Assembly (NCBI GenBank): GCA_038874355.1
Contig: JAVZCO010000001.1
Location: 434,159 to 498,158 of the forward strand
DNA: 64,000 bases
Direction: 5' to 3'
From: Candidatus Pacearchaeota archaeon
Lineage (GTDB): Archaea > Nanobdellota > Nanobdellia > Pacearchaeales > GW2011-AR1
Below the pieces are notes generated by a model. The model was not told the origin of the DNA. It ran no database searches and worked only from the letters and a program-made list of their open reading frames with translations. This document shows positions 1 through 64,000 of this stretch, in pieces; within the stretch, counting starts at the first letter, position 1; the number at the start of each line of letters is the position of its first letter. The position numbers and the translations under genes were made by a program.

Positions 1-14
1 AGCAAAAAATAATC

Positions 15-1238
15 TTGCCAATTATTTATTCTTATAAAGAAAAAAGGGATAAAATACTAAATGAAGAAGAAAAAGAAAAATTAAGAAATAAAGTTAGAGA
101 AATAAAAGAAAAAACAATAAATAACATAAAAGAATTAAAAGAAAAAACAATAAAGAACTTAATAAAAAATGAAATTAGAGTTATTGAGGCCAAAGATTCT
201 AAAGAAGCAATAAAAATTATAAAAAAAATTGTAGGAAAAGAAAAATTAATAATAAAATCAAAATCTAATACTTGTAATGAAATAGAATTAAAAAAATTTC
301 TTAAGAATAAAGAAATTATTGAAACCGATTTAGGAGATTTTTTAATTCAATTATTTAAAGATGATAAAGAGAAAGAAATTCATCCTGTTTTGCCATCTTT
401 GCATTTAACTTTAGATAATATTTCTAAAAAAATTAATGAAAAATTTAAAGTAAATGTTGAAAAAAAAGAAGAAGAAATTATAAAATTTATAAGAAAGTAC
501 TTAAGAGAAAAAATTTACAAAGCTAAAATAGGGATTAGCGGAGCGAATGTTATTTCTAGTGATGGTAGCATTTTTATTTTAGAAAATGAAGGAAATATTT
601 CTTTAGTTTCTAGGATTGTGGATAAACATATAATATTAGTAGGTTTTGATAAGATTGTTGAAACTAAAGAACAAGCGTTGGATATAATTAAAGCTTCAAC
701 AATATTCGGAACAGCACAAGAATATTCATCTTATGTTAGCATTATTTCTGGACCAAGCAAAACTGCTGATATACAAAATAAAATAATAAAAGGAGCACAA
801 GGGCCAAAAGAAGTTTACTTAATTTTATTAGATAATAAAAGAAATGAAATTTTAAATTCAGAATTTAAAGAATTATTATACTGTATAAATTGTGGTGCTT
901 GTTTAAATTTTTGTCCTGTATATCATCAAATATTTTCAAGATATGGTTCAAATTATTTCTTAGGTGCAAAAGGAGTAATTTCTTCTTATTTTCAGGAATA
1001 TCCTAAAAAAGCATATGAAAATGGAGCTTTCTTTTGTACTACATGTAAACAATGTTATGAAAATTGCCCAGTTAAGATTAATTTATCAGATTTAATAAAA
1101 AAAATAAGAAAAGAACTAGTTAAAAGAAAATTAGAACCTCCTTCAGTTAAAGAAATGATTATTAATATTTCAAATTATGGAAATCCTTTTGGTAAAATAC
1201 AAAAAGGAAAAAAACCAACAAAATTATATTGTTGTTAA
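15..1238 (+). CDS. LutB/YkgF-like iron-sulfur protein (LUD domain plus two 4Fe-4S ferredoxin-type Cys clusters) with a long Lys/Glu-rich N-terminal extension
   Basis: ORF 407 aa. Cys motifs CINCGACLNFCP and CTTCKQCYENCP; LUD-like core IGISGANVISSDGSIFILENEGN. N-terminal 150 aa low-complexity K/E-rich. Confidence 0.55.
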   Translation: MPIIYSYKEKRDKILNEEEKEKLRNKVREIKEKTINNIKELKEKTIKNLIKNEIRVIEAKDSKEAIKIIKKIVGKEKLIIKSKSNTCNEIELKKFLKNKEIIETDLGDFLIQLFKDDKEKEIHPVLPSLHLTLDNISKKINEKFKVNVEKKEEEIIKFIRKYLREKIYKAKIGISGANVISSDGSIFILENEGNISLVSRIVDKHIILVGFDKIVETKEQALDIIKASTIFGTAQEYSSYVSIISGPSKTADIQNKIIKGAQGPKEVYLILLDNKRNEILNSEFKELLYCINCGACLNFCPVYHQIFSRYGSNYFLGAKGVISSYFQEYPKKAYENGAFFCTTCKQCYENCPVKINLSDLIKKIRKELVKRKLEPPSVKEMIINISNYGNPFGKIQKGKKPTKLYCC

Positions 1239-1343
1239 ATTTTTACAAAATAAATTTCTATTATTTTATAACTTTATAGTAATAACAAAAACGAAAGATT
1301 TAAAAACCCTAATTTATTATAAATAATAAAGATAAATAGAAAA

Positions 1344-2210
1344 ATGGAAAGAGAAAAAATATTTTCAATCTTAAGACAAATCAATGAAAATTTAAGGAAT
1401 GGAAAGTACGGTTTAGAATCTTATAACTTTTTCCCACTCCCATATGCTAATTCTTATTTTTTTAATTTAACATGTAATGATACTTTCTGTAAAAAAGAAT
1501 TTTTTGATTTGTATGATAAATTAGAAAGTAGAGAAAAGATAGGATTAGAAGAAAAAGTTTTAGAATTGGAAAGAATTATGGATCATGCTTTAAAAGATAA
1601 AATAAAATTAAAAGCGGGATTAATAAAAGAAAATAATAATCTTAAATTAAATATATTCTCAAATATTCCTGAAGCAATTTTATGTATGCCTACATGTTAC
1701 ACTTTATTTAATTCTATAAAAAAAGGAGAGTTTCCTTATCCACTAGATATACATTACATAAATTTTTACAAATTTATATCAGAAAACCTTATTGATTTTC
1801 TTTTTCAAACAGATTCACAAAAAAATATAGTTGAAAAAAGAAATCATCTTTTTAATTTAAAAGATAATTATATTGTATATAAATGGGAAAATTTTGGAAA
1901 TAAAATGAAGAATATAAATAATAGAGAGAATAAAAATATATTAAATGTTTATTTATACAACCCTATTTCAGAAATAAAAGAAGATATATTTTATCCATAT
2001 ATAGAGATGCCTTTAATATCTTATAGTGAGGCAGAAATAGAAAAAAATATTTTAGATATAAAATCTCATTTATTAAGAGGAATTTTTTTTGTAGGCAACC
2101 CATTCTTAAATAAAATTAATGAATACATTATCTCAGGAAAACAAAGAGAAGATTCAGAAGAATATAAACTAGAAAGTATTAATACTATTCTTAAAAATAA
2201 AGAGTTTTAA
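1344..2210 (+). CDS. hypothetical protein
   Basis: 288 aa intact ORF with no recognisable motif. Promoter-like cGAAAGATTTAAAAA about 40 nt upstream. Confidence 0.4.
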   Translation: MEREKIFSILRQINENLRNGKYGLESYNFFPLPYANSYFFNLTCNDTFCKKEFFDLYDKLESREKIGLEEKVLELERIMDHALKDKIKLKAGLIKENNNLKLNIFSNIPEAILCMPTCYTLFNSIKKGEFPYPLDIHYINFYKFISENLIDFLFQTDSQKNIVEKRNHLFNLKDNYIVYKWENFGNKMKNINNRENKNILNVYLYNPISEIKEDIFYPYIEMPLISYSEAEIEKNILDIKSHLLRGIFFVGNPFLNKINEYIISGKQREDSEEYKLESINTILKNKEF

Positions 2211-2497
2211 TAATTGCAATTTAATATTTTACCTAATTTATATTCAAGATTTTTTCCATTTCTATTAATTTCAACAAAAACATCATATTCTTGATATAAT
2301 CTTTTATTTGTTTTATTTATATAGTCTGTAATATAATTATCTATATTTTCGTTTTTAGGGACTTTTGTTTTATATACTGTTGGATCAAGCTTTATTTTAA
2401 TTCTTTTTCTACTTCCATTATACAAAGTTATTGCATTATAAATCATTTCTTCTTTATCTATATCGCTGGTTATTACAACTTCTCTTATTTTTTTCAT
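2207..2497 (-). CDS. hypothetical small protein
   Basis: 96 aa ORF convergent with its neighbours; no motif recognised. Confidence 0.3.
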   Translation of the reverse strand: MKKIREVVITSDIDKEEMIYNAITLYNGSRKRIKIKLDPTVYKTKVPKNENIDNYITDYINKTNKRLYQEYDVFVEINRNGKNLEYKLGKILNCNY

Positions 2498-2563
2498 ATA
2501 TAAAAAAGTATAAGGAAATATAAAAGAATTTATATTTTAGTATATATATTTTAAAAAATACTG

Positions 2564-3742
2564 CTATCTTGTTAAAATTTCTATAGCATCTTTATGTCTT
2601 AAAATATAATCTTTTCCTATTACTTTTTTAGTTTTTACATCTATTGCTTTAATGAAATTATTTCCCAAATCGGTATGTAATCTAAAAGCAAAATCTAACG
2701 CTGTACTGTTAGGGGGCATTAAATAACAATCAGGCAAGACTCTACCTTGACTATCTGTAAGTTTAGATGTTCCTGCTGGAAATACTGCTACATATTTTAA
2801 TAAATCAAAAACAACATAATTTAAAATATTTTGAACTCCAGTAGAACCGTATTTTTCTAATATTTTTTTTATTTTTTCTAGAGCAATTTTTTGATTTTCA
2901 TTTAAATTTTTTAAAATTTTAAAATTATTTTCTCCAGGTATATATTCTATTAATCCAGCTTTTGAAGCTTCTCTCAAAGCTAATTCTGCATCAGTAGAAC
3001 AAGGTATTATAGGATAATTAAATTCTTCTCTTATTTTCTTTAAATTTTCTTCAGCTCCTTCTAAATCTATCTTATTTCCAGCAATAATCATTGGTTTAGT
3101 TTCTTTTCTTAAATTACTTGCAAAATAAAAAATTTCTTCTTCTGTCCATTGTGTAGGCTTTTCAATATCCAATTTTAATTTTAATACAATTTTATTAACA
3201 TCCTCTTCCTTTACTTTTAATCCAGAAAACTGTTTTGTTATTGCTTGTATAAAATTTTCTTTTGTTGATTCTATTTGCTTAGAAAAAGTTTTCCAAACCT
3301 TTTTTAATATATTAGAATACCATAAATCAATTTCTTTCTCTAAAAATTTTATATCTTCTCCGGGATAATAATTATTTGTTGGTTTACCTTCGGCATTTGT
3401 CTTTCCAGATAAATCAACTATGTGTATAAAAGCATCTGCTTGTCTTAAATCATCTAAAAATTGATTACCCAAACCCTTTCCTTCTGAAGCTCCAGGTACT
3501 AACCCAGCAACATCTAAGAGTTCAATAGGAACAAATCTTTTACTATTAATACAATATCCTTCTCTCGGATTACATTTGACATTAAAATCTTTATCAATGC
3601 AATCTATTTTTACATAACCAATTCCATGATTCGGTTTTATTGTAACAAAGGGATAATTTGCTATTAAAACATTTGCTAATGTTGCTGCTTTAAAAAAAGT
3701 GCTTTTTCCTACATTTGGTTTTCCAATTATTCCTATTAACAT
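2564..3742 (-). CDS. ychF: Obg-family GTPase, YchF/OLA1-like, with C-terminal TGS-like domain
   Basis: N-terminal G1 MLIGIIGKPNVGKSTFFKAAT followed by NYPFVTIKPNHG (YchF signature); NKID G4 motif AGNKIDL; 392 aa. Confidence 0.7.
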   Translation of the reverse strand: MLIGIIGKPNVGKSTFFKAATLANVLIANYPFVTIKPNHGIGYVKIDCIDKDFNVKCNPREGYCINSKRFVPIELLDVAGLVPGASEGKGLGNQFLDDLRQADAFIHIVDLSGKTNAEGKPTNNYYPGEDIKFLEKEIDLWYSNILKKVWKTFSKQIESTKENFIQAITKQFSGLKVKEEDVNKIVLKLKLDIEKPTQWTEEEIFYFASNLRKETKPMIIAGNKIDLEGAEENLKKIREEFNYPIIPCSTDAELALREASKAGLIEYIPGENNFKILKNLNENQKIALEKIKKILEKYGSTGVQNILNYVVFDLLKYVAVFPAGTSKLTDSQGRVLPDCYLMPPNSTALDFAFRLHTDLGNNFIKAIDVKTKKVIGKDYILRHKDAIEILTR

Positions 3743-3806
3743 ATTCTAATTAAAAGGGTAATATATAAAAACTTTTATAAATCAATATTTTTTAAAAATA
3801 TTAATA

Positions 3807-3928
3807 GAGCCCGTAGCTCAGCCCGGTTAGAGCACCGCTCTTATATGAAGAAGATTCAATAGAATCTTCATTTCCAGGCTAAATGCTAGGAAAGGCGGGG
3901 GTCCTCGGTTCAAATCCGAGCGGGCTCA
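3807..3928 (+). tRNA. tRNA-Ile with anticodon UAU and a 49-nt intron at the canonical 37/38 position; no encoded CCA
   Basis: Acceptor gagcccg/cgggctc pairs perfectly (7 bp). D arm gctc-agcccggtta-gagc. Anticodon stem ccgct/ggcgg with loop c-t-TAT-a. Intron tgaagaagattcaatagaatcttcatttcc... contains the hairpin gaagattc/gaatcttc. T arm ctcgg-ttcaaat-ccgag, discriminator A. Confidence 0.7.
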
Positions 3929-3949
3929 TATAAAATTTATCTTGTTAAT

Positions 3950-4636
3950 ATGAAGTTAAAAAAATTAATATATAGTGGATTATTTTTGTTTTTTTTGCAA
4001 TTAAATTTATACGCAGAACCACAACACATAGTAAGAGGACCAAAAGATAAGAAACAAATAGCATTAACTTTTGATGATGGAGATAATTTAGAAAGTGTGA
4101 TAAAAGTACTTGAAGAAAAAAATGTTAAAGCAACATTTTTCTTAACAGGAAATTATATTATGAAAAGAAAAGAAGAAGTAAAAAGAGCATATGAAAAAGG
4201 CCATGAAATAGAAAATCATACTTATACTCATCCTAATTGTACTAATATATCATTAGATTCTTTGATTAATGAAGTAGTAATAACAGATTCTGAAATTTAT
4301 AATATAACTGGTTATATTCCAAGATTTTTTAGATTTCCATACGGAAAGGCAAATAATGAAAAATTAGAAACAATAGAAAAATTAGGAAAAAAATCTATTT
4401 TTTGGACAATAGATACAAGAGATTGGGAATATAAAAAAGAGGAATACAAAAAAGCAAGAGAAAATATTATAAAAATGATTAATGAACAAACTAATAATGA
4501 AAAAGGGAGTGGTAGTATAATTTTAATGCATACAAAAACAATAGTGGGATCCTATAAGATTCTTCCAGAAATAATTGATCTTTTAAAATCAAAAGGATAC
4601 GAATTAGTTACAATAAATGAAATGTTTGAAAAATAA
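3950..4636 (+). CDS. secreted polysaccharide deacetylase (NodB/CE4 family)
   Basis: Signal-peptide-like N-terminus. Motifs IALTFDDGD, HTYTHP and IILMH match the CE4 catalytic motifs. Confidence 0.75.
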   Translation: MKLKKLIYSGLFLFFLQLNLYAEPQHIVRGPKDKKQIALTFDDGDNLESVIKVLEEKNVKATFFLTGNYIMKRKEEVKRAYEKGHEIENHTYTHPNCTNISLDSLINEVVITDSEIYNITGYIPRFFRFPYGKANNEKLETIEKLGKKSIFWTIDTRDWEYKKEEYKKARENIIKMINEQTNNEKGSGSIILMHTKTIVGSYKILPEIIDLLKSKGYELVTINEMFEK

Positions 4637-4709
4637 TTTTTATAAAATTAAAAAATTTGTAATTTAATTAATTAAGTAAATTTAAAAATATAATTTATTT
4701 TAAGATATA

Positions 4710-4940
4710 ATGAAAAAAAACAAAAAGAGAAAAAGAAAAAATAAAAAAATAGAAAATATGACTTTTTCAGAATTAATTGAAAAAAATCCCAAAGCTGCTA
4801 AAATTTTTTTTGAAAAAGGAATGAATTGTGCTTTTTGTCCTCTTGCTTCAAAAGAAACTTTAGAACAAGGTGCTAAATCACATAATATTGATATAAAAGA
4901 ATTAATTAAAGAATTAAACAAAAACAAAAAGAAAAAATGA
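4710..4940 (+). CDS. DUF1858-like small redox/disulfide protein (hybrid-cluster-protein-associated type)
   Basis: 76 aa; MTFSELIEKNPKAAKIFFEKGMNCAFCPLASKETLEQ with an FCP motif. Overlaps the downstream IscU start by 4 nt, which suggests an operon. Confidence 0.45.
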   Translation: MKKNKKRKRKNKKIENMTFSELIEKNPKAAKIFFEKGMNCAFCPLASKETLEQGAKSHNIDIKELIKELNKNKKKK

Positions 4941-5404
4941 ATTATAATAAAAAAGTAATAGAATATTTTACTAAGAAGAAATATGTAGGAGAAATAAAAA
5001 ATGCAGATGGTGTTGGTGAAGTGGGTAATATAATATGTGGCGACATAATGAAAGTTTATATAAAAGTTGGTAAAAAGAATAAAGAAGAATATATTGAAAA
5101 TATAAAATTTAAAACTTTTGGCTGTGTCGCGGCAATTGCCTCTTCTTCTGCTTTAGCAGAAATCGCCATTGGAAAGAAATTAACCGAAGCTATTAAAATA
5201 ACAAATAAAGATATATTAAATAAATTAGGTAATTTACCAACAATTAAAATTCATTGTTCTATTTTAGGAGAGCAAGCTCTTACTGAAGCAATATATAATT
5301 ACTTTGTGAAAAATAAAAAGAAAATTCCTAAATTTTTAGAAAAAAAACATAAATTAATAATGAGAGAAAAACAAGCTTATAAAAAGAAATTTTCTAATCG
5401 ATAA
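4937..5404 (+). CDS. iscU: IscU/NifU-like Fe-S cluster scaffold protein
   Basis: Conserved cluster ligands in context: ICGDIMKV, FKTFGCVAAIASSSALAE and IHCSILGEQAL. Confidence 0.7.
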   Translation: MNYNKKVIEYFTKKKYVGEIKNADGVGEVGNIICGDIMKVYIKVGKKNKEEYIENIKFKTFGCVAAIASSSALAEIAIGKKLTEAIKITNKDILNKLGNLPTIKIHCSILGEQALTEAIYNYFVKNKKKIPKFLEKKHKLIMREKQAYKKKFSNR

Positions 5405-5437
5405 ATTTTTAATATTCCTTATTTTTTTATTTATATT

Positions 5438-6796
5438 ATGTTAGAAAATAAATTAATAAGAAAACTTATTTTTTACACATTAGATAAAACTATAAAATTT
5501 AAATTTTATAATCTTGATAATAACACAAAAAAAATTGCAGAAGATAAATATCTTATAACTTCTTCTGTTTTAAAAGCAATTGATAAACAATATAATCAAG
5601 GGATTTCTAAAGGATGTAAAGATAAATTAGAAAATATCTTCATAAAAAAGCAATTTTTAAGAGTTATAAAAAAAAGAAAATTGCCTTATCAAGATTATCA
5701 GATTGGATTTTTAACAGTTAGCCCAACAAATATATGTGATTTATCCTGTAAAGATTGTTATGCAGGCTTTATAAAAAATAAACAAACTTTACCATTTTCT
5801 ATTCTAATAAGAATATGGGAGGATATAAAAAATATTTTTAAAACTAATTTTATGGTTATCTCTGGAGGAGAGCCTACTTTATACGAGTATGAAGAAAAAG
5901 GAAAAAAATATGTATTAGAAGATTTATTAGAAAAAAATCAAGATATTTATCATTTAATGTATACTAATGGAAGAAGAATTGCAGAAGATTTTTCTTTTGT
6001 TAAAAGAATAAGTGAGTTAGGAAATTTAACTCCTGCTATAAGCATAGAAGGTTTTGAAGAAAAAACGGATTTAAGAAGAGGAAAAGGAATGTATAAAAAA
6101 ATAATTAAAGCAATGGATAATTTAAGAAAAGAAGGAATTCCGTTTGGGATTTCTTTAACAATGAATAAATACAATATAGAAGAATTATTAAGTGACGAAT
6201 TTATTAAAGAAATGTTTGATAAAAGAGGAGCCGTTTATGCTTGGTCTTTTCATTATATGCCTATAGGAAAAAATCCTTCTTTTGATTTATTAATAACACC
6301 AGAACAAAGATTATGGAGTTTCAAGAGAATAAGAGAATTACTAAAACAAGGATATTTTATTGCAGATTTTTGGGATTTAGGAACAGTTGCTGGTTGTATG
6401 GCTTCTGGAGGTGATGGAGGAAGTTATGGTTATATAGATTGGACGGGAAATATTTACTCTTGTGTTTTTATGCCTGATCAAGATAAAGATGAAACAAAAA
6501 ATAATGTTTATAATTTATACAAAAACGAATATAATCTAAAAGATGCTTTTGATACAGTTCTTCATAAAAAAATAAGAGAAATTAAAGCAACACAAAAAAA
6601 TAAATGTAATTTATGTTTGCCTTGCACAATTAGAGATAGAAGTAATATTTATTCGGAAATTATTGAAAAATACGGAAAATATGATTCTCCAACAAAAGAA
6701 TACAGGGAAAAAATAATTAAAACAGGATTAATGGAAAAATATAATAAAGAATGTGAAAAATTATTTTCTAAAATTTGGGAAGAATATTTAAAATAA
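5438..6796 (+). CDS. radical SAM enzyme with C-terminal SPASM-like auxiliary cluster domain
   Basis: CDLSCKDC (CxxxCxxC) at about aa 101; ISGGEPTL; C-terminal Cys-rich CMASGGDGGSYGYIDWTGNIYSCVFMP ... CNLCLPCT. Confidence 0.7.
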   Translation: MLENKLIRKLIFYTLDKTIKFKFYNLDNNTKKIAEDKYLITSSVLKAIDKQYNQGISKGCKDKLENIFIKKQFLRVIKKRKLPYQDYQIGFLTVSPTNICDLSCKDCYAGFIKNKQTLPFSILIRIWEDIKNIFKTNFMVISGGEPTLYEYEEKGKKYVLEDLLEKNQDIYHLMYTNGRRIAEDFSFVKRISELGNLTPAISIEGFEEKTDLRRGKGMYKKIIKAMDNLRKEGIPFGISLTMNKYNIEELLSDEFIKEMFDKRGAVYAWSFHYMPIGKNPSFDLLITPEQRLWSFKRIRELLKQGYFIADFWDLGTVAGCMASGGDGGSYGYIDWTGNIYSCVFMPDQDKDETKNNVYNLYKNEYNLKDAFDTVLHKKIREIKATQKNKCNLCLPCTIRDRSNIYSEIIEKYGKYDSPTKEYREKIIKTGLMEKYNKECEKLFSKIWEEYLK

Positions 6797-6806
6797 ACTT
6801 AGATTT

Positions 6807-7487
6807 TTAATTTTCTTTATTTAAACTTTTAATTGTTAATATTGTTTTATTAACTTGTTCTTGATTTAGGAAATAAGGTTTAGAAATTTTACATCTGTCA
6901 TTCATTAGATTAAATTTATTATCTTCTCTTTTATCTGTTAAACCTAAAACATGTCCTATTTCATGAGCCAAGTTCCATGCAGTAAAATCTTTACATTTTT
7001 TATCTTTCTTAAAAATAACAAATTTATAACCACATAAATTTCCTCTCCCAAAATTAATACTTTTTCCTTTAATATATATAATACTCATATCAGGACTATT
7101 GTTTGTTATTTTATTTATAAGAGGAATATAAAATTCATTGCAAATTTTACTATCTTCTTCTGAATTTTTTCCAGAAATTTTAGTATAAAGATATTTTCTT
7201 TCTTCTGTTGTTATATTTAAATTTACTTTGTATATATTATTTATTAAGATAGAAATATTATAATTATTCCAAATTTTATTTACTTCACTAACATATTTTA
7301 CTAATTCTTCTTCATTGATTTCGTTATTAATAATATAAAAATTAAAACTAACATTTAATTTTTCAATATTTGTACCTTGCTTTTCTATTGAAAAAGAACA
7401 AGTAAAATTTCTCAATATAAAGATAATAAGAATTACAATAAAAATAAAAACCAAAGATCTGATTATTTTTTTATTATTTTTTAACAT
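6807..7487 (-). CDS. secreted zinc metalloprotease (metzincin-like, HExxHxxGxxD)
   Basis: N-terminal TM/signal sequence; AHEIGHVLGLTDKRED zinc-binding motif. Confidence 0.6.
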   Translation of the reverse strand: MLKNNKKIIRSLVFIFIVILIIFILRNFTCSFSIEKQGTNIEKLNVSFNFYIINNEINEEELVKYVSEVNKIWNNYNISILINNIYKVNLNITTEERKYLYTKISGKNSEEDSKICNEFYIPLINKITNNSPDMSIIYIKGKSINFGRGNLCGYKFVIFKKDKKCKDFTAWNLAHEIGHVLGLTDKREDNKFNLMNDRCKISKPYFLNQEQVNKTILTIKSLNKEN

Positions 7488-7660
7488 AATTTATAATATT
7501 ATTAATATTTTTTATATTTTTTTATAATTATAATTTTTTAGTAATCTAACTTTCTATTATATTAACAAATTGCTTTTTCATTTAAGTAAAGAATTTTTTT
7601 AATCTTCTTTTTAAGATAATAACATGTTAATCAATCTTTTACCCTTCTTTATTTCTTCTT

Positions 7661-7915
7661 TCACCTTCTCTTTCTTTGCTTCTTTTTTATCTTCTTTTTA
7701 GTATAAAAGATTTCTGAAAACAAAAAAATATATAGGATTTCTAAAATGCCAAATGTATTTATAATAAGTATAATGATAAACCATATGACATCTTTATTCT
7801 GAGAAGCTTTCCATAAGGCAATTCCCTTCCATGTTAAACTCCAAATTAAAAGAATTATTAATAGAGTTGGATTAATTCCGAATAAGGAAGAAATTTGATT
7901 ATAATCTAAAGCCAT
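7661..7915 (-). CDS. small membrane protein
   Basis: 84 aa with two hydrophobic helices and a basic C-terminus. Confidence 0.3.
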   Translation of the reverse strand: MALDYNQISSLFGINPTLLIILLIWSLTWKGIALWKASQNKDVIWFIIILIINTFGILEILYIFLFSEIFYTKKKIKKKQRKRR

Positions 7916-7997
7916 TATACTATAATAAAAAAAATCTTTATAAATTTAATTAATTAAATTTTTTTAATTTGTATTAATTATAAAATGGTTACAAAAA

Positions 7998-8013
7998 CGA
8001 AATATTTATAAAC
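7998..8013 (+). promoter_or_regulatory. BRE/TATA-like promoter motif cGAAATATTTATAAAc, placed to give a leaderless transcript for the 8039 gene
   Basis: The motif family cGAAAGATTTATAAA recurs upstream of several genes in this window. Here the TATA element ends about 26 nt before the ATG. Confidence 0.4.
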
Positions 8014-8038
8014 ATAAGAATAATAAAAGTAGTATAAG

Positions 8039-9721
8039 ATGAAAAAATATCAACTAACTTACAGTAAAATTAAAGAGAATGATATTTTAATAAACAACAT
8101 AATAACTCATTATAATTTTGGAAAAAAATATGGCTTAACACAAAAAGAAATATGTAAAGAATTTAATATTTCTCAATATACATTAAGAAAAATTTTTAAA
8201 GAATCTAATAGAAAAATTTACTCAAAAAGAGTTTATAAAGAGGATATTGAAGAGATAGTTAAACAATATAAACAAGGAATTCCTATATATAATGAAAAAA
8301 ATTATTTTGAAACTATTTCAGGTTATCATGGATTAAGCAAAAGTACTATAATAAAATATCTAAAACAACAAGGAGTTTATAATTCTAAAAAAGAATATAA
8401 ATCAAAAAATAAGAAAAATAAAGAAGAAATAATAAAAAAAGAAAAAAATTTAGAAGAAAAAATTTTATATGATAATCAAATAGAAAACAAGGAAATAACA
8501 AAAAATAAAGAGTTAAGAGAAAAAAATTTTTATAGTAATCCTTTTCCTGTTACCTATAATCAAAACAATCCTAAAAAAAACTATATAAATTTCTTTAATA
8601 GATTAGGAAAAATTGCAAAAAAAGCTTTAATTACAACAACAGCAGGTCTAATTTTAGCAGGTTCTTTATTTTTTGGCGGTTATAAAAAAGGTTATTATGA
8701 CGCAAAAATGATTTATAAAGAAAAAGAGAAAATTAATTACGTAGAAAAAAAAGAAGAAAATCCAGCAGAAATAAAAATTTTAGAAGAAATTCAGCCAGAG
8801 AAAAAAATAAAAAGCGAACAAAAAAAAGAAATAAAAACAAAAAAACAAAATATCTATTCTTCACAAAAAAGTAAAAAAGAAAATAAATCTTATGAAAAAA
8901 AAGAAGAAAAAGGATCAAAAATTCCAGAAGAAATAAAAAATATAGTAGAATTAAAGGAAAAAGAAAATAAATCTTATGAAAAAAAAGATGAAATACAAAA
9001 AGAAATTCCTTCAAAAGATCTTTCTCTAAATTTAGAGAAAATATTACAATCAGATTTTAAAGAAGTTAAAATAAAAAAACATTCAATTTATTATGAAGTT
9101 TTAGATGAAACAATTCTTTTTAATATTCCAGAAATAATTGAAGTGGAAAAAGAGACATTGAAAATAAAATATGATAAATTAAAAGAGATTGCTACTAAAG
9201 GAAAAGAATTATTTGGAGAAAGACCTATTATAAAGGTTTGGGAAAGAGAAGGAATAGAAGTTTACGGATTTCCAATAAACACTAATGAAGAAATAGAACA
9301 AAGAGGTATCTGGCAAATAAATACAGATTCTAATGGGAAAAGAATTCCATCAGAATACATAGTTTACAATGATATGAAAACAAAAAATGTTTCTCCATCT
9401 AAACCAGATAAAATAATAAATTTTATTCAATTAGAAGAAATAATAAATAATGCAGAAAAAAATAAAAATTTTATTATTCCTCAACATATAAATAAAGATA
9501 AAAATCATTTAAGTGGTTTTGTTATTAAAAAAGATAAAGATAAAAAAGTAATAGTTCAAAATCAAATATATAATTCTGAAAAATTAAATAAATCCTTATT
9601 GAAAAGTATATCAAAAATAGGCCTTTCTGTCGCTGTTGGGGAAATAATAGGACCAGGAGAGAAAGGTATTAATGGATCTTCACAAATACAAATACCACCA
9701 GGGCCTCACCCAGGGATATAA
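8039..9721 (+). CDS. Lys/Glu-rich membrane-anchored hypothetical protein with an internal repeat
   Basis: 560 aa with one TM segment (ALITTTAGLILAGSLFFGG). Internal duplicated segment KENKSYEKKEEK / KENKSYEKKDE. N-terminal HTH-like region (YGLTQKEICKEFNISQYTLRK). Confidence 0.4.
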   Translation: MKKYQLTYSKIKENDILINNIITHYNFGKKYGLTQKEICKEFNISQYTLRKIFKESNRKIYSKRVYKEDIEEIVKQYKQGIPIYNEKNYFETISGYHGLSKSTIIKYLKQQGVYNSKKEYKSKNKKNKEEIIKKEKNLEEKILYDNQIENKEITKNKELREKNFYSNPFPVTYNQNNPKKNYINFFNRLGKIAKKALITTTAGLILAGSLFFGGYKKGYYDAKMIYKEKEKINYVEKKEENPAEIKILEEIQPEKKIKSEQKKEIKTKKQNIYSSQKSKKENKSYEKKEEKGSKIPEEIKNIVELKEKENKSYEKKDEIQKEIPSKDLSLNLEKILQSDFKEVKIKKHSIYYEVLDETILFNIPEIIEVEKETLKIKYDKLKEIATKGKELFGERPIIKVWEREGIEVYGFPINTNEEIEQRGIWQINTDSNGKRIPSEYIVYNDMKTKNVSPSKPDKIINFIQLEEIINNAEKNKNFIIPQHINKDKNHLSGFVIKKDKDKKVIVQNQIYNSEKLNKSLLKSISKIGLSVAVGEIIGPGEKGINGSSQIQIPPGPHPGI

Positions 9722-9735
9722 AAATCTTATGAAAA

Positions 9736-11370
9736 ATGAAAAAAATATTTATTTTTTCTTTATTTAGTATCTTCACAATTAGTTTAGTTTTTGCTTCTTC
9801 TTATTACTATTATACTACAAATTGGTATTATCAAGGAAATCCAGTTAATAATGTTAGAGCAATGAATTTTAAATGTTTAGATAACGGTTGTTATAATTTA
9901 GGTGAAAAAACGTTTGATTTTACTTCACAGAGTAATAGTATAACTATTCCTTATTCTATTCCATCTCCACAATACGGCTATGCTAGTTATTGGTTCTCTT
10001 CTTGTTATATTTATCAAGAAATGGCTTGGAAACCCAATTCTATCGGGAGTTATTTACAAAATGTTAATTTCACAAAAAAAGAAAATTGTAATTCTTCTAT
10101 AGAAGAATTAATTTTTCCAGGTCTTATAAATAAGAGTCAAAATGTTAATATAACAGCAATAATAAAATCCGCTTTTTTTAATTTACCTGAAGCACCTTAT
10201 GCAGTTCCTTCTGATAAAGATCTTATAAAAGATTTTTTTTCTTCTGAAGTGAATATAACATTAGAAATAAAAAATTCTACAAAAAATATTGTTCATACTA
10301 GTTCAAAAGTAGATTATATTTATATGGATTCTTTAAAAGATATAGAATTTTATTGGATTCCGGATAAAGAAGGAATTTATAATATAACAATAAAAACAGA
10401 AGTTATTGATTGCAAATGTTCTTCTAATATAATAAATAAAAAATCGAAAATAATAATAGTTAATTTTACAGATCAATTTCCAATAAATGATACAAACCCT
10501 CCACAAATTACAATAATCTCACCAGCAAACATAACATATAACACAAACACAATTAACTTCAATATAACAGCAGATGAAAATTTAGATACTTGTATATATA
10601 CTTTAGATGAATGGCAAACAAATATAACCATGACAAAATTAAATGACACATACTTCTATAACATAACTCAATTAAACGACGGAAGCTACACAGCAAGGTT
10701 CTGGTGTAATGATACAGCTAGCAATGTAAATAATACAGAACAAGTTAGTTTTGTTGTTAATACTACAATAGAAGAAAATGACACAACAGAACCAATAATC
10801 TTTTTAATTTCTCCATCAAATAACTCTCAATTTTATGAAGGAAATATTAATTTCACTTATAAAGTAACAGATTTAAGCAATATATCTTATTGTAAATTTT
10901 ATTTAAATAACATAAGTGAATATACAGACAACTCTATTATAAAAGAAATTAATTTAACTATAACAAAAAATTTAACAAAAGGAAATTATTCTTGGTATAT
11001 AGAATGTGTAGATTCTTACAATAATGTTGGAGTAAGTGAAACAAGAACAATACATATTTTAGAAAAACAAAACAATACAGAAGAAACAGAAAAAAACAAG
11101 ACGAAAAAAAATGAAAGAGAAAAAAAAGAAATTTTAAAATTTGTTAAAGAAGAAGAAATATGCGGAAATTATATATGTGAATATTGGTTAGGAGAAAATG
11201 AATATAATTGTGAGAAAGACTGTTTAGAAAATATAAAACTTAATTATGAAAAAGAAAAAGTAACATTAAGCAAAAAAGAAACCAAAAATAATCTTATTTC
11301 ATTAATAATTTTTTTAATTTTATCAATTTTTATTCTTTTAATTATTATTTATCTTATTTTAAAAAAATAA
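9736..11370 (+). CDS. secreted cell-surface protein rich in N-glycosylation sequons, with C-terminal TM anchor
   Basis: Signal peptide; dozens of N-x-S/T sequons; Cys-rich pre-anchor region; C-terminal hydrophobic helix followed by KK. Confidence 0.5.
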   Translation: MKKIFIFSLFSIFTISLVFASSYYYYTTNWYYQGNPVNNVRAMNFKCLDNGCYNLGEKTFDFTSQSNSITIPYSIPSPQYGYASYWFSSCYIYQEMAWKPNSIGSYLQNVNFTKKENCNSSIEELIFPGLINKSQNVNITAIIKSAFFNLPEAPYAVPSDKDLIKDFFSSEVNITLEIKNSTKNIVHTSSKVDYIYMDSLKDIEFYWIPDKEGIYNITIKTEVIDCKCSSNIINKKSKIIIVNFTDQFPINDTNPPQITIISPANITYNTNTINFNITADENLDTCIYTLDEWQTNITMTKLNDTYFYNITQLNDGSYTARFWCNDTASNVNNTEQVSFVVNTTIEENDTTEPIIFLISPSNNSQFYEGNINFTYKVTDLSNISYCKFYLNNISEYTDNSIIKEINLTITKNLTKGNYSWYIECVDSYNNVGVSETRTIHILEKQNNTEETEKNKTKKNEREKKEILKFVKEEEICGNYICEYWLGENEYNCEKDCLENIKLNYEKEKVTLSKKETKNNLISLIIFLILSIFILLIIIYLILKK

Positions 11371-11547
11371 AAATTTATATAAAAAATATTAATTTTAAAT
11401 TATATCTTAAAATATAGAAATATTTATAAACTTCAATTTTTTTAAGTAAATTACTTTATACAATAAGTTGAATATAAAATTAAATAAAAATACAACATAT
11501 TGTATTTTAAATATATTTTTAATCAGAAATAAAAAGGGGAACAAGAT

Positions 11548-11979
11548 ATGAAATGTATTTATTGTGGCCACAAAGAAACGAAAGTAACTAATAAAAGGGA
11601 TATAAATGATTTTGTTAGAAGGAGGAGAGAATGTTTAAGATGTAAAAAAAGATTTACAACTTATGAAAAAGCAGAAATAGATTTGATTGTTATAAAAAAA
11701 GATGGGAGAAGAGAAAAATTTAATAGAGAAAAATTAAGAAACGGTATATTAAAAGCATGTGAGAAAAGACCAATAGCAATAGAAAAAATTGATAAGGTTA
11801 TAGCAGAAATAGAGGAAGAATTAAGAAAAAGAGGAAAAGAAATAAAAACTAAGATTATAGGGGAAATAGTAATGAAAAAATTAAAAAAATTAGATAAAAT
11901 AGCTTATATTCGATTTGCTTCAGTTTATAGAGAATTTAAAGATATAAGTGATTTTAAAAATGTAATGAAAGAGGTATAA
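11548..11979 (+). CDS. nrdR: NrdR transcriptional repressor (Zn-ribbon plus ATP-cone)
   Basis: MKCIYCGHKETKVTNKRD...CLRCKKRFTTYE zinc ribbon, then an ATP-cone (VIKKDGRREKFNREKL). Confidence 0.8.
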   Translation: MKCIYCGHKETKVTNKRDINDFVRRRRECLRCKKRFTTYEKAEIDLIVIKKDGRREKFNREKLRNGILKACEKRPIAIEKIDKVIAEIEEELRKRGKEIKTKIIGEIVMKKLKKLDKIAYIRFASVYREFKDISDFKNVMKEV

Positions 11980-11980
11980 A

Positions 11981-14104
11981 ATGGGAATTGAAAAAATAAT
12001 AAAAAGAGACGGTAGAATAGAAAAATTTGATCAGGAAAAAATAACCAATGCAATAAGAAAAGCAGTAAAAGCAGTTGGCGGAACAGATTTAGAAAAGAGA
12101 CCTAAATATCTTTCAGATTTAATTGTTAAAGAAATAGAAAAAAATATAGTAAGTAAAGGAAGAATACCACAAGTAGAAGAAGTACAAGACATTGTAGAAA
12201 AAATTTTAGTTGAAAATGGGCATTATCAAACAGCAAAAGCCTATATTTTATATCGTAATACACATAAAGAGCTAAGAGAATTAAAAGGACTTTTTGATAC
12301 AATAGAGGTGGTAGATGAATATCTTAATGGACAGGATTGGACAATAAGAGAAAATTCAAACATGGGTTTTTCACTTCAAGGATTAAATAATTTTATTTCA
12401 AATAAAATAGTTCCAAAATATTGGTTAAGAAAAATTTATCCAGAAAAAATAAGAAAAGCCCACGAAAATGGAGATATTCACATTCATGATCTAGGAATTC
12501 TAGGACCTTATTGTGTTGGTTGGGATTTAGAAGATTTATTAATTACAGGAATAACAGGTGTACCAGGAAAAGTCGAAGCTTCTCCGGCAAAACACTTAAG
12601 AACAGCTTTAGGGCAAATATGTAACTTTCTTTATACATTACAAGGAGAAGCTGCTGGTGCTCAAGCCTTTTCAAATTTTGATACATTTTTAGCTCCATTT
12701 GTAAGAAAAGATAATTTAAGTTATAAAGATGTTAAACAATGTTTACAAGAATTTTTATTTAATTTGAATGTACCAACAAGAGTAGGTTTTCAAACTCCTT
12801 TTACAAATATAACTTTAGACTTAAAAGTACCACAACATATGAAAGATAAAGCAGTTATAATCGGAGGAAAATTAGAAAATTTAGTTTATAAAGAATTTCA
12901 AGAAGAAATGAATATGATAAATAAAGCATTTGCAGAATGTATGTTAGAAGGAGATGCAAAGGGAAGAGTTTTTACTTTTCCTATTCCAACATACAATATA
13001 ACTAAAGATTTTGATTGGCAAAATACTAGTTATGATTTAATTTGGGAAATGACAGCTAAATATGGAATTCCTTACTTTTCAAATTTCATAAATTCTGATA
13101 TGAAACCAGAAGATGCAAGAAGCATGTGTTGTAGATTAAGACTAGACAAAAGAGAATTAAGTAAAAGAGGGGGAGGTTTATTTGGTTCTAATCCATTAAC
13201 AGGATCTATAGGAGTAGTTACTATTAATCTTCCACGTATAGGTTATCTTTGCAAAGATGAAAAATCTTTTTTTACTAGATTAGAAGAATTAATGGAAATT
13301 TGTAAGGATAGCTTAGAAATAAAAAGAAAAGTAATAGAAAACCTTACAGAAAAAGGATTATATCCTTATTCAAAATTTTATTTAAGAAATATAAAACAAA
13401 GATTTAATGAATATTGGAAAAATCATTTTTCTACTATAGGAATTTTAGGAATGAATGAAGCAATAATGAACTTAATGCCTAATGAAAATATCGCAACAGA
13501 AGAAGGAAGAAAATTCGCAATAAATGTTCTAGATTTTATGAGAGAGAAATTAAGAAAATATCAAGATGAAACAAATAATTTATATAACTTAGAAGCAACT
13601 CCTGGAGAAGGAACTACATATAGATTCGCAAGAATAGATAAAAAAAGATTTCCAGATATAATAGTAGCAAATGAAGAAGCTGTGAAAAAAGGTTATGCAC
13701 CTTATTATACTAATTCTACACAACTTCCTGTAAATTATACAGATGATATTTTTGAAGCTCTTACATTACAAGATGATTTACAAATAAGATATACTGGTGG
13801 AACTGTTTTTCACTGCTTTGTTGGGGAAAAATTAAAAGGAAATGACGTTAAGAATTTAGTTAAAAAAATAGCAGAAAATTTTAAACTACCTTATTTTACT
13901 ATAACACCAACTTTTTCTGTTTGTCCAGAACACGGCTATTTATCAGGAAAACATGAAATATGCCATAAATGTATGAGCATAGGGAAAAAAACAGAAACAG
14001 AAGTATATTCAAGAATAGTAGGTTATTTAAGACCTATACATCAGTGGAATGATGGAAAGCAAGCAGAATTTTATGATAGAAAAATGTTCAATATTTATAA
14101 ATGA
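11981..14104 (+). CDS. nrdD: anaerobic ribonucleoside-triphosphate reductase, class III
   Basis: 707 aa starting with an ATP-cone (IKRDGRIEKFDQEKI); SMCCRLRLD catalytic region; C-terminal CPEHG...CHKC zinc site; RxxGY glycyl-radical region near the C-terminus. Confidence 0.85.
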   Translation: MGIEKIIKRDGRIEKFDQEKITNAIRKAVKAVGGTDLEKRPKYLSDLIVKEIEKNIVSKGRIPQVEEVQDIVEKILVENGHYQTAKAYILYRNTHKELRELKGLFDTIEVVDEYLNGQDWTIRENSNMGFSLQGLNNFISNKIVPKYWLRKIYPEKIRKAHENGDIHIHDLGILGPYCVGWDLEDLLITGITGVPGKVEASPAKHLRTALGQICNFLYTLQGEAAGAQAFSNFDTFLAPFVRKDNLSYKDVKQCLQEFLFNLNVPTRVGFQTPFTNITLDLKVPQHMKDKAVIIGGKLENLVYKEFQEEMNMINKAFAECMLEGDAKGRVFTFPIPTYNITKDFDWQNTSYDLIWEMTAKYGIPYFSNFINSDMKPEDARSMCCRLRLDKRELSKRGGGLFGSNPLTGSIGVVTINLPRIGYLCKDEKSFFTRLEELMEICKDSLEIKRKVIENLTEKGLYPYSKFYLRNIKQRFNEYWKNHFSTIGILGMNEAIMNLMPNENIATEEGRKFAINVLDFMREKLRKYQDETNNLYNLEATPGEGTTYRFARIDKKRFPDIIVANEEAVKKGYAPYYTNSTQLPVNYTDDIFEALTLQDDLQIRYTGGTVFHCFVGEKLKGNDVKNLVKKIAENFKLPYFTITPTFSVCPEHGYLSGKHEICHKCMSIGKKTETEVYSRIVGYLRPIHQWNDGKQAEFYDRKMFNIYK

Positions 14105-14129
14105 AAATAAAAAGAATTTTTAGATAAAA

Positions 14130-14885
14130 ATGAGAATAATAGGTTTAGAGAAAAATTCTTTTATAGATTATTCTGGTAAATGTTCCCTTGTTATTTTTAC
14201 TAAAGGCTGTAATTTTAATTGTCCTACTTGTCATAATAAAATTGCTGTAAAACCAAATAAAAGAACAAATTTAATAAAAGAAGAAGAAATTTTTTATTAT
14301 TTAGAAAAAAGAAAAAAATTTATTGATGGTTTAGTTATTTCTGGTGGAGAACCAACTATACAAAAAGATTTAATTTCTTTTTTAGAAAAGTGTAAAAAAG
14401 AAAAAATACAAATAAAATTGGATACAAATGGCTATAAACCAGATATTTTAGAAGAAATTTTAGAGAAAAATCTTGTAGATTATGTTGCTTTAGATATTAA
14501 AGGGCCTAAAAATATTTATTCAGATTTAGTAGGAATTAACATAGATATTAAAAGAATTGAAGAAAGTATAAAAATAGTAAGCAAATTTTCAGAATACGAA
14601 TTTAGAACAACTATCGTACCTATAAAAAGGAATAAAGATTATATTTCTTGGATGAAAATTGAAGAATTAAAAGATACTTTAGAATGGGTTTATAATATAA
14701 TAAAAAATAAAGAATCAAAATATTTTCTACAAAAATTTTTTTCAAGAGAAGAAAAACAAATGTTAAATAAAAATTTCTCTTTAAATTATTTATCAAAAGA
14801 ATTACATGAAACTCCAAATTATTTAATAGAAGAAATGAAAAAAATAGCAAAGAAATATTTTCCAAAAATAGAGATAAGAGATTAA
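14130..14885 (+). CDS. nrdG: anaerobic RNR activating enzyme (radical SAM)
   Basis: CNFNCPTCHN cluster motif, VISGGEPT, and its position directly after nrdD. Confidence 0.8.
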   Translation: MRIIGLEKNSFIDYSGKCSLVIFTKGCNFNCPTCHNKIAVKPNKRTNLIKEEEIFYYLEKRKKFIDGLVISGGEPTIQKDLISFLEKCKKEKIQIKLDTNGYKPDILEEILEKNLVDYVALDIKGPKNIYSDLVGINIDIKRIEESIKIVSKFSEYEFRTTIVPIKRNKDYISWMKIEELKDTLEWVYNIIKNKESKYFLQKFFSREEKQMLNKNFSLNYLSKELHETPNYLIEEMKKIAKKYFPKIEIRD

Positions 14886-14950
14886 TCTTTAAAATAAAAA
14901 CAAAGATTTTTTAAATATAGTATTTTTATTTTTTATACCAATTTAATGAA

Positions 14951-15025
14951 GGTCCCGTAGCTCAGCCCGGTTAGAGCACTGGCCTTTTAAGCCAGGTGTC
15001 GGGGGTTCAAATCCCCTCGGGGCCA
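14951..15025 (+). tRNA. tRNA-Lys(UUU), no encoded CCA
   Basis: Acceptor ggtcccg/cggggcc with a U3:G70 wobble. D arm gctc-agcccggtta-gagc. Anticodon stem ctggc/gccag with loop cTTTTaa. T arm ggggg-ttcaaat-cccct, discriminator A. Confidence 0.85.
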
Positions 15026-15099
15026 TTTTTATAATCCTTTTATAATTTTCTTAAAAAACGAGCTCTGGCGTATTAAAGGGTCATTTTAAAATCACCTCT

Positions 15100-15327
15100 C
15101 TTTTTGTCGAATTCGGATTATTGAGACTTTGTTTTAATAAGCTCAGCCACACCTTTTTCATATTTGGAAGCAGGATATATTGGCCAGAATATTGTTTTAG
15201 CAGCTGCAGAAAATAATATAGGGGCATGTCCTGTTAGCGGTTTGTAGATGATACGTTAATAAAAATATTAGATTTGACAGAAGGGGAAATACCAGTTTAT
15301 ACAATAAGTTTAAGGAAAAAGAAATAA
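15100..15327 (+). pseudogene. nitroreductase-family gene remnant, frameshifted and truncated, with no start codon
   Basis: One frame reads YIGQNIVLAAAENNIGACPVSGL*, the classic nitroreductase C-terminal core. The next frame reads DDTLIKILDLTEGEIPVYTISLRKKK*. No intact ORF. The region is more GC-rich than its surroundings. Confidence 0.45.
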
Positions 15328-15355
15328 TTATAAATATCTTCTTTTTAATAAATTT

Positions 15356-16342
15356 ATGGAAGTTGATATAATTAATATTTTTAATTCAAATAAAAAAATT
15401 TCTGTGAAAATAGTTAATTTATTGGACAAATCAAAACTCTTAAATGATAAAGAGAAATTTTTTGATAGTTTATTAGATGATATAAAAAATGATGGAGAAA
15501 AAAATCACGTAGGAGGATTTTTAAATGAAAACTTATTAAAAAACCAGTTAGAAAGAGAAATTTTTGACAAAAGAATAATTAAAGTTTCAATAAATACGTA
15601 TAAAAAACTAAAAATTAAAGATATAAAACATTTAATAAAAGAAGTTATTAGTCATGTTAAAGCTTTTTTAAATTCTAAAAAAATTTTAGTTTATGTTTTT
15701 CCTACATTTTCGAACTTTATAATCAAAAAAATGAATGGTTGTAGTGGCTTTCTTGCTTACAAAAACATTATTCATATTTATTTATACCCGACAAAAAACT
15801 GGAAAACAAACTTTAAATGCACTCTTTTACACGAATTTGCTCATTGTATACAACCTTACTATTCTTATAAAATGAACCTTTTCGATCATCTAATTGCTGA
15901 AGGTTTAGCAGAACATTTTCAAATGGCCTTTACTAAAAAAAGAAATGCTATTTATTATACTTCTAAAGATAACAAAAAAATGGAGGCTTCTGTTTTGACT
16001 TTTGGTATTGGTTTACAAAGAATCCTATTTTCTATTATAGATTCAAATAGGAATAATAAAAGTATCAATTTTCCGGAAGAAATCAGGCCTTTTGAATATG
16101 CTATTGTATTGCACAAAGGGGAACAGGAATTAGCAGAGAGATGCTATTCTTTTTTAAAAGCAAAAAACAAAGATGTTTACATTGATGATAGAGACCTAAA
16201 TTTTAAAGATAAAATGGATTATGCTGATTTTCTTAATGTTCCTTATAAAATAATTATAGGAAAAAACTCATTAAATTCGAAATTAGAAATTAAAACTTCA
16301 AAGGATGTTACTATATATAAGACACTTGAGGAACTAATATGA
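15356..16342 (+). CDS. HExxH zinc-hydrolase domain fused to a class-II aminoacyl-tRNA synthetase anticodon-binding domain (HGTP_anticodon-like)
   Basis: LLHEFAHCIQ HExxH motif at about aa 160. C-terminal 90 aa PFEYAIVLHKGEQELAERCYSFLKAKNKDVYIDDRDLNFKDKMDYADFLNVPYKIIIGKNSLNSKLEIKTSKDVTIYKTLEEL matches the ProRS/ThrRS/GlyRS/HisRS anticodon-binding fold pattern. Overlaps the next gene by ATGA. Confidence 0.6.
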   Translation: MEVDIINIFNSNKKISVKIVNLLDKSKLLNDKEKFFDSLLDDIKNDGEKNHVGGFLNENLLKNQLEREIFDKRIIKVSINTYKKLKIKDIKHLIKEVISHVKAFLNSKKILVYVFPTFSNFIIKKMNGCSGFLAYKNIIHIYLYPTKNWKTNFKCTLLHEFAHCIQPYYSYKMNLFDHLIAEGLAEHFQMAFTKKRNAIYYTSKDNKKMEASVLTFGIGLQRILFSIIDSNRNNKSINFPEEIRPFEYAIVLHKGEQELAERCYSFLKAKNKDVYIDDRDLNFKDKMDYADFLNVPYKIIIGKNSLNSKLEIKTSKDVTIYKTLEELI

Positions 16343-17366
16343 TAAAGCCTAAAAAATTAGAAAAAGGAGATACCATTGCTTTTATTGCCCCAGCAGGTGG
16401 TTTAGCGGCATTAGTAAAGCATAGATTAACATTAGCTAAATCTTATTTTGAGAAAAATGGTTATAAAGTAAAAATCTATCCAACTGCATTGAAAAATATT
16501 GGCTTTAGTTCTGATACACCAGAAAATAGGGCAAAAGATGTTAATGATTCCTTTTCTAATCCAGATGTAAAAATGATACTATGCACTATAGGAGGAAATT
16601 CTTCTCATCAAATTCTAGATATTTAGATTTTGATTTAATAAGAAAAAATCCTAAAATATTTTGTGGTTATTCAGATATAACAACTTTGCATTTTGCATTA
16701 TATACAAAATGTAATTTTATAACTTTCTATGGTCCAACGGCAATTGCTGAATTTGGAGAAAAAATTAATTTCGAAAAGTATACTGAAGAGTATTTTTTTA
16801 AAGCAGTTGCTTCTAATTTACCTATCGGCAAGGTTTCACCATCAGAAAAATGGACTGATTGCAGAAAAGCAAATTGGCTAAAAAAAGAGGATTTACGATT
16901 AAAAAGAGAATATAAGAAAAATAAAGGTTATGAGTGGTTAAGAAAAGGAAAAGCTGAAGGAAAAATTATTGGCGGTTGTATTACTTCAATGATGCATACA
17001 AAGGGAACTGAATATTGGCCTGACTTTTCAGAAAAAATTCTTCTTTTAGAAACACCTGAAGGAGAATCTTTTTTTAAAGGAGAGCCCTTATCAAACATAG
17101 ATGGTTTTTTAGCAGATTTAAGGCTACTAGGTATACTTAAAAAAATAAAAGGTCTTATTTTTGGTAGAGGATTTGGGTATTCTGATGACGAGATAGAAAA
17201 ATTAAAAGAAATAATACTCTTTAACACACGAGGGTTTGACTTTCCAATTTTATACGGATTAGATATAGGTCATACTGATCCAAAAATAACTATTCCTTTA
17301 GGAGTAAGCGTTACTTTAGATTCTGAAAAAAACATTTTTTCAATAGATGAATCTGGAGTAAATTGA
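16339..17366 (+). pseudogene. S66 LD-carboxypeptidase (LdcA/MccF family) interrupted by a -1 frameshift near 16620
   Basis: ORFs 16339-16626 and 16581-17366 together give a complete S66 protein: IAFIAPAGG ... CTIGGNSSHQILD | YLDFDLIRKNPKIFCGYSDITTL. The frames join after a 1-nt slip at about 16620. No slippery heptamer is visible. Confidence 0.6.
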
Positions 17367-17370
17367 TTTC

Positions 17371-17586
17371 ACGCAACCCCCTTTTTATTGTAAAATCGTG
17401 TCCCGCCACCTCCGATTTCTGACTTCTTGCCATTCTAATCTGCCTCTGTAGGGGTTGCCACCGAAAATTCTCCTGTTGTTGCCTTCGTTAAAATTCACAA
17501 AACGAAAACAAAAAACCCAATTTGCTTCGCAAACAAAGTCTAACATTGGTTAAGCGGTTTCGCTCGCTACACCCAAAGATTTTTCT
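17371..17586 (+). repeat. 216-bp GC-rich intergenic element, copy 1 (identical to 21470-21685); candidate structured ncRNA or recombination repeat
   Basis: Perfect identity with copy 2 over 216 nt. About 45% GC in a roughly 25% GC genome. Contains the long-range complementary pair gcaacccc ... ggggttgc. Starts 5 nt after the S66 stop codon. Confidence 0.85.
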
Positions 17587-17628
17587 AAAAAAACGGGCAG
17601 GGGCTTTTTATAATGGACAATTAGTTTT

Positions 17629-18306
17629 CTAGAAAAAATACTTATATATTTTTCCAATTTTTAACTCTTTTTTATTTCCACTTTTGGAAAAAAAATAAGC
17701 GGAATTGATTCCAATTATTTTATTGGAAGAATTTTTTAAATATATTCCCGTTCCTTCTGGAAGACCAATAATTTCCATATCGGTTTCTTCAATAATCTTT
17801 AATATCTCTTTATCATATTTTTCTTCATAGTGACAAAATACGCCTCTTTCGTTCAATAAATTCATCCCTTCTAAATCAACTAATTTAAATTTATTTTTAT
17901 CTAGGGGTCTGGCAGTAATAATGCTTTTTGTTAATATTATCGCTCCGGCACTTATCCCATAAACTACTTTACCTTCTTTGATAAATTTTCTCAATATTTC
18001 AATAAAATTAGAATCTTTCAATTCTTTTAATAACCTAAAAGTGTTTCCTCCACCGATAACGATTCCTCTAACATTGTTTAAATCCTTAATTGACTTATCA
18101 TTTAGAGTCGTCCACATTTCAAAATTACTATGGTTGAAAGGTGAAAATAAATTTTCAATCATCCAATTTAAAGAAGATTGAAATTCTTCTTTTTCCCTTG
18201 AATGAGGAATAAAAATTATTCTTCCATTTCCTACACTCTTAAAAAATAACGAGTTTATCTCTTTTATTTGTTCCCCTTTCCCTCCTCCAGATAGTATCAA
18301 TTCCAT
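17629..18306 (-). CDS. S51-family peptidase (dipeptidase E / cyanophycinase-like)
   Basis: 225 aa; GGGNTFRLL and nucleophile motif GISAGAIIL; Rossmann-like class-I glutamine amidotransferase-like fold pattern. Confidence 0.7.
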   Translation of the reverse strand: MELILSGGGKGEQIKEINSLFFKSVGNGRIIFIPHSREKEEFQSSLNWMIENLFSPFNHSNFEMWTTLNDKSIKDLNNVRGIVIGGGNTFRLLKELKDSNFIEILRKFIKEGKVVYGISAGAIILTKSIITARPLDKNKFKLVDLEGMNLLNERGVFCHYEEKYDKEILKIIEETDMEIIGLPEGTGIYLKNSSNKIIGINSAYFFSKSGNKKELKIGKIYKYFF

Positions 18307-18326
18307 ATTATAGATTTATTGCGTTT

Positions 18327-19511
18327 CTATTTTTTTAATCTTTCTATTAACCCTAAAGGCAAATCATACTTTTGGCCTAATTCTTTTTTAGAAACACTAG
18401 GCAAAATAATTTTTTTATTTTGTTCTATAGCTATCTTAATATATTCTTCATTTAATAGTTTTGGACTATCAAAGTATCCTGATTTTGTACCTTTTTTTAG
18501 TTGATTGAGGTAATTCTCTAAATTAAAGTATTCTCTGCAGTAATTTTGAAGATAATCTTTAAACTCTTTCTCACATTTTTTATATGTTTCTTCTATTCTT
18601 TTTATTTCTTCCTCAAATATGGGATTTAATAAATCTAAAAGCCCATCAGTTTGACTTTCTGATGCTCTAATTCTCGCTAAAACCTTTTTGGTTAAATATC
18701 TGATTTTGTTCCCTGGTCCTTTTGCTGAAGGAAAAATTCCTTGATTGGATGCTTCATTTAATGTTAGAATATGGTCTCCCACATATTGTGCATCCTCTTT
18801 CTGAAGATATGGGAAATTTGAAATTATTTTTTCAGTTATTTTTTTTAATTTTTCAATTTCAAAAACAGAATTATAACCATTGATTACTGCAACTAATCTT
18901 TCTAAGGCCATTCCAGAATCAACTAATTTTCTATTTTGAGGATCAATGTACGCTATATTCCACAACTCCCATTCTGTGGGAATATGTCCAATTTCCATTC
19001 GCTGCCCCTCTAAAGGGCCATCCTTAATCCTCCAAGACAATTTTGTTGGATCAAGTCTTCTAATTTCTATTCCTAACGAAGAATATCTTTTGGCATTTTC
19101 TGAAATCTCTTTTTTGTTATCTGGAACATTTAAAAAAATTTCATTAGGCGGAACCCCAGTCGTAATCAAATAGTCAATCATATAATCTGTGATCTTTGAA
19201 AAATTTGTATTGTTAAAAGAAAAAACTTCTAGCATCTTAAAGTTTGTTAAATGTCTAGGGGAATATCCAACTCTATAATCGTTATCCGTTCTTAGACAAT
19301 TTTGTATTCTTGCTAACTGTTGCATATTGGACTCTTCATTTCCCCTAAATACATTATCATATTTAATTCCCCCACAAATCATAAATAACACGGCCGCACT
19401 TTTATTTTCGGGGAGCAGGTTTTCTGATTTTTCAGTGCAAAAACCTAGTTTAGAAAAATAATCCAAGTATTCTACTTCTACTTCTTTTAATTCTTTAATT
19501 TTTTTATCCAT
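18327..19511 (-). CDS. standalone alanyl-tRNA synthetase catalytic-core paralog (class IIc aaRS N-terminal domain only, 394 aa)
   Basis: Aligns to the AlaRS N-terminus: YLDYFSKLGF (FLDFF.SKGH), SAAVLFMICGGIKYDNVF (LLFTNAGMNQFKDVF), IQNCLRTDNDYRVGYSPRHLTNFKMLEVFSF ([35 protein letters not shown]). Lacks the tRNA-recognition, editing and C-Ala domains. Confidence 0.7.
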   Translation of the reverse strand: MDKKIKELKEVEVEYLDYFSKLGFCTEKSENLLPENKSAAVLFMICGGIKYDNVFRGNEESNMQQLARIQNCLRTDNDYRVGYSPRHLTNFKMLEVFSFNNTNFSKITDYMIDYLITTGVPPNEIFLNVPDNKKEISENAKRYSSLGIEIRRLDPTKLSWRIKDGPLEGQRMEIGHIPTEWELWNIAYIDPQNRKLVDSGMALERLVAVINGYNSVFEIEKLKKITEKIISNFPYLQKEDAQYVGDHILTLNEASNQGIFPSAKGPGNKIRYLTKKVLARIRASESQTDGLLDLLNPIFEEEIKRIEETYKKCEKEFKDYLQNYCREYFNLENYLNQLKKGTKSGYFDSPKLLNEEYIKIAIEQNKKIILPSVSKKELGQKYDLPLGLIERLKK

Positions 19512-19566
19512 TCTATAGTGGTATAATTTAGATATATTTATAAATATTCTTATTTTCTTTTAAAAT

Positions 19567-20646
19567 ATGGGTATTCCAAGATTAAGATATCAGAATGAAA
19601 TGTGGGATGTGAATCTACCCTCAATTTTGGCATATACTTTTAAAAAAGAAGATATAGATCTTTTTATTAGAGGCAACTCAATACCCTTAGATTTTGATAC
19701 TAATTTAACTGAGAGGTGTAACGCTAATTGTAAATATTGTGCAACACAGGGAGGAAAATTGGATGTGAGATTTAATTACGATAATAGTTTACCTAAATTA
19801 ACAGATGAGCATATTTCAGAGATAATTAAACAATTAAATTTGCTTGGAACAAAGACTTTCTTTTTGTGTAGCAATGGAGAACCCTTACTAAACCCAAAGA
19901 GATTTCTAGATATTTTAGATAAAGCGGGCGATAAAGAGATAAATATTATAACATATACCAATGGAATAACATTAAATAAAAATATTTTAAAGGAATTATA
20001 TAAAAGAAAAGTCAATTTAGTAATAAAATTAGAGTCTTTAAATCCAAGAAAAAACGACGAGATTATCTTTGGCAAGAATGAACCAAAAAACAAGTCTTAC
20101 AATTATTATAGTTTTAATAATCAAAAAGTACCTCGGGGGATCATTGAAGCATTTGAAGTTTATGGAAGTGACTCTAATTGTTTAGGTATCGAAACAATTA
20201 TCTTAAAAGACAATATTGATGAAATAATAGACATCCGAAATTGGGTTTATGATTTGGGAAGCAGTCAATTCTTAAAGCATTTATATCCCCTAGGATATGT
20301 AAAAATTAGTAGGGAAGAAGTTATGCCAGATAATAAAAAAGAAAAAGATTTAGTACAAAAAATAATCGCTTTCGATTCTAAGTATGGTTTTATCTATCCT
20401 TCATTTCAAACGCCCGACCACTATTCTTATGATTCAAGAAGATTTATGAATAATTGTGTGAATATTTATGGTTTTCCTTTTAGAATGTTTGCTCATGAAT
20501 TTGGAGGAATCTATCAGTCTTCTCAAATAGTTACAAAGAACTTTGGATTTGGAACAGAAAGAATTATCTCTCTTTTTGACTCTAAAGGTAATATTAATAT
20601 GAAAGAATATTTTAATAAAATTGAAGAACAAATCAAAAATGAATAA
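19567..20646 (+). CDS. radical SAM enzyme
   Basis: CNANCKYC (CxxxCxxC) at about aa 51; SNGEPLLNP glycine-rich SAM motif. Divergent from the AlaRS paralog across a 55-bp spacer. Confidence 0.7.
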   Translation: MGIPRLRYQNEMWDVNLPSILAYTFKKEDIDLFIRGNSIPLDFDTNLTERCNANCKYCATQGGKLDVRFNYDNSLPKLTDEHISEIIKQLNLLGTKTFFLCSNGEPLLNPKRFLDILDKAGDKEINIITYTNGITLNKNILKELYKRKVNLVIKLESLNPRKNDEIIFGKNEPKNKSYNYYSFNNQKVPRGIIEAFEVYGSDSNCLGIETIILKDNIDEIIDIRNWVYDLGSSQFLKHLYPLGYVKISREEVMPDNKKEKDLVQKIIAFDSKYGFIYPSFQTPDHYSYDSRRFMNNCVNIYGFPFRMFAHEFGGIYQSSQIVTKNFGFGTERIISLFDSKGNINMKEYFNKIEEQIKNE

Positions 20647-21433
20647 TCTTTCAAGAATTACATTTGGAACATGGGGATTGCCAGAATGGAAGGATTATTC
20701 ACAAGATTATTGTAAAGAACTATTTGATTTTGCTTATAGAAATGGAATAAAGAGTTTTGATACAGCATTAGTCTATGGTGGTGGAAGGATGGAACATTTT
20801 CTATCTTATCTTCCAAAAGAGTGTTTTATTGCAACCAAAATTCCTGCAAAAAATAAATCAAAAGAAATAATTGATGCCTATGATTCGTTATGGATTAAAA
20901 AATGTATAGATCAATCAAGAAAAAGATTGAAAAGAGATTCTTTAGATTTAGTTCAGCTTCATAATTGGGATTATAATTGGAATAATTATCAAACATTAAT
21001 TGATTTAATGGTAAATTTAAAAGACACTGGATTAGTAAAAAACTGGGGGATCTCCTTACCATTTGAATCTCCGAATAATCACAGCGAAATATTGGACGAA
21101 CCTGTAATAAACTTTTTTCAAGTACATTATAATATCTTACAACAACAAAATAAAGATATTATTAAAAATTTAAAACAAAAAAACAAAAAAGTTCTTCTGC
21201 GATCTGTTTTATTGCACGGATTTTTGATGGGTTCAATCAATCCTCCTTTTTGTAAAAAGTATAATTTAGAAAAACAAAATTTAAAGAAAGAAAGGGATAG
21301 GTTATTTTTAGGTTTAAATAAAAGAGAAATACTAAAATATTGTTTAAATAACGCTTTTTTAGTAGGGGCAGATTCTATCGTTTTAGGCATAACTAAGAAA
21401 GAGCATATAACAAGTTTGGAAGAATATTTATAA
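20621..21433 (+). CDS. aldo/keto reductase family oxidoreductase
   Basis: ITFGTWGL N-terminus typical of AKRs, FDTALVYGGG, and a (beta/alpha)8-like pattern. Overlaps the radical SAM stop by 26 nt, indicating an operon. Confidence 0.65.
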   Translation: MKNKSKMNNLSRITFGTWGLPEWKDYSQDYCKELFDFAYRNGIKSFDTALVYGGGRMEHFLSYLPKECFIATKIPAKNKSKEIIDAYDSLWIKKCIDQSRKRLKRDSLDLVQLHNWDYNWNNYQTLIDLMVNLKDTGLVKNWGISLPFESPNNHSEILDEPVINFFQVHYNILQQQNKDIIKNLKQKNKKVLLRSVLLHGFLMGSINPPFCKKYNLEKQNLKKERDRLFLGLNKREILKYCLNNAFLVGADSIVLGITKKEHITSLEEYL

Positions 21434-21469
21434 TTTCTTTTTGTAAAGAACAAAAAAAGTCCTGCCCTT

Positions 21470-21685
21470 ACGCAACCCCCTTTTTATTGTAAAATCGTGT
21501 CCCGCCACCTCCGATTTCTGACTTCTTGCCATTCTAATCTGCCTCTGTAGGGGTTGCCACCGAAAATTCTCCTGTTGTTGCCTTCGTTAAAATTCACAAA
21601 ACGAAAACAAAAAACCCAATTTGCTTCGCAAACAAAGTCTAACATTGGTTAAGCGGTTTCGCTCGCTACACCCAAAGATTTTTCT
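21470..21685 (+). repeat. 216-bp GC-rich intergenic element, copy 2 (identical to 17371-17586)
   Basis: Perfect direct-repeat copy located 37 nt after the AKR stop codon, and preceded by aaaaagtcctgccc, which is nearly the reverse complement of the gggcaggggcttttt motif that follows copy 1. Confidence 0.85.
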
Positions 21686-21894
21686 TGATAAAATGGGAAA
21701 AATTCAATCCAGACTTCTTTATTAGGATAGAAAAAATATTCTATTTGTAGAGATAAAATCTGGAAATTATGCAAAATATATAAGCAATTTTGAAGCTGAA
21801 TTAAAAGAATAGCGCAGTATATAATTTAAAAAATAATTATCACCCGCCTTTGACTTGAGAACCATCAGCCGTTATTGCTACAGAGAATAAAATT

Positions 21895-21910
21895 CGAAAG
21901 ATTTATAAAT
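21895..21910 (+). promoter_or_regulatory. BRE/TATA promoter motif cGAAAGATTTATAAAt upstream of rpoH
   Basis: The same 15-mer family occurs upstream of the genes at 38968, 36580, 47661, 8039 and 1344. It is purine-rich like a BRE and precedes a TTTATAAA TATA box. Confidence 0.45.
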
Positions 21911-21982
21911 CTTGGTTAGAATTCATTTAGTATTAGTAAGTTGTAAAAGAAATTTTATTAAAATTAATTTACTGCTATAAAT

Positions 21983-22189
21983 ATGCACATCCTCCAACCT
22001 AAACATACAAAAATGAGCAAAAAAGAAGTAGAAGAATTATTAAAAAAATATAATATTTCTTTGTCACAATTACCAAAAATAAAAAAAGAAGATCCAGCTT
22101 TACCAGAAAATTGCGAAGTAGGTGATGTAATAAAAATAGAAAGAAAATCCGGAGATAAAAATACTATTTATTATAGAGTTGTTATTTAA
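21983..22189 (+). CDS. rpoH: DNA-directed RNA polymerase subunit H (Rpb5 homolog)
   Basis: 68 aa; ...SKKEVEELLKKYNIS.SQLPKI...DPA...GDVIKIER.S...TIYYRVV pattern; immediately precedes rpoB. Confidence 0.8.
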   Translation: MHILQPKHTKMSKKEVEELLKKYNISLSQLPKIKKEDPALPENCEVGDVIKIERKSGDKNTIYYRVVI

Positions 22190-22192
22190 AAA

Positions 22193-25100
22193 ATGGAAAA
22201 TATCAAAAAGAATAAACATATTTTAATAGAAAAGTTTATAGAAAGTCATTCTTTAATTGAATCTAATATAAAAAGTTTTGATGATTTTATTGAAAATAGA
22301 TTACAAGAAATAGCGAAAGAAGTAAGTTCATCTTTTATTCCAAGTGAAGAAGGAATAGAAATAAAAATAAATAAAATTAAAGTTGGAAAGCCTAATATAA
22401 AAGAAGCAGATGGCAGTATAAATAATATTACTCCTACTGAAGCGAGATTAAGAAATTTAACTTATTCTTCTCCAATATATGTAGAAATTTCCCTTAAGAG
22501 TGACGGTAAAGAAGAATCTTACGAAGTAGAAATAGGAAGAATACCTATTTTAGTAAAAAGTAAAATTTGTAATACTTATGGAATGAATAAAGAAGAATTA
22601 GAAAAAAATTATCTAGATTCTTTAGATCCTGGAGGATATTTTATTATTAATGGTAATGAAAGAATAATGGTATTAATAGAAGATCTTGCTTCTAATCAGC
22701 CCTTTATAGAAAAAATAAAAGGAAAGTTAGTTCTTAGAATTTTTTCTTCAAGAGGATCTTATAGAATACCAACATCTATATCAGAAAATAATAATGGTAT
22801 AATTGAAGTTTCTTTTTCTAGAATGAATAACATTCCAGCAATAATTTTATTAAAAGCTTTAGGTATGATTAAAGAAGCTGATATAGCAAAATATATAGGA
22901 AAAGAAACAGACAATCTAATTATTAATTTATATGAATTTACAAACATAACAAATTCCGAAGACGCTTTAATTTACTTAGCAGAAAAACTTGATTTACAAG
23001 GAACAAAAAGAGAGGTAGTAGATAGAATAAAACAAAGAATAGACAAATACTTTTTACCACATGTAGGAACAGAAAAAAATGACAGAATAGAAAAAGCAAT
23101 AACTTTATGTAAATTCATAAAACAGTTTTTTATTGCTAAAGAGAATCCGGATGTACAAACAGATAAAGATCATTATGCAAATAAAAGGGTTAGACTTTCA
23201 GGAGATCTATTATCAGATTTATTTAGAGTAAATCTAACTATTTTTTTAAGAGATCTTCAATACTCTTTTTCAAAAATAGCAAAAAGAGGTAAAGTTTATA
23301 GCTTAAAAACAATAGCAAAATCAACATTATTCTCTCATAGAATTGAATCAGCAATAGCCACTGGAAGTTGGATAGGAGAAAGAACAGGTGTAACGCAAAA
23401 TATGGATAAAACAAATTATTTTTCTATTTTGTCTCATTTGCAAAGAGTTTCTTCTTTATTGTCAGGAGAACAAGAAAACTTTATGGCAAGAACTTTACAC
23501 CCAACCCATTATGGAAGATTTTGCCCTATAGAAACACCAGAAGGAAAAGAAATTGGATTAAGAAAAAATCTCGCTTTATTAGCAAAAATATCAACACCAA
23601 TAAACATCGATGAAAAGCAATTTTTAAAAAAATTAAAAGAATGTGGGATGAAAGAAAAAGAAGAAAATTTAGAATATGATATTTTTTGGAATGGAAAATT
23701 TATAGGAAGTGTTAATAATGGATTAGATTTTGTTAAAAAAGTTAGAGAAAGTAGAAGAAAAAATATTTTTCCAGAAGAAATGAGTATTTTTATAGAAGAA
23801 ATAAACAAAATTATAATTATTTCTACAGATGCTGGAAGAGTTTTAAGACCTTTAATAATAGTTGAAGATGGAAAAAGTAAATTGACAGAAGAATATGAAA
23901 AAAGTTTGGAAGAAGGAAAAATTAGTTGGTTAGATTTAATAAAAAATGGGATAATAGAATATTTAGATGCGAGTGAAGAAGAAAATGCTTTAGTTGCATT
24001 AAATAAAGAAGATTTAACACAAGAGCATACACATTTAGAAATAGATCATGTTGCTTGTTTAGGAGTTACAACTTCTCTTGCTCCATATGCAAATCATAAT
24101 CAAGCTTCAAGATTATTAAGAGGAAGTAAAACATTCAAACAGGCTCTTGGAGTTTATTCTTTAAACTATCCTGTTAGAATAGATACAGATGTACATCTTT
24201 TACACTACCCACAAAAACCAATAGTAAAAAGTTTTGTGTATGATAAATTAAAAATATGTCCTGTGGGTCAAAATGTTGTTGTTGCTGTAATGACTTATGA
24301 AGGATATAACATGGAAGATGCAATTATATTAAATAAAGCAAGTGTAAACAGGGGATTAGGAAGAAGTACTTATTTTAGACCATATACTTCTGTTGAATTA
24401 CATTATCCCGGTGGTTTAAAAGATTTTATATGTATTCCTGAAAAAGATGTTGCTGGTTATAGAACAGAAGAATCTTATAAATATTTAGAAGATGATGGTA
24501 TATCTTATATAGAAGCAGAATTAAAAGAAGGTGATGTTGTTATAGGAAAAATATCTCCTCCAAAGTTCTTATCGGAAACAAAAGAAATAACTATAAAAAC
24601 AAGTAAAGAGAATAGTTCAGTTATAAGACAAGAAGAAAAAGGAATAATTGATGGAGTTTTTATTACAATAGATAATGAAGGAGATAAAGTTGTTCATGTA
24701 AGAACAAGAGATCATAAAATTCCAGAATTAGGAGATAAATTTGCAACTCCTCACGGGCAAAAAGGTGTTGTGGGGTTATTATTAAATGAAGAAGATGTTC
24801 CTTTTACAGCGAGGGGAATAAAACCAGATATAATTTTTAATCCGCATGGTTTACCAAGTAGAATGTCTGTTGGATATTTATTAGACTTACTTGCAGGAAA
24901 AGTTGGTTCATTATCTGCTAGATATGTTGATGCAACACCATTCTCTGCAGAAAAACCTGAAGATTTAGAAAACGAATTAAAAAATTTAGGATTTAGATAT
25001 GATGGAAAAGAAACAATGTATGATCCTATTACAGGAAAAATGATGAAGACAAAAATTTATATCGGAGAAATGCATTATCTAAAATTAAAATATATGGTTT

Positions 25101-25462
25101 CTAATAAAATACATTCAAGGGCATTAGGAAAAGTGCAAATGTTAACAAGACAACCTGTAGAAGGAAGAGCGAAGGGAGGAGCGCTAAGATTAGGAGAAAT
25201 GGAACAAGAAGCATTAGTTGCTCATGGAGCATCTTTATTATTAAAAGAAAGATATGACTCTGATAAAGTAATTATTTATATTTGTGATAATTGTGGTGCT
25301 ATAGCAACAAAAGATTATATAAAAAATAAAGTTAATTGCAGATTATGTAATTCTCATGAAATTAGCCCTGTAGAAATATCTTATGCTTTTAAATTATTAT
25401 TAGAAGAATTAAATGCTCTTCATATTTCAACTAAATTTGGTTTAAAAAATAAATTTGAATAA
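22193..25462 (+). CDS. rpoB: DNA-directed RNA polymerase subunit B (unsplit B)
   Basis: 1089 aa with typical Rpb2 motifs (GDKFATPHGQKG, NPHGLPSRMSVGYLLD) and a C-terminal zinc ribbon CDNCG...CRLC. Confidence 0.9.
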   Translation: MENIKKNKHILIEKFIESHSLIESNIKSFDDFIENRLQEIAKEVSSSFIPSEEGIEIKINKIKVGKPNIKEADGSINNITPTEARLRNLTYSSPIYVEISLKSDGKEESYEVEIGRIPILVKSKICNTYGMNKEELEKNYLDSLDPGGYFIINGNERIMVLIEDLASNQPFIEKIKGKLVLRIFSSRGSYRIPTSISENNNGIIEVSFSRMNNIPAIILLKALGMIKEADIAKYIGKETDNLIINLYEFTNITNSEDALIYLAEKLDLQGTKREVVDRIKQRIDKYFLPHVGTEKNDRIEKAITLCKFIKQFFIAKENPDVQTDKDHYANKRVRLSGDLLSDLFRVNLTIFLRDLQYSFSKIAKRGKVYSLKTIAKSTLFSHRIESAIATGSWIGERTGVTQNMDKTNYFSILSHLQRVSSLLSGEQENFMARTLHPTHYGRFCPIETPEGKEIGLRKNLALLAKISTPINIDEKQFLKKLKECGMKEKEENLEYDIFWNGKFIGSVNNGLDFVKKVRESRRKNIFPEEMSIFIEEINKIIIISTDAGRVLRPLIIVEDGKSKLTEEYEKSLEEGKISWLDLIKNGIIEYLDASEEENALVALNKEDLTQEHTHLEIDHVACLGVTTSLAPYANHNQASRLLRGSKTFKQALGVYSLNYPVRIDTDVHLLHYPQKPIVKSFVYDKLKICPVGQNVVVAVMTYEGYNMEDAIILNKASVNRGLGRSTYFRPYTSVELHYPGGLKDFICIPEKDVAGYRTEESYKYLEDDGISYIEAELKEGDVVIGKISPPKFLSETKEITIKTSKENSSVIRQEEKGIIDGVFITIDNEGDKVVHVRTRDHKIPELGDKFATPHGQKGVVGLLLNEEDVPFTARGIKPDIIFNPHGLPSRMSVGYLLDLLAGKVGSLSARYVDATPFSAEKPEDLENELKNLGFRYDGKETMYDPITGKMMKTKIYIGEMHYLKLKYMVSNKIHSRALGKVQMLTRQPVEGRAKGGALRLGEMEQEALVAHGASLLLKERYDSDKVIIYICDNCGAIATKDYIKNKVNCRLCNSHEISPVEISYAFKLLLEELNALHISTKFGLKNKFE

Positions 25463-25467
25463 ATAAA

Positions 25468-28400
25468 ATGGATACTCCAATAATAAAACAAATAAAGAAT
25501 ATCCAATTTAAACTTTTAAGTCCAGAAGAAATAAAAAAAATAGCAGCGGCAAAAATAATTACTCCAGAACTTTATGACGTAGATGGTTATCCTGTAGACG
25601 GAGGTTTAATGGATCTAAGATTAGGTGCGATAGATCCTGGAGTTAGATGTAGAACCTGTGGAGGAACTTTAAAAGAGTGTTTAGGACATCCTGGATATAT
25701 AGAATTAGCAAGACCTGTTATTCATATAGACTATATTCAAATAATAGAAATAATATTAAAATCTTATTGTAGTTTTTGCGGAAAATTTCTATTGAAGGAA
25801 GAAGATATAAAAAAACATTCTTTAGCAGATAGAATAAAAAAAGCAAAAAATGTTAAAAAATGCCCATATTGCCAAACAGAAAAAGAAAAAATAAAATTAG
25901 AAAAGCCAACTACTTTTATGTTAGGAAAAAAGAGAATTTTTCCTAATGAGATAAGGGAGATTTTAGAAAAAATACCAGATGAAGAATTGAAATATGTAGG
26001 AATAAATCCTAATGTATTTAGACCAGAATGGGCAGTATTGACTTTATTGTTAATTCCACCAGTAACTGTAAGGCCAAGTATAACATTAGAAACAGGGGAA
26101 AGAAGCGAAGATGATCTTACTCATAAAATATCTGATATAATAAGAGCAAATCAAAGGTTGTGGGAAAATTTGAATGCAGGAGCCCCAGAAGTTATTATTG
26201 AAGATTTATGGGATTTACTTCAATATCATGTTACAACATTTTTTAATAATAATATAGCCGGAATTCCTCCAGCAAGGCATAGATCTGGCCAACCATTAAA
26301 AACAATTGAAGAAAGAATAAAAGGAAAAGAAGGAAGAATAAGGCATAATCTTACAGGAAAAAGAGTTAATTTTTCTAGTAGAAGTGTCATAAGCCCAGAT
26401 CCTTTTTTAAAGATAAATGAAATAGGTATTCCTCATGAAGTAGCAGAAATAGTAACTGTACCAGAAATGGTAAATTCTCTAAATATTAATAGATTAAAAG
26501 AAATAATAAAAAATGATTCTTATCCCTCTGCAAATTATGTAATAAGACCTGATGGAAAAAGAAAAAAAATTACTAAAGAATTAAAAGAAGAAATATTAGA
26601 AGAACTTAAAGAAGGTTATATTGTAGAAAGACATTTACAAGATGGAGATATAGTTTTATTCAATAGACAGCCTTCTCTTCACAGACCAAGTATAATGGCA
26701 CATATTGTTAGAGTACTTCCTTACAAGACTTTTAGATTACACCCAGCGGTTTGTCATCCATATAATGCAGATTTTGATGGAGATGAAATGAATGTACATT
26801 CTCCTCAAACAGAAGAAGCAAAAGCAGAAGCAAAAATTCTTTTGGAAGTAAGTAAAAATTTAATTTCCCCCAAAAATAATGTAAATTTATTTGGATGCGC
26901 ACAAGATTCTATAACAGGAAATTATTTACTCACTTCAGAAGATGAAATAGAAAGAGATGTTGCAATGCAATTATTATATAAATCTAATAAAGAAGAAAAA
27001 ATATCTAAAAAAAATTTAAGTGGTAAAGAGATATTTTCTAAAATATTACCTAAAATAAATTTCGAAACAAAAACAAAATCTTGTTTAGGAGATTCTTGTC
27101 CTTATTATGATAAATGTAAGAAACAAAATTGTCCTTATAATTCCTATTTAAAAATAGAGAATGGTAATTTAATAAGTGGTTTAATAGATAAAAATACTTT
27201 TGGATTAGAAGACGGAACATTAATAAAAATTTTGGATAAAGAAGTTGGAAGAGAAGAAACTATAAAAACAATAGAAAAAATCTTTAGATTAGGAACTGGT
27301 TATTTAATGAAGAAGGGCTTTTCTATAGGAATAGAAGATTTAAAAATAAATGAAGAAATTGAAAAAGCAAATTTGTCTGTAATAAAAGAAGCAGAAGAAA
27401 AAGTAAATAAATATATAGAAGATTATTATAATGATACAATTGAATTAATTCCTGGAAAAACAAAAGAGGAATCAAGAGAAATAAAAATTATACAAGCTTT
27501 AAATGAAGTAAGAACAAGAATAGGAAAAGTTGTCAAAGAAAAATTTGATAAAAACTCACCTGTAAATATTATGATTCTTTCAGGAGCTGGTGGTAATATA
27601 CTCAATATTGTTCAAGTTGGATGTGTTATAGGCCAACAATCTTTATGGGCAAAAAGAATTGAAATAGGTTACACTAACAGAACACTATCTTTTTTTAAGA
27701 AAAATGATTTATCACCTAAAGCAAGAGGTTTTATTTATTCAAATTATAAAAAAGGATTAACACCTATAGAATTTTTCTTCGGAGCTATGACAGGAAGAGA
27801 TTCTTTAATGGACACTGCATTAAGAACTCCAAAATCCGGATATCTTTATAGAAGATTAGCAAATTCTCTACAAGATTTTAAAATAGCATATGATTTGACT
27901 GTAAGAGACGCTTCTGATAATATTGTTCAATTTGAATATGGTGAAGACGGAAAAGACGTATCTCTTCTACACTTAAATAAAAAAATTTCACCCGGAGAAG
28001 CTATTGGTTTAGTTACAGCACAATCTTTTGGGGAACCATCAACACAAATGGCATTAAACGTATTTCACTTTGCTGGTGTTCAGGAAATGCAGATAACAAC
28101 AGGTTTACCAAGATTAATAGAAATAATTGATGCTAGAAAGTTACCGTCAACACCTCAAATGGAAATTTATTTAGAAAATGAATTTAATAATGAAAAAGAT
28201 GCAAGAGTAATTGCAGAAAAAATAAAAGAAGTCAAATTAAAAGAAATAGCAAAAGAGATAAAGATTAATTTTTCCGATAAAAAAATAGAAATTCATTTAG
28301 ACAAAGAAAAAATAAAAAGCATACATTCTTCTATAGAAAAAATAATAGAAAGAATTAACGAAAAAGGATTTAAAGTTAAATTAAAAGAAGAAGTTATATA

Positions 28401-28992
28401 TACTTCAAATCCTAATTTTAATTTTACAGAACTTTATAAATTAAAAGAAAAATTAAAAGAATGTGTTATATCTGGTGTTCCAGGAATAACACAAATATTA
28501 ATTGTAAAAAGAGATAAAAATTATGTTATCCTTACAGCAGGAACAAATCTTAAGAAAATATTAGAAATAAAAGGGATTAATAAAGAAAAAACAATAACAA
28601 ATAATATTTATGAAATAGAAGAGATATTTGGAATAGAAGCAGCAAGAAATGCTATAATAAATGAGATAAAAAAGGTTGTTAATAGTCAAGGACTAGATAT
28701 TGATGAGAGACATATAAAAATGGTAGCAGATGCAATGACTTACAAAGGAAGTATAAAAGGTACAACAAGATTGGGTATAATAAGTGAAAAATCAAGTATC
28801 TTAGCAAAAGCTTCATTTGAAACTCCTATAAAACATTTCGTTAATGCAACAATAAAAGGAAATAAAGATGAATTAGCAAGTGTAACAGAGAATATAATGT
28901 TAAATCAACCAGTACCTGTTGGAACAGGATTACCAGGATTATTGGTAAAAATTACAGGTTCTTTAGCTAAAGATAAACAGAAAGAAAAATAA
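25468..28992 (+). CDS. rpoA: DNA-directed RNA polymerase subunit A as a single ORF (A' and A'' fused)
   Basis: 1174 aa with no internal stop. N-terminal zinc clamp (CRTCGG...C), NADFDGDEMN active site, a bridge-helix region (RTPKSGYLYRRLANSLQD) and trigger loop GEPSTQMALNVFHFAGV all lie in one frame. Confidence 0.85.
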   Translation: MDTPIIKQIKNIQFKLLSPEEIKKIAAAKIITPELYDVDGYPVDGGLMDLRLGAIDPGVRCRTCGGTLKECLGHPGYIELARPVIHIDYIQIIEIILKSYCSFCGKFLLKEEDIKKHSLADRIKKAKNVKKCPYCQTEKEKIKLEKPTTFMLGKKRIFPNEIREILEKIPDEELKYVGINPNVFRPEWAVLTLLLIPPVTVRPSITLETGERSEDDLTHKISDIIRANQRLWENLNAGAPEVIIEDLWDLLQYHVTTFFNNNIAGIPPARHRSGQPLKTIEERIKGKEGRIRHNLTGKRVNFSSRSVISPDPFLKINEIGIPHEVAEIVTVPEMVNSLNINRLKEIIKNDSYPSANYVIRPDGKRKKITKELKEEILEELKEGYIVERHLQDGDIVLFNRQPSLHRPSIMAHIVRVLPYKTFRLHPAVCHPYNADFDGDEMNVHSPQTEEAKAEAKILLEVSKNLISPKNNVNLFGCAQDSITGNYLLTSEDEIERDVAMQLLYKSNKEEKISKKNLSGKEIFSKILPKINFETKTKSCLGDSCPYYDKCKKQNCPYNSYLKIENGNLISGLIDKNTFGLEDGTLIKILDKEVGREETIKTIEKIFRLGTGYLMKKGFSIGIEDLKINEEIEKANLSVIKEAEEKVNKYIEDYYNDTIELIPGKTKEESREIKIIQALNEVRTRIGKVVKEKFDKNSPVNIMILSGAGGNILNIVQVGCVIGQQSLWAKRIEIGYTNRTLSFFKKNDLSPKARGFIYSNYKKGLTPIEFFFGAMTGRDSLMDTALRTPKSGYLYRRLANSLQDFKIAYDLTVRDASDNIVQFEYGEDGKDVSLLHLNKKISPGEAIGLVTAQSFGEPSTQMALNVFHFAGVQEMQITTGLPRLIEIIDARKLPSTPQMEIYLENEFNNEKDARVIAEKIKEVKLKEIAKEIKINFSDKKIEIHLDKEKIKSIHSSIEKIIERINEKGFKVKLKEEVIYTSNPNFNFTELYKLKEKLKECVISGVPGITQILIVKRDKNYVILTAGTNLKKILEIKGINKEKTITNNIYEIEEIFGIEAARNAIINEIKKVVNSQGLDIDERHIKMVADAMTYKGSIKGTTRLGIISEKSSILAKASFETPIKHFVNATIKGNKDELASVTENIMLNQPVPVGTGLPGLLVKITGSLAKDKQKEK

Positions 28993-29007
28993 CTTTTCTA
29001 ATGCCAA

Positions 29008-29427
29008 ATGAAAACTACAATTGATATAAAAAAAATAAGATATTTAAATATTTTTGAAAAAATAACTAATGTTAGAAGTAAAGATTGTTTTTTTTATAAT
29101 AATATCGTTTTTTTTGTTATAAAACAAAAAGATTTATTTAAAGCTATAGGAAAAAATTCAAAAAATTTAAAAGAAATATCTAAAGTCATAGGTAAAAAAA
29201 TAAAAGTAATTCCTTATACATCAAAATTAAAAGATGCTCCTAAATTTATAAAACAATTAATAAGTCCTATAGAAATAAATAATATAATAATAGAAAATGG
29301 GATAATAAAAATTGAAGCTGGAAGTAGACAAAATAAAGCTATTTTGATTGGAAGAGAAAAAAAAAGATTAGAAGAAATGAAAGAAATAATAAAAAATTTT
29401 TTTGGTCTTGATTTACAAATAATTTAG
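29008..29427 (+). CDS. nusA: archaeal NusA-like KH-domain transcription factor
   Basis: 139 aa, KH-like GxxG region (ILIGREKKRL); its position after rpoA matches the archaeal operon. Confidence 0.6.
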   Translation: MKTTIDIKKIRYLNIFEKITNVRSKDCFFYNNIVFFVIKQKDLFKAIGKNSKNLKEISKVIGKKIKVIPYTSKLKDAPKFIKQLISPIEINNIIIENGIIKIEAGSRQNKAILIGREKKRLEEMKEIIKNFFGLDLQII

Positions 29428-29471
29428 GGAAAAAGTTTAAAAAGAAAGTTATTAACTTTTAATAAGTTAAG

Positions 29472-29894
29472 ATGGGATTAAAAAATGCTTTAAAATTAAT
29501 GAAGAGAAGAAAAAAATTTAGATGGCATGATAGAAATTATAAAGTCAGAACTCTAAATCTTTATAAAAAAGCAGATCCTTTAGAAGGAAAGAATCAAGCT
29601 AAAGGAATAGTTCTAGAAAAAGTACAAAAAGAAGCAAAACAGCCAAATTCTGCTATGAGAAAATGTGTTAAAGTTCAATTAATAAAAAATGGAAGAAATG
29701 TTATAGCTTTTGTTCCGGGAAATTTAGCTGTAAAATATATAGATGAACATGATGAAGTTATTGTTGAAAGAATAGGAGGTAAGCAAGGAAAGAGTAAAGG
29801 AGACATTCCAGGAGTTAGATTTAAAGTTATAAAAGTTAATGATCAACCTTTAAAACTTTTGTGGAAAGGTAAGATAGAAAAGGGTAGGAGATAA
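29472..29894 (+). CDS. rps12: 30S ribosomal protein S12 (uS12)
   Basis: [31 protein letters not shown]...[23 protein letters not shown] is a typical uS12. Confidence 0.9.
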
Positions 29895-29895
29895 A

Positions 29896-30144
29896 ATGAA
29901 AAAAGAAAATTTGATAAGTAGAATTGAAGGAGATAAATTGATTAATGAAATAAAAGAAAAATTGGAAAATGAAGAGGAAATTATTATAGAAGTTATTGGA
30001 AAAATGAAAGAAGCTAAAGAGATATACAAAAAAATTTTATTTAATTTTAAAAGTAACGAGTATAAAGTTTATTATTTAAATAATAATTCAAAAAATTATA
30101 AAAATATATTATATCATATAATAATAGGAAAAATAAAAAAATAA
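29896..30144 (+). CDS. small hypothetical protein (paralogous to the next ORF)
   Basis: 82 aa, starts MKKENL; shares the N-terminus and a central EEEI..E motif with the 30146 ORF. Confidence 0.35.
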   Translation: MKKENLISRIEGDKLINEIKEKLENEEEIIIEVIGKMKEAKEIYKKILFNFKSNEYKVYYLNNNSKNYKNILYHIIIGKIKK

Positions 30145-30145
30145 A

Positions 30146-30376
30146 ATGAAAAGAGAAAATTTAAATAAAAAATTAGAAGAAGCTTTAGGAATGATGAATA
30201 AAAGAGGATTTGCTTTTTGTATATTTGATGGAGAAGAAGAAATAAAAGAAATTCCAGAGTTTAATAAAATTGTTTCTGAATATTTTAATAAAATTGGAAA
30301 AGAATACATTATTGAAAATTTATCTGTTTTTAATAATTATAAAGTTATTGGAATAAAAATAAGAGGGGAAAAATGA
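30146..30376 (+). CDS. small hypothetical protein (paralogous to the previous ORF)
   Basis: 76 aa, starts MKRENL; sits in the tightly packed S12-S7 interval and overlaps the S7 start by 4 nt. Confidence 0.35.
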   Translation: MKRENLNKKLEEALGMMNKRGFAFCIFDGEEEIKEIPEFNKIVSEYFNKIGKEYIIENLSVFNNYKVIGIKIRGEK

Positions 30377-30963
30377 AAATATTCGACCTATATTCTACAG
30401 AAAATATCAAGGTGAATGATTCTGGGTTATCTAAATATATAAACTTAAAAGAAAAATTAGTTGTAAAAACTCATGGTAGAAAAAAAAGAAGATTTGAAAA
30501 GGCAGAAGTTAATATAATTGAGAGATTAATAAATTTATTATGTGTTCCTGGTCATAGAGGAAAAAAACATAAAATTCAAACTTCATGGGCATCTGGAAAG
30601 TACGAAAAGAATGCAAAAGTTGTTTTAAATGCTTTTAGGATAATAGAAGAAAAAACTAAACAAAATCCAATACAAATTTTAATTAAAGCAATAGAAAATT
30701 CTGCTCCTTGTGACGAAGTAACTACAATAGAGTATGGTGGTGCCAGATATCCTGTAGCAGTAGATGTTTCTCCTTATAGAAGATTAAGTTTAGCCTTAAG
30801 AAATATAGTTCACGGAGCTTATGATAAATCTTTCAATAAGAAAAAAAATTTAGCAGAAGGATTAGCAGATGAAATAATAGCAGCTTCTCAAGGAATAATA
30901 CAAGAAAGTTTTGCTGTACAAAAGAAAAATGATTTAGAAAAGCAAGCAGATTCCGCAAGATAA
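30373..30963 (+). CDS. rps7: 30S ribosomal protein S7 (uS7)
   Basis: ERLINLLCVPGHRGKKHKIQTS...ILIKAIENSAPCDEVTTIEYGGARYPVAVDVSPYRRLSLALRNIV is a typical archaeal uS7. Confidence 0.9.
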   Translation: MKIFDLYSTENIKVNDSGLSKYINLKEKLVVKTHGRKKRRFEKAEVNIIERLINLLCVPGHRGKKHKIQTSWASGKYEKNAKVVLNAFRIIEEKTKQNPIQILIKAIENSAPCDEVTTIEYGGARYPVAVDVSPYRRLSLALRNIVHGAYDKSFNKKKNLAEGLADEIIAASQGIIQESFAVQKKNDLEKQADSAR

Positions 30964-31019
30964 TTCTTCTATTAAAAATTAGATAAATTTAAAAATAATA
31001 AAATTTAACAAACTAAAAA

Positions 31020-33209
31020 ATGGTAGAAAAAGAAACTCAGTTAGAAAAAATAAAAAGATTAAGTAAAGAAAGGAAAAATATTAGAAATATTGCTACTTCT
31101 GCCCATATACATCATGGTAAAACTGCTTTAACTGATAATTTATTAGCTGCTAGCGGTTATATGGCTGCTAAAAATGCGGGTGATTTAGAAGCAGGAATGG
31201 CTACTTGGCAACATGCGGACGAACAAGAAAGACTTTTAACAGTAGATGCTGCAAATGTTTCTATGGTTCATGAATATCAAGGTCAAGAATATCTTATTAA
31301 TTTAATTGATACTCCAGGTCATGTAGATTTTTCTGGTAATGTTACAAGAGCTATGAGAGCTATAGATGGTACAATAGTATTAGTTTGTGCAGTTGAGGGT
31401 ATTATGCCACAGACAGAAACTGTAATAAGACAGGCTCTTAGAGAAAGAGTTAAGCCAATTTTGTTTATAAATAAAGTAGATAGAATGATAAAGGAATTAA
31501 AATTAACACCAGAACAAATGCAAGAAAGATTTATTAAAATAGTAATTAATTTTAATGAATTGATAAAAAAGATTGCAGAAGAGGAGTATAAAAATAAATG
31601 GCAAGTTAATATAGCAGAAGGAAGTGTCGCTTTTGGTTCTGCAAGAGATAATTGGGCTTTGTCAGTTCCTTTTATGAAAAAGAAGGGAATAACATTTAAA
31701 GAAATTTCAAAGATATATGAAATGAAAGAAGAAGAAAGAAAAGAATGGTGCTGGAAAAATGCTCCTTTATACGAAGTTTTATTAGATATGGTAGTTAAAC
31801 ATTTGCCAAATCCAGAAGAAGCACAAAAATATAGAATACCAAAAATATGGCATGGTGATATAGAAAGTGATTTTGGTAAAGGTCTTTTAAATTGTGATCC
31901 TAATGCAAAACCGGCCTTTGTTATTACAAGAGTAGTTATTGATCCAAAATCAGGAAAAGAAGTTGCAGCCGGAAGATTATTTTCAGGAAAATTACAAGTT
32001 GGACAAGAAGTTTATTTAAATTTAGCAAAACAAAAACAAAGAATACAACAACTTTTAATATACAATGGAATAAAACCAGAACAAATTGAAGAAGTAGAAT
32101 GTGGTAATGTTATTGCAATAGCAGGAATAACAGGAGAAGCCGGAGAAACAATAACTTTAGATAAAGAAACGCCATTTGAAGAATTGAAGCATATTTTTGA
32201 ACCAGTAATAACAAAAGCAATAGAAGTAAAAAAGCCTTCTGATTTACCAAAATTAATTGATGTTTTAAGAAAAGTAGCAAAAGAAGATCCTTCAATAAAA
32301 GTACAAATTAATGAAGAAACAGGAGAAAATTTAATTTCAGGGATGGGAGAACTCCATTTAGAAATTATTGAAAATAGAATAAAAACAGAAAAAGGAGTTG
32401 ATGTTAAAACATCTAATCCTATAGTAGTTTTTAGAGAAACTGTAATAAAAAAATCTCAAGCTTTTGAAGGAAGATCTCCTAACAAACATAATTCTTTTTT
32501 TATTACAGCAGAACCTTTAGAAGATAATGTTTATGAAGCTATAAAATCAGGAGAGTTGCCAGAAGTAAGAATAAAAAAGAGAGACGATAATATAGTAAAT
32601 AAATTAAGAGAACTTGGAGTTGATAATGAAGAAATAAGACAATATAGAGATATATATAAAGGAAATGTTTTTCTTGATAAAACGAAGGGAGAGGTTCATA
32701 TAGGAGAAGTGATAGAATTAGTTTTAGATGCATTCGAACAAGTTTGTGATGCCGGTCCATTATCAAGAGAACCTTGCACAAAAATGAAAATATCTCTTGT
32801 AGACATAAGATTACATGAAGATGCTATCCATAGAGGACCTGCGCAAGTTTATCCAGCAGTAAGAGATGCTATTTATTCTGCTATGAGAGATGGGGCTGCT
32901 TGTTTATTAGAACCAATTCAAATTTATTTGATTGAAGCTCCAACAGAATTTTTATCTTCTCTTACAGGTTTAATTAATTCTAAAAGAGGACAACTATTAG
33001 AAGTAAACCAAGATGAATCTGGTGTTTCAATAAAAGCAAAAATACCGGTAGCAGAAATGATTGGATGGAGCAATGATTTAAGATCTGCAACAGAAGGAAG
33101 AGGTGTTGCGTCATTATGTGATCAAAAATTTGAAAAAGTTCCTACTGCATTACAATTAGAATACATAAAACAAATAAGAAATAGAAAAGGATTAAGTGAA
33201 AATCAATAA
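31020..33209 (+). CDS. fusA: translation elongation factor 2 (aEF-2)
   Basis: IRNIATSAHIHHGKTALTDNLL G1 motif, DTPGHVDF, NKVDR, and the diphthamide-region context ...HEDAIHRGPAQ. Confidence 0.9.
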   Translation: MVEKETQLEKIKRLSKERKNIRNIATSAHIHHGKTALTDNLLAASGYMAAKNAGDLEAGMATWQHADEQERLLTVDAANVSMVHEYQGQEYLINLIDTPGHVDFSGNVTRAMRAIDGTIVLVCAVEGIMPQTETVIRQALRERVKPILFINKVDRMIKELKLTPEQMQERFIKIVINFNELIKKIAEEEYKNKWQVNIAEGSVAFGSARDNWALSVPFMKKKGITFKEISKIYEMKEEERKEWCWKNAPLYEVLLDMVVKHLPNPEEAQKYRIPKIWHGDIESDFGKGLLNCDPNAKPAFVITRVVIDPKSGKEVAAGRLFSGKLQVGQEVYLNLAKQKQRIQQLLIYNGIKPEQIEEVECGNVIAIAGITGEAGETITLDKETPFEELKHIFEPVITKAIEVKKPSDLPKLIDVLRKVAKEDPSIKVQINEETGENLISGMGELHLEIIENRIKTEKGVDVKTSNPIVVFRETVIKKSQAFEGRSPNKHNSFFITAEPLEDNVYEAIKSGELPEVRIKKRDDNIVNKLRELGVDNEEIRQYRDIYKGNVFLDKTKGEVHIGEVIELVLDAFEQVCDAGPLSREPCTKMKISLVDIRLHEDAIHRGPAQVYPAVRDAIYSAMRDGAACLLEPIQIYLIEAPTEFLSSLTGLINSKRGQLLEVNQDESGVSIKAKIPVAEMIGWSNDLRSATEGRGVASLCDQKFEKVPTALQLEYIKQIRNRKGLSENQ

Positions 33210-33244
33210 AATTAAAATAATAAATGCGAAATTAGAAAATTTAG

Positions 33245-33520
33245 AAAAAATTCTTTTTTTATTAAATCAATTGAGCCCGTTAAAAGAAAGAGAGATAAAT
33301 AAAAATTAAAGAATATTTTTAATAAAATTACTACAGATAAAAATTATGTTCTTGTTATTTATGAAGAAGGGAAAAAATTATTAGGAACAGCAACTTTGCT
33401 TATTCAATTAAATTTATCTCGTTCTGAAAAACTATACGGAAATATAAAGAATATTGTTGTTTATAAAAATTTAAGAAAGATAGAGATAAGAAAAGAGATG
33501 AAACAGGAGAAATTAAGATG
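33245..33520 (+). pseudogene. GNAT N-acetyltransferase remnant with an in-frame stop and no start codon
   Basis: The frame reads ...LNQLSPLKEREINKN*RIFLIKLLQIKNYVLVIYEEGKKLLGTATLLIQLNLSRSEKLYGNIKNIVVYKNLRKIEIRKEM..., which carries GNAT motif A/B features, but it is interrupted by TAA at 33307-33309. Confidence 0.4.
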
Positions 33521-33529
33521 AGATTAAAT

Positions 33530-34207
33530 TTATTTTACTAATTTTTTTCTTACATAGTTTACAATCCTTCTATCTACTTCTAATAAAGAGCCTTTTCTTG
33601 GTAAACTGTATTTATAAATTAAAGAATTATAAATTTTAAATATCTTCTGAAAAAAATCTAATTCATCTTTTGGTTGTAATATATACATTGATTTTTTATT
33701 AAAATTTTTTTGAGTAAAATATCTTACAATATATTGTTGATCTATAATAGGAGATAGATTGGGAAGTAAAAAGTGAAGTAATTTTGAATTTGCAACTAAT
33801 TTTGTTTTATTATCTAAAACTTGAATATTTTGAAATATTTCAGATAACGAGAATAGCGCTTTTATAGATTTAGGATTTCCTACTTCATACGAACTTAAAA
33901 TTTTTATCAATCCCGAAAATTTATTTATTTGTTCTATAAATTCTTCAAAATCTTTCATTTTTGGTCCTCTTCTACCCATTTTATCCAAACCCCAGGATGA
34001 TAGGCAAGAATAACAATCTTTAAGAAAATTTCTGCTTTTTAATAAATCTTCAATACAATAATTTTTATGAGCACTAATAATTTCTTCATAAAAAAATTTA
34101 CTTGGACCTTTATCCCAATAAGGATTTCTATCTTTAAATTCTTCATTAAAATTTTTTATTAAAAAAAATGCTCTTTCATTAATTAACTCTTTAGTTTTTA
34201 ATTGCAT
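33530..34207 (-). CDS. hypothetical protein inserted between the EF-2 and EF-1alpha genes
   Basis: 225 aa on the strand opposite the flanking translation genes; no motif recognised. Confidence 0.4.
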   Translation of the reverse strand: MQLKTKELINERAFFLIKNFNEEFKDRNPYWDKGPSKFFYEEIISAHKNYCIEDLLKSRNFLKDCYSCLSSWGLDKMGRRGPKMKDFEEFIEQINKFSGLIKILSSYEVGNPKSIKALFSLSEIFQNIQVLDNKTKLVANSKLLHFLLPNLSPIIDQQYIVRYFTQKNFNKKSMYILQPKDELDFFQKIFKIYNSLIYKYSLPRKGSLLEVDRRIVNYVRKKLVK

Positions 34208-34331
34208 TTTAATCTAATGCTAATTGTTTAAAAAATCTTAAACTAAGTCTATATAAAAAATTTTCTAAAAAATCGAAACCTTTTTAAATATCATCTATTA
34301 TTAAGTTTTATTAAAATTAAATAAATATAAA

Positions 34332-35615
34332 ATGGCACACGAAAAACCAAATTTAAATGTTGTTTTTGTAGGACATGTTGATCATGGTAAATCAACATGT
34401 ATAGGAAGACTTATGTATGATTCTGGATTAATACCAGAACAAGAAATGCAAAAATTGAAGGAAGAGGCAGCAAAACATGGAAAAATTGGTTTTGAATTTG
34501 CTTTTGTTATGGATAAAGTTAAAGAAGAAAGAGAAAGAGGAGTTACAATTGATCTTGCTTACAAAAAATTAATAACACAAAAATATCAAATAACAATAAT
34601 TGATGCACCAGGACATAAAGATTTTGTTAAAAATATGATTACAGGTGCAAGTCAAGCAGATGCAGCTTTTCTTGTTGTAGCTTGTCAACATGGAATTATG
34701 CCACAAACAAAAGAACATCTTTGGCTTTTAAGAACAATGGGAGTAGAACAAATTGCAGTTATAATAAACCAAATGGACAGTGTTAACTATGATGAAGCAA
34801 AATATAATAAATTAAAACAAGATTTAACAGTTCTTTTAAAGACAGTAGGAATAAATGCAGACAAAGTTAATTTTATTGCTGCGAGTGGTTTGAAAGGAGA
34901 TAATATAGTAAAGAAATCATCAAATATGCCTTGGTATAAAGGACCTACTGTTTTAGAACAATTTGATTTATTTACAGAACCTCAAAAACCTGTTGATTTA
35001 CCTTTAAGAATGCCTATACAAGATGTTTATGAAATAACAGGAATAGGAACAGTTCCTGTAGGAAAAATAGAGACAGGAAAAATGAAACCAGGACAAAAAG
35101 TAATAATTTTACCTGGTAGAACAGGAAAAGGAATTGCAGGAGAGATAAAAACAATAGAAATGCATCATGAACAATTACCAGAAGCTATTGCAGGAGATAA
35201 TGTTGGTATTAATATAAGAGGAGTTGGAAAAAAGGATGTTGCAAGAGGAGATGTAATTTGTGATGCAAATTCTCCAGCTCCTGTAGTAGAGGAATTTATA
35301 GCACAAATTGTTGTTATTAATCATCCAACAGTTATTGCAAAAGGATATACTCCTGTTTTCCATGTACATACAGCACAAGTTCCTTGTAGATTTATTGAAA
35401 TACAGAAAAAAATGGATCCTAAAACAGGGCAAGTTATACAGGAAAATCCAGATTATATAAAAAATGGAGATGTAGCGATTGTAAAAATAAAACCTCAAGG
35501 TAATCTTGTATTAGAAAAACAAAAAGATAATCCTCATATGGCAAGATTTGCAATAAGAGATGCAGGAGCAACAGTTGCTGCTGGTGTTTGTATAGATCTT
35601 GTTCCTAAAAAATAA
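34332..35615 (+). CDS. tuf: translation elongation factor 1-alpha (aEF-1A)
   Basis: [26 protein letters not shown] and C-terminal beta-barrel domains; 427 aa. Confidence 0.9.
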
Positions 35616-35756
35616 TTTTAATCTTTTATTTTTTATATAAAAATATGTCCTACAAATAGAATTGTTTTTATTATTTTATTTTTTATTCTTTTATATTTTT
35701 ATTTTATGTTTTTAAATTATAGCAAAATTTAAAAATAGCATTTTTGTATAAAGAAT

Positions 35757-36299
35757 ATGATTACTATACAAGAAATTGATGAAAAATTAAAAACTATGAG
35801 TGATTTTTTGAAATTAGAATATTTAGAAGAAATAAGTAAAAAACAAAATTCCCTTGAAGTCAATAAATATGTAAGAAAAAAGTTAGCAGAATTATATGCT
35901 AATAAAGGAATGTATAGTAATGCTGCTAGACATTACGAAGTTTTAGCTGAACTTTCTGTTACATTTAAAGAAAAAATTGAGGCATATTTAAAAGAAGTAG
36001 AAATGTGGATAAAAGCTTCAGATTATGTTACCGCAGATGATATATTAAAGAGAGCTTTATCTAATGCAAATTCTTCTGAAAAAGAAAAAATAAAAAAAAC
36101 AGTTAAAGAAATGTATAAAAATCAAGCTTTGTTTTATGAAAAAAGAAATGAAAGGAATAAAGCATTAAAAATTTACGAAAAACTTTATAGTATAGAAACA
36201 GATTCTAATGAAAAAGAACTTTTAAAAAATAAGTTATTAGAACTTTACGAAAAAACAGGAAAAGTTAGAGAATATATGAGTTTAAAAGAGAAGAAATAA
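35757..36299 (+). CDS. hypothetical alpha-helical (TPR-like) protein
   Basis: 180 aa, helical repeat-like composition, no catalytic motif. Confidence 0.3.
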   Translation: MITIQEIDEKLKTMSDFLKLEYLEEISKKQNSLEVNKYVRKKLAELYANKGMYSNAARHYEVLAELSVTFKEKIEAYLKEVEMWIKASDYVTADDILKRALSNANSSEKEKIKKTVKEMYKNQALFYEKRNERNKALKIYEKLYSIETDSNEKELLKNKLLELYEKTGKVREYMSLKEKK

Positions 36300-36387
36300 A
36301 AAATTCTTTTTTAAATTTTATTTAGAGAAAAGGAGAAAAAATATCTTTGAATTCTTTATAACCTTTTTAATTTAAAAAACCATTTTT

Positions 36388-36403
36388 GGAAAGATTTATA
36401 AAC
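36388..36403 (+). promoter_or_regulatory. BRE/TATA-like motif gGAAAGATTTATAAAc, about 180 nt upstream of dnaG
   Basis: Member of the recurring cGAAAGATTTATAAA motif family. Its long distance to the ATG lowers confidence that it serves dnaG. Confidence 0.3.
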
Positions 36404-36579
36404 ATATATACTTAGTTAATATAAGAATAAATATTAGAACATAATAGTGTATTAATTTTTATTAATAGTATTAATTTTAATTTATCATGCTTTTTTTGAA
36501 ATGAGAAAAAAATGAATTAATTATTTGTAAGTTCTAATATTTATTCTTATAAAATTAAAATAAAGTGAGGTAATGTAAA

Positions 36580-37785
36580 ATGGCAAAAATAAGTCCAGTT
36601 TCAATAAAGTATATGATTTATGCTAAATTTGAAGCAGAAGGAGCTTTAGATAAACCAGATGTAATCGGAGCCTTATTTGGACAAACAGAAGGTTTATTAG
36701 GAAAAGATTTAGAATTAAGAGAACTACAAAAAGAAGGAAAAATAGGAAGAATAGAAGTTGATTTATCTAATCAAGATGGAAAAACCATAGGTAAAATTGA
36801 AATACCATCAGCCTTAGATAAAACAGAAACAACTTTAATTGCAGCTGCTATTGAAACAATAGAAAGAATTGGTCCAACAATTGCTTCAATAAAAGTAGAA
36901 AAAATTGAAGATGTAAGGCAAAATAAAAGAGAATACATTTTAGAAAGAGCAAAATCATTATTAGAAGAATTAGAAAAAAGTTCTATTCATTCAAAAGAAA
37001 TAAAAGAAAAAGTTAATATTGAAAAACAAATTTCTAAATTAAAAGAGTATGGAGAAGAAAAATTACCAGCTGGAGATCTTTCTGGAGAAGAAATAATTGT
37101 TGTTGAAGGTAGAGCAGATGTAATCAATTTATTAAAAAATGGGATAGAAAATGTTATTGGAATGAATGGAACTAAACTTCCAAAAGAAATAAAAAATTTA
37201 GGAGAAGAAAAAATTTTAACTTTGTTTTTAGATGGTGATAGAGGAGGTTATTTAATAGCAAAAAACGCTATAGAAAATGCGAATATCGATTATATTACAT
37301 TTGCTCCAGATGGAAAAGAAGTTGAACAATTAACAGATAAAGAAATCTTACAATCTTTAAGAAAGAAAATCCCTTGTGAAGAATTTATTTCTAAAATAAA
37401 ATCTTTAGAAAGAAAAAGCCCTATTCCAAAAAGGGCTTTTTCTAAAATTTTTGAAAAAAAAAGAGATAATAAAAAAAATGAAAAAATAGAAGAAGAAAAT
37501 TTATTTAAAAAAATTGAAGAAAATAAAGAAAAATTAAAACAATTATTAAGAAAGATATCAAAATCTAATAATATTATTTTGTTAGATTATGATTTGAATA
37601 TTATTAAAAAAATCAATTCTAAAAAATTATATTCATCATTAAAAAATTATAAGAAAGAAGTAGCAATATTAATGATTGATAAAGCAACACGAAAGATAAT
37701 AGAAACTGCAGAAAATTTTAATATAGGTACAATAATTGCTAATAATTTTACAGGAACTGGAAATATAAATTTGTTAAGTTTTTGA
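36580..37785 (+). CDS. dnaG: archaeal DnaG-type primase / Toprim-domain protein
   Basis: N-terminus KISPVSIKYMIYAKFEAEGALDKPDVIGALFGQTEGLLG is characteristic of archaeal DnaG. Toprim motifs VEGRADVINL and FLDGDRGG are present. A gtgaggt Shine-Dalgarno sequence precedes the ATG. Confidence 0.7.
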   Translation: MAKISPVSIKYMIYAKFEAEGALDKPDVIGALFGQTEGLLGKDLELRELQKEGKIGRIEVDLSNQDGKTIGKIEIPSALDKTETTLIAAAIETIERIGPTIASIKVEKIEDVRQNKREYILERAKSLLEELEKSSIHSKEIKEKVNIEKQISKLKEYGEEKLPAGDLSGEEIIVVEGRADVINLLKNGIENVIGMNGTKLPKEIKNLGEEKILTLFLDGDRGGYLIAKNAIENANIDYITFAPDGKEVEQLTDKEILQSLRKKIPCEEFISKIKSLERKSPIPKRAFSKIFEKKRDNKKNEKIEEENLFKKIEENKEKLKQLLRKISKSNNIILLDYDLNIIKKINSKKLYSSLKNYKKEVAILMIDKATRKIIETAENFNIGTIIANNFTGTGNINLLSF

Positions 37786-37822
37786 TAAAAAAATTTATAA
37801 ACTTAAATAGTATTTTTCTTTT

Positions 37823-38374
37823 ATGAAAAATGGTGTTATAAAAAAAGAAAAAAATTCTAATTTTAAAAAAATTTTTATTATAATATTAATAAGCATTATA
37901 ATCCTTCTTTTATCTTTACTAATATTTTCTTTTAAATATCAATATAAATGTAAAGACCATACATGTTTTAATTCAGCAGTTATTAATTGCCAAAGAAGTT
38001 ATTATTTAGATGATTCTGTAGAAGCGACATGGGAATATAGAATAAATGGAATAGAAAAAAAATGTTTATCTTACAATAAATTAGGTTTTTGTTTAAATTA
38101 TGAAAAAAGATGTTTGATAAATGTAAAATTACTTATGATAAAAGAGGGTAAAAAAGATTTACAATATCTTGTAGGAGAAGAGATGAATTGTTATATAACT
38201 AAAGAAGAAGCTATTTCTTTATTAAATCAAAATAAAAAAATAAAACCACAATCTAATCTTGATAAATGTAGTGGAAAATTAAAGGAAGATATCCAAAACA
38301 TAATAATTAAAAATCTTTGGGGTATAATTATAAAAAATCTTGGAACAATACAAGAAGAAGTAAGGCCTATATAA
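37823..38374 (+). CDS. hypothetical membrane-anchored Cys-containing protein
   Basis: 183 aa, an N-terminal TM helix and several Cys residues. Confidence 0.3.
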   Translation: MKNGVIKKEKNSNFKKIFIIILISIIILLLSLLIFSFKYQYKCKDHTCFNSAVINCQRSYYLDDSVEATWEYRINGIEKKCLSYNKLGFCLNYEKRCLINVKLLMIKEGKKDLQYLVGEEMNCYITKEEAISLLNQNKKIKPQSNLDKCSGKLKEDIQNIIIKNLWGIIIKNLGTIQEEVRPI

Positions 38375-38444
38375 TTTTAAATAAAAATAAATTTTAAGAA
38401 ATTTTAAAATCAATGAATAAAAATAAAAGTTTTTATTAATTTCT

Positions 38445-38822
38445 TTAAATAAAATTTTCTAGATTATTAAAAAAATCTTTATTCAATATTATTAAAGATT
38501 TTTTTATTTTTTCTCTTAAAATATTTTTTTCTTTAAAATCCTTTAAAAATATACTTTCTGGAACAAAATTTATTCTTATTTGAGAATTTTTTATAATCTT
38601 TTTAATTTTTAACGTTATCACAATAAAATTTAAAGGATTTTTTTGGGTTAGACAAATAGCTTTAACTTCTTCTAAATATGGGTTAATAAATTTAAAAATA
38701 ATTTTTTTATAATCGATAGGTTTTTTTAATACAATTATTTTTACTTCAGCTCCTAGTAATTTTTTAGGTAACAAAACTCCAGCGGAATTCCCAACCTTTA
38801 TTGTTCTTTTTATAAATTCCAT
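38445..38822 (-). CDS. AbrB/MazE/SpoVT-type swapped-hairpin DNA-binding protein with C-terminal extension
   Basis: N-terminus RTIKVGNSAGVLLPKKLLGAEVKIIVL matches the AbrB/MazE signature (VGNS..V.IPK). No adjacent toxin is visible. Confidence 0.45.
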   Translation of the reverse strand: MEFIKRTIKVGNSAGVLLPKKLLGAEVKIIVLKKPIDYKKIIFKFINPYLEEVKAICLTQKNPLNFIVITLKIKKIIKNSQIRINFVPESIFLKDFKEKNILREKIKKSLIILNKDFFNNLENFI

Positions 38823-38906
38823 CTTGCATATTTTTTATGTTATAACTATGTTATAACATTTTATAAACTTTTTGGTAGTTACATAAAAGATATTATTATA
38901 AAATGA

Positions 38907-38922
38907 CGAAAGATTTATAAAT
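38907..38922 (+). promoter_or_regulatory. BRE/TATA promoter motif cGAAAGATTTATAAAt upstream of the 38968 gene
   Basis: Exact 16-mer match to the rpoH-upstream motif; 45 nt before the ATG. Confidence 0.45.
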
Positions 38923-38967
38923 GATTATTACATCATTTTAATAATAAATAAATTTAATGAAGAAAAA

Positions 38968-40176
38968 ATGAAAAATTTAATTTTTGTTATAACAATGGCC
39001 TTTGTTTTAGCATTAAGTTTAACTACATTTGTTAAAGCAGATAATCTTGATGTAACAATAAATGATATTGTAATAAATGGATTGACTATTCAACCGAATG
39101 ATAATGTAGTATATGCAGGATTTGCTGGGAGTACATTACCGGTAACAGTTCATTTTACATCAAACGTAGATGTAAGTGATGCAAGAATAAAAGTTTGGAT
39201 TGGCGGAGAAGACGAAATAAAATCAAGAAAAATAAGAATTGTAAATGGAAGCACTTATTCAGAAACTTTATACATTAAAATTCCTTCTGATATAGAACCT
39301 GAAGAAGAATATAAATTGTATGTTTCAATTGAAACACAAAGCGGATATGTAGAAGAACAATTTAACTTGAAATTACAAAGAGAATCTTATGATATAAAAA
39401 TTCTAGATGTAGATATAGAAAAAACTGTAGAAGCTGGAAGTTTATTACCAATTAATATTGTTATTAAGAACACAGGTTATGAAGAATTAGAGGATCTGTT
39501 TGTTATTGTTACATCAGAAGAACTTGGTATAGAAAAAAAAGTTTATCTTTACGATTTACAATCAACAGATTGTTTAGAAGATTGTGAAGACTATGAACAG
39601 GATTCTATCCAAAAAACAATAAATATAAAAATCCCAGATAAAGCAAAACAAGGAATATACAAAATTACTATTGAAGTAAAAAACAAAGAAGTAACTAAAA
39701 AAATAACAAAAGAAATTTTTGTTTATGGTGGAAGAGAAACTTTAAGTTTTTTTGTTCCAATAAAAAGTAAAGAAATAACAATAAATGAAATTGCGAACTA
39801 TGATTTAATAATAGTTAATGCTGCAAAAAAAATTGCCATTCTTCAATTAGAAACAAAAAAAGATGAAAATTTGGAAGTGGATTCAGAGGAATCTGTTATT
39901 GTAATTCCACCAGAAACAAGTAAAACAATAAAATTTAATGTAAAAGCAAAAGAAGAAGGTAAATATAGTTTTGTTGTTAATATAAAAGAAAATGAAAATG
40001 TTATAAAGTCGGTAGAATTTAATGCCAATGCTATAAAAGGAAAAAGAAGTATTGATAATATAACAATGTTAACAATAATTTTAGCAATAATTTTTGTTAT
40101 ACTGCTTATAGTACTTATTGTCTTATTAACAAAAAAGCCATTGATAAAAGAAAATTTAGAAGAAAGCTACTACTAA
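38968..40176 (+). CDS. secreted beta-rich surface protein with C-terminal TM anchor
   Basis: Signal peptide, repeated Ig/CARDB-like beta-strand pattern, C-terminal helix LTIILAIIFVILLIVLIVLL followed by TKK. Confidence 0.45.
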   Translation: MKNLIFVITMAFVLALSLTTFVKADNLDVTINDIVINGLTIQPNDNVVYAGFAGSTLPVTVHFTSNVDVSDARIKVWIGGEDEIKSRKIRIVNGSTYSETLYIKIPSDIEPEEEYKLYVSIETQSGYVEEQFNLKLQRESYDIKILDVDIEKTVEAGSLLPINIVIKNTGYEELEDLFVIVTSEELGIEKKVYLYDLQSTDCLEDCEDYEQDSIQKTINIKIPDKAKQGIYKITIEVKNKEVTKKITKEIFVYGGRETLSFFVPIKSKEITINEIANYDLIIVNAAKKIAILQLETKKDENLEVDSEESVIVIPPETSKTIKFNVKAKEEGKYSFVVNIKENENVIKSVEFNANAIKGKRSIDNITMLTIILAIIFVILLIVLIVLLTKKPLIKENLEESYY

Positions 40177-40218
40177 ATTTTTTCTTTTTTATTTTTTTCT
40201 TTTTATATTTTTATATTT

Positions 40219-43080
40219 TTAAATTTCTAGACTTATTACTTTGCTTATACCATCCTGCATACTCACTCCATATAAAACTGGAGCTTCAGATATAAGAGCA
40301 TCATTATGAGTTACTATTATATATTGACCAGATTTCATATATTTTTTTATCAAAAAAGCTAATTTTTCAGAATTTCTTTTGTCTAAGGAAGCATCAACTT
40401 CATCAAGGATATAAAAAGGGTATGGTTTATATTCCTGAATTGCAAAAATTAATGATAAAGCTACAAGAGATTTTTCTCCTCCTGATAAAGAAGATACATC
40501 AAAATATTTTCCTTTCGCTATTTTTAAAGTAATCTCTAAACCGCCTTCAAAAGGATTTTCTTTATTTTCTAGTTCTAAGTATGCTTGTCCTTTATTAGAT
40601 AATTGCATAAAATTTCTATTCATTAATTCATTTATGGTTGTTAAGGTTTTCATGAAAGTTCTTATTTTTTTCTTATCTACTTCTTCTATTATTTTTATTA
40701 TTTCTTCTTTTTCTTTTTTTAATATTTCTACCTTTTGGTATATTTCATCATAAGAATTCTTGACAGAATCATATTCTTTTAATGCTAACATATTTATAGA
40801 ACCAATCATAGAAATTTCATTTTCTAATTTTTTTATCTTATCTTCTAGAAATTCTATACTTCCATTTATAAATTGTACTTCTTTATACAAATTAAGATCA
40901 TTTTCAAAATTTTCTTTTTCAGCTTCTAATTTTGCTTTTTCTATTTTAATTGAATTTATTATATTTATTTTATTATTTTGTTCTGTTTGTAATGTTACTA
41001 AGTCTTTATTATTTTTTAATAAATCATTTTGTAAATCATTCTTTACTTTTATTAAATATTTATATTTTTCTTCAAACTCTTTCTCTTTTTTTAACATAAA
41101 AGATAGTTTATTATTTTCTTCTGAAATTTTTTCTTGAAGATATTCTAATTCTTCTTCAAGTTCTTTTTTTTCTTTTTCACTTTGTTTTATTGAATTTTTT
41201 ATTTTTTGTATCTCAATTTGCTTGAATTCTAATTCTACATTCGAAGATTTTTCACTCCTAGAAGATATTTCTTGTAATTCTAAAATTTTGTTATCATATA
41301 CTTCTTCTATATCTTTTTTTTCATTAATTTTTTTTTCTATTTTTAATTTTTCTGTTTCCAATAGAGAAATTTCTTTTTCAAAATTATTTAATTCCTGTTG
41401 TTTATTTCTTATAATTCTCTTTTTTTCTTCTATTGAAATTAATTTTATTAGATCAATTTCCGCTTTTTTTTCTTTTATACCTAATTCTTGAATTTCTTCT
41501 CTTAAAGAAATTATATTTTCTTTAATTTTTTCTATTATGGTATTATTCTTTTCTATTTTTATTTTTAGATCAGAAATTTTTTCATCTGCTTCTTTTTCTA
41601 TATTCTTTATATGTTCTTCTGTTATTTTACTTTTACATAAAGGACATATTTTATCTATTTTTTTTACTTCTTCTTTTATGGATTCTATATTCTTTATTTC
41701 TGTTAAAATAGAAGAATTTTCTTTTTCTAATCTTAATAATTCTTCACTACTATTTTTTTCTTCCTTAATTTTGTTTTCTAGTAAATTTTTTATATTAAAG
41801 ATTTTCTCTCTACATTCTTTTTCGTCATGATATTGTAATTGTAATTCTATTTCTTTTATTTCTTCAAAAAGAAAATTTATCTCATTTTTTATTTTTTCTA
41901 TTAAATCCTTTTTTTGTTCCAAATTATTAGTTAATAGTTTAAATTTTGTTTTTAATTCTATATATTCTGTTCTTTCTTTCTCTAATTTTTCTATTTCTTT
42001 TCTTTTCTTCTCAATTTCTTCTGCTTTTATATCAAAAGTAGAACCTTTTTTTATTTCTTCTAATTCTTTTTCTTTTATTATTAATTCTTCTTTTAACTTT
42101 TCTTGTCGTATTTTGTTTTCTTCTAATTTTGATTTAAAATTATTTAGTTGTACTTCTAATCCACTTATATTAGCTCTTATCTGAGTTATTTCATTATACA
42201 ATTTTTCTCCTTCTATACCCGAAGAATTCTCTATTTGTTTTGTTATTTTTTTAATCTCTTCTTCTAATTCGTTATTCTTTTTAAGAATTTTCTCATAATT
42301 TCTTTTAATTTTTTCTTTTTCTTCTTCTAATTTTTTAATTTCTTTTGATAAAGATTCTATATTCTTTGTTTTTTCCTCAATTCTTTTTTTTAAAATAGAT
42401 GCTTTACATCTTCTCAACATTTCTTGTAATTCTTGAAATTTTAATGCTTGCTTTCTTTCTTCTTCTAATTTTTTTAGATAAGAAATTCTTTCTCTTAATA
42501 TCGTTTCAGCTTCTTTAAGTTTAGCATCTGTTTTTTCTAATTCTAATAAAGATTTTTCTTTTCTTTGTTCATATATAGATATTCCAGCTACTTCTTCTAT
42601 TATTCTTCTTCTTTCTTCTGGTGACATTTTTATAATATCCATTATCTCTCCCTGTAAAATGATATTAAACCCATAAGGATTAATATCAGCATTACTCAAT
42701 AATTCTAAAACTTCTTGTCTTGTTTTTATTTCATTATTAATTTTATAAATACTTATTCCATTTCTCCTTACAATTCTTTCAATTGTTATCTCTTTTTCTT
42801 GTAAAGGAAACTTTTTATCAGAATTATCAAAAACTATTTTAACAGACGCTTCCCACATTGGTTTATGATGTGCAGAAGAAAAAATAAAATTAGAAGATTT
42901 TTCTGCTCGCATACTTTTTGCAGATTTTCTTCCTAAAACAAAGCATATAGCTTCAGTTATATTGCTTTTTCCACTCCCATTAGGACCAACAATAACATTC
43001 ATTCCATTATTAAATAATATTTCAGTTTCTTGTGCGAAACTCTTAAATCCTTTCATCACCAATTTTTTTATATATGGCAT
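40219..43080 (-). CDS. SMC/Rad50-family ATPase with central CPxC zinc hook (Rad50-like)
   Basis: N-terminal Walker A MKGFKSFAQETEILFNNGMNVIVGPNGSGKSN; roughly 700 aa of coiled coil; CPLCKSK at mid-coil (aa about 478); C-terminal signature LSGGEKSLVALSLIFAIQ and D-loop ILDEVDASLD. Confidence 0.7.
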   Translation of the reverse strand: MPYIKKLVMKGFKSFAQETEILFNNGMNVIVGPNGSGKSNITEAICFVLGRKSAKSMRAEKSSNFIFSSAHHKPMWEASVKIVFDNSDKKFPLQEKEITIERIVRRNGISIYKINNEIKTRQEVLELLSNADINPYGFNIILQGEIMDIIKMSPEERRRIIEEVAGISIYEQRKEKSLLELEKTDAKLKEAETILRERISYLKKLEEERKQALKFQELQEMLRRCKASILKKRIEEKTKNIESLSKEIKKLEEEKEKIKRNYEKILKKNNELEEEIKKITKQIENSSGIEGEKLYNEITQIRANISGLEVQLNNFKSKLEENKIRQEKLKEELIIKEKELEEIKKGSTFDIKAEEIEKKRKEIEKLEKERTEYIELKTKFKLLTNNLEQKKDLIEKIKNEINFLFEEIKEIELQLQYHDEKECREKIFNIKNLLENKIKEEKNSSEELLRLEKENSSILTEIKNIESIKEEVKKIDKICPLCKSKITEEHIKNIEKEADEKISDLKIKIEKNNTIIEKIKENIISLREEIQELGIKEKKAEIDLIKLISIEEKKRIIRNKQQELNNFEKEISLLETEKLKIEKKINEKKDIEEVYDNKILELQEISSRSEKSSNVELEFKQIEIQKIKNSIKQSEKEKKELEEELEYLQEKISEENNKLSFMLKKEKEFEEKYKYLIKVKNDLQNDLLKNNKDLVTLQTEQNNKINIINSIKIEKAKLEAEKENFENDLNLYKEVQFINGSIEFLEDKIKKLENEISMIGSINMLALKEYDSVKNSYDEIYQKVEILKKEKEEIIKIIEEVDKKKIRTFMKTLTTINELMNRNFMQLSNKGQAYLELENKENPFEGGLEITLKIAKGKYFDVSSLSGGEKSLVALSLIFAIQEYKPYPFYILDEVDASLDKRNSEKLAFLIKKYMKSGQYIIVTHNDALISEAPVLYGVSMQDGISKVISLEI

Positions 43081-43185
43081 AAAAAATACTAATAAATTAG
43101 ATATTTAAATTTAATTTTTAAAAAAATTATAGAAAACTTTATAAATACTTAAATCATCTTAAATTATAATTTCTTTTGTTTTAAG

Positions 43186-43839
43186 ATGGATGAAGAAATA
43201 AAAAAAGTTATAAAAAAAACAGGAACTAGTATTTTAGGAATTGTATGCAAAGATGGAATAGTAATGGCTGCCGATAGACAAGTTACTGCAGGAAATATAG
43301 TCATGAGTAAAACAGAAAGAAAAATAATCCAAATAAATGATTATTTAGTTATTGCTACTTGTGGAAATGTTTCTGATGCACAGTTTATGGCTAAAATATT
43401 ATCAGCAGAATTAAAGTTAAAAGAATATAATTCTGGAGAGAGACCTACTGTAAAAGAAGCTGCTAATCTTTTATCTATGATTGCTTTTAGGAGTATAAGA
43501 CAATTTTCTACAATACCTTCTGTAGTAGGTATATTAATAGGAGGATATAATGAAGATGGTTCTTTTGAGTTATATACAATAGAGCCAGCTGGAAGTATTT
43601 TAAAAGTAGAAGATTATGATGCTAATTTTGGTTCTGGAATGCCATATATTTTAGGAATATTAGAATCAGAATACAAAAAAGATATAACAACAAAAGAAGG
43701 AATAGAATTGGCAGTAAAATGTTTAAAAGCATCAACTCAGAGAGATGTTGGTTCAGGGTATGGTATTGATATTTTTACTATAACGAAAAATGAAATAAAG
43801 AAAGTATTTGAGAAAGAGATAATTGCAGAATTAAAATAA
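43186..43839 (+). CDS. psmB: proteasome beta subunit
   Basis: Propeptide followed by GTSILGIVCKDGIVMAADRQVTAG, which carries the Ntn-hydrolase Thr. Confidence 0.85.
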   Translation: MDEEIKKVIKKTGTSILGIVCKDGIVMAADRQVTAGNIVMSKTERKIIQINDYLVIATCGNVSDAQFMAKILSAELKLKEYNSGERPTVKEAANLLSMIAFRSIRQFSTIPSVVGILIGGYNEDGSFELYTIEPAGSILKVEDYDANFGSGMPYILGILESEYKKDITTKEGIELAVKCLKASTQRDVGSGYGIDIFTITKNEIKKVFEKEIIAELK

Positions 43840-43886
43840 CATAATATATTTTATTTATTTTTAAAAAATTAATCTTATAAAATAAA

Positions 43887-44141
43887 ATGTCACAAAAAAA
43901 GAAAATCTTAAATAAATGCTTAGAAAAGAAGATAGATGAATCTTTTTTAAAAAAGAATATAAGATTAAGAAATACCCTTCTCTCTTCTGATATTTATACA
44001 TATAAACAATTATCTGATAAAGAAGGAGAATATGGATTTTATTATATTGGGAATATTGGAGAAATATCTTTAAGAAAAATATATTATCATTGTTTAGGAA
44101 AATTTAAAATTTGGTTGCCAAACTATAAAAAGAATAAATAA
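43887..44141 (+). CDS. hypothetical small protein
   Basis: 84 aa, no motif. Confidence 0.3.
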   Translation: MSQKKKILNKCLEKKIDESFLKKNIRLRNTLLSSDIYTYKQLSDKEGEYGFYYIGNIGEISLRKIYYHCLGKFKIWLPNYKKNK

Positions 44142-44199
44142 TTATAACATTTGATAATTGTACTTATCTAAAATAAAAAATATAAAAATATATATAAAT

Positions 44200-46089
44200 A
44201 TGGCAGATATACTAAAAGAAATTTTATCAGATATTCCAAAGAATAGTATTAGTGAAGCAAATTTTGAAGGTGCAAATATAGTCTTATATACTAATAATGA
44301 AAAGTTTTTTTTAGAAGGAGATAAAAAAATAAAAGAGATAGTAGATAAAATAAAAAAAAGAATAGAGTTAAGAGCAGATAAAAAACTTTTAAAAAAAGAA
44401 GAGGAAGTAGAAAAGGAAATAAAAAAAATTGTTCCTAAAGAAGCAGAAATAACTAATATAATTTTTGACAAACAAAGAAGTGTTGTTATAATTGAAGCAA
44501 AAAAACCTGGACTAGTTATAGGAAAACAGGGAGCTATATTACAAGAAATAGCAAAAAAAACTTTTTGGACCCCGCAAGTTCAAAGAAGTTCTACTATCCA
44601 GAGTAAGATTACAGAAAATATAAGAGAAGTCTTATATGAAAACAACAATTATAGAAGAAAATTTTTAAATGAAACTGGAAAAAAAATTTATAAAGAATGG
44701 AAAAATGAAAAAATAGAAGAATGGGTTAGAGTAACTTTTCTTGGAGGAGCTAGACAAGTAGGAAGGAGTTGTATTTTATTACAAACCCCGACATCAAAAA
44801 TATTATTAGATTGCGGTATTGATGTTGCTGCTCCAAATTCTGAAAAATTTCCTTATTTAGATGTTCCTGAATTAAGATTAGAAGAAATAGATGCTATTAT
44901 ATTAAGTCATGCTCATCTTGATCATTCAGGTTTAATACCATATATATACAAAATGGGTTATAAAGGACCTTGTTATATGACCATGCCAACAAGAGATTTA
45001 GCAGCTTTACTTGCTTTAGATTTTATAGGTGTTGCATATAAAAAAGCAGCAATGCCTTTATTTTCTTCTAGTGATATAAAAGAAATGGTTAAACATTCTA
45101 TATGTCTAAATTATAATGAAGTTACAGATATAACTCCGGATGTGAGACTTACTTTTTATAATGCAGGTCATACTTTAGGATCTGCAATGATTCATTTAAA
45201 TATAGGAAATGGTTTACATAATTTATTATATTGTGGTGATATGAAATATGGAAAAACTAGATTATTAGATCCTGCTATTACAAATTTTCCTAGATTAGAA
45301 TCTATGATAATAGAATCTACATATGGAGGAAAAGAAAATATTCTTCCTCAAAGACAAGAAGCAGAAAAACAACTTATAGAATGTATAAAAAAGACTATAG
45401 AAAGAGGAGGAAAAGTATTAATACCAGAATTAGGTCTTGGTAGAGCACAAGAAACAATGTTGATAATAGAAGATGCTGTTAATAAAGGAGAACTTCCAAA
45501 AATTCCATTTTATATTGATGGGATGATTTGGGATATAAATGCTATTCATACAGCATATCCAGATTTTTTGTCTAATAGTGTTAAAAATTCAATTTTTCAA
45601 GATAAAAATCCTTTTATTTCTGATATTTTTATTAGAGTTGGTTCTAGTGAAGAAAGAAAAAAAGTTATCGAAGGAGGCAGCTGTATTGTTCTTGCTACAA
45701 GCGGTATGTTAGTTGGAGGAGCATCAGTAGAATATTTTAAAGAATTTGCTTCAAGTAAAAAAAATTCAATAATATTTGTTTGTTATCAGGGAGTAGGTTC
45801 TTTAGGAAGACAAATACAAGATGGTGTAAAAGAAATAAAAATGTTAAGTGAAGGAAAAGAAGAAATTATAGAAGTTAATTTAGAAGTTTATACAATTGAT
45901 GGCTTAACAGCACACTCTGGAAGAAATCAATTATTAGCTTTTATAAATAACATAAACCCACAACCAAAAAAAATAATAATAAATCATGGAGAAGCGTCTA
46001 GATGTTTAGATTTAGCTTCTACTGTTTATAAAATAAATAGGATAGAAACAATAGTTCCAAGAAATTTAGAAACAATAAGATTAAAATGA
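44200..46089 (+). CDS. fttA: aCPSF1/FttA: KH-domain, metallo-beta-lactamase, beta-CASP ribonuclease (transcription termination factor)
   Basis: N-terminal KH domains, HAHLDHSG MBL motif, beta-CASP region, and a length typical of aCPSF1. The more likely start is MADILKEIL at 44200 rather than the ORF-track start at 44158. Confidence 0.8.
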   Translation: MADILKEILSDIPKNSISEANFEGANIVLYTNNEKFFLEGDKKIKEIVDKIKKRIELRADKKLLKKEEEVEKEIKKIVPKEAEITNIIFDKQRSVVIIEAKKPGLVIGKQGAILQEIAKKTFWTPQVQRSSTIQSKITENIREVLYENNNYRRKFLNETGKKIYKEWKNEKIEEWVRVTFLGGARQVGRSCILLQTPTSKILLDCGIDVAAPNSEKFPYLDVPELRLEEIDAIILSHAHLDHSGLIPYIYKMGYKGPCYMTMPTRDLAALLALDFIGVAYKKAAMPLFSSSDIKEMVKHSICLNYNEVTDITPDVRLTFYNAGHTLGSAMIHLNIGNGLHNLLYCGDMKYGKTRLLDPAITNFPRLESMIIESTYGGKENILPQRQEAEKQLIECIKKTIERGGKVLIPELGLGRAQETMLIIEDAVNKGELPKIPFYIDGMIWDINAIHTAYPDFLSNSVKNSIFQDKNPFISDIFIRVGSSEERKKVIEGGSCIVLATSGMLVGGASVEYFKEFASSKKNSIIFVCYQGVGSLGRQIQDGVKEIKMLSEGKEEIIEVNLEVYTIDGLTAHSGRNQLLAFINNINPQPKKIIINHGEASRCLDLASTVYKINRIETIVPRNLETIRLK

Positions 46090-46099
46090 AATTTAAAAA

Positions 46100-47059
46100 A
46101 TGAAACATAATCTTATTACAACTTTAATTTTGCTTGGAATGTTTATTTTAACTCAAATAGTAGGTTTAATTATAATAAAAAATTATTTACCTCATAATGA
46201 AATAATTTTTAATAAAACAACAAATACTTTTGAAAATATAACTATAAAAAAAGAGATTCCTTATGGAATGAATATTCCAGAAGAACAAAAACCAGAAGTC
46301 TCTTTTACAAGTTTTTTAACATCTTTTTTAATTGCAGTATTACTTATAATTTTATTAATAAAAATTAAGAAACCAATATTTTTGAGAATGTGGTTTTTTA
46401 TTGTAGTTGTGATTGCTCTAGGAATAAGTTTTAATTCTTTTTTATTAAAAATAAAATATTCACAATATATTGCTTTTTTTATTGCTTTATTTTTAGCTTA
46501 TATTAAAGTATTTAAAAGAAATATATTTATCCATAATTTAACAGAAATTTTTATTTATCCTGGGATTGCAGTAATTTTTGTTTATATGTTTAATTTGAAT
46601 ATGATAATTTTTCTGTTATTGCTTATTTCTATATATGATATATATGCAGTATGGTATAGTGGTTTTATGCAAAAAATGGCAAAATATCAAATAAATCATG
46701 TAAAAGTTTTTGGAGGCTTTTTTGTTCCTTATATTAGAAAATCTGATAAAGAAAGAGAAATGTTAAAAAAATTAAAATTAGAAAAAGAGAGAAAAAGGAA
46801 AATAAAAAAAATAAAAATAGAAATTGGAATTTTAGGTGGTGGGGATGTTATTTTTCCATTAATCATGTCTGGAGTTTTATTAAAGAGTTTTGGAATTTTA
46901 TCTGCTTTGATTATTGTTTTATTTTCTACTATCTCTCTTTTTTTCTTATTTTTTATGGCAAAAAAAGGAAAATTTTATCCAGCAATGCCTTTTTTAACAA
47001 TAGGGTGTTTATTAGGTTTATTATTAGTTAATATATTAAGATATTTTTCCCTTATATGA
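46100..47059 (+). CDS. presenilin/signal-peptide-peptidase-family intramembrane aspartyl protease homolog
   Basis: Multi-TM; YD motif (ISIYDIYAVW), GxGD motif (GILGGGDVIFP) and a PAL-like motif (YPAMPFL) in the expected order. Confidence 0.5.
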   Translation: MKHNLITTLILLGMFILTQIVGLIIIKNYLPHNEIIFNKTTNTFENITIKKEIPYGMNIPEEQKPEVSFTSFLTSFLIAVLLIILLIKIKKPIFLRMWFFIVVVIALGISFNSFLLKIKYSQYIAFFIALFLAYIKVFKRNIFIHNLTEIFIYPGIAVIFVYMFNLNMIIFLLLLISIYDIYAVWYSGFMQKMAKYQINHVKVFGGFFVPYIRKSDKEREMLKKLKLEKERKRKIKKIKIEIGILGGGDVIFPLIMSGVLLKSFGILSALIIVLFSTISLFFLFFMAKKGKFYPAMPFLTIGCLLGLLLVNILRYFSLI

Positions 47060-47125
47060 TATAAAACAATAAAATTTATAAATAATTCTTTTATTTTAAA
47101 TTTTCTTATATAAAAAATATCAAAA

Positions 47126-47494
47126 ATGATAAATAAAAATATAAATATTATTCCAGAATTTTATATAGAAAAATTAGCAAGAATATTTTTTGTAAATAGA
47201 ATCATTTTTATTTTTCTATTAATTTTTATAATTAATGAACTTAATCTATTAGAAAAATTTTATTACAATATTAAAGATATTCTTAATAAAGAAAAATATA
47301 AAAAATGTAAATATCGTGGAAAAAAAATAAAAGATCTAGATCGTTTAGTATTATATGATTGTTTAAAAGATTTATATAATTTTTTAGATGAAAATAAATG
47401 TCCTTTTAGAAGAAAAATCTATACTTCTAACTTAGGAAATTGTTGTTATGATATAGTAAAGAATAAACAATATAAAAAACAAAGGGATTATTAA
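47126..47494 (+). CDS. hypothetical protein
   Basis: 122 aa, several Cys, no motif. Confidence 0.3.
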   Translation: MINKNINIIPEFYIEKLARIFFVNRIIFIFLLIFIINELNLLEKFYYNIKDILNKEKYKKCKYRGKKIKDLDRLVLYDCLKDLYNFLDENKCPFRRKIYTSNLGNCCYDIVKNKQYKKQRDY

Positions 47495-47546
47495 AAATAT
47501 AGTTCTATAATTAATTTCTTTATTATCTACTTAATAGTAACAAAAA

Positions 47547-47562
47547 AGAAAGATTTATAAAG
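47547..47562 (+). promoter_or_regulatory. BRE/TATA promoter motif aGAAAGATTTATAAAg upstream of the TrmB-family regulator gene
   Basis: Member of the recurring motif family; about 100 nt before the ATG at 47661. Confidence 0.4.
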
Positions 47563-47660
47563 TAATATTTCTTATTCTTACTTATAAGTAGTTATAAATA
47601 AAAATTTTTAAATTAAAAATAAGAAAAATAAAGAATTAAATTTAAATCATTAAGATTCAG

Positions 47661-48434
47661 ATGACATTAAACAATGATTTAATAAAAAAAGTAAGAAGCT
47701 TTTTTGGTTTGAACAGCTATGAAGCTAAAGTATGGCTTGCTTTATTAGCTAAAGGTATAGCTTCTGCTGGAGAGATTTCTGAAATATCTGGTGTTCCTAG
47801 GAGCAGAACATATGATATATTAGAATCTTTAGAAAAACAAGGGTATGTAATACAAAAAATAGGTAAACCTATTAAATTTATTGCTGTTAAACCTAAAAAT
47901 GTTCTTGAAAATTTAAAAAAGCTAACAAAAAAAGAAGCAGAGGAAAGAATAAATATTCTTAACAATATAAAAGGAACTAAAGAATATGAACAACTTGAAC
48001 TATTACATAAATCTTCTAAAAATTTTATTAAAAATAAAGAAGTAAGTTCTGCTATAAAAGGAGAAAATAATATTTATTCCCATATTTATGAATTAATAGA
48101 TAATGCAAATAAAGAAGTTTTAATATCTATAACTGAAGAAGAATTATTAAAAAAAGAGAAAATGTATAAGGAATTATTTAATAAGATGGATAAAAAAATA
48201 AGATTAAAAATAGCAGTTAATGGGGATAAAGAAAAATTAAAAGAATTAGAATCAAAATTTAAAATAAAATTTTATTATATAAATATAAAACTTACATTTT
48301 TTATAATAGATAAAGAACAAGTTTTATTCTTACTTAAAGAAAGGGAAGAAAATGAAAAAGAAATTGCTATATGGTTAAATTCGTCATTTTTTTCATCTTC
48401 ACTTGCGCATCTTTTCGAATTAGGAATCAAATAA
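47661..48434 (+). CDS. TrmB-family transcriptional regulator
   Basis: N-terminal wHTH YEAKVWLALLAKGIASAGEISEISGVPRSRTYDILESLEKQGYV is typical of TrmB. Confidence 0.7.
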   Translation: MTLNNDLIKKVRSFFGLNSYEAKVWLALLAKGIASAGEISEISGVPRSRTYDILESLEKQGYVIQKIGKPIKFIAVKPKNVLENLKKLTKKEAEERINILNNIKGTKEYEQLELLHKSSKNFIKNKEVSSAIKGENNIYSHIYELIDNANKEVLISITEEELLKKEKMYKELFNKMDKKIRLKIAVNGDKEKLKELESKFKIKFYYINIKLTFFIIDKEQVLFLLKEREENEKEIAIWLNSSFFSSSLAHLFELGIK

Positions 48435-48438
48435 AGGT

Positions 48439-49680
48439 TTATAATATCTTTATACTTTTTATCCCAATTTCTTTCATAAATTTTTTTTTACTATTTATTA
48501 TTTTTTTTAAATCCATATCAATTTTCTCTTCAGCGTAAATTACGCCTTTTCTTATAAAAGTTTTTTTATGCTTCTTCTTAAATGCAATAACATTCATTGT
48601 TTTATTAATCGGTGGACCTTTTATTAACAATTTATCTTTCTTTTTTAATACAAAATAGCAAACAGCGGATTTTTTATTGTCATAAAAAAAATCTTTATCT
48701 TTTATTTTATAATATTTTTTTAAACAATTATTAAGAAATTGGTAAAATTTTAATAATTTGCTTCCAGCTATAGACCCTTCTTGAAAAGAAGTTTTAATTA
48801 AAATTTTAATTGCTTTCTTTTTTTCTAAATTATTTATTCTTTTTTTTATCATTTTTTCGTATGAAAAAAAGTCTTTTGAAGGATTATCCAAAAAATTTTT
48901 GCAATATTTTTGAAATTTTTTAAAAGTTTCTTTAGATAAAGCAGATGTTACATTTCTTTCTTTAAAAGTAGGATCTATTAATATTATGGGAGATTGGATT
49001 TTTGACTCATTAATCTCATTAAGAATTTCTTTTTTATTAGAATAAAATTTTTCTATATCTATTATTATTTTTTTATCCGAACTTGCTATGTTTTTTATAA
49101 AATTTTTAAAGGTTTTATAATAGATTATTAATAACTCTATAGCATACCCGGAAAAACCTTTAATATGAGATTCTGCTCCATAATAACCAGAAGCAAATAC
49201 AAACTTTTTAGCTAATTTTATCTCCTCTGCTAATTTTTTATTTTTTTTAATTTTGTTTTTTACATAAGAAACATGAAAATAACTAAGATCTGTTGTATTT
49301 TTCGCATTTTTTGGGGAAGACAATTTTATTGTAGGAACAATTTCAAAAATTATATCATCATAATAAAAATTATAATAATCTCTACTACCATGAATTTTTT
49401 GGCATTTAAATTTTGTTTTCTTTTTTATATTTTTTATTATTTTATTAAATTTATTTTTTATTTCTCTTTCGTTTTTAAATCTTAAAAAAATATCTATATC
49501 ATATTTTTCTTTTTTTATTATTGTATCTTTTGCTATACTTCCTCCTACAAAAAAATCTATCTTATGTTTTTTTAATATTTTTATAAATAATGATAATTTT
49601 TCATTTATCTCTTTTTGTTTTTCTTTTTCTAATAAAATTTCTTTTTTTATCTCTTTTAGTATAGGTTTCAAATTTTTCAT
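48439..49680 (-). CDS. cca: class-I (archaeal-type) tRNA CCA-adding nucleotidyltransferase, putative
   Basis: N-terminal pol-beta NTase motif FFVGGSIAKDTIIKKEKYDIDIF (GS...DxD). Its 413 aa length fits the archaeal CCA enzyme. It matches the absence of encoded CCA on all three tRNAs in the window. Confidence 0.5.
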   Translation of the reverse strand: MKNLKPILKEIKKEILLEKEKQKEINEKLSLFIKILKKHKIDFFVGGSIAKDTIIKKEKYDIDIFLRFKNEREIKNKFNKIIKNIKKKTKFKCQKIHGSRDYYNFYYDDIIFEIVPTIKLSSPKNAKNTTDLSYFHVSYVKNKIKKNKKLAEEIKLAKKFVFASGYYGAESHIKGFSGYAIELLIIYYKTFKNFIKNIASSDKKIIIDIEKFYSNKKEILNEINESKIQSPIILIDPTFKERNVTSALSKETFKKFQKYCKNFLDNPSKDFFSYEKMIKKRINNLEKKKAIKILIKTSFQEGSIAGSKLLKFYQFLNNCLKKYYKIKDKDFFYDNKKSAVCYFVLKKKDKLLIKGPPINKTMNVIAFKKKHKKTFIRKGVIYAEEKIDMDLKKIINSKKKFMKEIGIKSIKIL

Positions 49681-49698
49681 TTTTTATTAATCAATTTT

Positions 49699-50121
49699 TT
49701 ATAAATAGATAAAAATTATTTTTTTAACTTGTTTTTTTGCTTTTATATTCGCTTGATTTAAATTAGATAAATCTATAATATATTTACCTTCTTCTATTTT
49801 ATATATAATTGGTAAGTTCTTCTTTAATATTTTTGTCAAATCTAATTCAAATTTCCCCTTTTTTATAACTCTTATGGATTCTATTTCTAAAATAACTGGT
49901 TCTTCTTCTTTTATCCCGATAATATCTCTTATATCTTTTTCTATATTCTCTCTTTCTTTTTCATTTATTTGTTGAAAGGGCAATTTTTTTTCTTCTTCTA
50001 ATTTTCTAAAATATTCATCTTTGATATAAAAGAAAAAATGACTTTTACATTTAGAACAACCTTCTAGTAATTCTTTACTTCCATCAGGATATAAAGTTCC
50101 GCAATGAACACATTGATGCAT
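49699..50121 (-). CDS. Zn-ribbon protein
   Basis: N-terminus CVHCG...CSKC forms a four-Cys ribbon; 140 aa. Confidence 0.35.
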   Translation of the reverse strand: MHQCVHCGTLYPDGSKELLEGCSKCKSHFFFYIKDEYFRKLEEEKKLPFQQINEKERENIEKDIRDIIGIKEEEPVILEIESIRVIKKGKFELDLTKILKKNLPIIYKIEEGKYIIDLSNLNQANIKAKKQVKKIIFIYL

Positions 50122-50187
50122 AAATATATGTTAGAAATAAGTATATAAAAACTTATTGTAAAAGAAATTTATTATTTTATATAATTT

Positions 50188-50577
50188 TTATTTTCTTAAC
50201 ATTAACTCGACTTTACTAGGATCTTTTTTAATTTGTTTAACAATTGTAGCAGGCCCTATAATTGTTAAACCTTCCCTTCCTTTAGATATAACATTTGCTA
50301 AGTTACTTCTTAATCTATCAAAAAATCCTTTATTTTCGTTTGTTGGTGTTAATACAGCTAATTCCACACCTTTAAATCCCTTTATTCTTCCAGCTAAAGC
50401 CATAGTACTTTGAATTAAAGATGATTCTTCTATAGGAGAAAGTCTTCCTTGCAAAATAACAATTTTGTTTTCTAAGATTAAATCAAGAATTTTTTTTATT
50501 CTTTCCTGACTTGGCAATCTTTCTAATTCACTATAAGTGATAAATCTTATTGTTAGTCCAGCAATTTTCGCTGCCAT
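50188..50577 (-). CDS. small conserved-looking partner protein of the adjacent GTPase (possible Roadblock/DUF2073-like)
   Basis: 129 aa, co-oriented with and 36 nt from the GTPase gene. No firm motif; the assignment rests on gene context only. Confidence 0.3.
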   Translation of the reverse strand: MAAKIAGLTIRFITYSELERLPSQERIKKILDLILENKIVILQGRLSPIEESSLIQSTMALAGRIKGFKGVELAVLTPTNENKGFFDRLRSNLANVISKGREGLTIIGPATIVKQIKKDPSKVELMLRK

Positions 50578-50613
50578 TTTATTTTTATTTTTATTTTTTC
50601 TTATTTTTCATAA

Positions 50614-51279
50614 TTATAATTTTTTTAATAATCTAAATAATGCTTCATAAAATTCTTCTATGTTTGTACCAAATTTTGCTGATATTCCAACAACTTCGTA
50701 CTCTGGAAAAGCTGCTTCAATTTTCTTTATATCTGCTTTTTTTAAATCGATCTTATTAGCTACTATTAATACAGGAATTTTCCTAGCTACTAAATTTCCT
50801 ATAATTGTTATATTAACTTGACTGTAAGGATTTTGTGTTGCATCTAAAACAACAACAACTAAGTCCATATCATCTAACCATTGTATAGCTTCTATTACTC
50901 CTTGAGTTGCTTCTTTTGCTCTTTTTTGAGCTTCTTTTTCTTTTAAACCATACTTCAAAAATTCTTCATAATCTATTCTTGTTGCAATTCCCGGAGTATC
51001 TATTAATTTAAAAATCATCTTCTTATTTTTATAATTAATTTCTACTTTTTCTTTAAATTGTACTTTCCTTGTTTCATGCGGTATTTTTGAAACTTCTCCT
51101 AATTCTTCACCAGTCCAATCTTTACAGATTCTATTTGCTAAACTTGTTTTTCCTGCATTAGGAGGGCCATAAAAACCTAATTTTAATTCTCTTCTATTCC
51201 TAAAAATGTTATTAAGTATTCTTTTAAAAAAATTTTTTATTATTTTTATTACCATTTTTAATTTCTCTTTTTTATTCAA
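50614..51279 (-). CDS. small Ras/Arf-superfamily GTPase
   Basis: G1 GPPNAGKTSL, G3 DTPG, G4 ANKIDL; 221 aa with an amphipathic basic N-terminal extension. Confidence 0.65.
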   Translation of the reverse strand: MNKKEKLKMVIKIIKNFFKRILNNIFRNRRELKLGFYGPPNAGKTSLANRICKDWTGEELGEVSKIPHETRKVQFKEKVEINYKNKKMIFKLIDTPGIATRIDYEEFLKYGLKEKEAQKRAKEATQGVIEAIQWLDDMDLVVVVLDATQNPYSQVNITIIGNLVARKIPVLIVANKIDLKKADIKKIEAAFPEYEVVGISAKFGTNIEEFYEALFRLLKKL

Positions 51280-51328
51280 ATTTCAAAATTTTTAGGTTTT
51301 TAAATATATCTTATTTATTTATTATTTT

Positions 51329-54094
51329 TTATGTTTTATTTTGAATATTTTTTTGTTTTATTGCTCTTTTTGAAAAAATCTTAGATATGTCTAAAGGTAT
51401 TATGCTTTTCCCTTGATATTTATTTATTACATAAGAAATTTGTTCACTTGACCAGCCCGTTTTACTTAACTGTTGTTTTATTGTATTATATGTCATTCCT
51501 TGATGTATAGCATTATTAATATATAGTAATAGATTATAAATATCATTTCTATTTTTAAATAATTTGGATTCGTAATGAATTCTATACCACTGAGATATTA
51601 AGATATAAGAAATAAAAGCACAAATCAATATAAAAGACCATAATATCCATGCAATAGTCCATGGTTTACAATCACTTCTACAATTTTTCCAATTCTCCTC
51701 TTTTTCCTTTTCACAAATTTTGTTATAATTACACTTTTCTAATAGAAAATCTATTTCAATTTCTTCTAAAGTTGGAGATATATATAAATTAAGATCTTTA
51801 TATTTAATTTCACCAAAGTAAAAGAAGGTTATTTCTCTTTCTTTTATATCATCAAAAATTATAGAAAAAGAATTGTTTAATTGTTTTGTATTATTATAAG
51901 AAGAGTATAAATCAAAATTTACTCCTTTAATAGCATCTGGAAAAATTAAATAATTTTTTATTTCTCTTGAAATTTCTTCTTTTGGGGATATTTTTAATCG
52001 AAATATTCCTAAAATTTGTTCTATTGAATTATCATAATATGCATAAAGATATTCTCCTTGCATATACATAATAATATTATCCTGCTGCCAGCCGGCAATT
52101 GCTTTTTTATATTCTTCTTCTCTTTCTTCAGAATAATTTCCTAAATCTTCTAATTCTTCTAAATCATTTAAATTTATTCTTTCGTAATTTACATAATAAG
52201 GAAGATTTTCTTTTAGTGTTATATTTATCTTATAGGGAATTTTTAAACTTAATAATTTTACTGCAATTTCTTCATATTTTTTTTCGTCTCCTCCTGCAGC
52301 ATTATAATCTATTTGAATTTCATCTAATTGTCTTGTTATATTATCAATATTTAAAACTTTCTTTATATATGGTTGATACTGCGAAGGAAAAGAACTTATC
52401 TGTAAAGTTAAGTTTTGCAATCTTTTTTTGTAAATATCTATTGTTGAATTTATTTTTTCTTTTGGAATAGAAATATTTATATTAAAATCCTTTTCGCTCA
52501 TTAAACCTTCAGAATCTATAACAGAAACCTTTATTTTAAAATTTGAAGAAGAAACATTCATGAAGGTATATTCTATACTATTATTAGTTGTTTCTATACT
52601 TTTATTTGGATCAAAATTCCAGATATATTTAACTATGCTTTTATTGTTTAGTGCTTGTGCTTGAACATAAAATTTTGTTGGATATGCTAAAAATGCTTTT
52701 TTTGGATATAAGTCTTTTATTATAGGAAAAGATAAAATTTTAATTGTTTCATTAAAAATTTTTTTATTTCCTATGTAAATTTCTATTGTGTGGTTTCCAT
52801 ATTGAGATGGTAATGAAAAATTTGCTTCATCTAGATTTAAAATAGTGTAATTAAAAGATATTTTAGATTTTTCTATATTTGTTTCGTAAATTTTATTTGT
52901 TGAAGAATAACCGCCTAATTCATTATATTCAATTGAAATATTAGATATTTTTATATTTATAGGAACATTTGCTTTGAAATTTATTGGAATTACACAACCA
53001 TCCTTATTTTCAATACAAGAAGAATCATAATATTCTTGAATGTAATTCATTATATAATCTTTTAAGTAAGAGTCTTCTACTTTTATTTTACCTATATTAT
53101 CAAAAACATAAGATTCTGCAAAGATAGAATAATCATAAGAAAAATCTTCTGGAATTTGTTCAGGATTCCCATAAAAACCACATTTTTCTCCAGATGATTC
53201 TCTTTTAATTTTATAGTCGCCTAAAGAATTTGTTTTTTTTATACAGATAAAATAAAAATCTTCATTATAATTCATGTCTTCATTTTTTAAAGAAATGTTA
53301 CAAAAATATTCTCCCTCTTTTATATTTTTTGTAAAATCTAAAGTACATCTTCCTAGTTCTTCTCCATCTAAATTAAAAATGGACATTCTTATGTTATTTT
53401 CATACTTTGAATTGTTAATAATATATGCACCTAAGTTATAATATTTTGATGGTTTTAATTTTATTCTTTCACAATAATAATTATCTTGAGATAAAGAAAC
53501 TAAAGTCGAAGAAGATAGATTACTAAAACAACCATAATTTTTACTATCAGAACAGATTATAGAAGAAGAAAATTTGTCCGATCTCCATTCTATTTCTTTA
53601 TCATATAATAAATCTATTTCTAGAGGATTTTCACATGAATACTGGTTTGTTACTTCCATATCAAAACTAAATTTTGATATAGAGCTTATTTTATCCCCAA
53701 CTAATTTAAAAGCAAGTGTATAACTTTCCCCTTTTTGAAGAGTAATGCTTTTTTCTTCCAAATCTATATTAGAAGTTTTATAATAAGGGATACAATTATA
53801 AGAATTACAAAAAAAATCTTCACCATAATTTAAAGAATTTAATAATATTAAATCAAATAAATTAATAGAACCGTTAATTTTAGAATTTCCTTTGATTAAT
53901 AAATCATAATATTCGTCTTTAACAGATATATTTATCCATCCTTGTAAATTTTCTCCAGGTTTGTATTCTTTTTTTATGTCATAAGAGAGATTACCTAAAT
54001 GTATATAAGCATTTGCTAAAAAAAAGTTATAAAAAAAATTATAAAATAATATTATTAAAAATAAAAAAAATATAAATAATCTCTTTTTCCCCAT
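51329..54094 (-). CDS. large secreted Cys-rich, N-glycosylation-rich surface protein with C-terminal TM anchor
   Basis: 921 aa, signal peptide, many N-x-S/T sequons, C-terminal WTIAWILWSFILICAFISYILI helix. Confidence 0.45.
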   Translation of the reverse strand: MGKKRLFIFFLFLIILFYNFFYNFFLANAYIHLGNLSYDIKKEYKPGENLQGWINISVKDEYYDLLIKGNSKINGSINLFDLILLNSLNYGEDFFCNSYNCIPYYKTSNIDLEEKSITLQKGESYTLAFKLVGDKISSISKFSFDMEVTNQYSCENPLEIDLLYDKEIEWRSDKFSSSIICSDSKNYGCFSNLSSSTLVSLSQDNYYCERIKLKPSKYYNLGAYIINNSKYENNIRMSIFNLDGEELGRCTLDFTKNIKEGEYFCNISLKNEDMNYNEDFYFICIKKTNSLGDYKIKRESSGEKCGFYGNPEQIPEDFSYDYSIFAESYVFDNIGKIKVEDSYLKDYIMNYIQEYYDSSCIENKDGCVIPINFKANVPINIKISNISIEYNELGGYSSTNKIYETNIEKSKISFNYTILNLDEANFSLPSQYGNHTIEIYIGNKKIFNETIKILSFPIIKDLYPKKAFLAYPTKFYVQAQALNNKSIVKYIWNFDPNKSIETTNNSIEYTFMNVSSSNFKIKVSVIDSEGLMSEKDFNINISIPKEKINSTIDIYKKRLQNLTLQISSFPSQYQPYIKKVLNIDNITRQLDEIQIDYNAAGGDEKKYEEIAVKLLSLKIPYKINITLKENLPYYVNYERINLNDLEELEDLGNYSEEREEEYKKAIAGWQQDNIIMYMQGEYLYAYYDNSIEQILGIFRLKISPKEEISREIKNYLIFPDAIKGVNFDLYSSYNNTKQLNNSFSIIFDDIKEREITFFYFGEIKYKDLNLYISPTLEEIEIDFLLEKCNYNKICEKEKEENWKNCRSDCKPWTIAWILWSFILICAFISYILISQWYRIHYESKLFKNRNDIYNLLLYINNAIHQGMTYNTIKQQLSKTGWSSEQISYVINKYQGKSIIPLDISKIFSKRAIKQKNIQNKT

Positions 54095-54300
54095 CTTTTA
54101 TTAAAAGAAAATATTCTTTTTAAATTTTATTAAGCGGATAATTTTATTTAAAATAAAAATCAAAATTATTTAAATAAAAATCAAAAATTTATTTAAATAT
54201 AAACTAAAAAATATTTTTTATAATAGAAATATTTAAAAATAGTTCCATATTAAAGATTTATTATAATAAAAATTTGTAATAAAAAATAGACGGAAAATAA

Positions 54301-54885
54301 ATGGTTCCAACAAAAGTTTTTTTTACCAAAGGAGTTGGAAGGCATAGAGAAAGATTAGCAAGTTTTGAAGCAGCATTAAGAGATGCTGGAATTGAAAAAT
54401 GTAATTTAGTATATGTTTCTAGTATCTTTCCTCCTAATTGTAAAATAATAAGCAAAGAAGAAGGGATAAAACAATTAAAACCAGGAGCAATAACATATTG
54501 TGTAATGGCAAGAATGGAATGTAATGAAGCAAACAGATTAATAGCAGCAAGTATAGGATGTGCCATACCGGCAGATAAATCAACTTATGGTTATTTATCT
54601 GAACATCACTCTTTTGGAGAAACAGATGAAAAAGCAGGAGAATATGCAGAAGATTTAGCAGCAGAGATGTTAGCAACTACTTTAGGAGTAGAATTTGATC
54701 CAAATAAAAGTTATGATGAATTAAGAGAGATATGGAAAATATCAGACAAAATCGTTAAAACAACAAATATAACTCAATCTGCTATTGGAAAAGCAGGTAT
54801 TTGGACAACTGTTATTGCAGCAGCTGTTTTTGTTCCTGAAGATAATGAAACTTTAGGTTTTAATAATAGTACAAAAAAAGAATAA
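54301..54885 (+). CDS. pdaD: pyruvoyl-dependent arginine decarboxylase
   Basis: [45 protein letters not shown] closely matches the PdaD N-terminus, including the self-cleavage Ser region. Confidence 0.85.
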
Positions 54886-55218
54886 TAATACAAAAAAAGA
54901 ATGTATCAAAAACAATAAAGACCAAAATAATAAAATAATTTTGATACTAAAATATTATAACAAATTTTTATTAATTTTTAGGTATCTTTTTACTATTTTA
55001 TCCTGTTTGATTATTAATTCTCACAATACAGGAAACTCTTCTTATTTTATACATACATCTTAATGAAATTGAAGGATTAGAGAAATATAAATCAAAATTC
55101 AACAACCTTCGCCTCTTAAATAAACATATTCGATATAATAATCTATAATAATTTTACTACCGGAAAAATAATTATCCTTTTATCAATATTGGGCAAATTG
55201 TGAAAATTACTTTTTGAT

Positions 55219-55719
55219 TTATTCTTTCATCTTATTTAGAATCAAAGAAGAAAAGTCGTAATTTTTTATTATGTTTTTTCTAGAGGAAAGAACTATTTCC
55301 ATATCTTCAATATTATTTTTCATTCCATCTTTTATTTTATTTAAAAAATTTTCGCATTCTTCTAAATTTTCATGAAAAGAAATTATAATATTAATTTTTT
55401 TACTTATATCCAAACTTTCAGAAAAAAAAATTATTTCTGGGCTAGATTTTATAAAATTTATTAATTTTTCTAATTCTTTCTTATTAGAATAATCTTTCCA
55501 TTTATATAAAATAGTCATTTGTACATTTAAATTAAATTTTTCTAAATTAATTCTTGGAATATATTCTTTTATTATATTCTCTTTTTCTAACCTTTTTCTT
55601 ATTTTAAATATTGTTGGTCTTGAAGTTTTTAATTTCCTTGCTATTTCTTGATCAGAAACTTTACAATTAATTAATAGTTCTTTTAAAACTTCTTTTTCTC
55701 TCTTTGTTAGCTTTTCCAT
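55219..55719 (-). CDS. HTH transcriptional regulator (Lrp/AsnC-like), divergent from the groES-groEL-hsp20 cluster
   Basis: KVSDQEIARKLKTSRPTIFKIRKRLEKENIIKEY is an HTH; 166 aa. Confidence 0.45.
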   Translation of the reverse strand: MEKLTKREKEVLKELLINCKVSDQEIARKLKTSRPTIFKIRKRLEKENIIKEYIPRINLEKFNLNVQMTILYKWKDYSNKKELEKLINFIKSSPEIIFFSESLDISKKINIIISFHENLEECENFLNKIKDGMKNNIEDMEIVLSSRKNIIKNYDFSSLILNKMKE

Positions 55720-55862
55720 AATTTAATTATATACTAATTATTTATAAATTTTTTTATTTTTTATTCAAAAAGTATCTTTTTTTTAAAAAAATTGGAAAAA
55801 AAGTATATAAAAATAACATATAGTTTTTTTATACTTATTAAATTTTCTGTTATTAATATAAA

Positions 55863-57762
<1,900 letters not shown>

Positions 57763-57792
57763 ATTTAATTAAATAATAAAAAAGAAGGTAAA

Positions 57793-58230
57793 ATGTTTGA
57801 AGATATATTTGATGAAATAAAAAGATTAAAAAGAGAAATTGATAAAAACTTTAATCAATTTTTTAATAATAGATTAGATTTAGAATTAGAAGAAGAAATG
57901 TCTGGAATGAAAAAACCTCTTTCAGAAATGGAAGAGACAGAAAAAGATTTAATATTAAGATTTGAAATTCCTGGAGTTGATAAAAAAGATATACATTTAA
58001 ATATAACAAAAAATAAAGTTGAAATAAGAGCAGAAAAGAAAAAAGAAGAAAAAATAGAGAAGAAAGGATTTTTTAAATCAGAAAGAATTTATAATGGATT
58101 TTATAGAACAATGATACTACCTTGCGAGGTAATACCAGAAAAAGCAAAAGCAAAATATAAAGATGGAATTCTTGAAGTTATTGTTCCAAAAACAAAAGAT
58201 GATAAAAAAACAAAAATAGAAATAGAATAA
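57793..58230 (+). CDS. Hsp20/alpha-crystallin small heat-shock protein
   Basis: Alpha-crystallin-domain pattern (...LRFEIPGVDKKDIHLNI...F.R...LP...... A.YKDGILEVIVPK). Confidence 0.7.
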   Translation: MFEDIFDEIKRLKREIDKNFNQFFNNRLDLELEEEMSGMKKPLSEMEETEKDLILRFEIPGVDKKDIHLNITKNKVEIRAEKKKEEKIEKKGFFKSERIYNGFYRTMILPCEVIPEKAKAKYKDGILEVIVPKTKDDKKTKIEIE

Positions 58231-58232
58231 AT

Positions 58233-58478
58233 TTATTTTTTCCATATAACAGTATTAATTATATATTTAATCATATTTTCAAATGCTTTTTTTTCATTTT
58301 CTTCTATTGTTACTCTATTTAAATTTTCACAATAAACATAATAAGAATTTTTTTCTTTCCAACCTTTCATAATATACTTCTTTTCATTAACATATAGTAC
58401 TTCTATCTTATCATAAATTTCTGGTTTTTTTAATTCCCCAAAAATATCCTGTAATATTTTTATTAATAAATTATTCAT
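58233..58478 (-). CDS. hypothetical small protein
   Basis: 81 aa, no motif. Confidence 0.3.
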   Translation of the reverse strand: MNNLLIKILQDIFGELKKPEIYDKIEVLYVNEKKYIMKGWKEKNSYYVYCENLNRVTIEENEKKAFENMIKYIINTVIWKK

Positions 58479-58569
58479 ATAAAATAATAAAAAATTGGAT
58501 ATAAAAAAATAATTATTTTTTATTATATAAAAAAGAAAAATATATAAAAATAAATTAATTCTTTATTAA

Positions 58570-58854
58570 ATGAAGGATTTAAATGAAATAGAAAAAGAAA
58601 TTTATCTTGAAATAAAAAAGATCAAAAAAATTATAAAAAAAGGAAAGATTAAAAATGTTTTATTACAAATACCAGATTTTTTAAAACCTTATGCTTCTTC
58701 TATTGTAGATAGATTAGAAGAATCTTTAAAAGATAAGATTAATTTTTTTATTTGGTTTGGAAGTTGTTATGGTGCTTGTGATATACCATGTTTACCTAAA
58801 AATATAAAAATAGATTTATTGATTCAATTTGGTCATACTAAGTTCTCTAATTAA
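58570..58854 (+). CDS. hypothetical small protein
   Basis: 94 aa, no motif. Confidence 0.3.
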   Translation: MKDLNEIEKEIYLEIKKIKKIIKKGKIKNVLLQIPDFLKPYASSIVDRLEESLKDKINFFIWFGSCYGACDIPCLPKNIKIDLLIQFGHTKFSN

Positions 58855-58978
58855 TTTTTTATTAAAACCGAAATATTTAAAAATCCTTATTTGTATTTAT
58901 TTTTGAAATTGAGTTATTTAATGTTACTATCAATTAGTAATAAAATTATAATATTTTCTCAATTTAAAAGGATCTTAT

Positions 58979-59785
58979 TTGAAAATGAAAGAAAATGAAT
59001 TAGAAGAAATCGGAAGAGAAGGAAATTATATTATTTATAGGAATGAAAAAGAGATAGTTGTTTGTGATAAAAATAATTTTGTTATAACAAGATATAATAT
59101 AAGAAAAGAAGAAATAAAAGATGAAATAAAAAAAACAATAGCAATATTATCTATTGGTTTTTCTTTATTAAGCCCTTTTTTCTTTTTTGGAAATAAAAAA
59201 AATTATATAAATAATCTTGAAAATAAAGTAATTGCAGAAAAAAATTATGAAATTGAAGGTAAAAATAATAAAATAAATTTAGAGTATAAAATAAGTTATA
59301 AAAATAAAGAAGAAGAAGAATTTAAAAAATATCTTTCTGAAAAGTTTGATAAAAAAAGTAATCATAAATATATCCCTTCTTATATAAGTAATGCTTTTGT
59401 TAAATCAGTGATTTATGTAGAATCTGGATACAATCCTAACGTTATAAGTAATAAAAAAGCAATGGGATTACCACAAACATATTACTCAACATGGAAAGAG
59501 GTATTTCCTAATGATAGTTATAGTGATTTTTTAAAGGGAATTAAAGATAAAAATAAAAGTGAAGAGTTTGTTTTTAAATACTGTTCATTAATAGATAATA
59601 TATTAAATGAAAAAATGCCTTTTTATAAAAATTTGAATAATGATTTGAAACTAGAATATATCTGTGCAGCTTATAATTGGGGTATAGGAAACTTAATAAA
59701 AAATAACTTTGACCTTTCTAAAGCACCAAAAGAAACAAAAAATTATATAGTTAAAATTAAAAAGAAGTATTATAATTTAATATAA
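58979..59785 (+). CDS. membrane-anchored lytic transglycosylase-like protein (SLT/GEWL domain)
   Basis: VIYVESGYNPNVISNKKAMGLPQ matches the SLT catalytic motif (ES-G-N-A-S-GA-GLMQ) including the catalytic Glu. A TM helix lies near aa 55-70. Confidence 0.55.
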   Translation: MKMKENELEEIGREGNYIIYRNEKEIVVCDKNNFVITRYNIRKEEIKDEIKKTIAILSIGFSLLSPFFFFGNKKNYINNLENKVIAEKNYEIEGKNNKINLEYKISYKNKEEEEFKKYLSEKFDKKSNHKYIPSYISNAFVKSVIYVESGYNPNVISNKKAMGLPQTYYSTWKEVFPNDSYSDFLKGIKDKNKSEEFVFKYCSLIDNILNEKMPFYKNLNNDLKLEYICAAYNWGIGNLIKNNFDLSKAPKETKNYIVKIKKKYYNLI

Positions 59786-59879
59786 AACATATTTTTTTAA
59801 ATAGAAAAATTTATAAAAATATTTATTTATTTTTAATAATTAAATAAAATAAATTGAAAAAAACAAACGGAGGTAAAAA

Positions 59880-60227
59880 ATGGAAAAAAAACAAGCTATG
59901 GAGTTAGTTGAAGAATATGAAAAAAAACAAGGTAGAAATCCAGAGAGAGTAAATAAATTTAGAGAAGGATATGACTTGAAATCTGGAGATAGATTTATTG
60001 ATGTAAAAATAGGAACAGAAAGAGACAAGGATCTTTTATTGAGTTTAACAAAATTTAAAAAATTGGGAAAAAATATAATAAATTATTATGTCTACCTTGT
60101 GATAGAAGGAGAAAAACCAAAGTTAAAAATTCTTGAACCAGAGTTTCTTTTAAGAAACTTTAAATTGCTAACTTTAATGAATGTAAAAGGTAATTCCTTG
60201 AGAAGAGTTAAAGCAGAAGAATTATAA
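59880..60227 (+). CDS. small PD-(D/E)xK-like hypothetical protein
   Basis: GDRFIDVKIG fits D...(D/E)xK. Preceded by a ggaggt Shine-Dalgarno sequence. 115 aa. Confidence 0.3.
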   Translation: MEKKQAMELVEEYEKKQGRNPERVNKFREGYDLKSGDRFIDVKIGTERDKDLLLSLTKFKKLGKNIINYYVYLVIEGEKPKLKILEPEFLLRNFKLLTLMNVKGNSLRRVKAEEL

Positions 60228-60242
60228 ATTTTAATTGATTTA

Positions 60243-60272
60243 GGAGGTATATCCCCTCCTTTTTCTTTTTTA
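60243..60272 (+). terminator. hairpin plus T-tract terminator-like element
   Basis: aggagg-tatatcc-cctcct stem-loop (6 bp) followed by ttttctttttta, 16 nt after the stop of the 59880 gene. Confidence 0.35.
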
Positions 60273-60314
60273 TTTTTTAATAAAATTTAAAATTTCCATT
60301 TTTCTAAAAATAAA

Positions 60315-60881
60315 ATGATAAAAAACAAAAAGATAAATAAAAATTTTATAAAACATTTTTATGACGCAGAAAAAACTGCTAATTACCTATTAGGAAAGAA
60401 TTTATGTAGAAAGATAAATGGAAAGATATTAAAAGCAAAAATAGTAGAAACAGAAGCTTATTTTGATGAAAAAGATCCTGCTTCAAGAGCCTGTAAAAAT
60501 GGAGATTTAAAAGAAACAATGAAAATGAAAGCTGGAACAATTTTAGTTTATGGTGTCCACAATAATTGGCTTATTAATATTGTAACAGGAAAAAAAGGAA
60601 AAGCGCAAGCTGTTTTAATTAGGGCAGTAGAACCATTGAATTTCAAAGCAAAAACAAACGGTCCAGGTTTATTAACAAAATCGCTTTTTATAGATAAAAA
60701 ATTTCATAAAAAAAATATTTTCGATTGTAAAGAACTTTATTTAGAAATAGAAAAGAAAGATAAAAGAAAAAAAGAATTTAAAGTAGAAAAAGATTTTAGA
60801 ATTGGGGTAAAGAAAGATTTATATAAAAAGTTAAGATTTTATATTAAAGGAAATGATTATATAAGTAAAAAAGATGATTAA
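60315..60881 (+). CDS. mpg: 3-methyladenine DNA glycosylase (Mpg/AAG family)
   Basis: GKILKAKIVETEAYFDEKDPASRA...AGTILVYGVHNNWLINIV matches Mpg conserved blocks. Confidence 0.75.
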   Translation: MIKNKKINKNFIKHFYDAEKTANYLLGKNLCRKINGKILKAKIVETEAYFDEKDPASRACKNGDLKETMKMKAGTILVYGVHNNWLINIVTGKKGKAQAVLIRAVEPLNFKAKTNGPGLLTKSLFIDKKFHKKNIFDCKELYLEIEKKDKRKKEFKVEKDFRIGVKKDLYKKLRFYIKGNDYISKKDD

Positions 60882-61770
60882 AAAAAATAAAAAAATTAAA
60901 GCACTTGTTCTTTATTCGGGTGGTGTAGATTCAAGATTAGTCTGTAAAATTTTACAAGAACAACTAAAAATAGAGGCAATAACTTTTTTATTGCCTTTCA
61001 TAAAAAAAGAAAAATTAGAAAAATCTCTTTATTTTTTGAATAAAGAAAAAATAAAATATGAATTAATAGATGTTACAAAGGGAAAATTATTCAAAGAATA
61101 TATAAATATAATAAAAAAACCTAAGTTTGGAAGAGGAACTGCATTAAATCCTTGTATAGATTGCCATATTTTTTTATTAAAAAAAGCAAAAGAATATTCC
61201 AATAAGAAAAAAATAAAAATAATAGCTACAGGAGATGTATTAAATGAAAGACCATTTTCACAAACAAAAAAATCTCTTTTATTAATAGATAAAGAAATTG
61301 GTTTTGATGTTTTAAGGCCGTTATCAGCAAAACTTTTACCAGAAACTATTTATGAAAAAGAAAAATTAGTAGATAGAGAAAAATTTTTTTCTATACAGAG
61401 TAGGAGTAGAAAAAAACAAATTGAATTAGCAAAAAAATATAATATAGAATTTATTAATCCTGCTGGAGGATGTTTATTATGCGAAAAAGAGTATTGTAAA
61501 AAATTATTTCCTTTATTAAAAAAGAATAATATAACTTTTCATGATATAGAATTATTATCTATTGGAAGGCATTTTTTTTCCAATAAGATAATATTAGGGA
61601 GAAATAAAGAAGAAAATATGATTTTAGAAAAAGAAAAAGGAATCAAAATAATTCCTATAGGAAAAGGTCCAAGCGCTCTTGTTAAAAATAAAAAGTATAT
61701 AAAAAAGGCAAAAGAATTAATAAGAAGATATTCTAAGAATAAAATAGAAAAATTTATTATAAAATATTAA
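60874..61770 (+). CDS. PP-loop ATPase of the ThiI/MnmA-like tRNA thiolation family
   Basis: KALVLYSGGVDSRL PP-loop (SGGxDS) near the N-terminus; downstream Cys pair NPCIDCH; 298 aa. Confidence 0.55.
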   Translation: MIKKNKKIKALVLYSGGVDSRLVCKILQEQLKIEAITFLLPFIKKEKLEKSLYFLNKEKIKYELIDVTKGKLFKEYINIIKKPKFGRGTALNPCIDCHIFLLKKAKEYSNKKKIKIIATGDVLNERPFSQTKKSLLLIDKEIGFDVLRPLSAKLLPETIYEKEKLVDREKFFSIQSRSRKKQIELAKKYNIEFINPAGGCLLCEKEYCKKLFPLLKKNNITFHDIELLSIGRHFFSNKIILGRNKEENMILEKEKGIKIIPIGKGPSALVKNKKYIKKAKELIRRYSKNKIEKFIIKY

Positions 61771-61778
61771 AATATTTT

Positions 61779-62147
61779 TTATTTCTTATTTTTTTCGGTA
61801 GCCCACTTAGTTAATAACATTACTGCAATAACTCCTAAAATAGTTATTATAATTGCAGCAATATATTCATAATAATAGGCTTCTTTATTCAAATTTAATC
61901 TTTTTACAATATTATTAACAGATTTTTCAATTGGAGTTCTCCATGTTAATGCTATGAGGAAAGCAAATGCTCCACTAATCGCAGTTACTATTTGTTTTTT
62001 AAATTCTCTTTTGAATTCGCTCGCAGACTCTTTTGCTTTTTGTTTAATTTTTTCAGTTAATTTTTTTTGAATTTCTTTTTGAATTTCTTTCTTTATTTCT
62101 TCTTTCTGTTGTAAAGTTAATTTATTACTTTCTTTTTCACTTTCCAT
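61779..62147 (-). CDS. small membrane protein with Lys/Glu-rich N-terminal region
   Basis: 122 aa, two TM helices in the C-terminal half. Confidence 0.3.
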   Translation of the reverse strand: MESEKESNKLTLQQKEEIKKEIQKEIQKKLTEKIKQKAKESASEFKREFKKQIVTAISGAFAFLIALTWRTPIEKSVNNIVKRLNLNKEAYYYEYIAAIIITILGVIAVMLLTKWATEKNKK

Positions 62148-62199
62148 TTTTAAAAAATAAAAAGATTATTTATAAATTTATTTATGTATTATAATCTTA

Positions 62200-63333
62200 T
62201 TATAATATTATTTTATTATCTTCAATTTTTCCTTCTTTTATTAGTTTATTATTAATATAAATTTTATAATATTTAACCTCTTTGTTTTTTATTTCTATCG
62301 TAAGTCCATTTATATTTTCTTCATATGAAGTTTCTATCATTATTTTTAATATGTCTTTATCTATAAAAGTTTCTGCATACAATTCTTCTCTCATAATCCA
62401 CCATTTTGCAACTTCTTTTAAAGTTGTTCTCCAAACATTCTTATCTTTCTGATAATCCAAAAATTTTTTTAATATTTTAAGATTTTTTTCATGTGGTAAT
62501 TTTTCTATATGACTTAAAAGAACAAAAACTCCTTCATTATCATAATAGATATCAAATCTTTTCTTTAATATATTATATCTATTTCTTTCAAATATAGGAA
62601 TTCTCGATTCCCAAAAAAAATCTCCATTTGTTATAATTTCTATAAGAGATAATTCACTAATATGAAAAGGATAAAATAAAGATTCCGCTATTCTTTTATT
62701 ATTCATTAATATCCAAGGAGAAACTCTAATACTTGAATCATAAAGAAATTTTTCTTCGTCTAAAATTTTAAATGTTTTTTTATCTATACCAAATGCCGGA
62801 GCCCTAAAACCTTTAATTTCCAATTCAGATTTTTCTAATATTTCTTTTCCTAAGAGAATCCTTCTCTTTTGTTCAGAGTAAGGAAGATTAGATAATTCTT
62901 TATAATTATTTTTTATAAGTATAGATTTTCTTCTTGAAAAATGAGTTAAACCATGCTGTGCTATTTCATTTCCTAACCCTTCTTGCTTTTTTAGATAAAC
63001 TCCTAAGTCGTTATCTTTTGTTATTTTATATATATTTTTATAATAAGGAATGACAAATAATGTTGTTTTAATATTGTAATCGTTAAGTAAATCCATAACT
63101 TTTTTTAATTCATCTAAATTTGTTAAAGCATCAATATCATCTATTGTAAATACTAAAACTCCTTTATAATCATTCGGCCATAATCCTATATTAATATTTT
63201 CATCAGAATTAAATAAAATTGCTGGTCCGAATAAAATATTTCTGTAATAAAAGAAAAATAAATAAAATAAAAAAGCGATAATAATAAGAATAATAATTTT
63301 TATAATTTTTCTTTGTTTAAGTAATTTTTCCAT
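62200..63333 (-). CDS. membrane-anchored polysaccharide deacetylase-like protein (NodB/CE4-like)
   Basis: N-terminal TM helix; GVLVFTIDDIDA and AQHGLTH motifs. Confidence 0.5.
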   Translation of the reverse strand: MEKLLKQRKIIKIIILIIIAFLFYLFFFYYRNILFGPAILFNSDENINIGLWPNDYKGVLVFTIDDIDALTNLDELKKVMDLLNDYNIKTTLFVIPYYKNIYKITKDNDLGVYLKKQEGLGNEIAQHGLTHFSRRKSILIKNNYKELSNLPYSEQKRRILLGKEILEKSELEIKGFRAPAFGIDKKTFKILDEEKFLYDSSIRVSPWILMNNKRIAESLFYPFHISELSLIEIITNGDFFWESRIPIFERNRYNILKKRFDIYYDNEGVFVLLSHIEKLPHEKNLKILKKFLDYQKDKNVWRTTLKEVAKWWIMREELYAETFIDKDILKIMIETSYEENINGLTIEIKNKEVKYYKIYINNKLIKEGKIEDNKIIL

Positions 63334-63416
63334 AAGAAAAAAATTGAAGAGAATTTAAAAATCTTTTCTTTTATAATTTTATTACTTTATTCAAATATCT
63401 TTTTAATTTTGTTCAA

Positions 63417-63497
63417 CGCCCGCACCCGGAGTCGAACCGGGAAGCCCAAGAGGGCCAGGTGCTCCAGACCTGTGCACTACCGTTATGCGATGCGGGC
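63417..63497 (-). tRNA. tRNA-Ser(GGA), type II with long variable arm, no encoded CCA
   Basis: Reverse complement gives acceptor gcccgca/tgcgggc, anticodon stem caggt/acctg with loop ctGGAgc, variable hairpin gccc-tctt-gggc, T arm cccgg-ttcgact-ccggg, discriminator G. Confidence 0.8.
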
Positions 63498-63516
63498 ATA
63501 AGATAAAAAATAAATT

Positions 63517-63822
63517 TTATTTCATTTCTATTTTTATACTTACACTTCTAGGAAAAGAAGTTCTCATTATAGAATGTAAAACTCTTTCATCAGAAGGCAA
63601 TTCTATTAATCTTTTAAATATTCTCATCTCAAATCTATCAAAAGTAGCAGTTCCATTTCCACATGGACTTTTTCTTGTTGTTATTTTTAATTTTCTTGTA
63701 GGCAAAGGTATTGGCCCAGAAATAGGAGTCCCCATTTTATTAGCAATATTTTTTATATTATTACAAATATCATTAAGAGCATCAATATCATAACTACTTA
63801 ATTTTATTCTTACTTTTGCCAT
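63517..63822 (-). CDS. rps10: 30S ribosomal protein S10 (uS10)
   Basis: MAKVRIKLSSYD...LD.....I...A...G....GPIPLPT....ITT.KSP.G.G...FDRFEMRIFKRLIEL is a classic uS10. Confidence 0.9.
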   Translation of the reverse strand: MAKVRIKLSSYDIDALNDICNNIKNIANKMGTPISGPIPLPTRKLKITTRKSPCGNGTATFDRFEMRIFKRLIELPSDERVLHSIMRTSFPRSVSIKIEMK

Positions 63823-63871
63823 AATTCTTTATGTTAAAGTTAATTTAAAAATCTTACTTTTAATAAAAAAT

Positions 63872-64000
63872 TTATTTTGCTACTTTTTTTACTGCTTGGG
63901 CAACAATTTTTACAACATCTCTATCTTTTATAGAAGGTAAAATTTTATTTATCTCTGGTTTAATCATATTTGCTAAAGCTTCTGCTGCTGCTATTTTCAT
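63872..64000 (-). CDS. C-terminal fragment of a protein running off the window end (or a 42-aa ORF); possibly a malic-enzyme-like C-terminus
   Basis: The reverse complement reads MKIAAAEALANMIKPEINKILPSIKDRDVVKIVAQAVKKVAK*. The window ends exactly at an ATG, so the true start is undetermined. Confidence 0.25.
   Translation of the reverse strand: MKIAAAEALANMIKPEINKILPSIKDRDVVKIVAQAVKKVAK

Follow-up and report, generated by a model that had tools for sequence, protein, structure and literature searches.

The window, a stretch of 64,000 nt on a contig of a Pacearchaeota genome, contains a four-gene block encoding an S51 peptidase, a protein resembling alanine--tRNA ligase (AlaRS), a radical SAM enzyme and an aldo-keto reductase. 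Pacearchaeota are DPANN archaea. The block and the direct repeats on either side of it were annotated as follows.

17371..17593, no strand assigned: direct repeat, left copy, 216-223 nt (blastn; repeat family D1)
17629..18306, minus strand: Peptidase S51 (PepE/cyanophycinase-like; Pfam Peptidase_S51, E=1.4e-27)
18327..19511, minus strand: AlaRS-like paralogue ("clade A"), 394 aa (Pfam, NCBIfam and PDB matches, structure model, orthologues, dN/dS, residue signature)
19512..19566, no strand assigned: divergent intergenic region, 55 nt (sequence read directly)
19567..20646, plus strand: radical SAM enzyme, 359 aa (Pfam Radical_SAM)
20621..21433, plus strand: aldo-keto reductase (Pfam Aldo_ket_red, E=2.4e-32)
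21470..21692, no strand assigned: direct repeat, right copy (blastn; repeat family D1)

The S51 gene has the same orientation as the AlaRS-like gene and begins 20 nt 3' of its stop codon, and because of this short gap the two genes probably form one operon. Against the NCBIfam PepE model the S51 protein scored 74 bits, which is under the cutoff. An S51 neighbour was also present in the related loci L001-L004 and L006, and S51 genes occurred in the CPR and LysRS-type cassettes described below. The AlaRS-like and radical SAM genes point away from each other. Between them lies an A/T palindrome, ATATTTATAAATAT, about 21-35 nt away from either start codon; from its sequence this element could be a shared archaeal TATA region.

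The radical SAM protein has the CxxxCxxC motif and lacks the SPASM/auxiliary-cluster cysteines; its orthologues (n=22) were 46-80% identical. In NCBIfam and PADLOC its top matches were W-cofactor maturase, prokaryotic viperin and MoaA, each of them under cutoff. The structure model (pLDDT 86) had SkfB, viperin-like proteins, MoaA and BlsE as Foldseek neighbours at a TM of about 0.5. These neighbours (RiPP maturases, viperin, MoaA, BlsE) are mixed and generic and give no clue to the substrate. The aldo-keto reductase ORF overlaps the 3' end of the radical SAM gene, and its start is likely the ATG at 20639, giving a product of 264 aa as called in L004.

The AlaRS-like gene is an ATG-to-stop reading frame on the minus strand whose ends fall exactly at 18327 and 19511. 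Its product matched Pfam tRNA-synt_2c (PF01411) at E=2.7e-27 (96 bits, above the cutoff of 30.3) and the bacterial alaS equivalog TIGR00344 at E=1.4e-29, residues 10-343 aligning with profile positions 1-366 of 847. The TIGR00344 score of 103 bits is below the cutoff of 457, and hence below the level of a canonical alanine--tRNA ligase; the scores for NF002436 (74 bits, cutoff 529) and for the archaeal alaS equivalog TIGR03683 (23.7 bits, cutoff 744.7) were below and far below their cutoffs, respectively. Bacterial AlaRS N-terminal fragments of solved structure were matched at E of about 1e-20. Judged from these searches, the protein is a class IIc (AlaRS) core homologue with a similarity well above chance. 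The preliminary description had reported motif-by-motif similarity to the AlaRS core, and the motif pairs quoted in it are those that HMMER aligns; it had named a position outside class IIc as one result that would overturn its view, and profile search and Foldseek instead place the protein within the AlaRS group. The orthologues (n=8) were 57-76% identical and each 390-392 aa long, with conservation reaching the last residue, and dN/dS was 0.14-0.18. The gene is real and is conserved under purifying selection.

Canonical AlaRS has four domains, namely aminoacylation, tRNA recognition, editing (tRNA_SAD, HxxxH/CxxxH) and C-Ala (DHHA1), an architecture that the 394-aa protein does not have. From a profile of 30 full-length bacterial AlaRS it matched positions 4-359 only, in agreement with the earlier view of a standalone class IIc core without editing or C-Ala domains. 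When all 418 stop-to-stop ORFs of the 64-kb window were searched with bacterial and archaeal AlaRS profiles, none matched the editing or C-Ala domain, and there was neither a full-length alaS nor a C-terminal AlaRS half. A gene split within the window was rejected on the same grounds, there being no editing or C-Ala piece in any frame. The AlphaFold model aligned with the 441-residue E. coli AlaRS fragment, which comprises the aminoacylation and tRNA-recognition domains, over about 425-438 columns at a TM of 0.63-0.65. The top Foldseek matches were AlaRS catalytic fragments throughout, with the GlyRS alpha subunit next. The model is poor at residues 31-100 (pLDDT 36-54), a segment spanning motif 2 and the M43-equivalent region. 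The modelled protein has an aminoacylation domain and a shrunken tRNA-recognition domain, without editing and without C-Ala; the preliminary description had taken the tRNA-recognition domain to be lacking, a point corrected by the reduced version present in the model.

The best match in both sequence and structure was the canonical bacterial AlaRS fragment (E. coli 1-441, PDB 3HXU; A. aeolicus, 1RIQ). The two have the same fold over about 430 aligned columns and have motif 2, motif 3 and the D235/G237 region in common. They differ in that the sequences are just 18-23% identical, the window protein lacks about 35 residues between W170 and E209 and has a motif 2 loop shorter by 4 residues, and M43, V214, G239 and N303 are substituted. 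These four substitutions confirm that several canonical residues had been replaced, as was noted at the outset.

M43, R69, W170, N212, D235 and G237 (E. coli numbering) are AlaRS substrate-binding residues (PMC12467997). A residue signature table was made from 160 sequences, about 130 of them canonical. The alignment keeps R69, W170, N212, D235 and G237 as R74, W160, N185, D198 and G200 of the AlaRS-like protein, and the E209 equivalent and the motif 3 arginine are likewise retained. R74, W160, E182, N185, D198 and R205 were invariant in all clade A members, including relatives of about 25% identity. Three positions are changed in the alignment, M43 to G48, V214 to A187 and G239 to A202; all are near-invariant in the approximately 130 canonical AlaRS and altered in every clade A member. 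In clade A paralogues the canonical M43 is G or A, V214 is A or S (G in P0021) and G239 is A, S or C, while N303 is a residue other than N, except in P0019, which has N. N303, an acceptor-stem identity residue, aligns with A263 and is A in 8/9 family members and S in the other. With D400, N303 recognizes G3:U70 in AlaRS (PMC10036535); for D400 a weak HMMER alignment offers D383 ("KYDLP" motif) as a possible counterpart, and another register would leave it lost. These residues show that the class II machinery for ATP and for the alpha-amino and carboxyl groups is retained and that smaller residues stand in for those shaping the alanine side-chain pocket (M43 to G, V214 to A), the change in pocket size being read from the alignment and not from a structure. 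The best reading would be an adenylate-forming aaRS paralogue with altered amino-acid specificity.

The family is rare and of bacterial type. E<=1e-30 was reached by only 7 proteins among 1.84 billion representatives, and no relatives were found in 185,579 GTDB species representatives, which do not include the source MAG. The 394-aa protein scored 136 bits against a bacterial AlaRS profile vs 24.8 bits against an archaeal profile built from 27 metagenomic archaeal AlaRS. The latter were drawn from 120 loci found in a metagenome scan with the A/T-biased motif DTGYGLER; these loci were Methanobacteriales-like (judged by N-termini), Methanococcus aeolicus and sediment lineages, none being recognizable as Pacearchaeota. 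The preliminary description had called for a phylogeny against archaeal and bacterial AlaRS, and in a neighbour-joining tree clade A, itself supported by a bootstrap of 100/100, stood apart from archaeal AlaRS. By profile score and tree, the AlaRS-like protein is bacterial-type despite its Pacearchaeota host genome.

The two repeat copies were 100% identical over 216 nt by blastn, and family D1 comprised 223 nt at 99-100% identity with a spacing of 4099. The left copy starts 4 nt past the stop codon of an S66 gene, and the right copy lies 36 nt 3' of the aldo-keto reductase stop codon. The repeat has about 42% G+C vs about 24% in the background, and Logan unitig L004 is broken off 30 nt into either copy. 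The L001 cassette is flanked by shorter, imperfect direct repeats (families D5 and D7, 89-91% identity, spacing about 4.25-4.3 kb), and the chromosomal neighbours of the cassette differ among close relatives. Because of the flanking repeats, their degenerate counterparts in L001 and the differing neighbours, the four-gene block is best read as a horizontally mobile cassette. The flanking repeat was also considered as a structured RNA gene and rejected, since Rfam gave only a sub-threshold RNaseP_arch match in L001 (E=0.37) and none in the window, and the folding z-scores (-0.35 to -1.4) were not significant.

A radical SAM gene was divergent from and adjacent to the AlaRS-like gene wherever the neighbour was readable for this family (window, L001-L006, L132 and L135); in L134 a 40%-identical AlaRS-like member lies 3' of the radical SAM and reductase genes on the same strand. 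The aldo-keto reductase followed 3' of the radical SAM gene in every locus whose contig reaches past the latter, except L006. One JGI contig has two AlaRS-like genes together with radical SAM, reductase, NUDIX and DegT genes. The module with AlaRS-like genes of about 25% identity recurs in CPR bacteria. In L007 and the Peribacteria locus L008, clade A genes of about this identity are accompanied by another kind of radical SAM gene and by a reductase homologue, together with nucleotidyltransferase, NUDIX and S51 genes; the window aldo-keto reductase was 32% identical to that of the distant L007 cassette (E=3e-34). In other archaea, orthologous blocks of radical SAM, reductase and S51 genes have a class I LysRS-like gene at the AlaRS-like position, and the aaRS-like partner of the cassette is therefore interchangeable. 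The window reductase was 56% and 39% identical to the reductases of LysRS-type cassettes. The LysRS-like genes exceed the lysS_arch equivalog cutoff, and for this reason the cassette-borne aaRS genes may be genuine tRNA-charging enzymes.

In 15 cassette loci neither a tRNA nor any other Rfam RNA was found, so that a Pyl-like code-expansion cassette with its own tRNA was rejected; nor was an acceptor molecule, a carrier protein or a dedicated tRNA found at the cassette loci. An anti-phage defence system was likewise rejected, since with PADLOC the AlaRS-like protein was unmatched and the radical SAM protein gave only a half-length match of its generic core to prokaryotic viperin.

On balance we lean towards the AlaRS-like protein being an accessory enzyme and not the housekeeping AlaRS, that is, a paralogue of the bacterial-type AlaRS N-terminal fragment within a mobile radical SAM/reductase/S51 cassette; a canonical alaS is assumed to lie elsewhere. 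A role in a side pathway is favoured over protein synthesis because the gene sits in a repeat-flanked cassette with a radical SAM enzyme, a reductase and a peptidase. The enzyme would still make an aminoacyl-adenylate, and the alignment suggests as its probable substrate a small amino or hydroxy acid that differs from alanine or exceeds it in bulk. The acyl group would then be handed to an acceptor tied to the radical SAM/reductase pair, and the S51 hydrolase may trim, recycle or detoxify the product. The repurposed adenylate-forming enzyme of the preliminary description is partly supported: the context (cassette, repeats, rarity, bacterial-type affinity and CPR relatives) argues for the repurposing, and the domain content was wider than had been supposed.

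New chemistry has repeatedly arisen from repurposed aaRS cores, as in EpmA, GluQRS, the amino acid:carrier-protein ligases and AcmF, and to our knowledge AcmF is the only one derived from AlaRS that has been characterized. EpmA (PoxA/GenX) is a LysRS-core paralogue which is paired with the radical SAM aminomutase EpmB (YjeK), modifies EF-P, and activates a non-standard amino acid destined for an acceptor other than tRNA. The window system resembles it in having a class II aaRS core paralogue that lacks part of the tRNA-binding apparatus and is linked to a radical SAM gene. It differs in that EpmA is of the LysRS and not the AlaRS family, its radical SAM partner is a PLP-dependent aminomutase and no aldo-keto reductase or S51 partner occurs there; no EF-P link was seen at the window cassette.

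AcmF, a truncated AlaRS-like aminoacyl transferase of ascamycin biosynthesis in Streptomyces sp. 80H647 (Zheng et al. 2024, reviewed in PMC12945691), is closer. According to that review, residues needed to form the adenylate are lost in AcmF (N219Q, D232E), and Ala-tRNA serves as its donor. AcmF contradicts the earlier statement that no AlaRS-core paralogue with a non-canonical function had been characterized. By the same account both proteins are standalone truncated AlaRS homologues with aminoacylation and tRNA-recognition domains only, both fall outside the canonical AlaRS clade, and the acmF gene lies in a small-molecule pathway beside a hydrolase that reverses the aminoacylation, for which the window S51 protein is a putative analogue. 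As AcmF is described there, the window protein differs in keeping N185, D198 and the other ATP and amino-acid ligands, with the pocket changed instead (M43G, V214A), in its radical SAM, aldo-keto reductase and S51 partners, and in its DPANN and CPR hosts. What sets the family apart from AcmF is the retained adenylation machinery, the remodelled side-chain pocket, and the radical SAM/reductase/peptidase set with a LysRS-exchangeable partner.

By analogy with ascamycin and AcmF, we tentatively prefer as product a compound of nucleoside or nucleotide type that carries an aminoacyl group and resembles aminoacyl-AMP; the acceptor could alternatively be an RNA 3' end or a protein lysine. A broader proposal, offered as a possibility well short of probable, is that clade A represents aaRS-derived ligases of a new functional class, working in a mobile "swap-in aaRS" cassette of ultra-small DPANN archaea and CPR bacteria. 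In such a cassette a nucleoside/nucleotide-type or amino-acid scaffold would be made or modified by the radical SAM enzyme and reductase, an amino acid would be added to it by the aaRS-like enzyme (AlaRS-like in some lineages, class I LysRS-like in others) and the S51 enzyme would remove it. Such a system would yield a family of aminoacylated compounds of nucleoside type (aminoacyl-AMP mimics, toxins or antivirals), or else a new way of modifying RNA or protein with an aminoacyl group. Should an aminoacylated metabolite or modification indeed come from the cassette, it would count among the very few specialized biosynthetic capabilities assigned to DPANN and CPR, and the four genes would make a system directly testable by heterologous expression.

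Rather unlikely, in our estimate, is a true tRNA-charging mini-synthetase dedicated to the cassette, which would charge tRNA-Ala or another tRNA via the acceptor stem and either supply aminoacyl-tRNA to the pathway (like AcmD or VlmL) or provide self-resistance to a cassette product that mimics aminoacyl-AMP. It is consistent with the retained aminoacylation and tRNA-recognition architecture, with the LysRS-like genes of the sister cassettes that exceed the LysRS equivalog cutoff, and with the two AlaRS-like genes on one contig, which recall the AcmD/AcmF pair. There is also a precedent in the 461-aa Tupanvirus mini-AlaRS, which is cut down to the domains for catalysis and tRNA recognition in the same way and charges tRNA-Ala without the N and D identity residues (PMC10036535). 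The viral enzyme, however, is close to its host's canonical AlaRS, is alanine-specific and substitutes for yeast AlaRS (PMC10036535), whereas the window protein is a paralogue that diverges deeply, has an altered pocket and lies among genes that look biosynthetic. At M43, V214 and G239, pocket positions that are near-invariant in the sampled canonical AlaRS, all three residues are altered, and the tRNA-recognition part is greatly reduced. Furthermore, no tRNA gene was present at any cassette locus examined, and the cassette has no known aminoacyl-tRNA-dependent transferase (Fem/GNAT, cyclodipeptide synthase, LanB-like).

We give little credence to the protein being the housekeeping AlaRS of its lineage, either as a minimal enzyme or as the alpha subunit of a split AlaRS whose beta part (editing and C-Ala) is encoded elsewhere; no smaller natural cellular AlaRS would be known if this were the sole one of its host. 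In favour of such a role are the reduced genomes of DPANN, the intact catalytic residues and a domain content like that of the Nanoarchaeum equitans alpha subunit, which functions together with a beta subunit (Arutaki et al. 2020, as summarized in PMC10036535). According to that summary, and compared by description and not by sequence, the N. equitans subunit is half of a vertically inherited housekeeping AlaRS, whereas the window protein is bacterial-type rather than archaeal-type and cassette-borne, and the window contains no beta-type gene; no ORF for editing or C-Ala was found in its 64 kb. From the extreme rarity of the family among the 1.84 billion representatives and its absence from the GTDB species genomes it follows that this is not the general AlaRS of Pacearchaeota. 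The repeat-flanked cassette occupies different chromosomal sites in relatives, CPR bacteria hold homologues with the same partners, and elsewhere a LysRS-like gene takes the same position, all of which speak against a housekeeping role.

An AcmF-like transferase, moving an aminoacyl group from aminoacyl-tRNA onto a small-molecule amine and forming no adenylate, also seems very improbable. The truncation is the same as in AcmF, only aminoacylation and tRNA-recognition domains being present, and the accessory genes across the cassettes are nucleotide-directed (viperin/MoaA-like radical SAM, nucleotidyltransferase, NUDIX, RlmN/Cfr-like, DegT). However, AcmF is defined by the lost adenylate-forming residues (N219Q, D232E; PMC12945691), and here N185 and D198 are invariant across clade A, as are R74, W160, E182 and R205. 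A decaying, functionless remnant of a horizontally acquired bacterial alaS, to which the short length and scores far under the equivalog cutoffs might point, is effectively refuted by the steady length of 390-394 aa with conservation to the C-terminus in at least 9 lineages, the low dN/dS, the catalytic residues invariant across relatives of about 25% identity and the conserved gene partners.

A viral origin of the AlaRS-like gene was rejected, as the clade A groups had no relatives in IMG/VR and the phage-database matches were ordinary AlaRS-like segments of about 22% identity. A word-index protein search with broad alignment recovered P0029 as the sole distant relative. Many such proteins are named "alanine--tRNA ligase-related protein" by NCBI. 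Those on Rhizobium and Streptomyces plasmids were rejected as kin because they have the canonical pocket signature and no cassette, and they are different families.

The AlaRS-like ORF was recovered at exactly the position given in the preliminary description, and it belongs to a four-gene block bracketed by direct repeats:

18327-19511 (-): AlaRS-like ORF, ATG to stop, 394 aa
Beginning 20 nt after the AlaRS-like gene: S51 peptidase gene
Opposite the AlaRS-like gene across 55 nt, with a palindromic TATA-like element in between: radical SAM gene
Overlapped by the radical SAM gene: aldo-keto reductase gene
17371-17593 and 21470-21692: direct repeat copies, 216 nt perfect (223 nt at 99%), spacing 4099 nt, bracketing the four genes

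The window has a G+C content of ~24% and carries archaeal genes (RNA polymerase subunits H, B and A', EF-2, thermosome and FttA). In the NCBI taxonomy Pacearchaeota are placed in the archaeal kingdom Nanobdellati, which we take to be the DPANN group. The identical protein, encoded on a 575,629-bp contig, is recorded at NCBI as 'MAG: alanine--tRNA ligase-related protein [Candidatus Pacearchaeota archaeon]'. Its similarity to the AlaRS core, originally proposed from motifs, was unambiguous with Pfam (tRNA-synt_2c, E=2.7e-27), with the bacterial alaS equivalog profile TIGR00344 (E=1.4e-29; residues 10-343 on profile positions 1-366 of 847) and with solved bacterial AlaRS catalytic fragments (E ~1e-20). 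Because the eight orthologues in the window family (57-76% identity, conserved up to the last helix) are constant at 390-392 aa and dN/dS is 0.14-0.18, the ORF is judged to be a real gene under selection; these selection data effectively refute a pseudogene. An AlphaFold model (pLDDT 75, pTM 0.75; weak at residues 31-100) was aligned over ~425-438 columns with the 441-residue E. coli AlaRS fragment and with that of A. aeolicus (TM 0.63-0.65). Both fragments span the aminoacylation domain as well as the tRNA-recognition domain, so a compacted version of the latter is present, and the earlier statement that the protein lacks it was wrong. The conserved C-terminal ELGKKYDLPLGLIERL was aligned weakly by HMMER to the AlaRS 'YDTYGFPVDL' helix.

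Residues were mapped, in E. coli AlaRS numbering, using alignments and a 160-sequence signature table. The published substrate-binding residues of the E. coli enzyme are M43, R69, W170, N212, D235 and G237 (PMC12467997). Equivalents of R69, W170, E209, W211, N212, D235, G237 and the motif 3 Glu-Arg are retained (R74, W160, E182, W184, N185, D198, G200, E204 and R205 in the window protein). Four positions that are near-invariant in ~130 canonical AlaRS are changed (M43 to G, V214 to A, G239 to A and N303 to A), which bears out the suspicion that canonical residues had been substituted; N303 is a G3:U70-recognition residue (PMC10036535). Because the ligands of ATP and of the alpha-amino group are kept while these four equivalents are changed, the protein probably retains adenylate chemistry, with an amino-acid pocket that appears altered and is probably enlarged.

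When 1.84 billion representatives were searched exhaustively by profile, only seven proteins reached E<=1e-30; ordinary bacterial AlaRS scored only ~77-97 bits. Motifs of the window family were found in none of 185,579 GTDB species genomes and on no IMG/VR contig. The nearest relatives outside the family were other short AlaRS-like groups: ~655-aa fusions with a nucleotidyltransferase domain (P0013, P0014, P0029), a 390-aa form (P0016), and a 420-450-aa group (P0018, P0020, P0021, P0041) plus a fragment (P0019). The four-position signature is common to the window family and all of these groups. Together they make up clade A, which a simple NJ tree supports at 100/100 bootstrap and places at a clear distance from archaeal AlaRS; long-branch effects may have contributed. 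The window protein scored 136 bits with the bacterial AlaRS profile versus 24.8 bits with the archaeal one; its ancestry is bacterial-type, and it is therefore not a fragment of the AlaRS that archaea inherit vertically. A second short group, clade B (P0022, P0028, P0060, P0091; 352-385 aa; 96/100 bootstrap), has W170 changed to S or T and M43 to G with V214 retained, and is another uncharacterised family of AlaRS-core paralogues; its members were also hits of the profile search.

The divergent radical SAM partner was found in every family member with an adjacent gene on its contig (loci L001-L006, L132 and L135), S51 and reductase genes were found in most of those loci, and the genes outside the block vary between relatives. 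At L134, the locus of a 40%-identical member, the gene order is radical SAM, reductase, AlaRS-like. Beside the block in the window, an S66 LD-carboxypeptidase (LdcA/MccF-like) gene at 16339-17366 (+) ends 4 nt before the left repeat; a frameshift near 16600-16626 leaves it as two overlapping ORFs (16339-16626 and 16581-17366), which could reflect pseudogenization or faulty assembly. Preceding it, at 15356-16342 (+), is the gene of a 328-aa fusion protein in which a DUF2268 Zn-protease-like domain (HExxH) is combined with the C-terminal part of a ProRS (motif 3 region and HGTP anticodon-binding domain; NF008979 positions 293-421 of 437), a second aaRS-derived fragment <3 kb from the AlaRS-like gene.

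The direct repeat is G+C-rich relative to the genome. Just inside the block, GGGCAGG follows the left copy and the complementary CCTGCCC precedes the right one; if the block were excised as a circle or joined in tandem, the two would lie on either side of one repeat copy. From the same organism, a Logan unitig covers exactly the block and ends 30 nt within each repeat, as expected either of an integrated block or of a 4.1-kb circle alongside an empty site. At L001 the block occupies a different chromosomal site, and the direct repeats on its flanks, which belong to a related element, are shorter and imperfect. This G+C-rich element lies beside the aldo-keto reductase gene in both places (L001 7819-7991 (+); window 21470-21692 (-)) with a common 5' motif, GGGUGUAG(C/U)GAG...CGAAACC..UUAA. 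The L001 element gave a weak RNaseP_arch match (E=0.37, 11.9 bits) and non-significant folding z-scores; Rfam search and folding z-scores gave no support for the repeat as a known or strongly structured RNA.

Related arrangements accompany the ~25%-identical clade A genes. At L007 an AlaRS-like gene fused to a nucleotidyltransferase is followed by CxxxCxxC radical-SAM-like, reductase and NUDIX genes, the reductase being 32% identical to that of the window (E=3e-34). L008, from a Candidatus Peribacteria (CPR) MAG, has S51-like, AlaRS-like, nucleotidyltransferase, radical SAM and reductase genes; directly downstream of this block is a 445-aa ORF (4830-6167 (+)), AspRS-like by eye. On a 13,022-bp contig from JGI 3300072015, two AlaRS-like genes (385 and 428 aa) lie around radical SAM and aldo-keto reductase genes, together with NUDIX, DegT/DnrJ/EryC1 aminotransferase and sigma-54 activator genes and, at the contig end, a phage-type integrase.

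With the window radical SAM protein as query, 22 orthologues were found (46-80% identity). In three lineages (L129/L130, L131 and L133) the radical SAM/S51 block contains a class I LysRS-like gene replacing the AlaRS-like one:

L129 3417-8282: LysRS-type cassette
L131 1669-6588: LysRS-type cassette
L133 584-3750: LysRS-type cassette

The reductase was seen in L129-L131; the L133 contig stops at the radical SAM gene. Radical SAM proteins of L129 and L131 are 49-58% identical to that of the window, and their LysRS-like genes scored 269-336 bits on TIGR00467 (lysS_arch; cutoff 147.55), the L133 gene being 51% identical to the L129 copy. A truncated RlmN/Cfr-like radical SAM methylase lies inside the L129 and L131 blocks, and in L129 diaminopimelate dehydrogenase and decarboxylase come next. 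Across these arrangements the stable core is therefore radical SAM plus reductase, usually with S51, and the aaRS-like partner is interchangeable. Such exchange would be difficult to explain for a housekeeping enzyme, whereas a pathway whose aaRS-like member supplies a variable aminoacyl group would be consistent with it.

Standalone AlaRS-fragment homologues are not new in kind, and many have already been named by NCBI, including Rhizobium and Streptomyces plasmid proteins. Examples from cultured bacteria are two 'alanine--tRNA ligase-related proteins', one of 300 aa on Rhizobium plasmid pRL9b6 (L136 7923-8825) and one of 388 aa on a Streptomyces sp. NBC_01558 plasmid (L137 8962-10128); both keep the canonical M43/V214/G239 signature, and neither gene lies beside a radical SAM or an aldo-keto reductase gene. 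In Rhizobium, 36 plasmid records contain matching segments, mostly under the same annotation. Nor does the claim hold that no AlaRS-core paralogue of non-canonical function had been characterised: AcmF of ascamycin biosynthesis, the only characterised truncated AlaRS-like enzyme, alanylates a nucleoside sulfamate beside a de-alanylating hydrolase (PMC12945691). Full-text literature searches turned up no account of clade A and its pocket signature, nor of a repeat-flanked radical SAM/reductase/S51 cassette in DPANN and CPR whose aaRS-like partner can be exchanged.

We propose that the AlaRS-like protein activates a small amino acid or hydroxy acid, not alanine, as its acyl-adenylate, that the acyl group would be passed to an acceptor tied to the radical SAM/reductase pair, and that S51 may be the matching hydrolase. 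No acceptor molecule was identified in the cassette analysis. The best matches of the window radical SAM protein, all sub-threshold, include viperin and MoaA, and its fold neighbours are generic. Accessory genes of the cassette variants are largely nucleotide- or RNA-directed (nucleotidyltransferase, NUDIX, RlmN/Cfr-like methylase, DegT-type aminotransferase, radical SAM), which together with the AcmF precedent points weakly to an aminoacylated nucleoside- or nucleotide-type product.

A less likely but plausible reading is that the protein is a true miniature synthetase that charges tRNA on behalf of the cassette, either for supply or for self-resistance: a mini-AlaRS of Tupanvirus charges tRNA-Ala even though it lacks the N and D identity residues (PMC10036535), and the LysRS-like partners resemble functional synthetases. 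Family rarity, bacterial type, cassette context and the absence of a beta-type ORF from the 64-kb window make a housekeeping AlaRS, or one split as in N. equitans, unlikely. The invariance of N185 and D198 argues against a non-adenylating, AcmF-like transferase.

Elsewhere in the window, a 921-aa ORF at 51329-54094 (-) had no Pfam match at E<=0.001. A 100-nt intergenic stretch (15141-15240), a short way downstream from tRNA-Lys (14951-15025), has 42% G+C versus 24% for the genome and no Rfam match at gathering threshold. An Rfam tRNA match at 3807-3928 (+) (54 bits, 122 nt), missed by ARAGORN, is probably an intron-containing archaeal tRNA.

Follow-up and report, generated by a model that had tools for sequence, protein, structure and literature searches.

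The SLT gene and its genomic context

The window that we analyzed, a stretch of 64,000 nucleotides (64 kb), carries near its right end an uninterrupted ORF of 268 aa, for which the ORF list gives a TTG start at 58979; the NCBI start is the ATG at 58985, yielding a protein of 266 aa (Table 1). An identical protein from a Pacearchaeota MAG (MEM3405904.1) is named by NCBI as a "lytic transglycosylase domain-containing protein." Consistent with that name, residues 136–243 match Pfam SLT (PF01464; E = 7.7e-9, 35.6 bits), and since this is above the curated cutoff of 21.3 bits, a chance match is ruled out.

A preliminary description of this DNA had placed the SLT gene in an archaeon. This is confirmed by the presence in the same window of an Rpb1/Rpb2-type RNA polymerase, an archaeal NusA-KH protein, EF-2, EF-1alpha and S10, and by the NCBI organism name, Pacearchaeota, of the 575,629-bp host contig. 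A search of the literature for unsplit rpoA among DPANN archaea provided nothing of use. As SLT domains typically occur in bacteria and in phage tail and virion proteins, the gene might be thought foreign, either bacterial or phage contamination, part of a mis-binned contig or the remnant of a prophage endolysin. We find this scarcely credible: it is joined without a break to archaeal core genes on the 575,629-bp contig, its GC content (20.1%) matches the host (ORF mean 24.2 ± 3.7%), it is not flanked by phage genes, the single phage match is weak (51% of the query covered, 38% identity), and homologs occur in archaeal contexts on independent assemblies. Contamination and a prophage origin are effectively ruled out.

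Table 1. Positions in the window of the SLT gene, its predicted domains and motifs, and the other genes discussed.
Feature	Position	Strand	Evidence
SLT gene, predicted membrane-anchored GH23	58979..59785	+	ORF list, Pfam SLT, NCBI name
N-terminal four-strand beta domain, residues 9–40 (predicted)	59003..59098	+	AlphaFold model, conserved columns
Single predicted transmembrane segment, residues 52–72	59132..59194	+	Kyte-Doolittle, model helix
K/N/E-rich low-complexity linker, residues 73–129	59195..59365	+	pLDDT 48–73
SLT catalytic domain, lysozyme-like, residues 130–268 (predicted)	59366..59782	+	pLDDT 91–98, Foldseek, family profile
Motif I, putative catalytic Glu148-Ser149	59420..59425	+	Translation, alignment
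Motif II, G163-L-P-Q166	59465..59476	+	Translation, alignment
Motif III, A231-Y-N-W-G235 (AYNxG)	59669..59683	+	Translation, alignment
Motif IV region, E252-T253-K-N-Y256 (ETxxY)	59732..59746	+	Translation, alignment
Truncated Dph2-like ORF, 94 aa, directly upstream of SLT	58570..58854	+	Pfam, TIGR00322
Secreted CE4/NodB deacetylase (predicted)	3950..4636	+	Polysacc_deac_1 E = 5e-35
Membrane-anchored DUF2334/CE4-like protein	62200..63333	-	DUF2334 8e-27, Polysacc_deac_1 1.7e-7
Membrane-anchored or secreted protein with zinc-protease-like motif	6807..7487	-	HEIGHVLGLTD
LdcA-like LD-carboxypeptidase (Peptidase S66), frameshifted	16339..17366	+	Pfam S66, NCBIfam

Catalytic motifs and predicted fold

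Besides the catalytic ES, family-1 lytic transglycosylases are defined by motif II (GLMQ), motif III (AYNxG) and a C-terminal motif IV (ETxxY), and all four of the four family-1 motifs were found in the SLT protein. The segment that the preliminary description quoted for its catalytic glutamate and GLMQ-like box is present as VIYVESGYNPNVISNKKAMGLPQT, the translation of 59408–59479, in which the codon for Glu148 occupies 59420–59422. E148 is invariant among 49 family members, and E148-S149 pairs with the ES of the IES and QES motifs of MltE, MltC and Slt70. G163 and Q166 of motif II are likewise invariant in the 49 members; the GLPQ of this protein is a variant of GLMQ in which Met is replaced by Pro, a substitution specific to the close subfamily. 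In motif III, all 49 have N233 and G235, and Y232 is nearly invariant; in motif IV, T253 is invariant and ETKNY aligns with ESRNY of MltC. The 49 members have only 20–48% identity to the window protein, and the retention of the Glu and the four motifs across such divergence argues for selection on catalysis.

The fold points the same way. An AlphaFold model based on a two-sequence alignment was poor (pLDDT 57), and the model used here was built on the 49-sequence alignment, giving a well-predicted SLT domain (Table 1). Foldseek matched this domain to MltE, Slt, MltF, MltD and Slt70 with a probability of 1.00 (rmsd 3.2–3.4 Å over ~157 columns, 15–22% identity in the structural alignments to the bacterial enzymes). 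The best 50 PDB matches listed are all lytic transglycosylases, the top one being MltE with a target TM-score of 0.55, and the structural matches include the PRD1 transglycosylase and phage tail lysins. When the family profile was compared to PDB sequences it recovered MltC (1.6e-14) and Slt70 (2.9e-13). No peptidoglycan-binding module (LysM, SH3 or PG_binding) was found in the protein with Pfam.

The earlier identification of this ORF as an SLT-type lytic transglycosylase thus holds with respect to both points on which it could have failed, as an SLT-family match exists and the catalytic Glu is aligned. Based on its sequence and modeled fold, the ORF is a family-1 (GH23/SLT) lytic transglycosylase of predicted activity.

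Membrane anchor, linker and N-terminal domain

The protein has one hydrophobic segment (Kyte-Doolittle window values of 1.85–2.14 over residues 52–72), in agreement with the previous assertion that it is membrane-anchored, and the AlphaFold model has a helix at residues 41–63. No cleavable signal peptide was found in the close subfamily. The charges flanking the segment are ambiguous for topology. We expect the SLT domain to be C-out, and therefore extracytoplasmic, based on shorter relatives in which a classical N-terminal signal or anchor immediately precedes the SLT domain at the equivalent position. The ~57-residue linker, which is poorly conserved and varies in length in alignment A3, is predicted to be largely disordered. 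Preceding the membrane segment is a small beta domain (pLDDT 93–96) with conserved EIGR and ITRYN columns in alignments A1 and A3. This domain, probably cytoplasmic, is confined to the closest subfamily; it has no Pfam match and fits no known family.

A family of small anchored SLT proteins

The SLT protein falls in a coherent family of small (~200–280 aa), membrane-anchored SLT proteins. All ten of the members that could be placed taxonomically belong to DPANN archaea, the contexts of homologs are archaeal at seven loci, and three members are named as Pacearchaeota or Nanoarchaeota. Profile scores separate the family from bacterial SLTs: representatives outside the profile-building set scored 101–222 bits, compared to 50–91 bits for the best bacterial proteins. 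In a neighbor-joining tree 146 of 148 representatives formed one pure clade, although this tree is rough, being built from BLOSUM distances, without support values, and with an outgroup skewed by the pattern used to retrieve it. As far as sampled, these data suggest a family restricted to DPANN archaea (Pacearchaeota/Woesearchaeota, the Nanoarchaeota of GTDB).

The relatives were not readily found. A word-based homolog search gave two matches with the single protein and 24 with the 49-sequence alignment, and an exhaustive search of representatives was needed. In the GTDB species genomes the close-subfamily pattern [LY]PQ[TA][YC][YF][SE][TI]W returned no relative, and the MAG containing the window is apparently outside that collection. 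The matches listed for a broader pattern (GARGLMQ...) were almost exclusively bacterial SLTs with 27–40% identity; one was titled as a Euryarchaeota archaeon and none as DPANN. These matches served as the outgroup and are uninformative on the distribution of the family in DPANN.

The chromosomal positions of family members are also stable. At three loci (L007, L009, and L010) the SLT gene lies between genes for ThrRS and a tRNA-synt_1b synthetase, more loosely at L007 where there are intervening genes. In the closest subfamily the neighbor is instead the truncated Dph2-like ORF, which matches only positions 2–58 of the 302 in Pfam Diphthamide_syn (TIGR00322 E = 3.8e-20). The same Dph2-SLT arrangement occurs in the window and at loci L001 and L008, with 58–60% identity, which marks the ORF as a gene partner conserved in the close SLT subfamily. 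A pilin-like gene is situated two genes downstream of the SLT gene at L001 only. The clear distance of the family from the sampled bacterial SLTs, together with these stable positions, implies that its acquisition was old. A donor search produced no close phage relative, and since the nearest bacterial SLTs among the matches listed derive from many phyla, no donor can be named.

Other putative wall-active genes in the window

The preliminary description had grouped the SLT gene with two CE4 deacetylases and a secreted metzincin as an enzyme set. Both deacetylases are real. The 3950–4636 product has a signal-like N-terminus, a Polysacc_deac_1 score of 120.6 bits and all five CE4 motifs (TFDDG, HTYTH, RFPYG, DTRDW, and LMH), among them the Asp-His-His metal ligands, and its best NCBIfam matches (PdaB, PdaA, and PgdA) are all under their equivalog cutoffs. 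The 62200–63333 product has an N-terminal transmembrane segment in addition to its two family matches (Table 1). CE4 enzymes are, as a class, generic. The metzincin fared less well. Metzincins are recognized by HExxHxxGxxH/D and a Met-turn; HEIGHVLGLTD, followed by NLM, is present, but the reprolysin, M7, M10 and snapalysin matches in Pfam and NCBIfam are all below curated cutoffs (E values from 3e-3 to 6e-2) and NCBI names the product a hypothetical protein, making this a weak assignment.

Nor do these genes form a genetic unit. The CE4 genes are 54 and 2.4 kb from the SLT gene and the metalloprotease-like gene is 51 kb away, with genes for RNA polymerase, ribosomal proteins, tRNA synthetases, the proteasome and DNA repair in between, and two of the three are on the opposite strand. 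The scattered set is not an operon. The nearer CE4 gene, downstream of and opposite to the SLT gene, is not co-transcribed with it, and the 3950–4636 gene is unlinked, its association with the SLT gene being putative.

The most relevant companion of the SLT gene had been overlooked. This is the LdcA-like gene, which is also unlinked to the SLT gene but is relevant to peptidoglycan use. It matches the NCBIfam muramoyltetrapeptide carboxypeptidase family (7.5e-24), and falls short of the LdcA equivalog cutoff (84 vs. 378 bits). A single frameshift near 16610–16625 splits it into ORFs of 95 and 261 aa, which NCBI records as two proteins; S66 N-domain positions 1–83 are in the first, and positions 83–121 and the C-domain are in the second, so the two domains do not share an intact frame in this assembly. 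The 64-kb window showed no transporter gene and no further recycling genes.

Proposed role of the SLT protein

To our knowledge, archaea make no murein, and a conserved, apparently active murein-cutting enzyme is for this reason a rare sequence-level clue to the partners of Pacearchaeota and Woesearchaeota. It points to bacteria, as hosts, as prey, or as dead wall material that serves as food. Pseudomurein, the other target suggested previously, contains beta-1,3-linked N-acetyl-talosaminuronic acid and lacks the MurNAc C6-OH required for a 1,6-anhydro product; from this established chemistry it is an unlikely target and we have dropped it.

The explanation that we favor, and consider probable, is that the protein is a tethered, DPANN-specific lytic transglycosylase that derives from an old bacterial transfer and acts on bacterial peptidoglycan. 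The most likely role, judged from sequence, would be cleavage of this polymer at contact, or its scavenging. The protein would be a type-II (N-in, C-out) membrane-tethered family-1 enzyme, its subfamily having arisen from bacterial SLTs and been vertically inherited afterwards. Glu148 would act as the acid/base in cutting the beta-1,4 MurNAc-GlcNAc bond, leaving 1,6-anhydro-MurNAc ends, and the flexible linker could allow the domain to extend from the archaeal membrane to a touching bacterial sacculus or to wall debris. The purpose may be to open locally the wall of a bacterium that is partner or prey, to free muropeptides that would supply amino sugars and amino acids, or both. More speculatively, the beta domain might connect the enzyme with a partner inside the cell.

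The LdcA-like gene in the same window is in favor of peptidoglycan use. Points against the favored explanation are the ambiguous flanking charges, the lack of a binding module, the frameshift in the LdcA-like gene and the lack of recycling genes in the window, and the membrane tether limits the reach of the SLT domain to direct contact. GH23 and muramoyltetrapeptide carboxypeptidase are reported to be common among Pacearchaeota (PMC11537232), and it has been proposed that these lineages attach to bacteria or attack them (PMC8204110; PMC9723730). Reading the SLT protein in terms of an episymbiont or predator is reasonable, and the literature already contains such a reading for both Pacearchaeota and Woesearchaeota (PMC8204110; PMC9723730; PMC11537232).

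The enzyme might instead be an antibacterial weapon that needs no contact, released by cleavage of the linker or carried on vesicles to kill neighboring bacteria. The long disordered linker could serve as a cleavage site, but the anchor is a stable transmembrane segment with no cleavable signal peptide in the close subfamily, there is no wall-binding module, and lytic transglycosylases acting on their own are generally inefficient at killing intact Gram-negative cells. While archaeal peptidoglycan hydrolases and a transferred GH25 lysozyme do kill bacteria (PMC12352652; PMC4241558), we think release as a weapon unlikely here.

A rather improbable alternative is that the enzyme is directed at the producer's own envelope, where it would cut an undescribed GlcNAc-containing glycan resembling chitin or murein, for instance in clearing the way for pili or at division, with the CE4 deacetylases acting on the same polymer. 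In keeping with this idea, the family is vertically inherited and lies between core genes (ThrRS, Tyr/TrpRS) at three loci, the tether is to the producer's membrane, the putatively cytoplasmic N-terminal domain suggests intracellular coupling, and the same window encodes two CE4-type enzymes that bear export signals. Such a stable position, resembling that of a housekeeping gene, would fit a function in the cell's own envelope just as well. In addition, GH23 includes chitinases, and consequently sequence alone does not define the substrate. Weighing against self-directed activity, the motifs match those of the murein-specific family-1 enzymes, no murein or chitin synthesis genes are within the 64-kb window, and we know of no chitin-like or murein-like polymer in DPANN archaea.

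More doubtful, but of wider consequence, is the idea that the family is a vertically inherited core envelope component of Pacearchaeota and Woesearchaeota, either acting on an endogenous, undescribed amino-sugar polymer or forming a regulated, contact-dependent device for breaching walls, controlled from inside through the beta domain and possibly with the truncated Dph2. If true, this would bring to light a novel cell-wall chemistry in archaea or, for the first time, a molecular mechanism by which an archaeon lives as an episymbiont on a bacterium. Lastly, attachment is one proposed role of the large DPANN lytic transglycosylase proteins (Castelle et al., PMC8204110), but that the SLT domain is kept here solely as a peptidoglycan- or glycan-binding adhesin module, its catalysis irrelevant, is very unlikely given the near invariance of the catalytic Glu and the four motifs in 49 diverged members.

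The bacterial-wall idea for these lineages and the annotation of the SLT gene were already known. What is new is limited to a distinct and old family of small SLT enzymes, tethered to the membrane and apparently specific to DPANN, to the putatively cytoplasmic N-terminal domain and conserved truncated-Dph2 neighbor of its closest subfamily, and to the finding that the wall-active genes of the window are not an operon. With domains of ~140 residues, these compact proteins should be easy to express and are better biochemical targets than proteins of 3,000 aa.

Comparison with known lytic transglycosylases

The bacterial family-1 enzymes (E. coli MltE/EmtA, MltC, and Slt70; P. aeruginosa Slt, MltF, and MltD) share with the window protein their fold, the four motifs (ES, GLxQ, AYNxG, and ETxxY) and the aligned catalytic Glu. 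The catalytic domain is small, as it is in MltE, and like the bacterial ones would be tethered to a membrane at its outer face. The window protein differs from these enzymes in its host, an archaeon without murein, in its N-terminal transmembrane helix rather than a lipobox, and, in the close subfamily, in the extra, putatively cytoplasmic beta domain and in GLPQ for GLMQ. Sequence divergence is also considerable, with 15–22% identity in structural alignments and clearly separated family-profile scores.

The large extracellular lytic transglycosylase proteins of DPANN archaea (fam00969) are multidomain proteins of up to ~3,000 aa with an SLT domain (PMC8204110). They have the same host lineages, type of catalytic domain and proposed target as the window protein (PMC8204110; Vigneron et al., 2022, PMC9723730), which in contrast has 268 aa, one catalytic domain and a membrane anchor. 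No such large protein is encoded within the window.

Other archaea have also acquired bacterial-type wall-degrading enzymes, and Nanoarchaeota are reportedly especially rich in genes for them (PMC12352652). The peptidoglycan hydrolases of Halogranum salarium kill bacteria (PMC12352652), as does the transferred GH25 lysozyme of Aciduliprofundum boonei (PMC4241558). These enzymes are secreted, mostly modular, of other catalytic families and equipped with wall-binding domains, whereas the window SLT protein is tethered, has no binding module and has a predicted activity.

Small single-domain SLT proteins are likewise found among the specialized enzymes of bacterial trans-envelope machines (VirB1-type lytic transglycosylases and those of type III/IV secretion systems or pili) and those of phage virions, such as PRD1 P7. 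These enzymes open a local hole in peptidoglycan for the passage of a structure; the SLT gene has no secretion-system or pilus genes adjacent to it in the window.

Lytic Transglycosylase Domain and Membrane Anchor

The SLT gene begins at a TTG codon, while the NCBI start is an ATG six bases downstream (266 aa). The motif on which the preliminary description based its assignment is present in the translation of 59408–59479 (VIYVESGYNPNVISNKKAMGLPQT), where the Glu148 codon occupies 59420–59422. Pfam SLT (PF01464) matches residues 136–243 with an E-value of 7.7e-9 and 35.6 bits vs. a gathering score of 21.3, which confirms the assignment and is no chance match. When the protein was compared to PDB sequences by phmmer, its ES motif aligned to the ES of MltE/EmtA and MltC, and a profile of 49 family members (20–48% identical to the window protein) matched MltC (1.6e-14) and Slt70 (2.9e-13), with ES again aligned. 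Six residues are invariant in the 49-sequence alignment (E148, G163, Q166, N233, G235, and T253) and four are nearly so (S149, G160, W172, and Y232); these conserved residues make up the ES, GLxQ, AYNxG, and ETxxY motifs of the family-1 lytic transglycosylases (LTs). Either a missing SLT match or a misaligned glutamate would have overturned the preliminary assignment; both were checked, and neither was the case.

AlphaFold performed poorly with a two-sequence alignment (pLDDT 57), whereas the 49-sequence alignment gave a pLDDT of 84.4 overall and 91–98 over residues 130–268. The best 50 Foldseek matches listed from the PDB were all LTs (MltE, Slt, MltF, MltD, Slt70, and Cj0843) with a probability of 1.00; for MltE, the target TM-score was 0.55. 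The BFVD viral library returned phage SLT/GEWL tail and virion proteins.

The expectation that this enzyme is membrane-anchored is supported by a Kyte-Doolittle scan, which found one hydrophobic segment (residues 52–72). The N-terminal beta domain in the model has no Pfam match. The charges flanking the hydrophobic segment are ambiguous as to orientation; however, shorter relatives start with a classical MKK-hydrophobic signal/anchor followed directly by the linker and SLT domain, and by homology the SLT domain should therefore lie outside and the N-terminal domain inside.

Positions of the features discussed (window coordinates unless a homolog locus, L, or protein residues are named)
Feature	Position	Strand	Details
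SLT-type lytic transglycosylase ORF	58979–59785	+	268 aa from TTG start
Family motif AYNWG, then ETKNY	59669–59683 (AYNWG)	+	Translation; absent from the preliminary description
Four-strand beta domain	Residues 9–40		AlphaFold model, pLDDT 93–96
Helix overlapping hydrophobic segment	Residues 41–63		AlphaFold model
K/N/E-rich linker	Up to ~residue 129		AlphaFold model, low confidence
SLT domain	Residues 130–268		AlphaFold model
Truncated Dph2 ORF	58570–58854; L001 1472–1753; L008 7571–7837	+ (window)	88–94 aa
ThrRS, SLT, class-Ib tRNA synthetase (shorter members)	L007 4809–8636 and 15015–16636; L009 3992–7564; L010 3782–9975		
Bacterial-type GroES-GroEL, then Hsp20	55863–58230	+	
CE4 deacetylase	3950–4636	+	Polysacc_deac_1 E=5e-35; all five CE4 motifs; signal-like N-terminus
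DUF2334/CE4-like protein	62200–63333	−	Membrane-anchored (Pfam, hydrophobicity)
Putative zinc-protease-like protein	6807–7487	−	HEIGHVLGLTD, then NLM; family matches all sub-threshold; NCBI: hypothetical
LdcA-like LD-carboxypeptidase (Peptidase S66)	16339–17366	+	NCBIfam muramoyltetrapeptide carboxypeptidase E=7.5e-24

An Archaeal Family of Small Anchored SLT Proteins

The exact protein (MEM3405904.1) is encoded on a 575,629-bp contig in NCBI, as are all other window proteins that were looked up. Core archaeal genes in the window encode Rpb2- and Rpb1-type RNA polymerase subunits, an archaeal NusA KH protein, S12, S7, EF-2, EF-1alpha with an eEF1A C-domain, and S10. Contamination, mis-binning, and recent transfer were dismissed based on these genes being on the same contig and on the GC content of the SLT gene (20.1% vs. 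24.2 ± 3.7% for window ORFs). Most archaea encode RNA polymerase subunit A in two pieces, A′ and A″; in the window it is a single unsplit ORF of 1174 aa with Rpb1 domains 1–5 (25468–28992, +), labeled A′ by NCBI. The window also has GroES/GroEL of bacterial type, an oddity already known from Pacearchaeota and Woesearchaeota (PMC8204110). Three large ORFs with little or no Pfam annotation start with a signal-like stretch and end in a TM segment, and they probably encode surface proteins of the kind typical for DPANN: an exported 921-aa protein without a Pfam match (51329–54094, −), a 544-aa protein with Big_7/Big_13 (9736–11370, +), and a 402-aa protein (38968–40176, +). A fourth large ORF of 560 aa (8039–9721, +) is without such termini and has a single weak internal hydrophobic segment.

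A word-based search returned only the window protein and one relative of 39% identity. Among 1.84 billion cluster representatives searched exhaustively with HMMER, 866 matched at E≤1e-3, 145 at E≤1e-10, and 7 at E≤1e-30. Six of these seven are full-length (~260 aa) and carry the N-terminal domain. That domain is missing from the seventh, P0007 (165 aa), in whose locus, L005, it is encoded by a separate 70-aa ORF directly upstream. In this split gene the 70-aa ORF (9724–9936; YKEIMREGDLIIYGSGN...VTRYK) precedes the SLT ORF (10001–10498), and the TM segment is disrupted. Most remaining relatives are ~170–280 aa long, with a few reaching 346 aa, and align solely over the linker and SLT region.

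Every member that could be placed is archaeal (ten were checked taxonomically), among them P0001 and P0009 from Pacearchaeota and P0020 from Nanoarchaeota. Gene contexts in other assemblies include Dph2, zf-AN1, aIF5B, Kae1, and DUF357 (L001 and L008), S27e, S6e, and ScpA (L002), proteasome alpha, SBDS, and S10 (L005), and ThrRS with an archaeal editing domain, TFS, and CDC48 (L007, L009, and L010); those of two more distant members (L011 and L012) were uninformative. Against the profile built from the first 49 members, 100 representatives outside it scored 101–222 bits vs. 50–91 bits for the best 80 bacterial SLTs from GTDB genomes. A rough neighbor-joining tree, which carries no support values and whose outgroup was picked by motif pattern, placed 146 of 148 representatives in one pure clade and 66 bacterial sequences in another. 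Based on the separated scores, the pure clade, the archaeal contexts, and recurring synteny, we read the family, with ten members taxonomically checked, as the product of a single old transfer from bacteria that was then inherited vertically. No donor could be named; the nearest bacterial sequences are scattered (Acidobacteriota, Desulfobacterota, Paenibacillus, Melainabacteria, and others among the matches listed, at 27–40% identity) and the sole phage match is weak.

Conserved Neighborhoods

The close subfamily, which has the additional beta domain, is accompanied by a truncated Dph2 ORF that is immediately 5′ of the SLT gene in all three assemblies where it was found (the window, L001, and L008). 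This ORF is 58–60% identical across them and spans only the N-terminal ~60–85 of the 300–320 positions in Dph2 models; the rest of dph2 was not seen nearby. EF-2 (31020–33209) retains the diphthamide target His (HEDAIHRG). For the shorter members, the order ThrRS-SLT-tRNA-synt_1b occurs in L009 and L010, and L007 has a looser version with other genes between; two loci of this kind include a large MG2-like protein.

A small NOV_C protein (DUF3883-like, restriction-endonuclease-fold; 59880–60227, +) directly 3′ of the SLT gene is not kept in related loci. L007 also has a DnaG primase of bacterial type that includes a DnaB-binding domain. In L001, a protein matching N_methyl (prepilin-type) and SBP_bac_10 (3226–4056) is encoded two genes 3′ of the SLT homolog and could point to a connection with pili, confined to that lineage.

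Other Candidate Wall Enzymes

The preliminary description placed the LT in a secreted enzyme set with two CE4 deacetylases and a metzincin. Both CE4 assignments held: the 3950–4636 protein is convincing, its best NCBIfam similarities being PdaB, PdaA, and PgdA (all far under equivalog cutoffs), and the second is DUF2334/CE4-like. The putative metzincin has HEIGHVLGLTD followed by NLM, but its family matches fall below threshold and its minus-strand location had gone unstated. The set itself did not hold. These genes are 54, 2.4, and 51 kb, respectively, from the SLT gene, with genes for RNAP, translation factors, SMC, proteasome, FttA, CCA-adding enzyme, origin-associated proteins, GroEL, MPG glycosylase, and others between. 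With no operon and no linkage kept in related loci, what remains is an inventory of exported enzymes, each plausible on its own, and not a demonstrated system. A tblastn search of the window with family members found the single SLT gene and no second, and no large SLT protein (about 1,000–3,000 aa) is encoded there.

The most murein-pertinent gene in the window, missed by the preliminary description, is LdcA-like. Peptidase S66 LD-carboxypeptidases trim the peptidoglycan tetrapeptide. A single frameshift near 16610–16625, which reflects misassembly or marks a pseudogene, divides the gene into ORFs 16339–16626 and 16581–17366 (+), which NCBI lists as two separate proteins and whose frames join as ...GGNSSHQIL / YLDFDLIRKNPKIFCGYSDIT. 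It adjoins a gene that combines a putative Zn-protease domain (DUF2268) with a ProRS-like anticodon-binding domain (15356–16342, +; NCBIfam ProRS C-terminal region E=1e-19), and Peptidase S51 (17629–18306, −) is on its far side.

Possible Function and Relation to Known Systems

We consider it moderately probable that the protein is a family-1 LT that is tethered to the membrane, faces outward, and attacks the peptidoglycan of bacteria it touches. It would cleave MurNAc-GlcNAc bonds within reach of the flexible linker, which may locally breach the wall of a bacterial partner or release muropeptides from wall debris. The results above establish the fold, motifs, anchor, host, and family structure, and the substrate, topology, and ecological purpose are inferred. 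Pseudomurein is an unlikely target because its glycan is beta-1,3 linked and is without MurNAc and the C6 hydroxyl required for a 1,6-anhydro product.

Release as an antibacterial weapon has precedent but is unlikely for a protein that is stably anchored and has no module for wall binding. Vertical inheritance, self-tethering, and the predicted cytoplasmic domain would also suit an enzyme that acts on a glycan made by the archaeon itself, although no such polymer is known in DPANN and genes for its synthesis were not seen in the 64-kb window, and we regard this role as quite improbable. The invariance of the catalytic residues makes a non-catalytic adhesin highly improbable, and an artefact, contaminant, or prophage origin is effectively refuted.

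The proposed interaction with bacterial walls is reasonable, yet it rediscovers a published hypothesis: the gene already has an annotation, and earlier work has described the phenomenon in the same lineage. Castelle et al. (PMC8204110) proposed bacterial-wall binding and degradation and episymbiosis with bacteria, crediting earlier sightings to Rinke 2013 and Castelle 2015, and Vigneron et al. (2022; PMC9723730) reported GH23 in Woesearchaeota and proposed a "vampiristic" lifestyle. Many Pacearchaeota genomes have a GH23 murein transglycosylase, muramoyltetrapeptide carboxypeptidase is abundant in this group, and peptidoglycan of dead bacteria has been proposed as an amino-acid source (PMC11537232); the same gene class occurs in oxygen-deficient-zone DPANN (PMC10936187). 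Strock et al. (2025; PMC12352652) found peptidoglycan hydrolases in ~5% of archaeal genomes, prominently Nanoarchaeota, with two haloarchaeal enzymes killing a bacterium, and Metcalf et al. (2014; PMC4241558) described a transferred antibacterial GH25 lysozyme in Aciduliprofundum. To our knowledge, none of these works singles out the small anchored SLT family. What is new relative to these systems is this distinct DPANN family, along with its subfamily having a predicted cytoplasmic beta domain and a conserved truncated-Dph2 neighbor.
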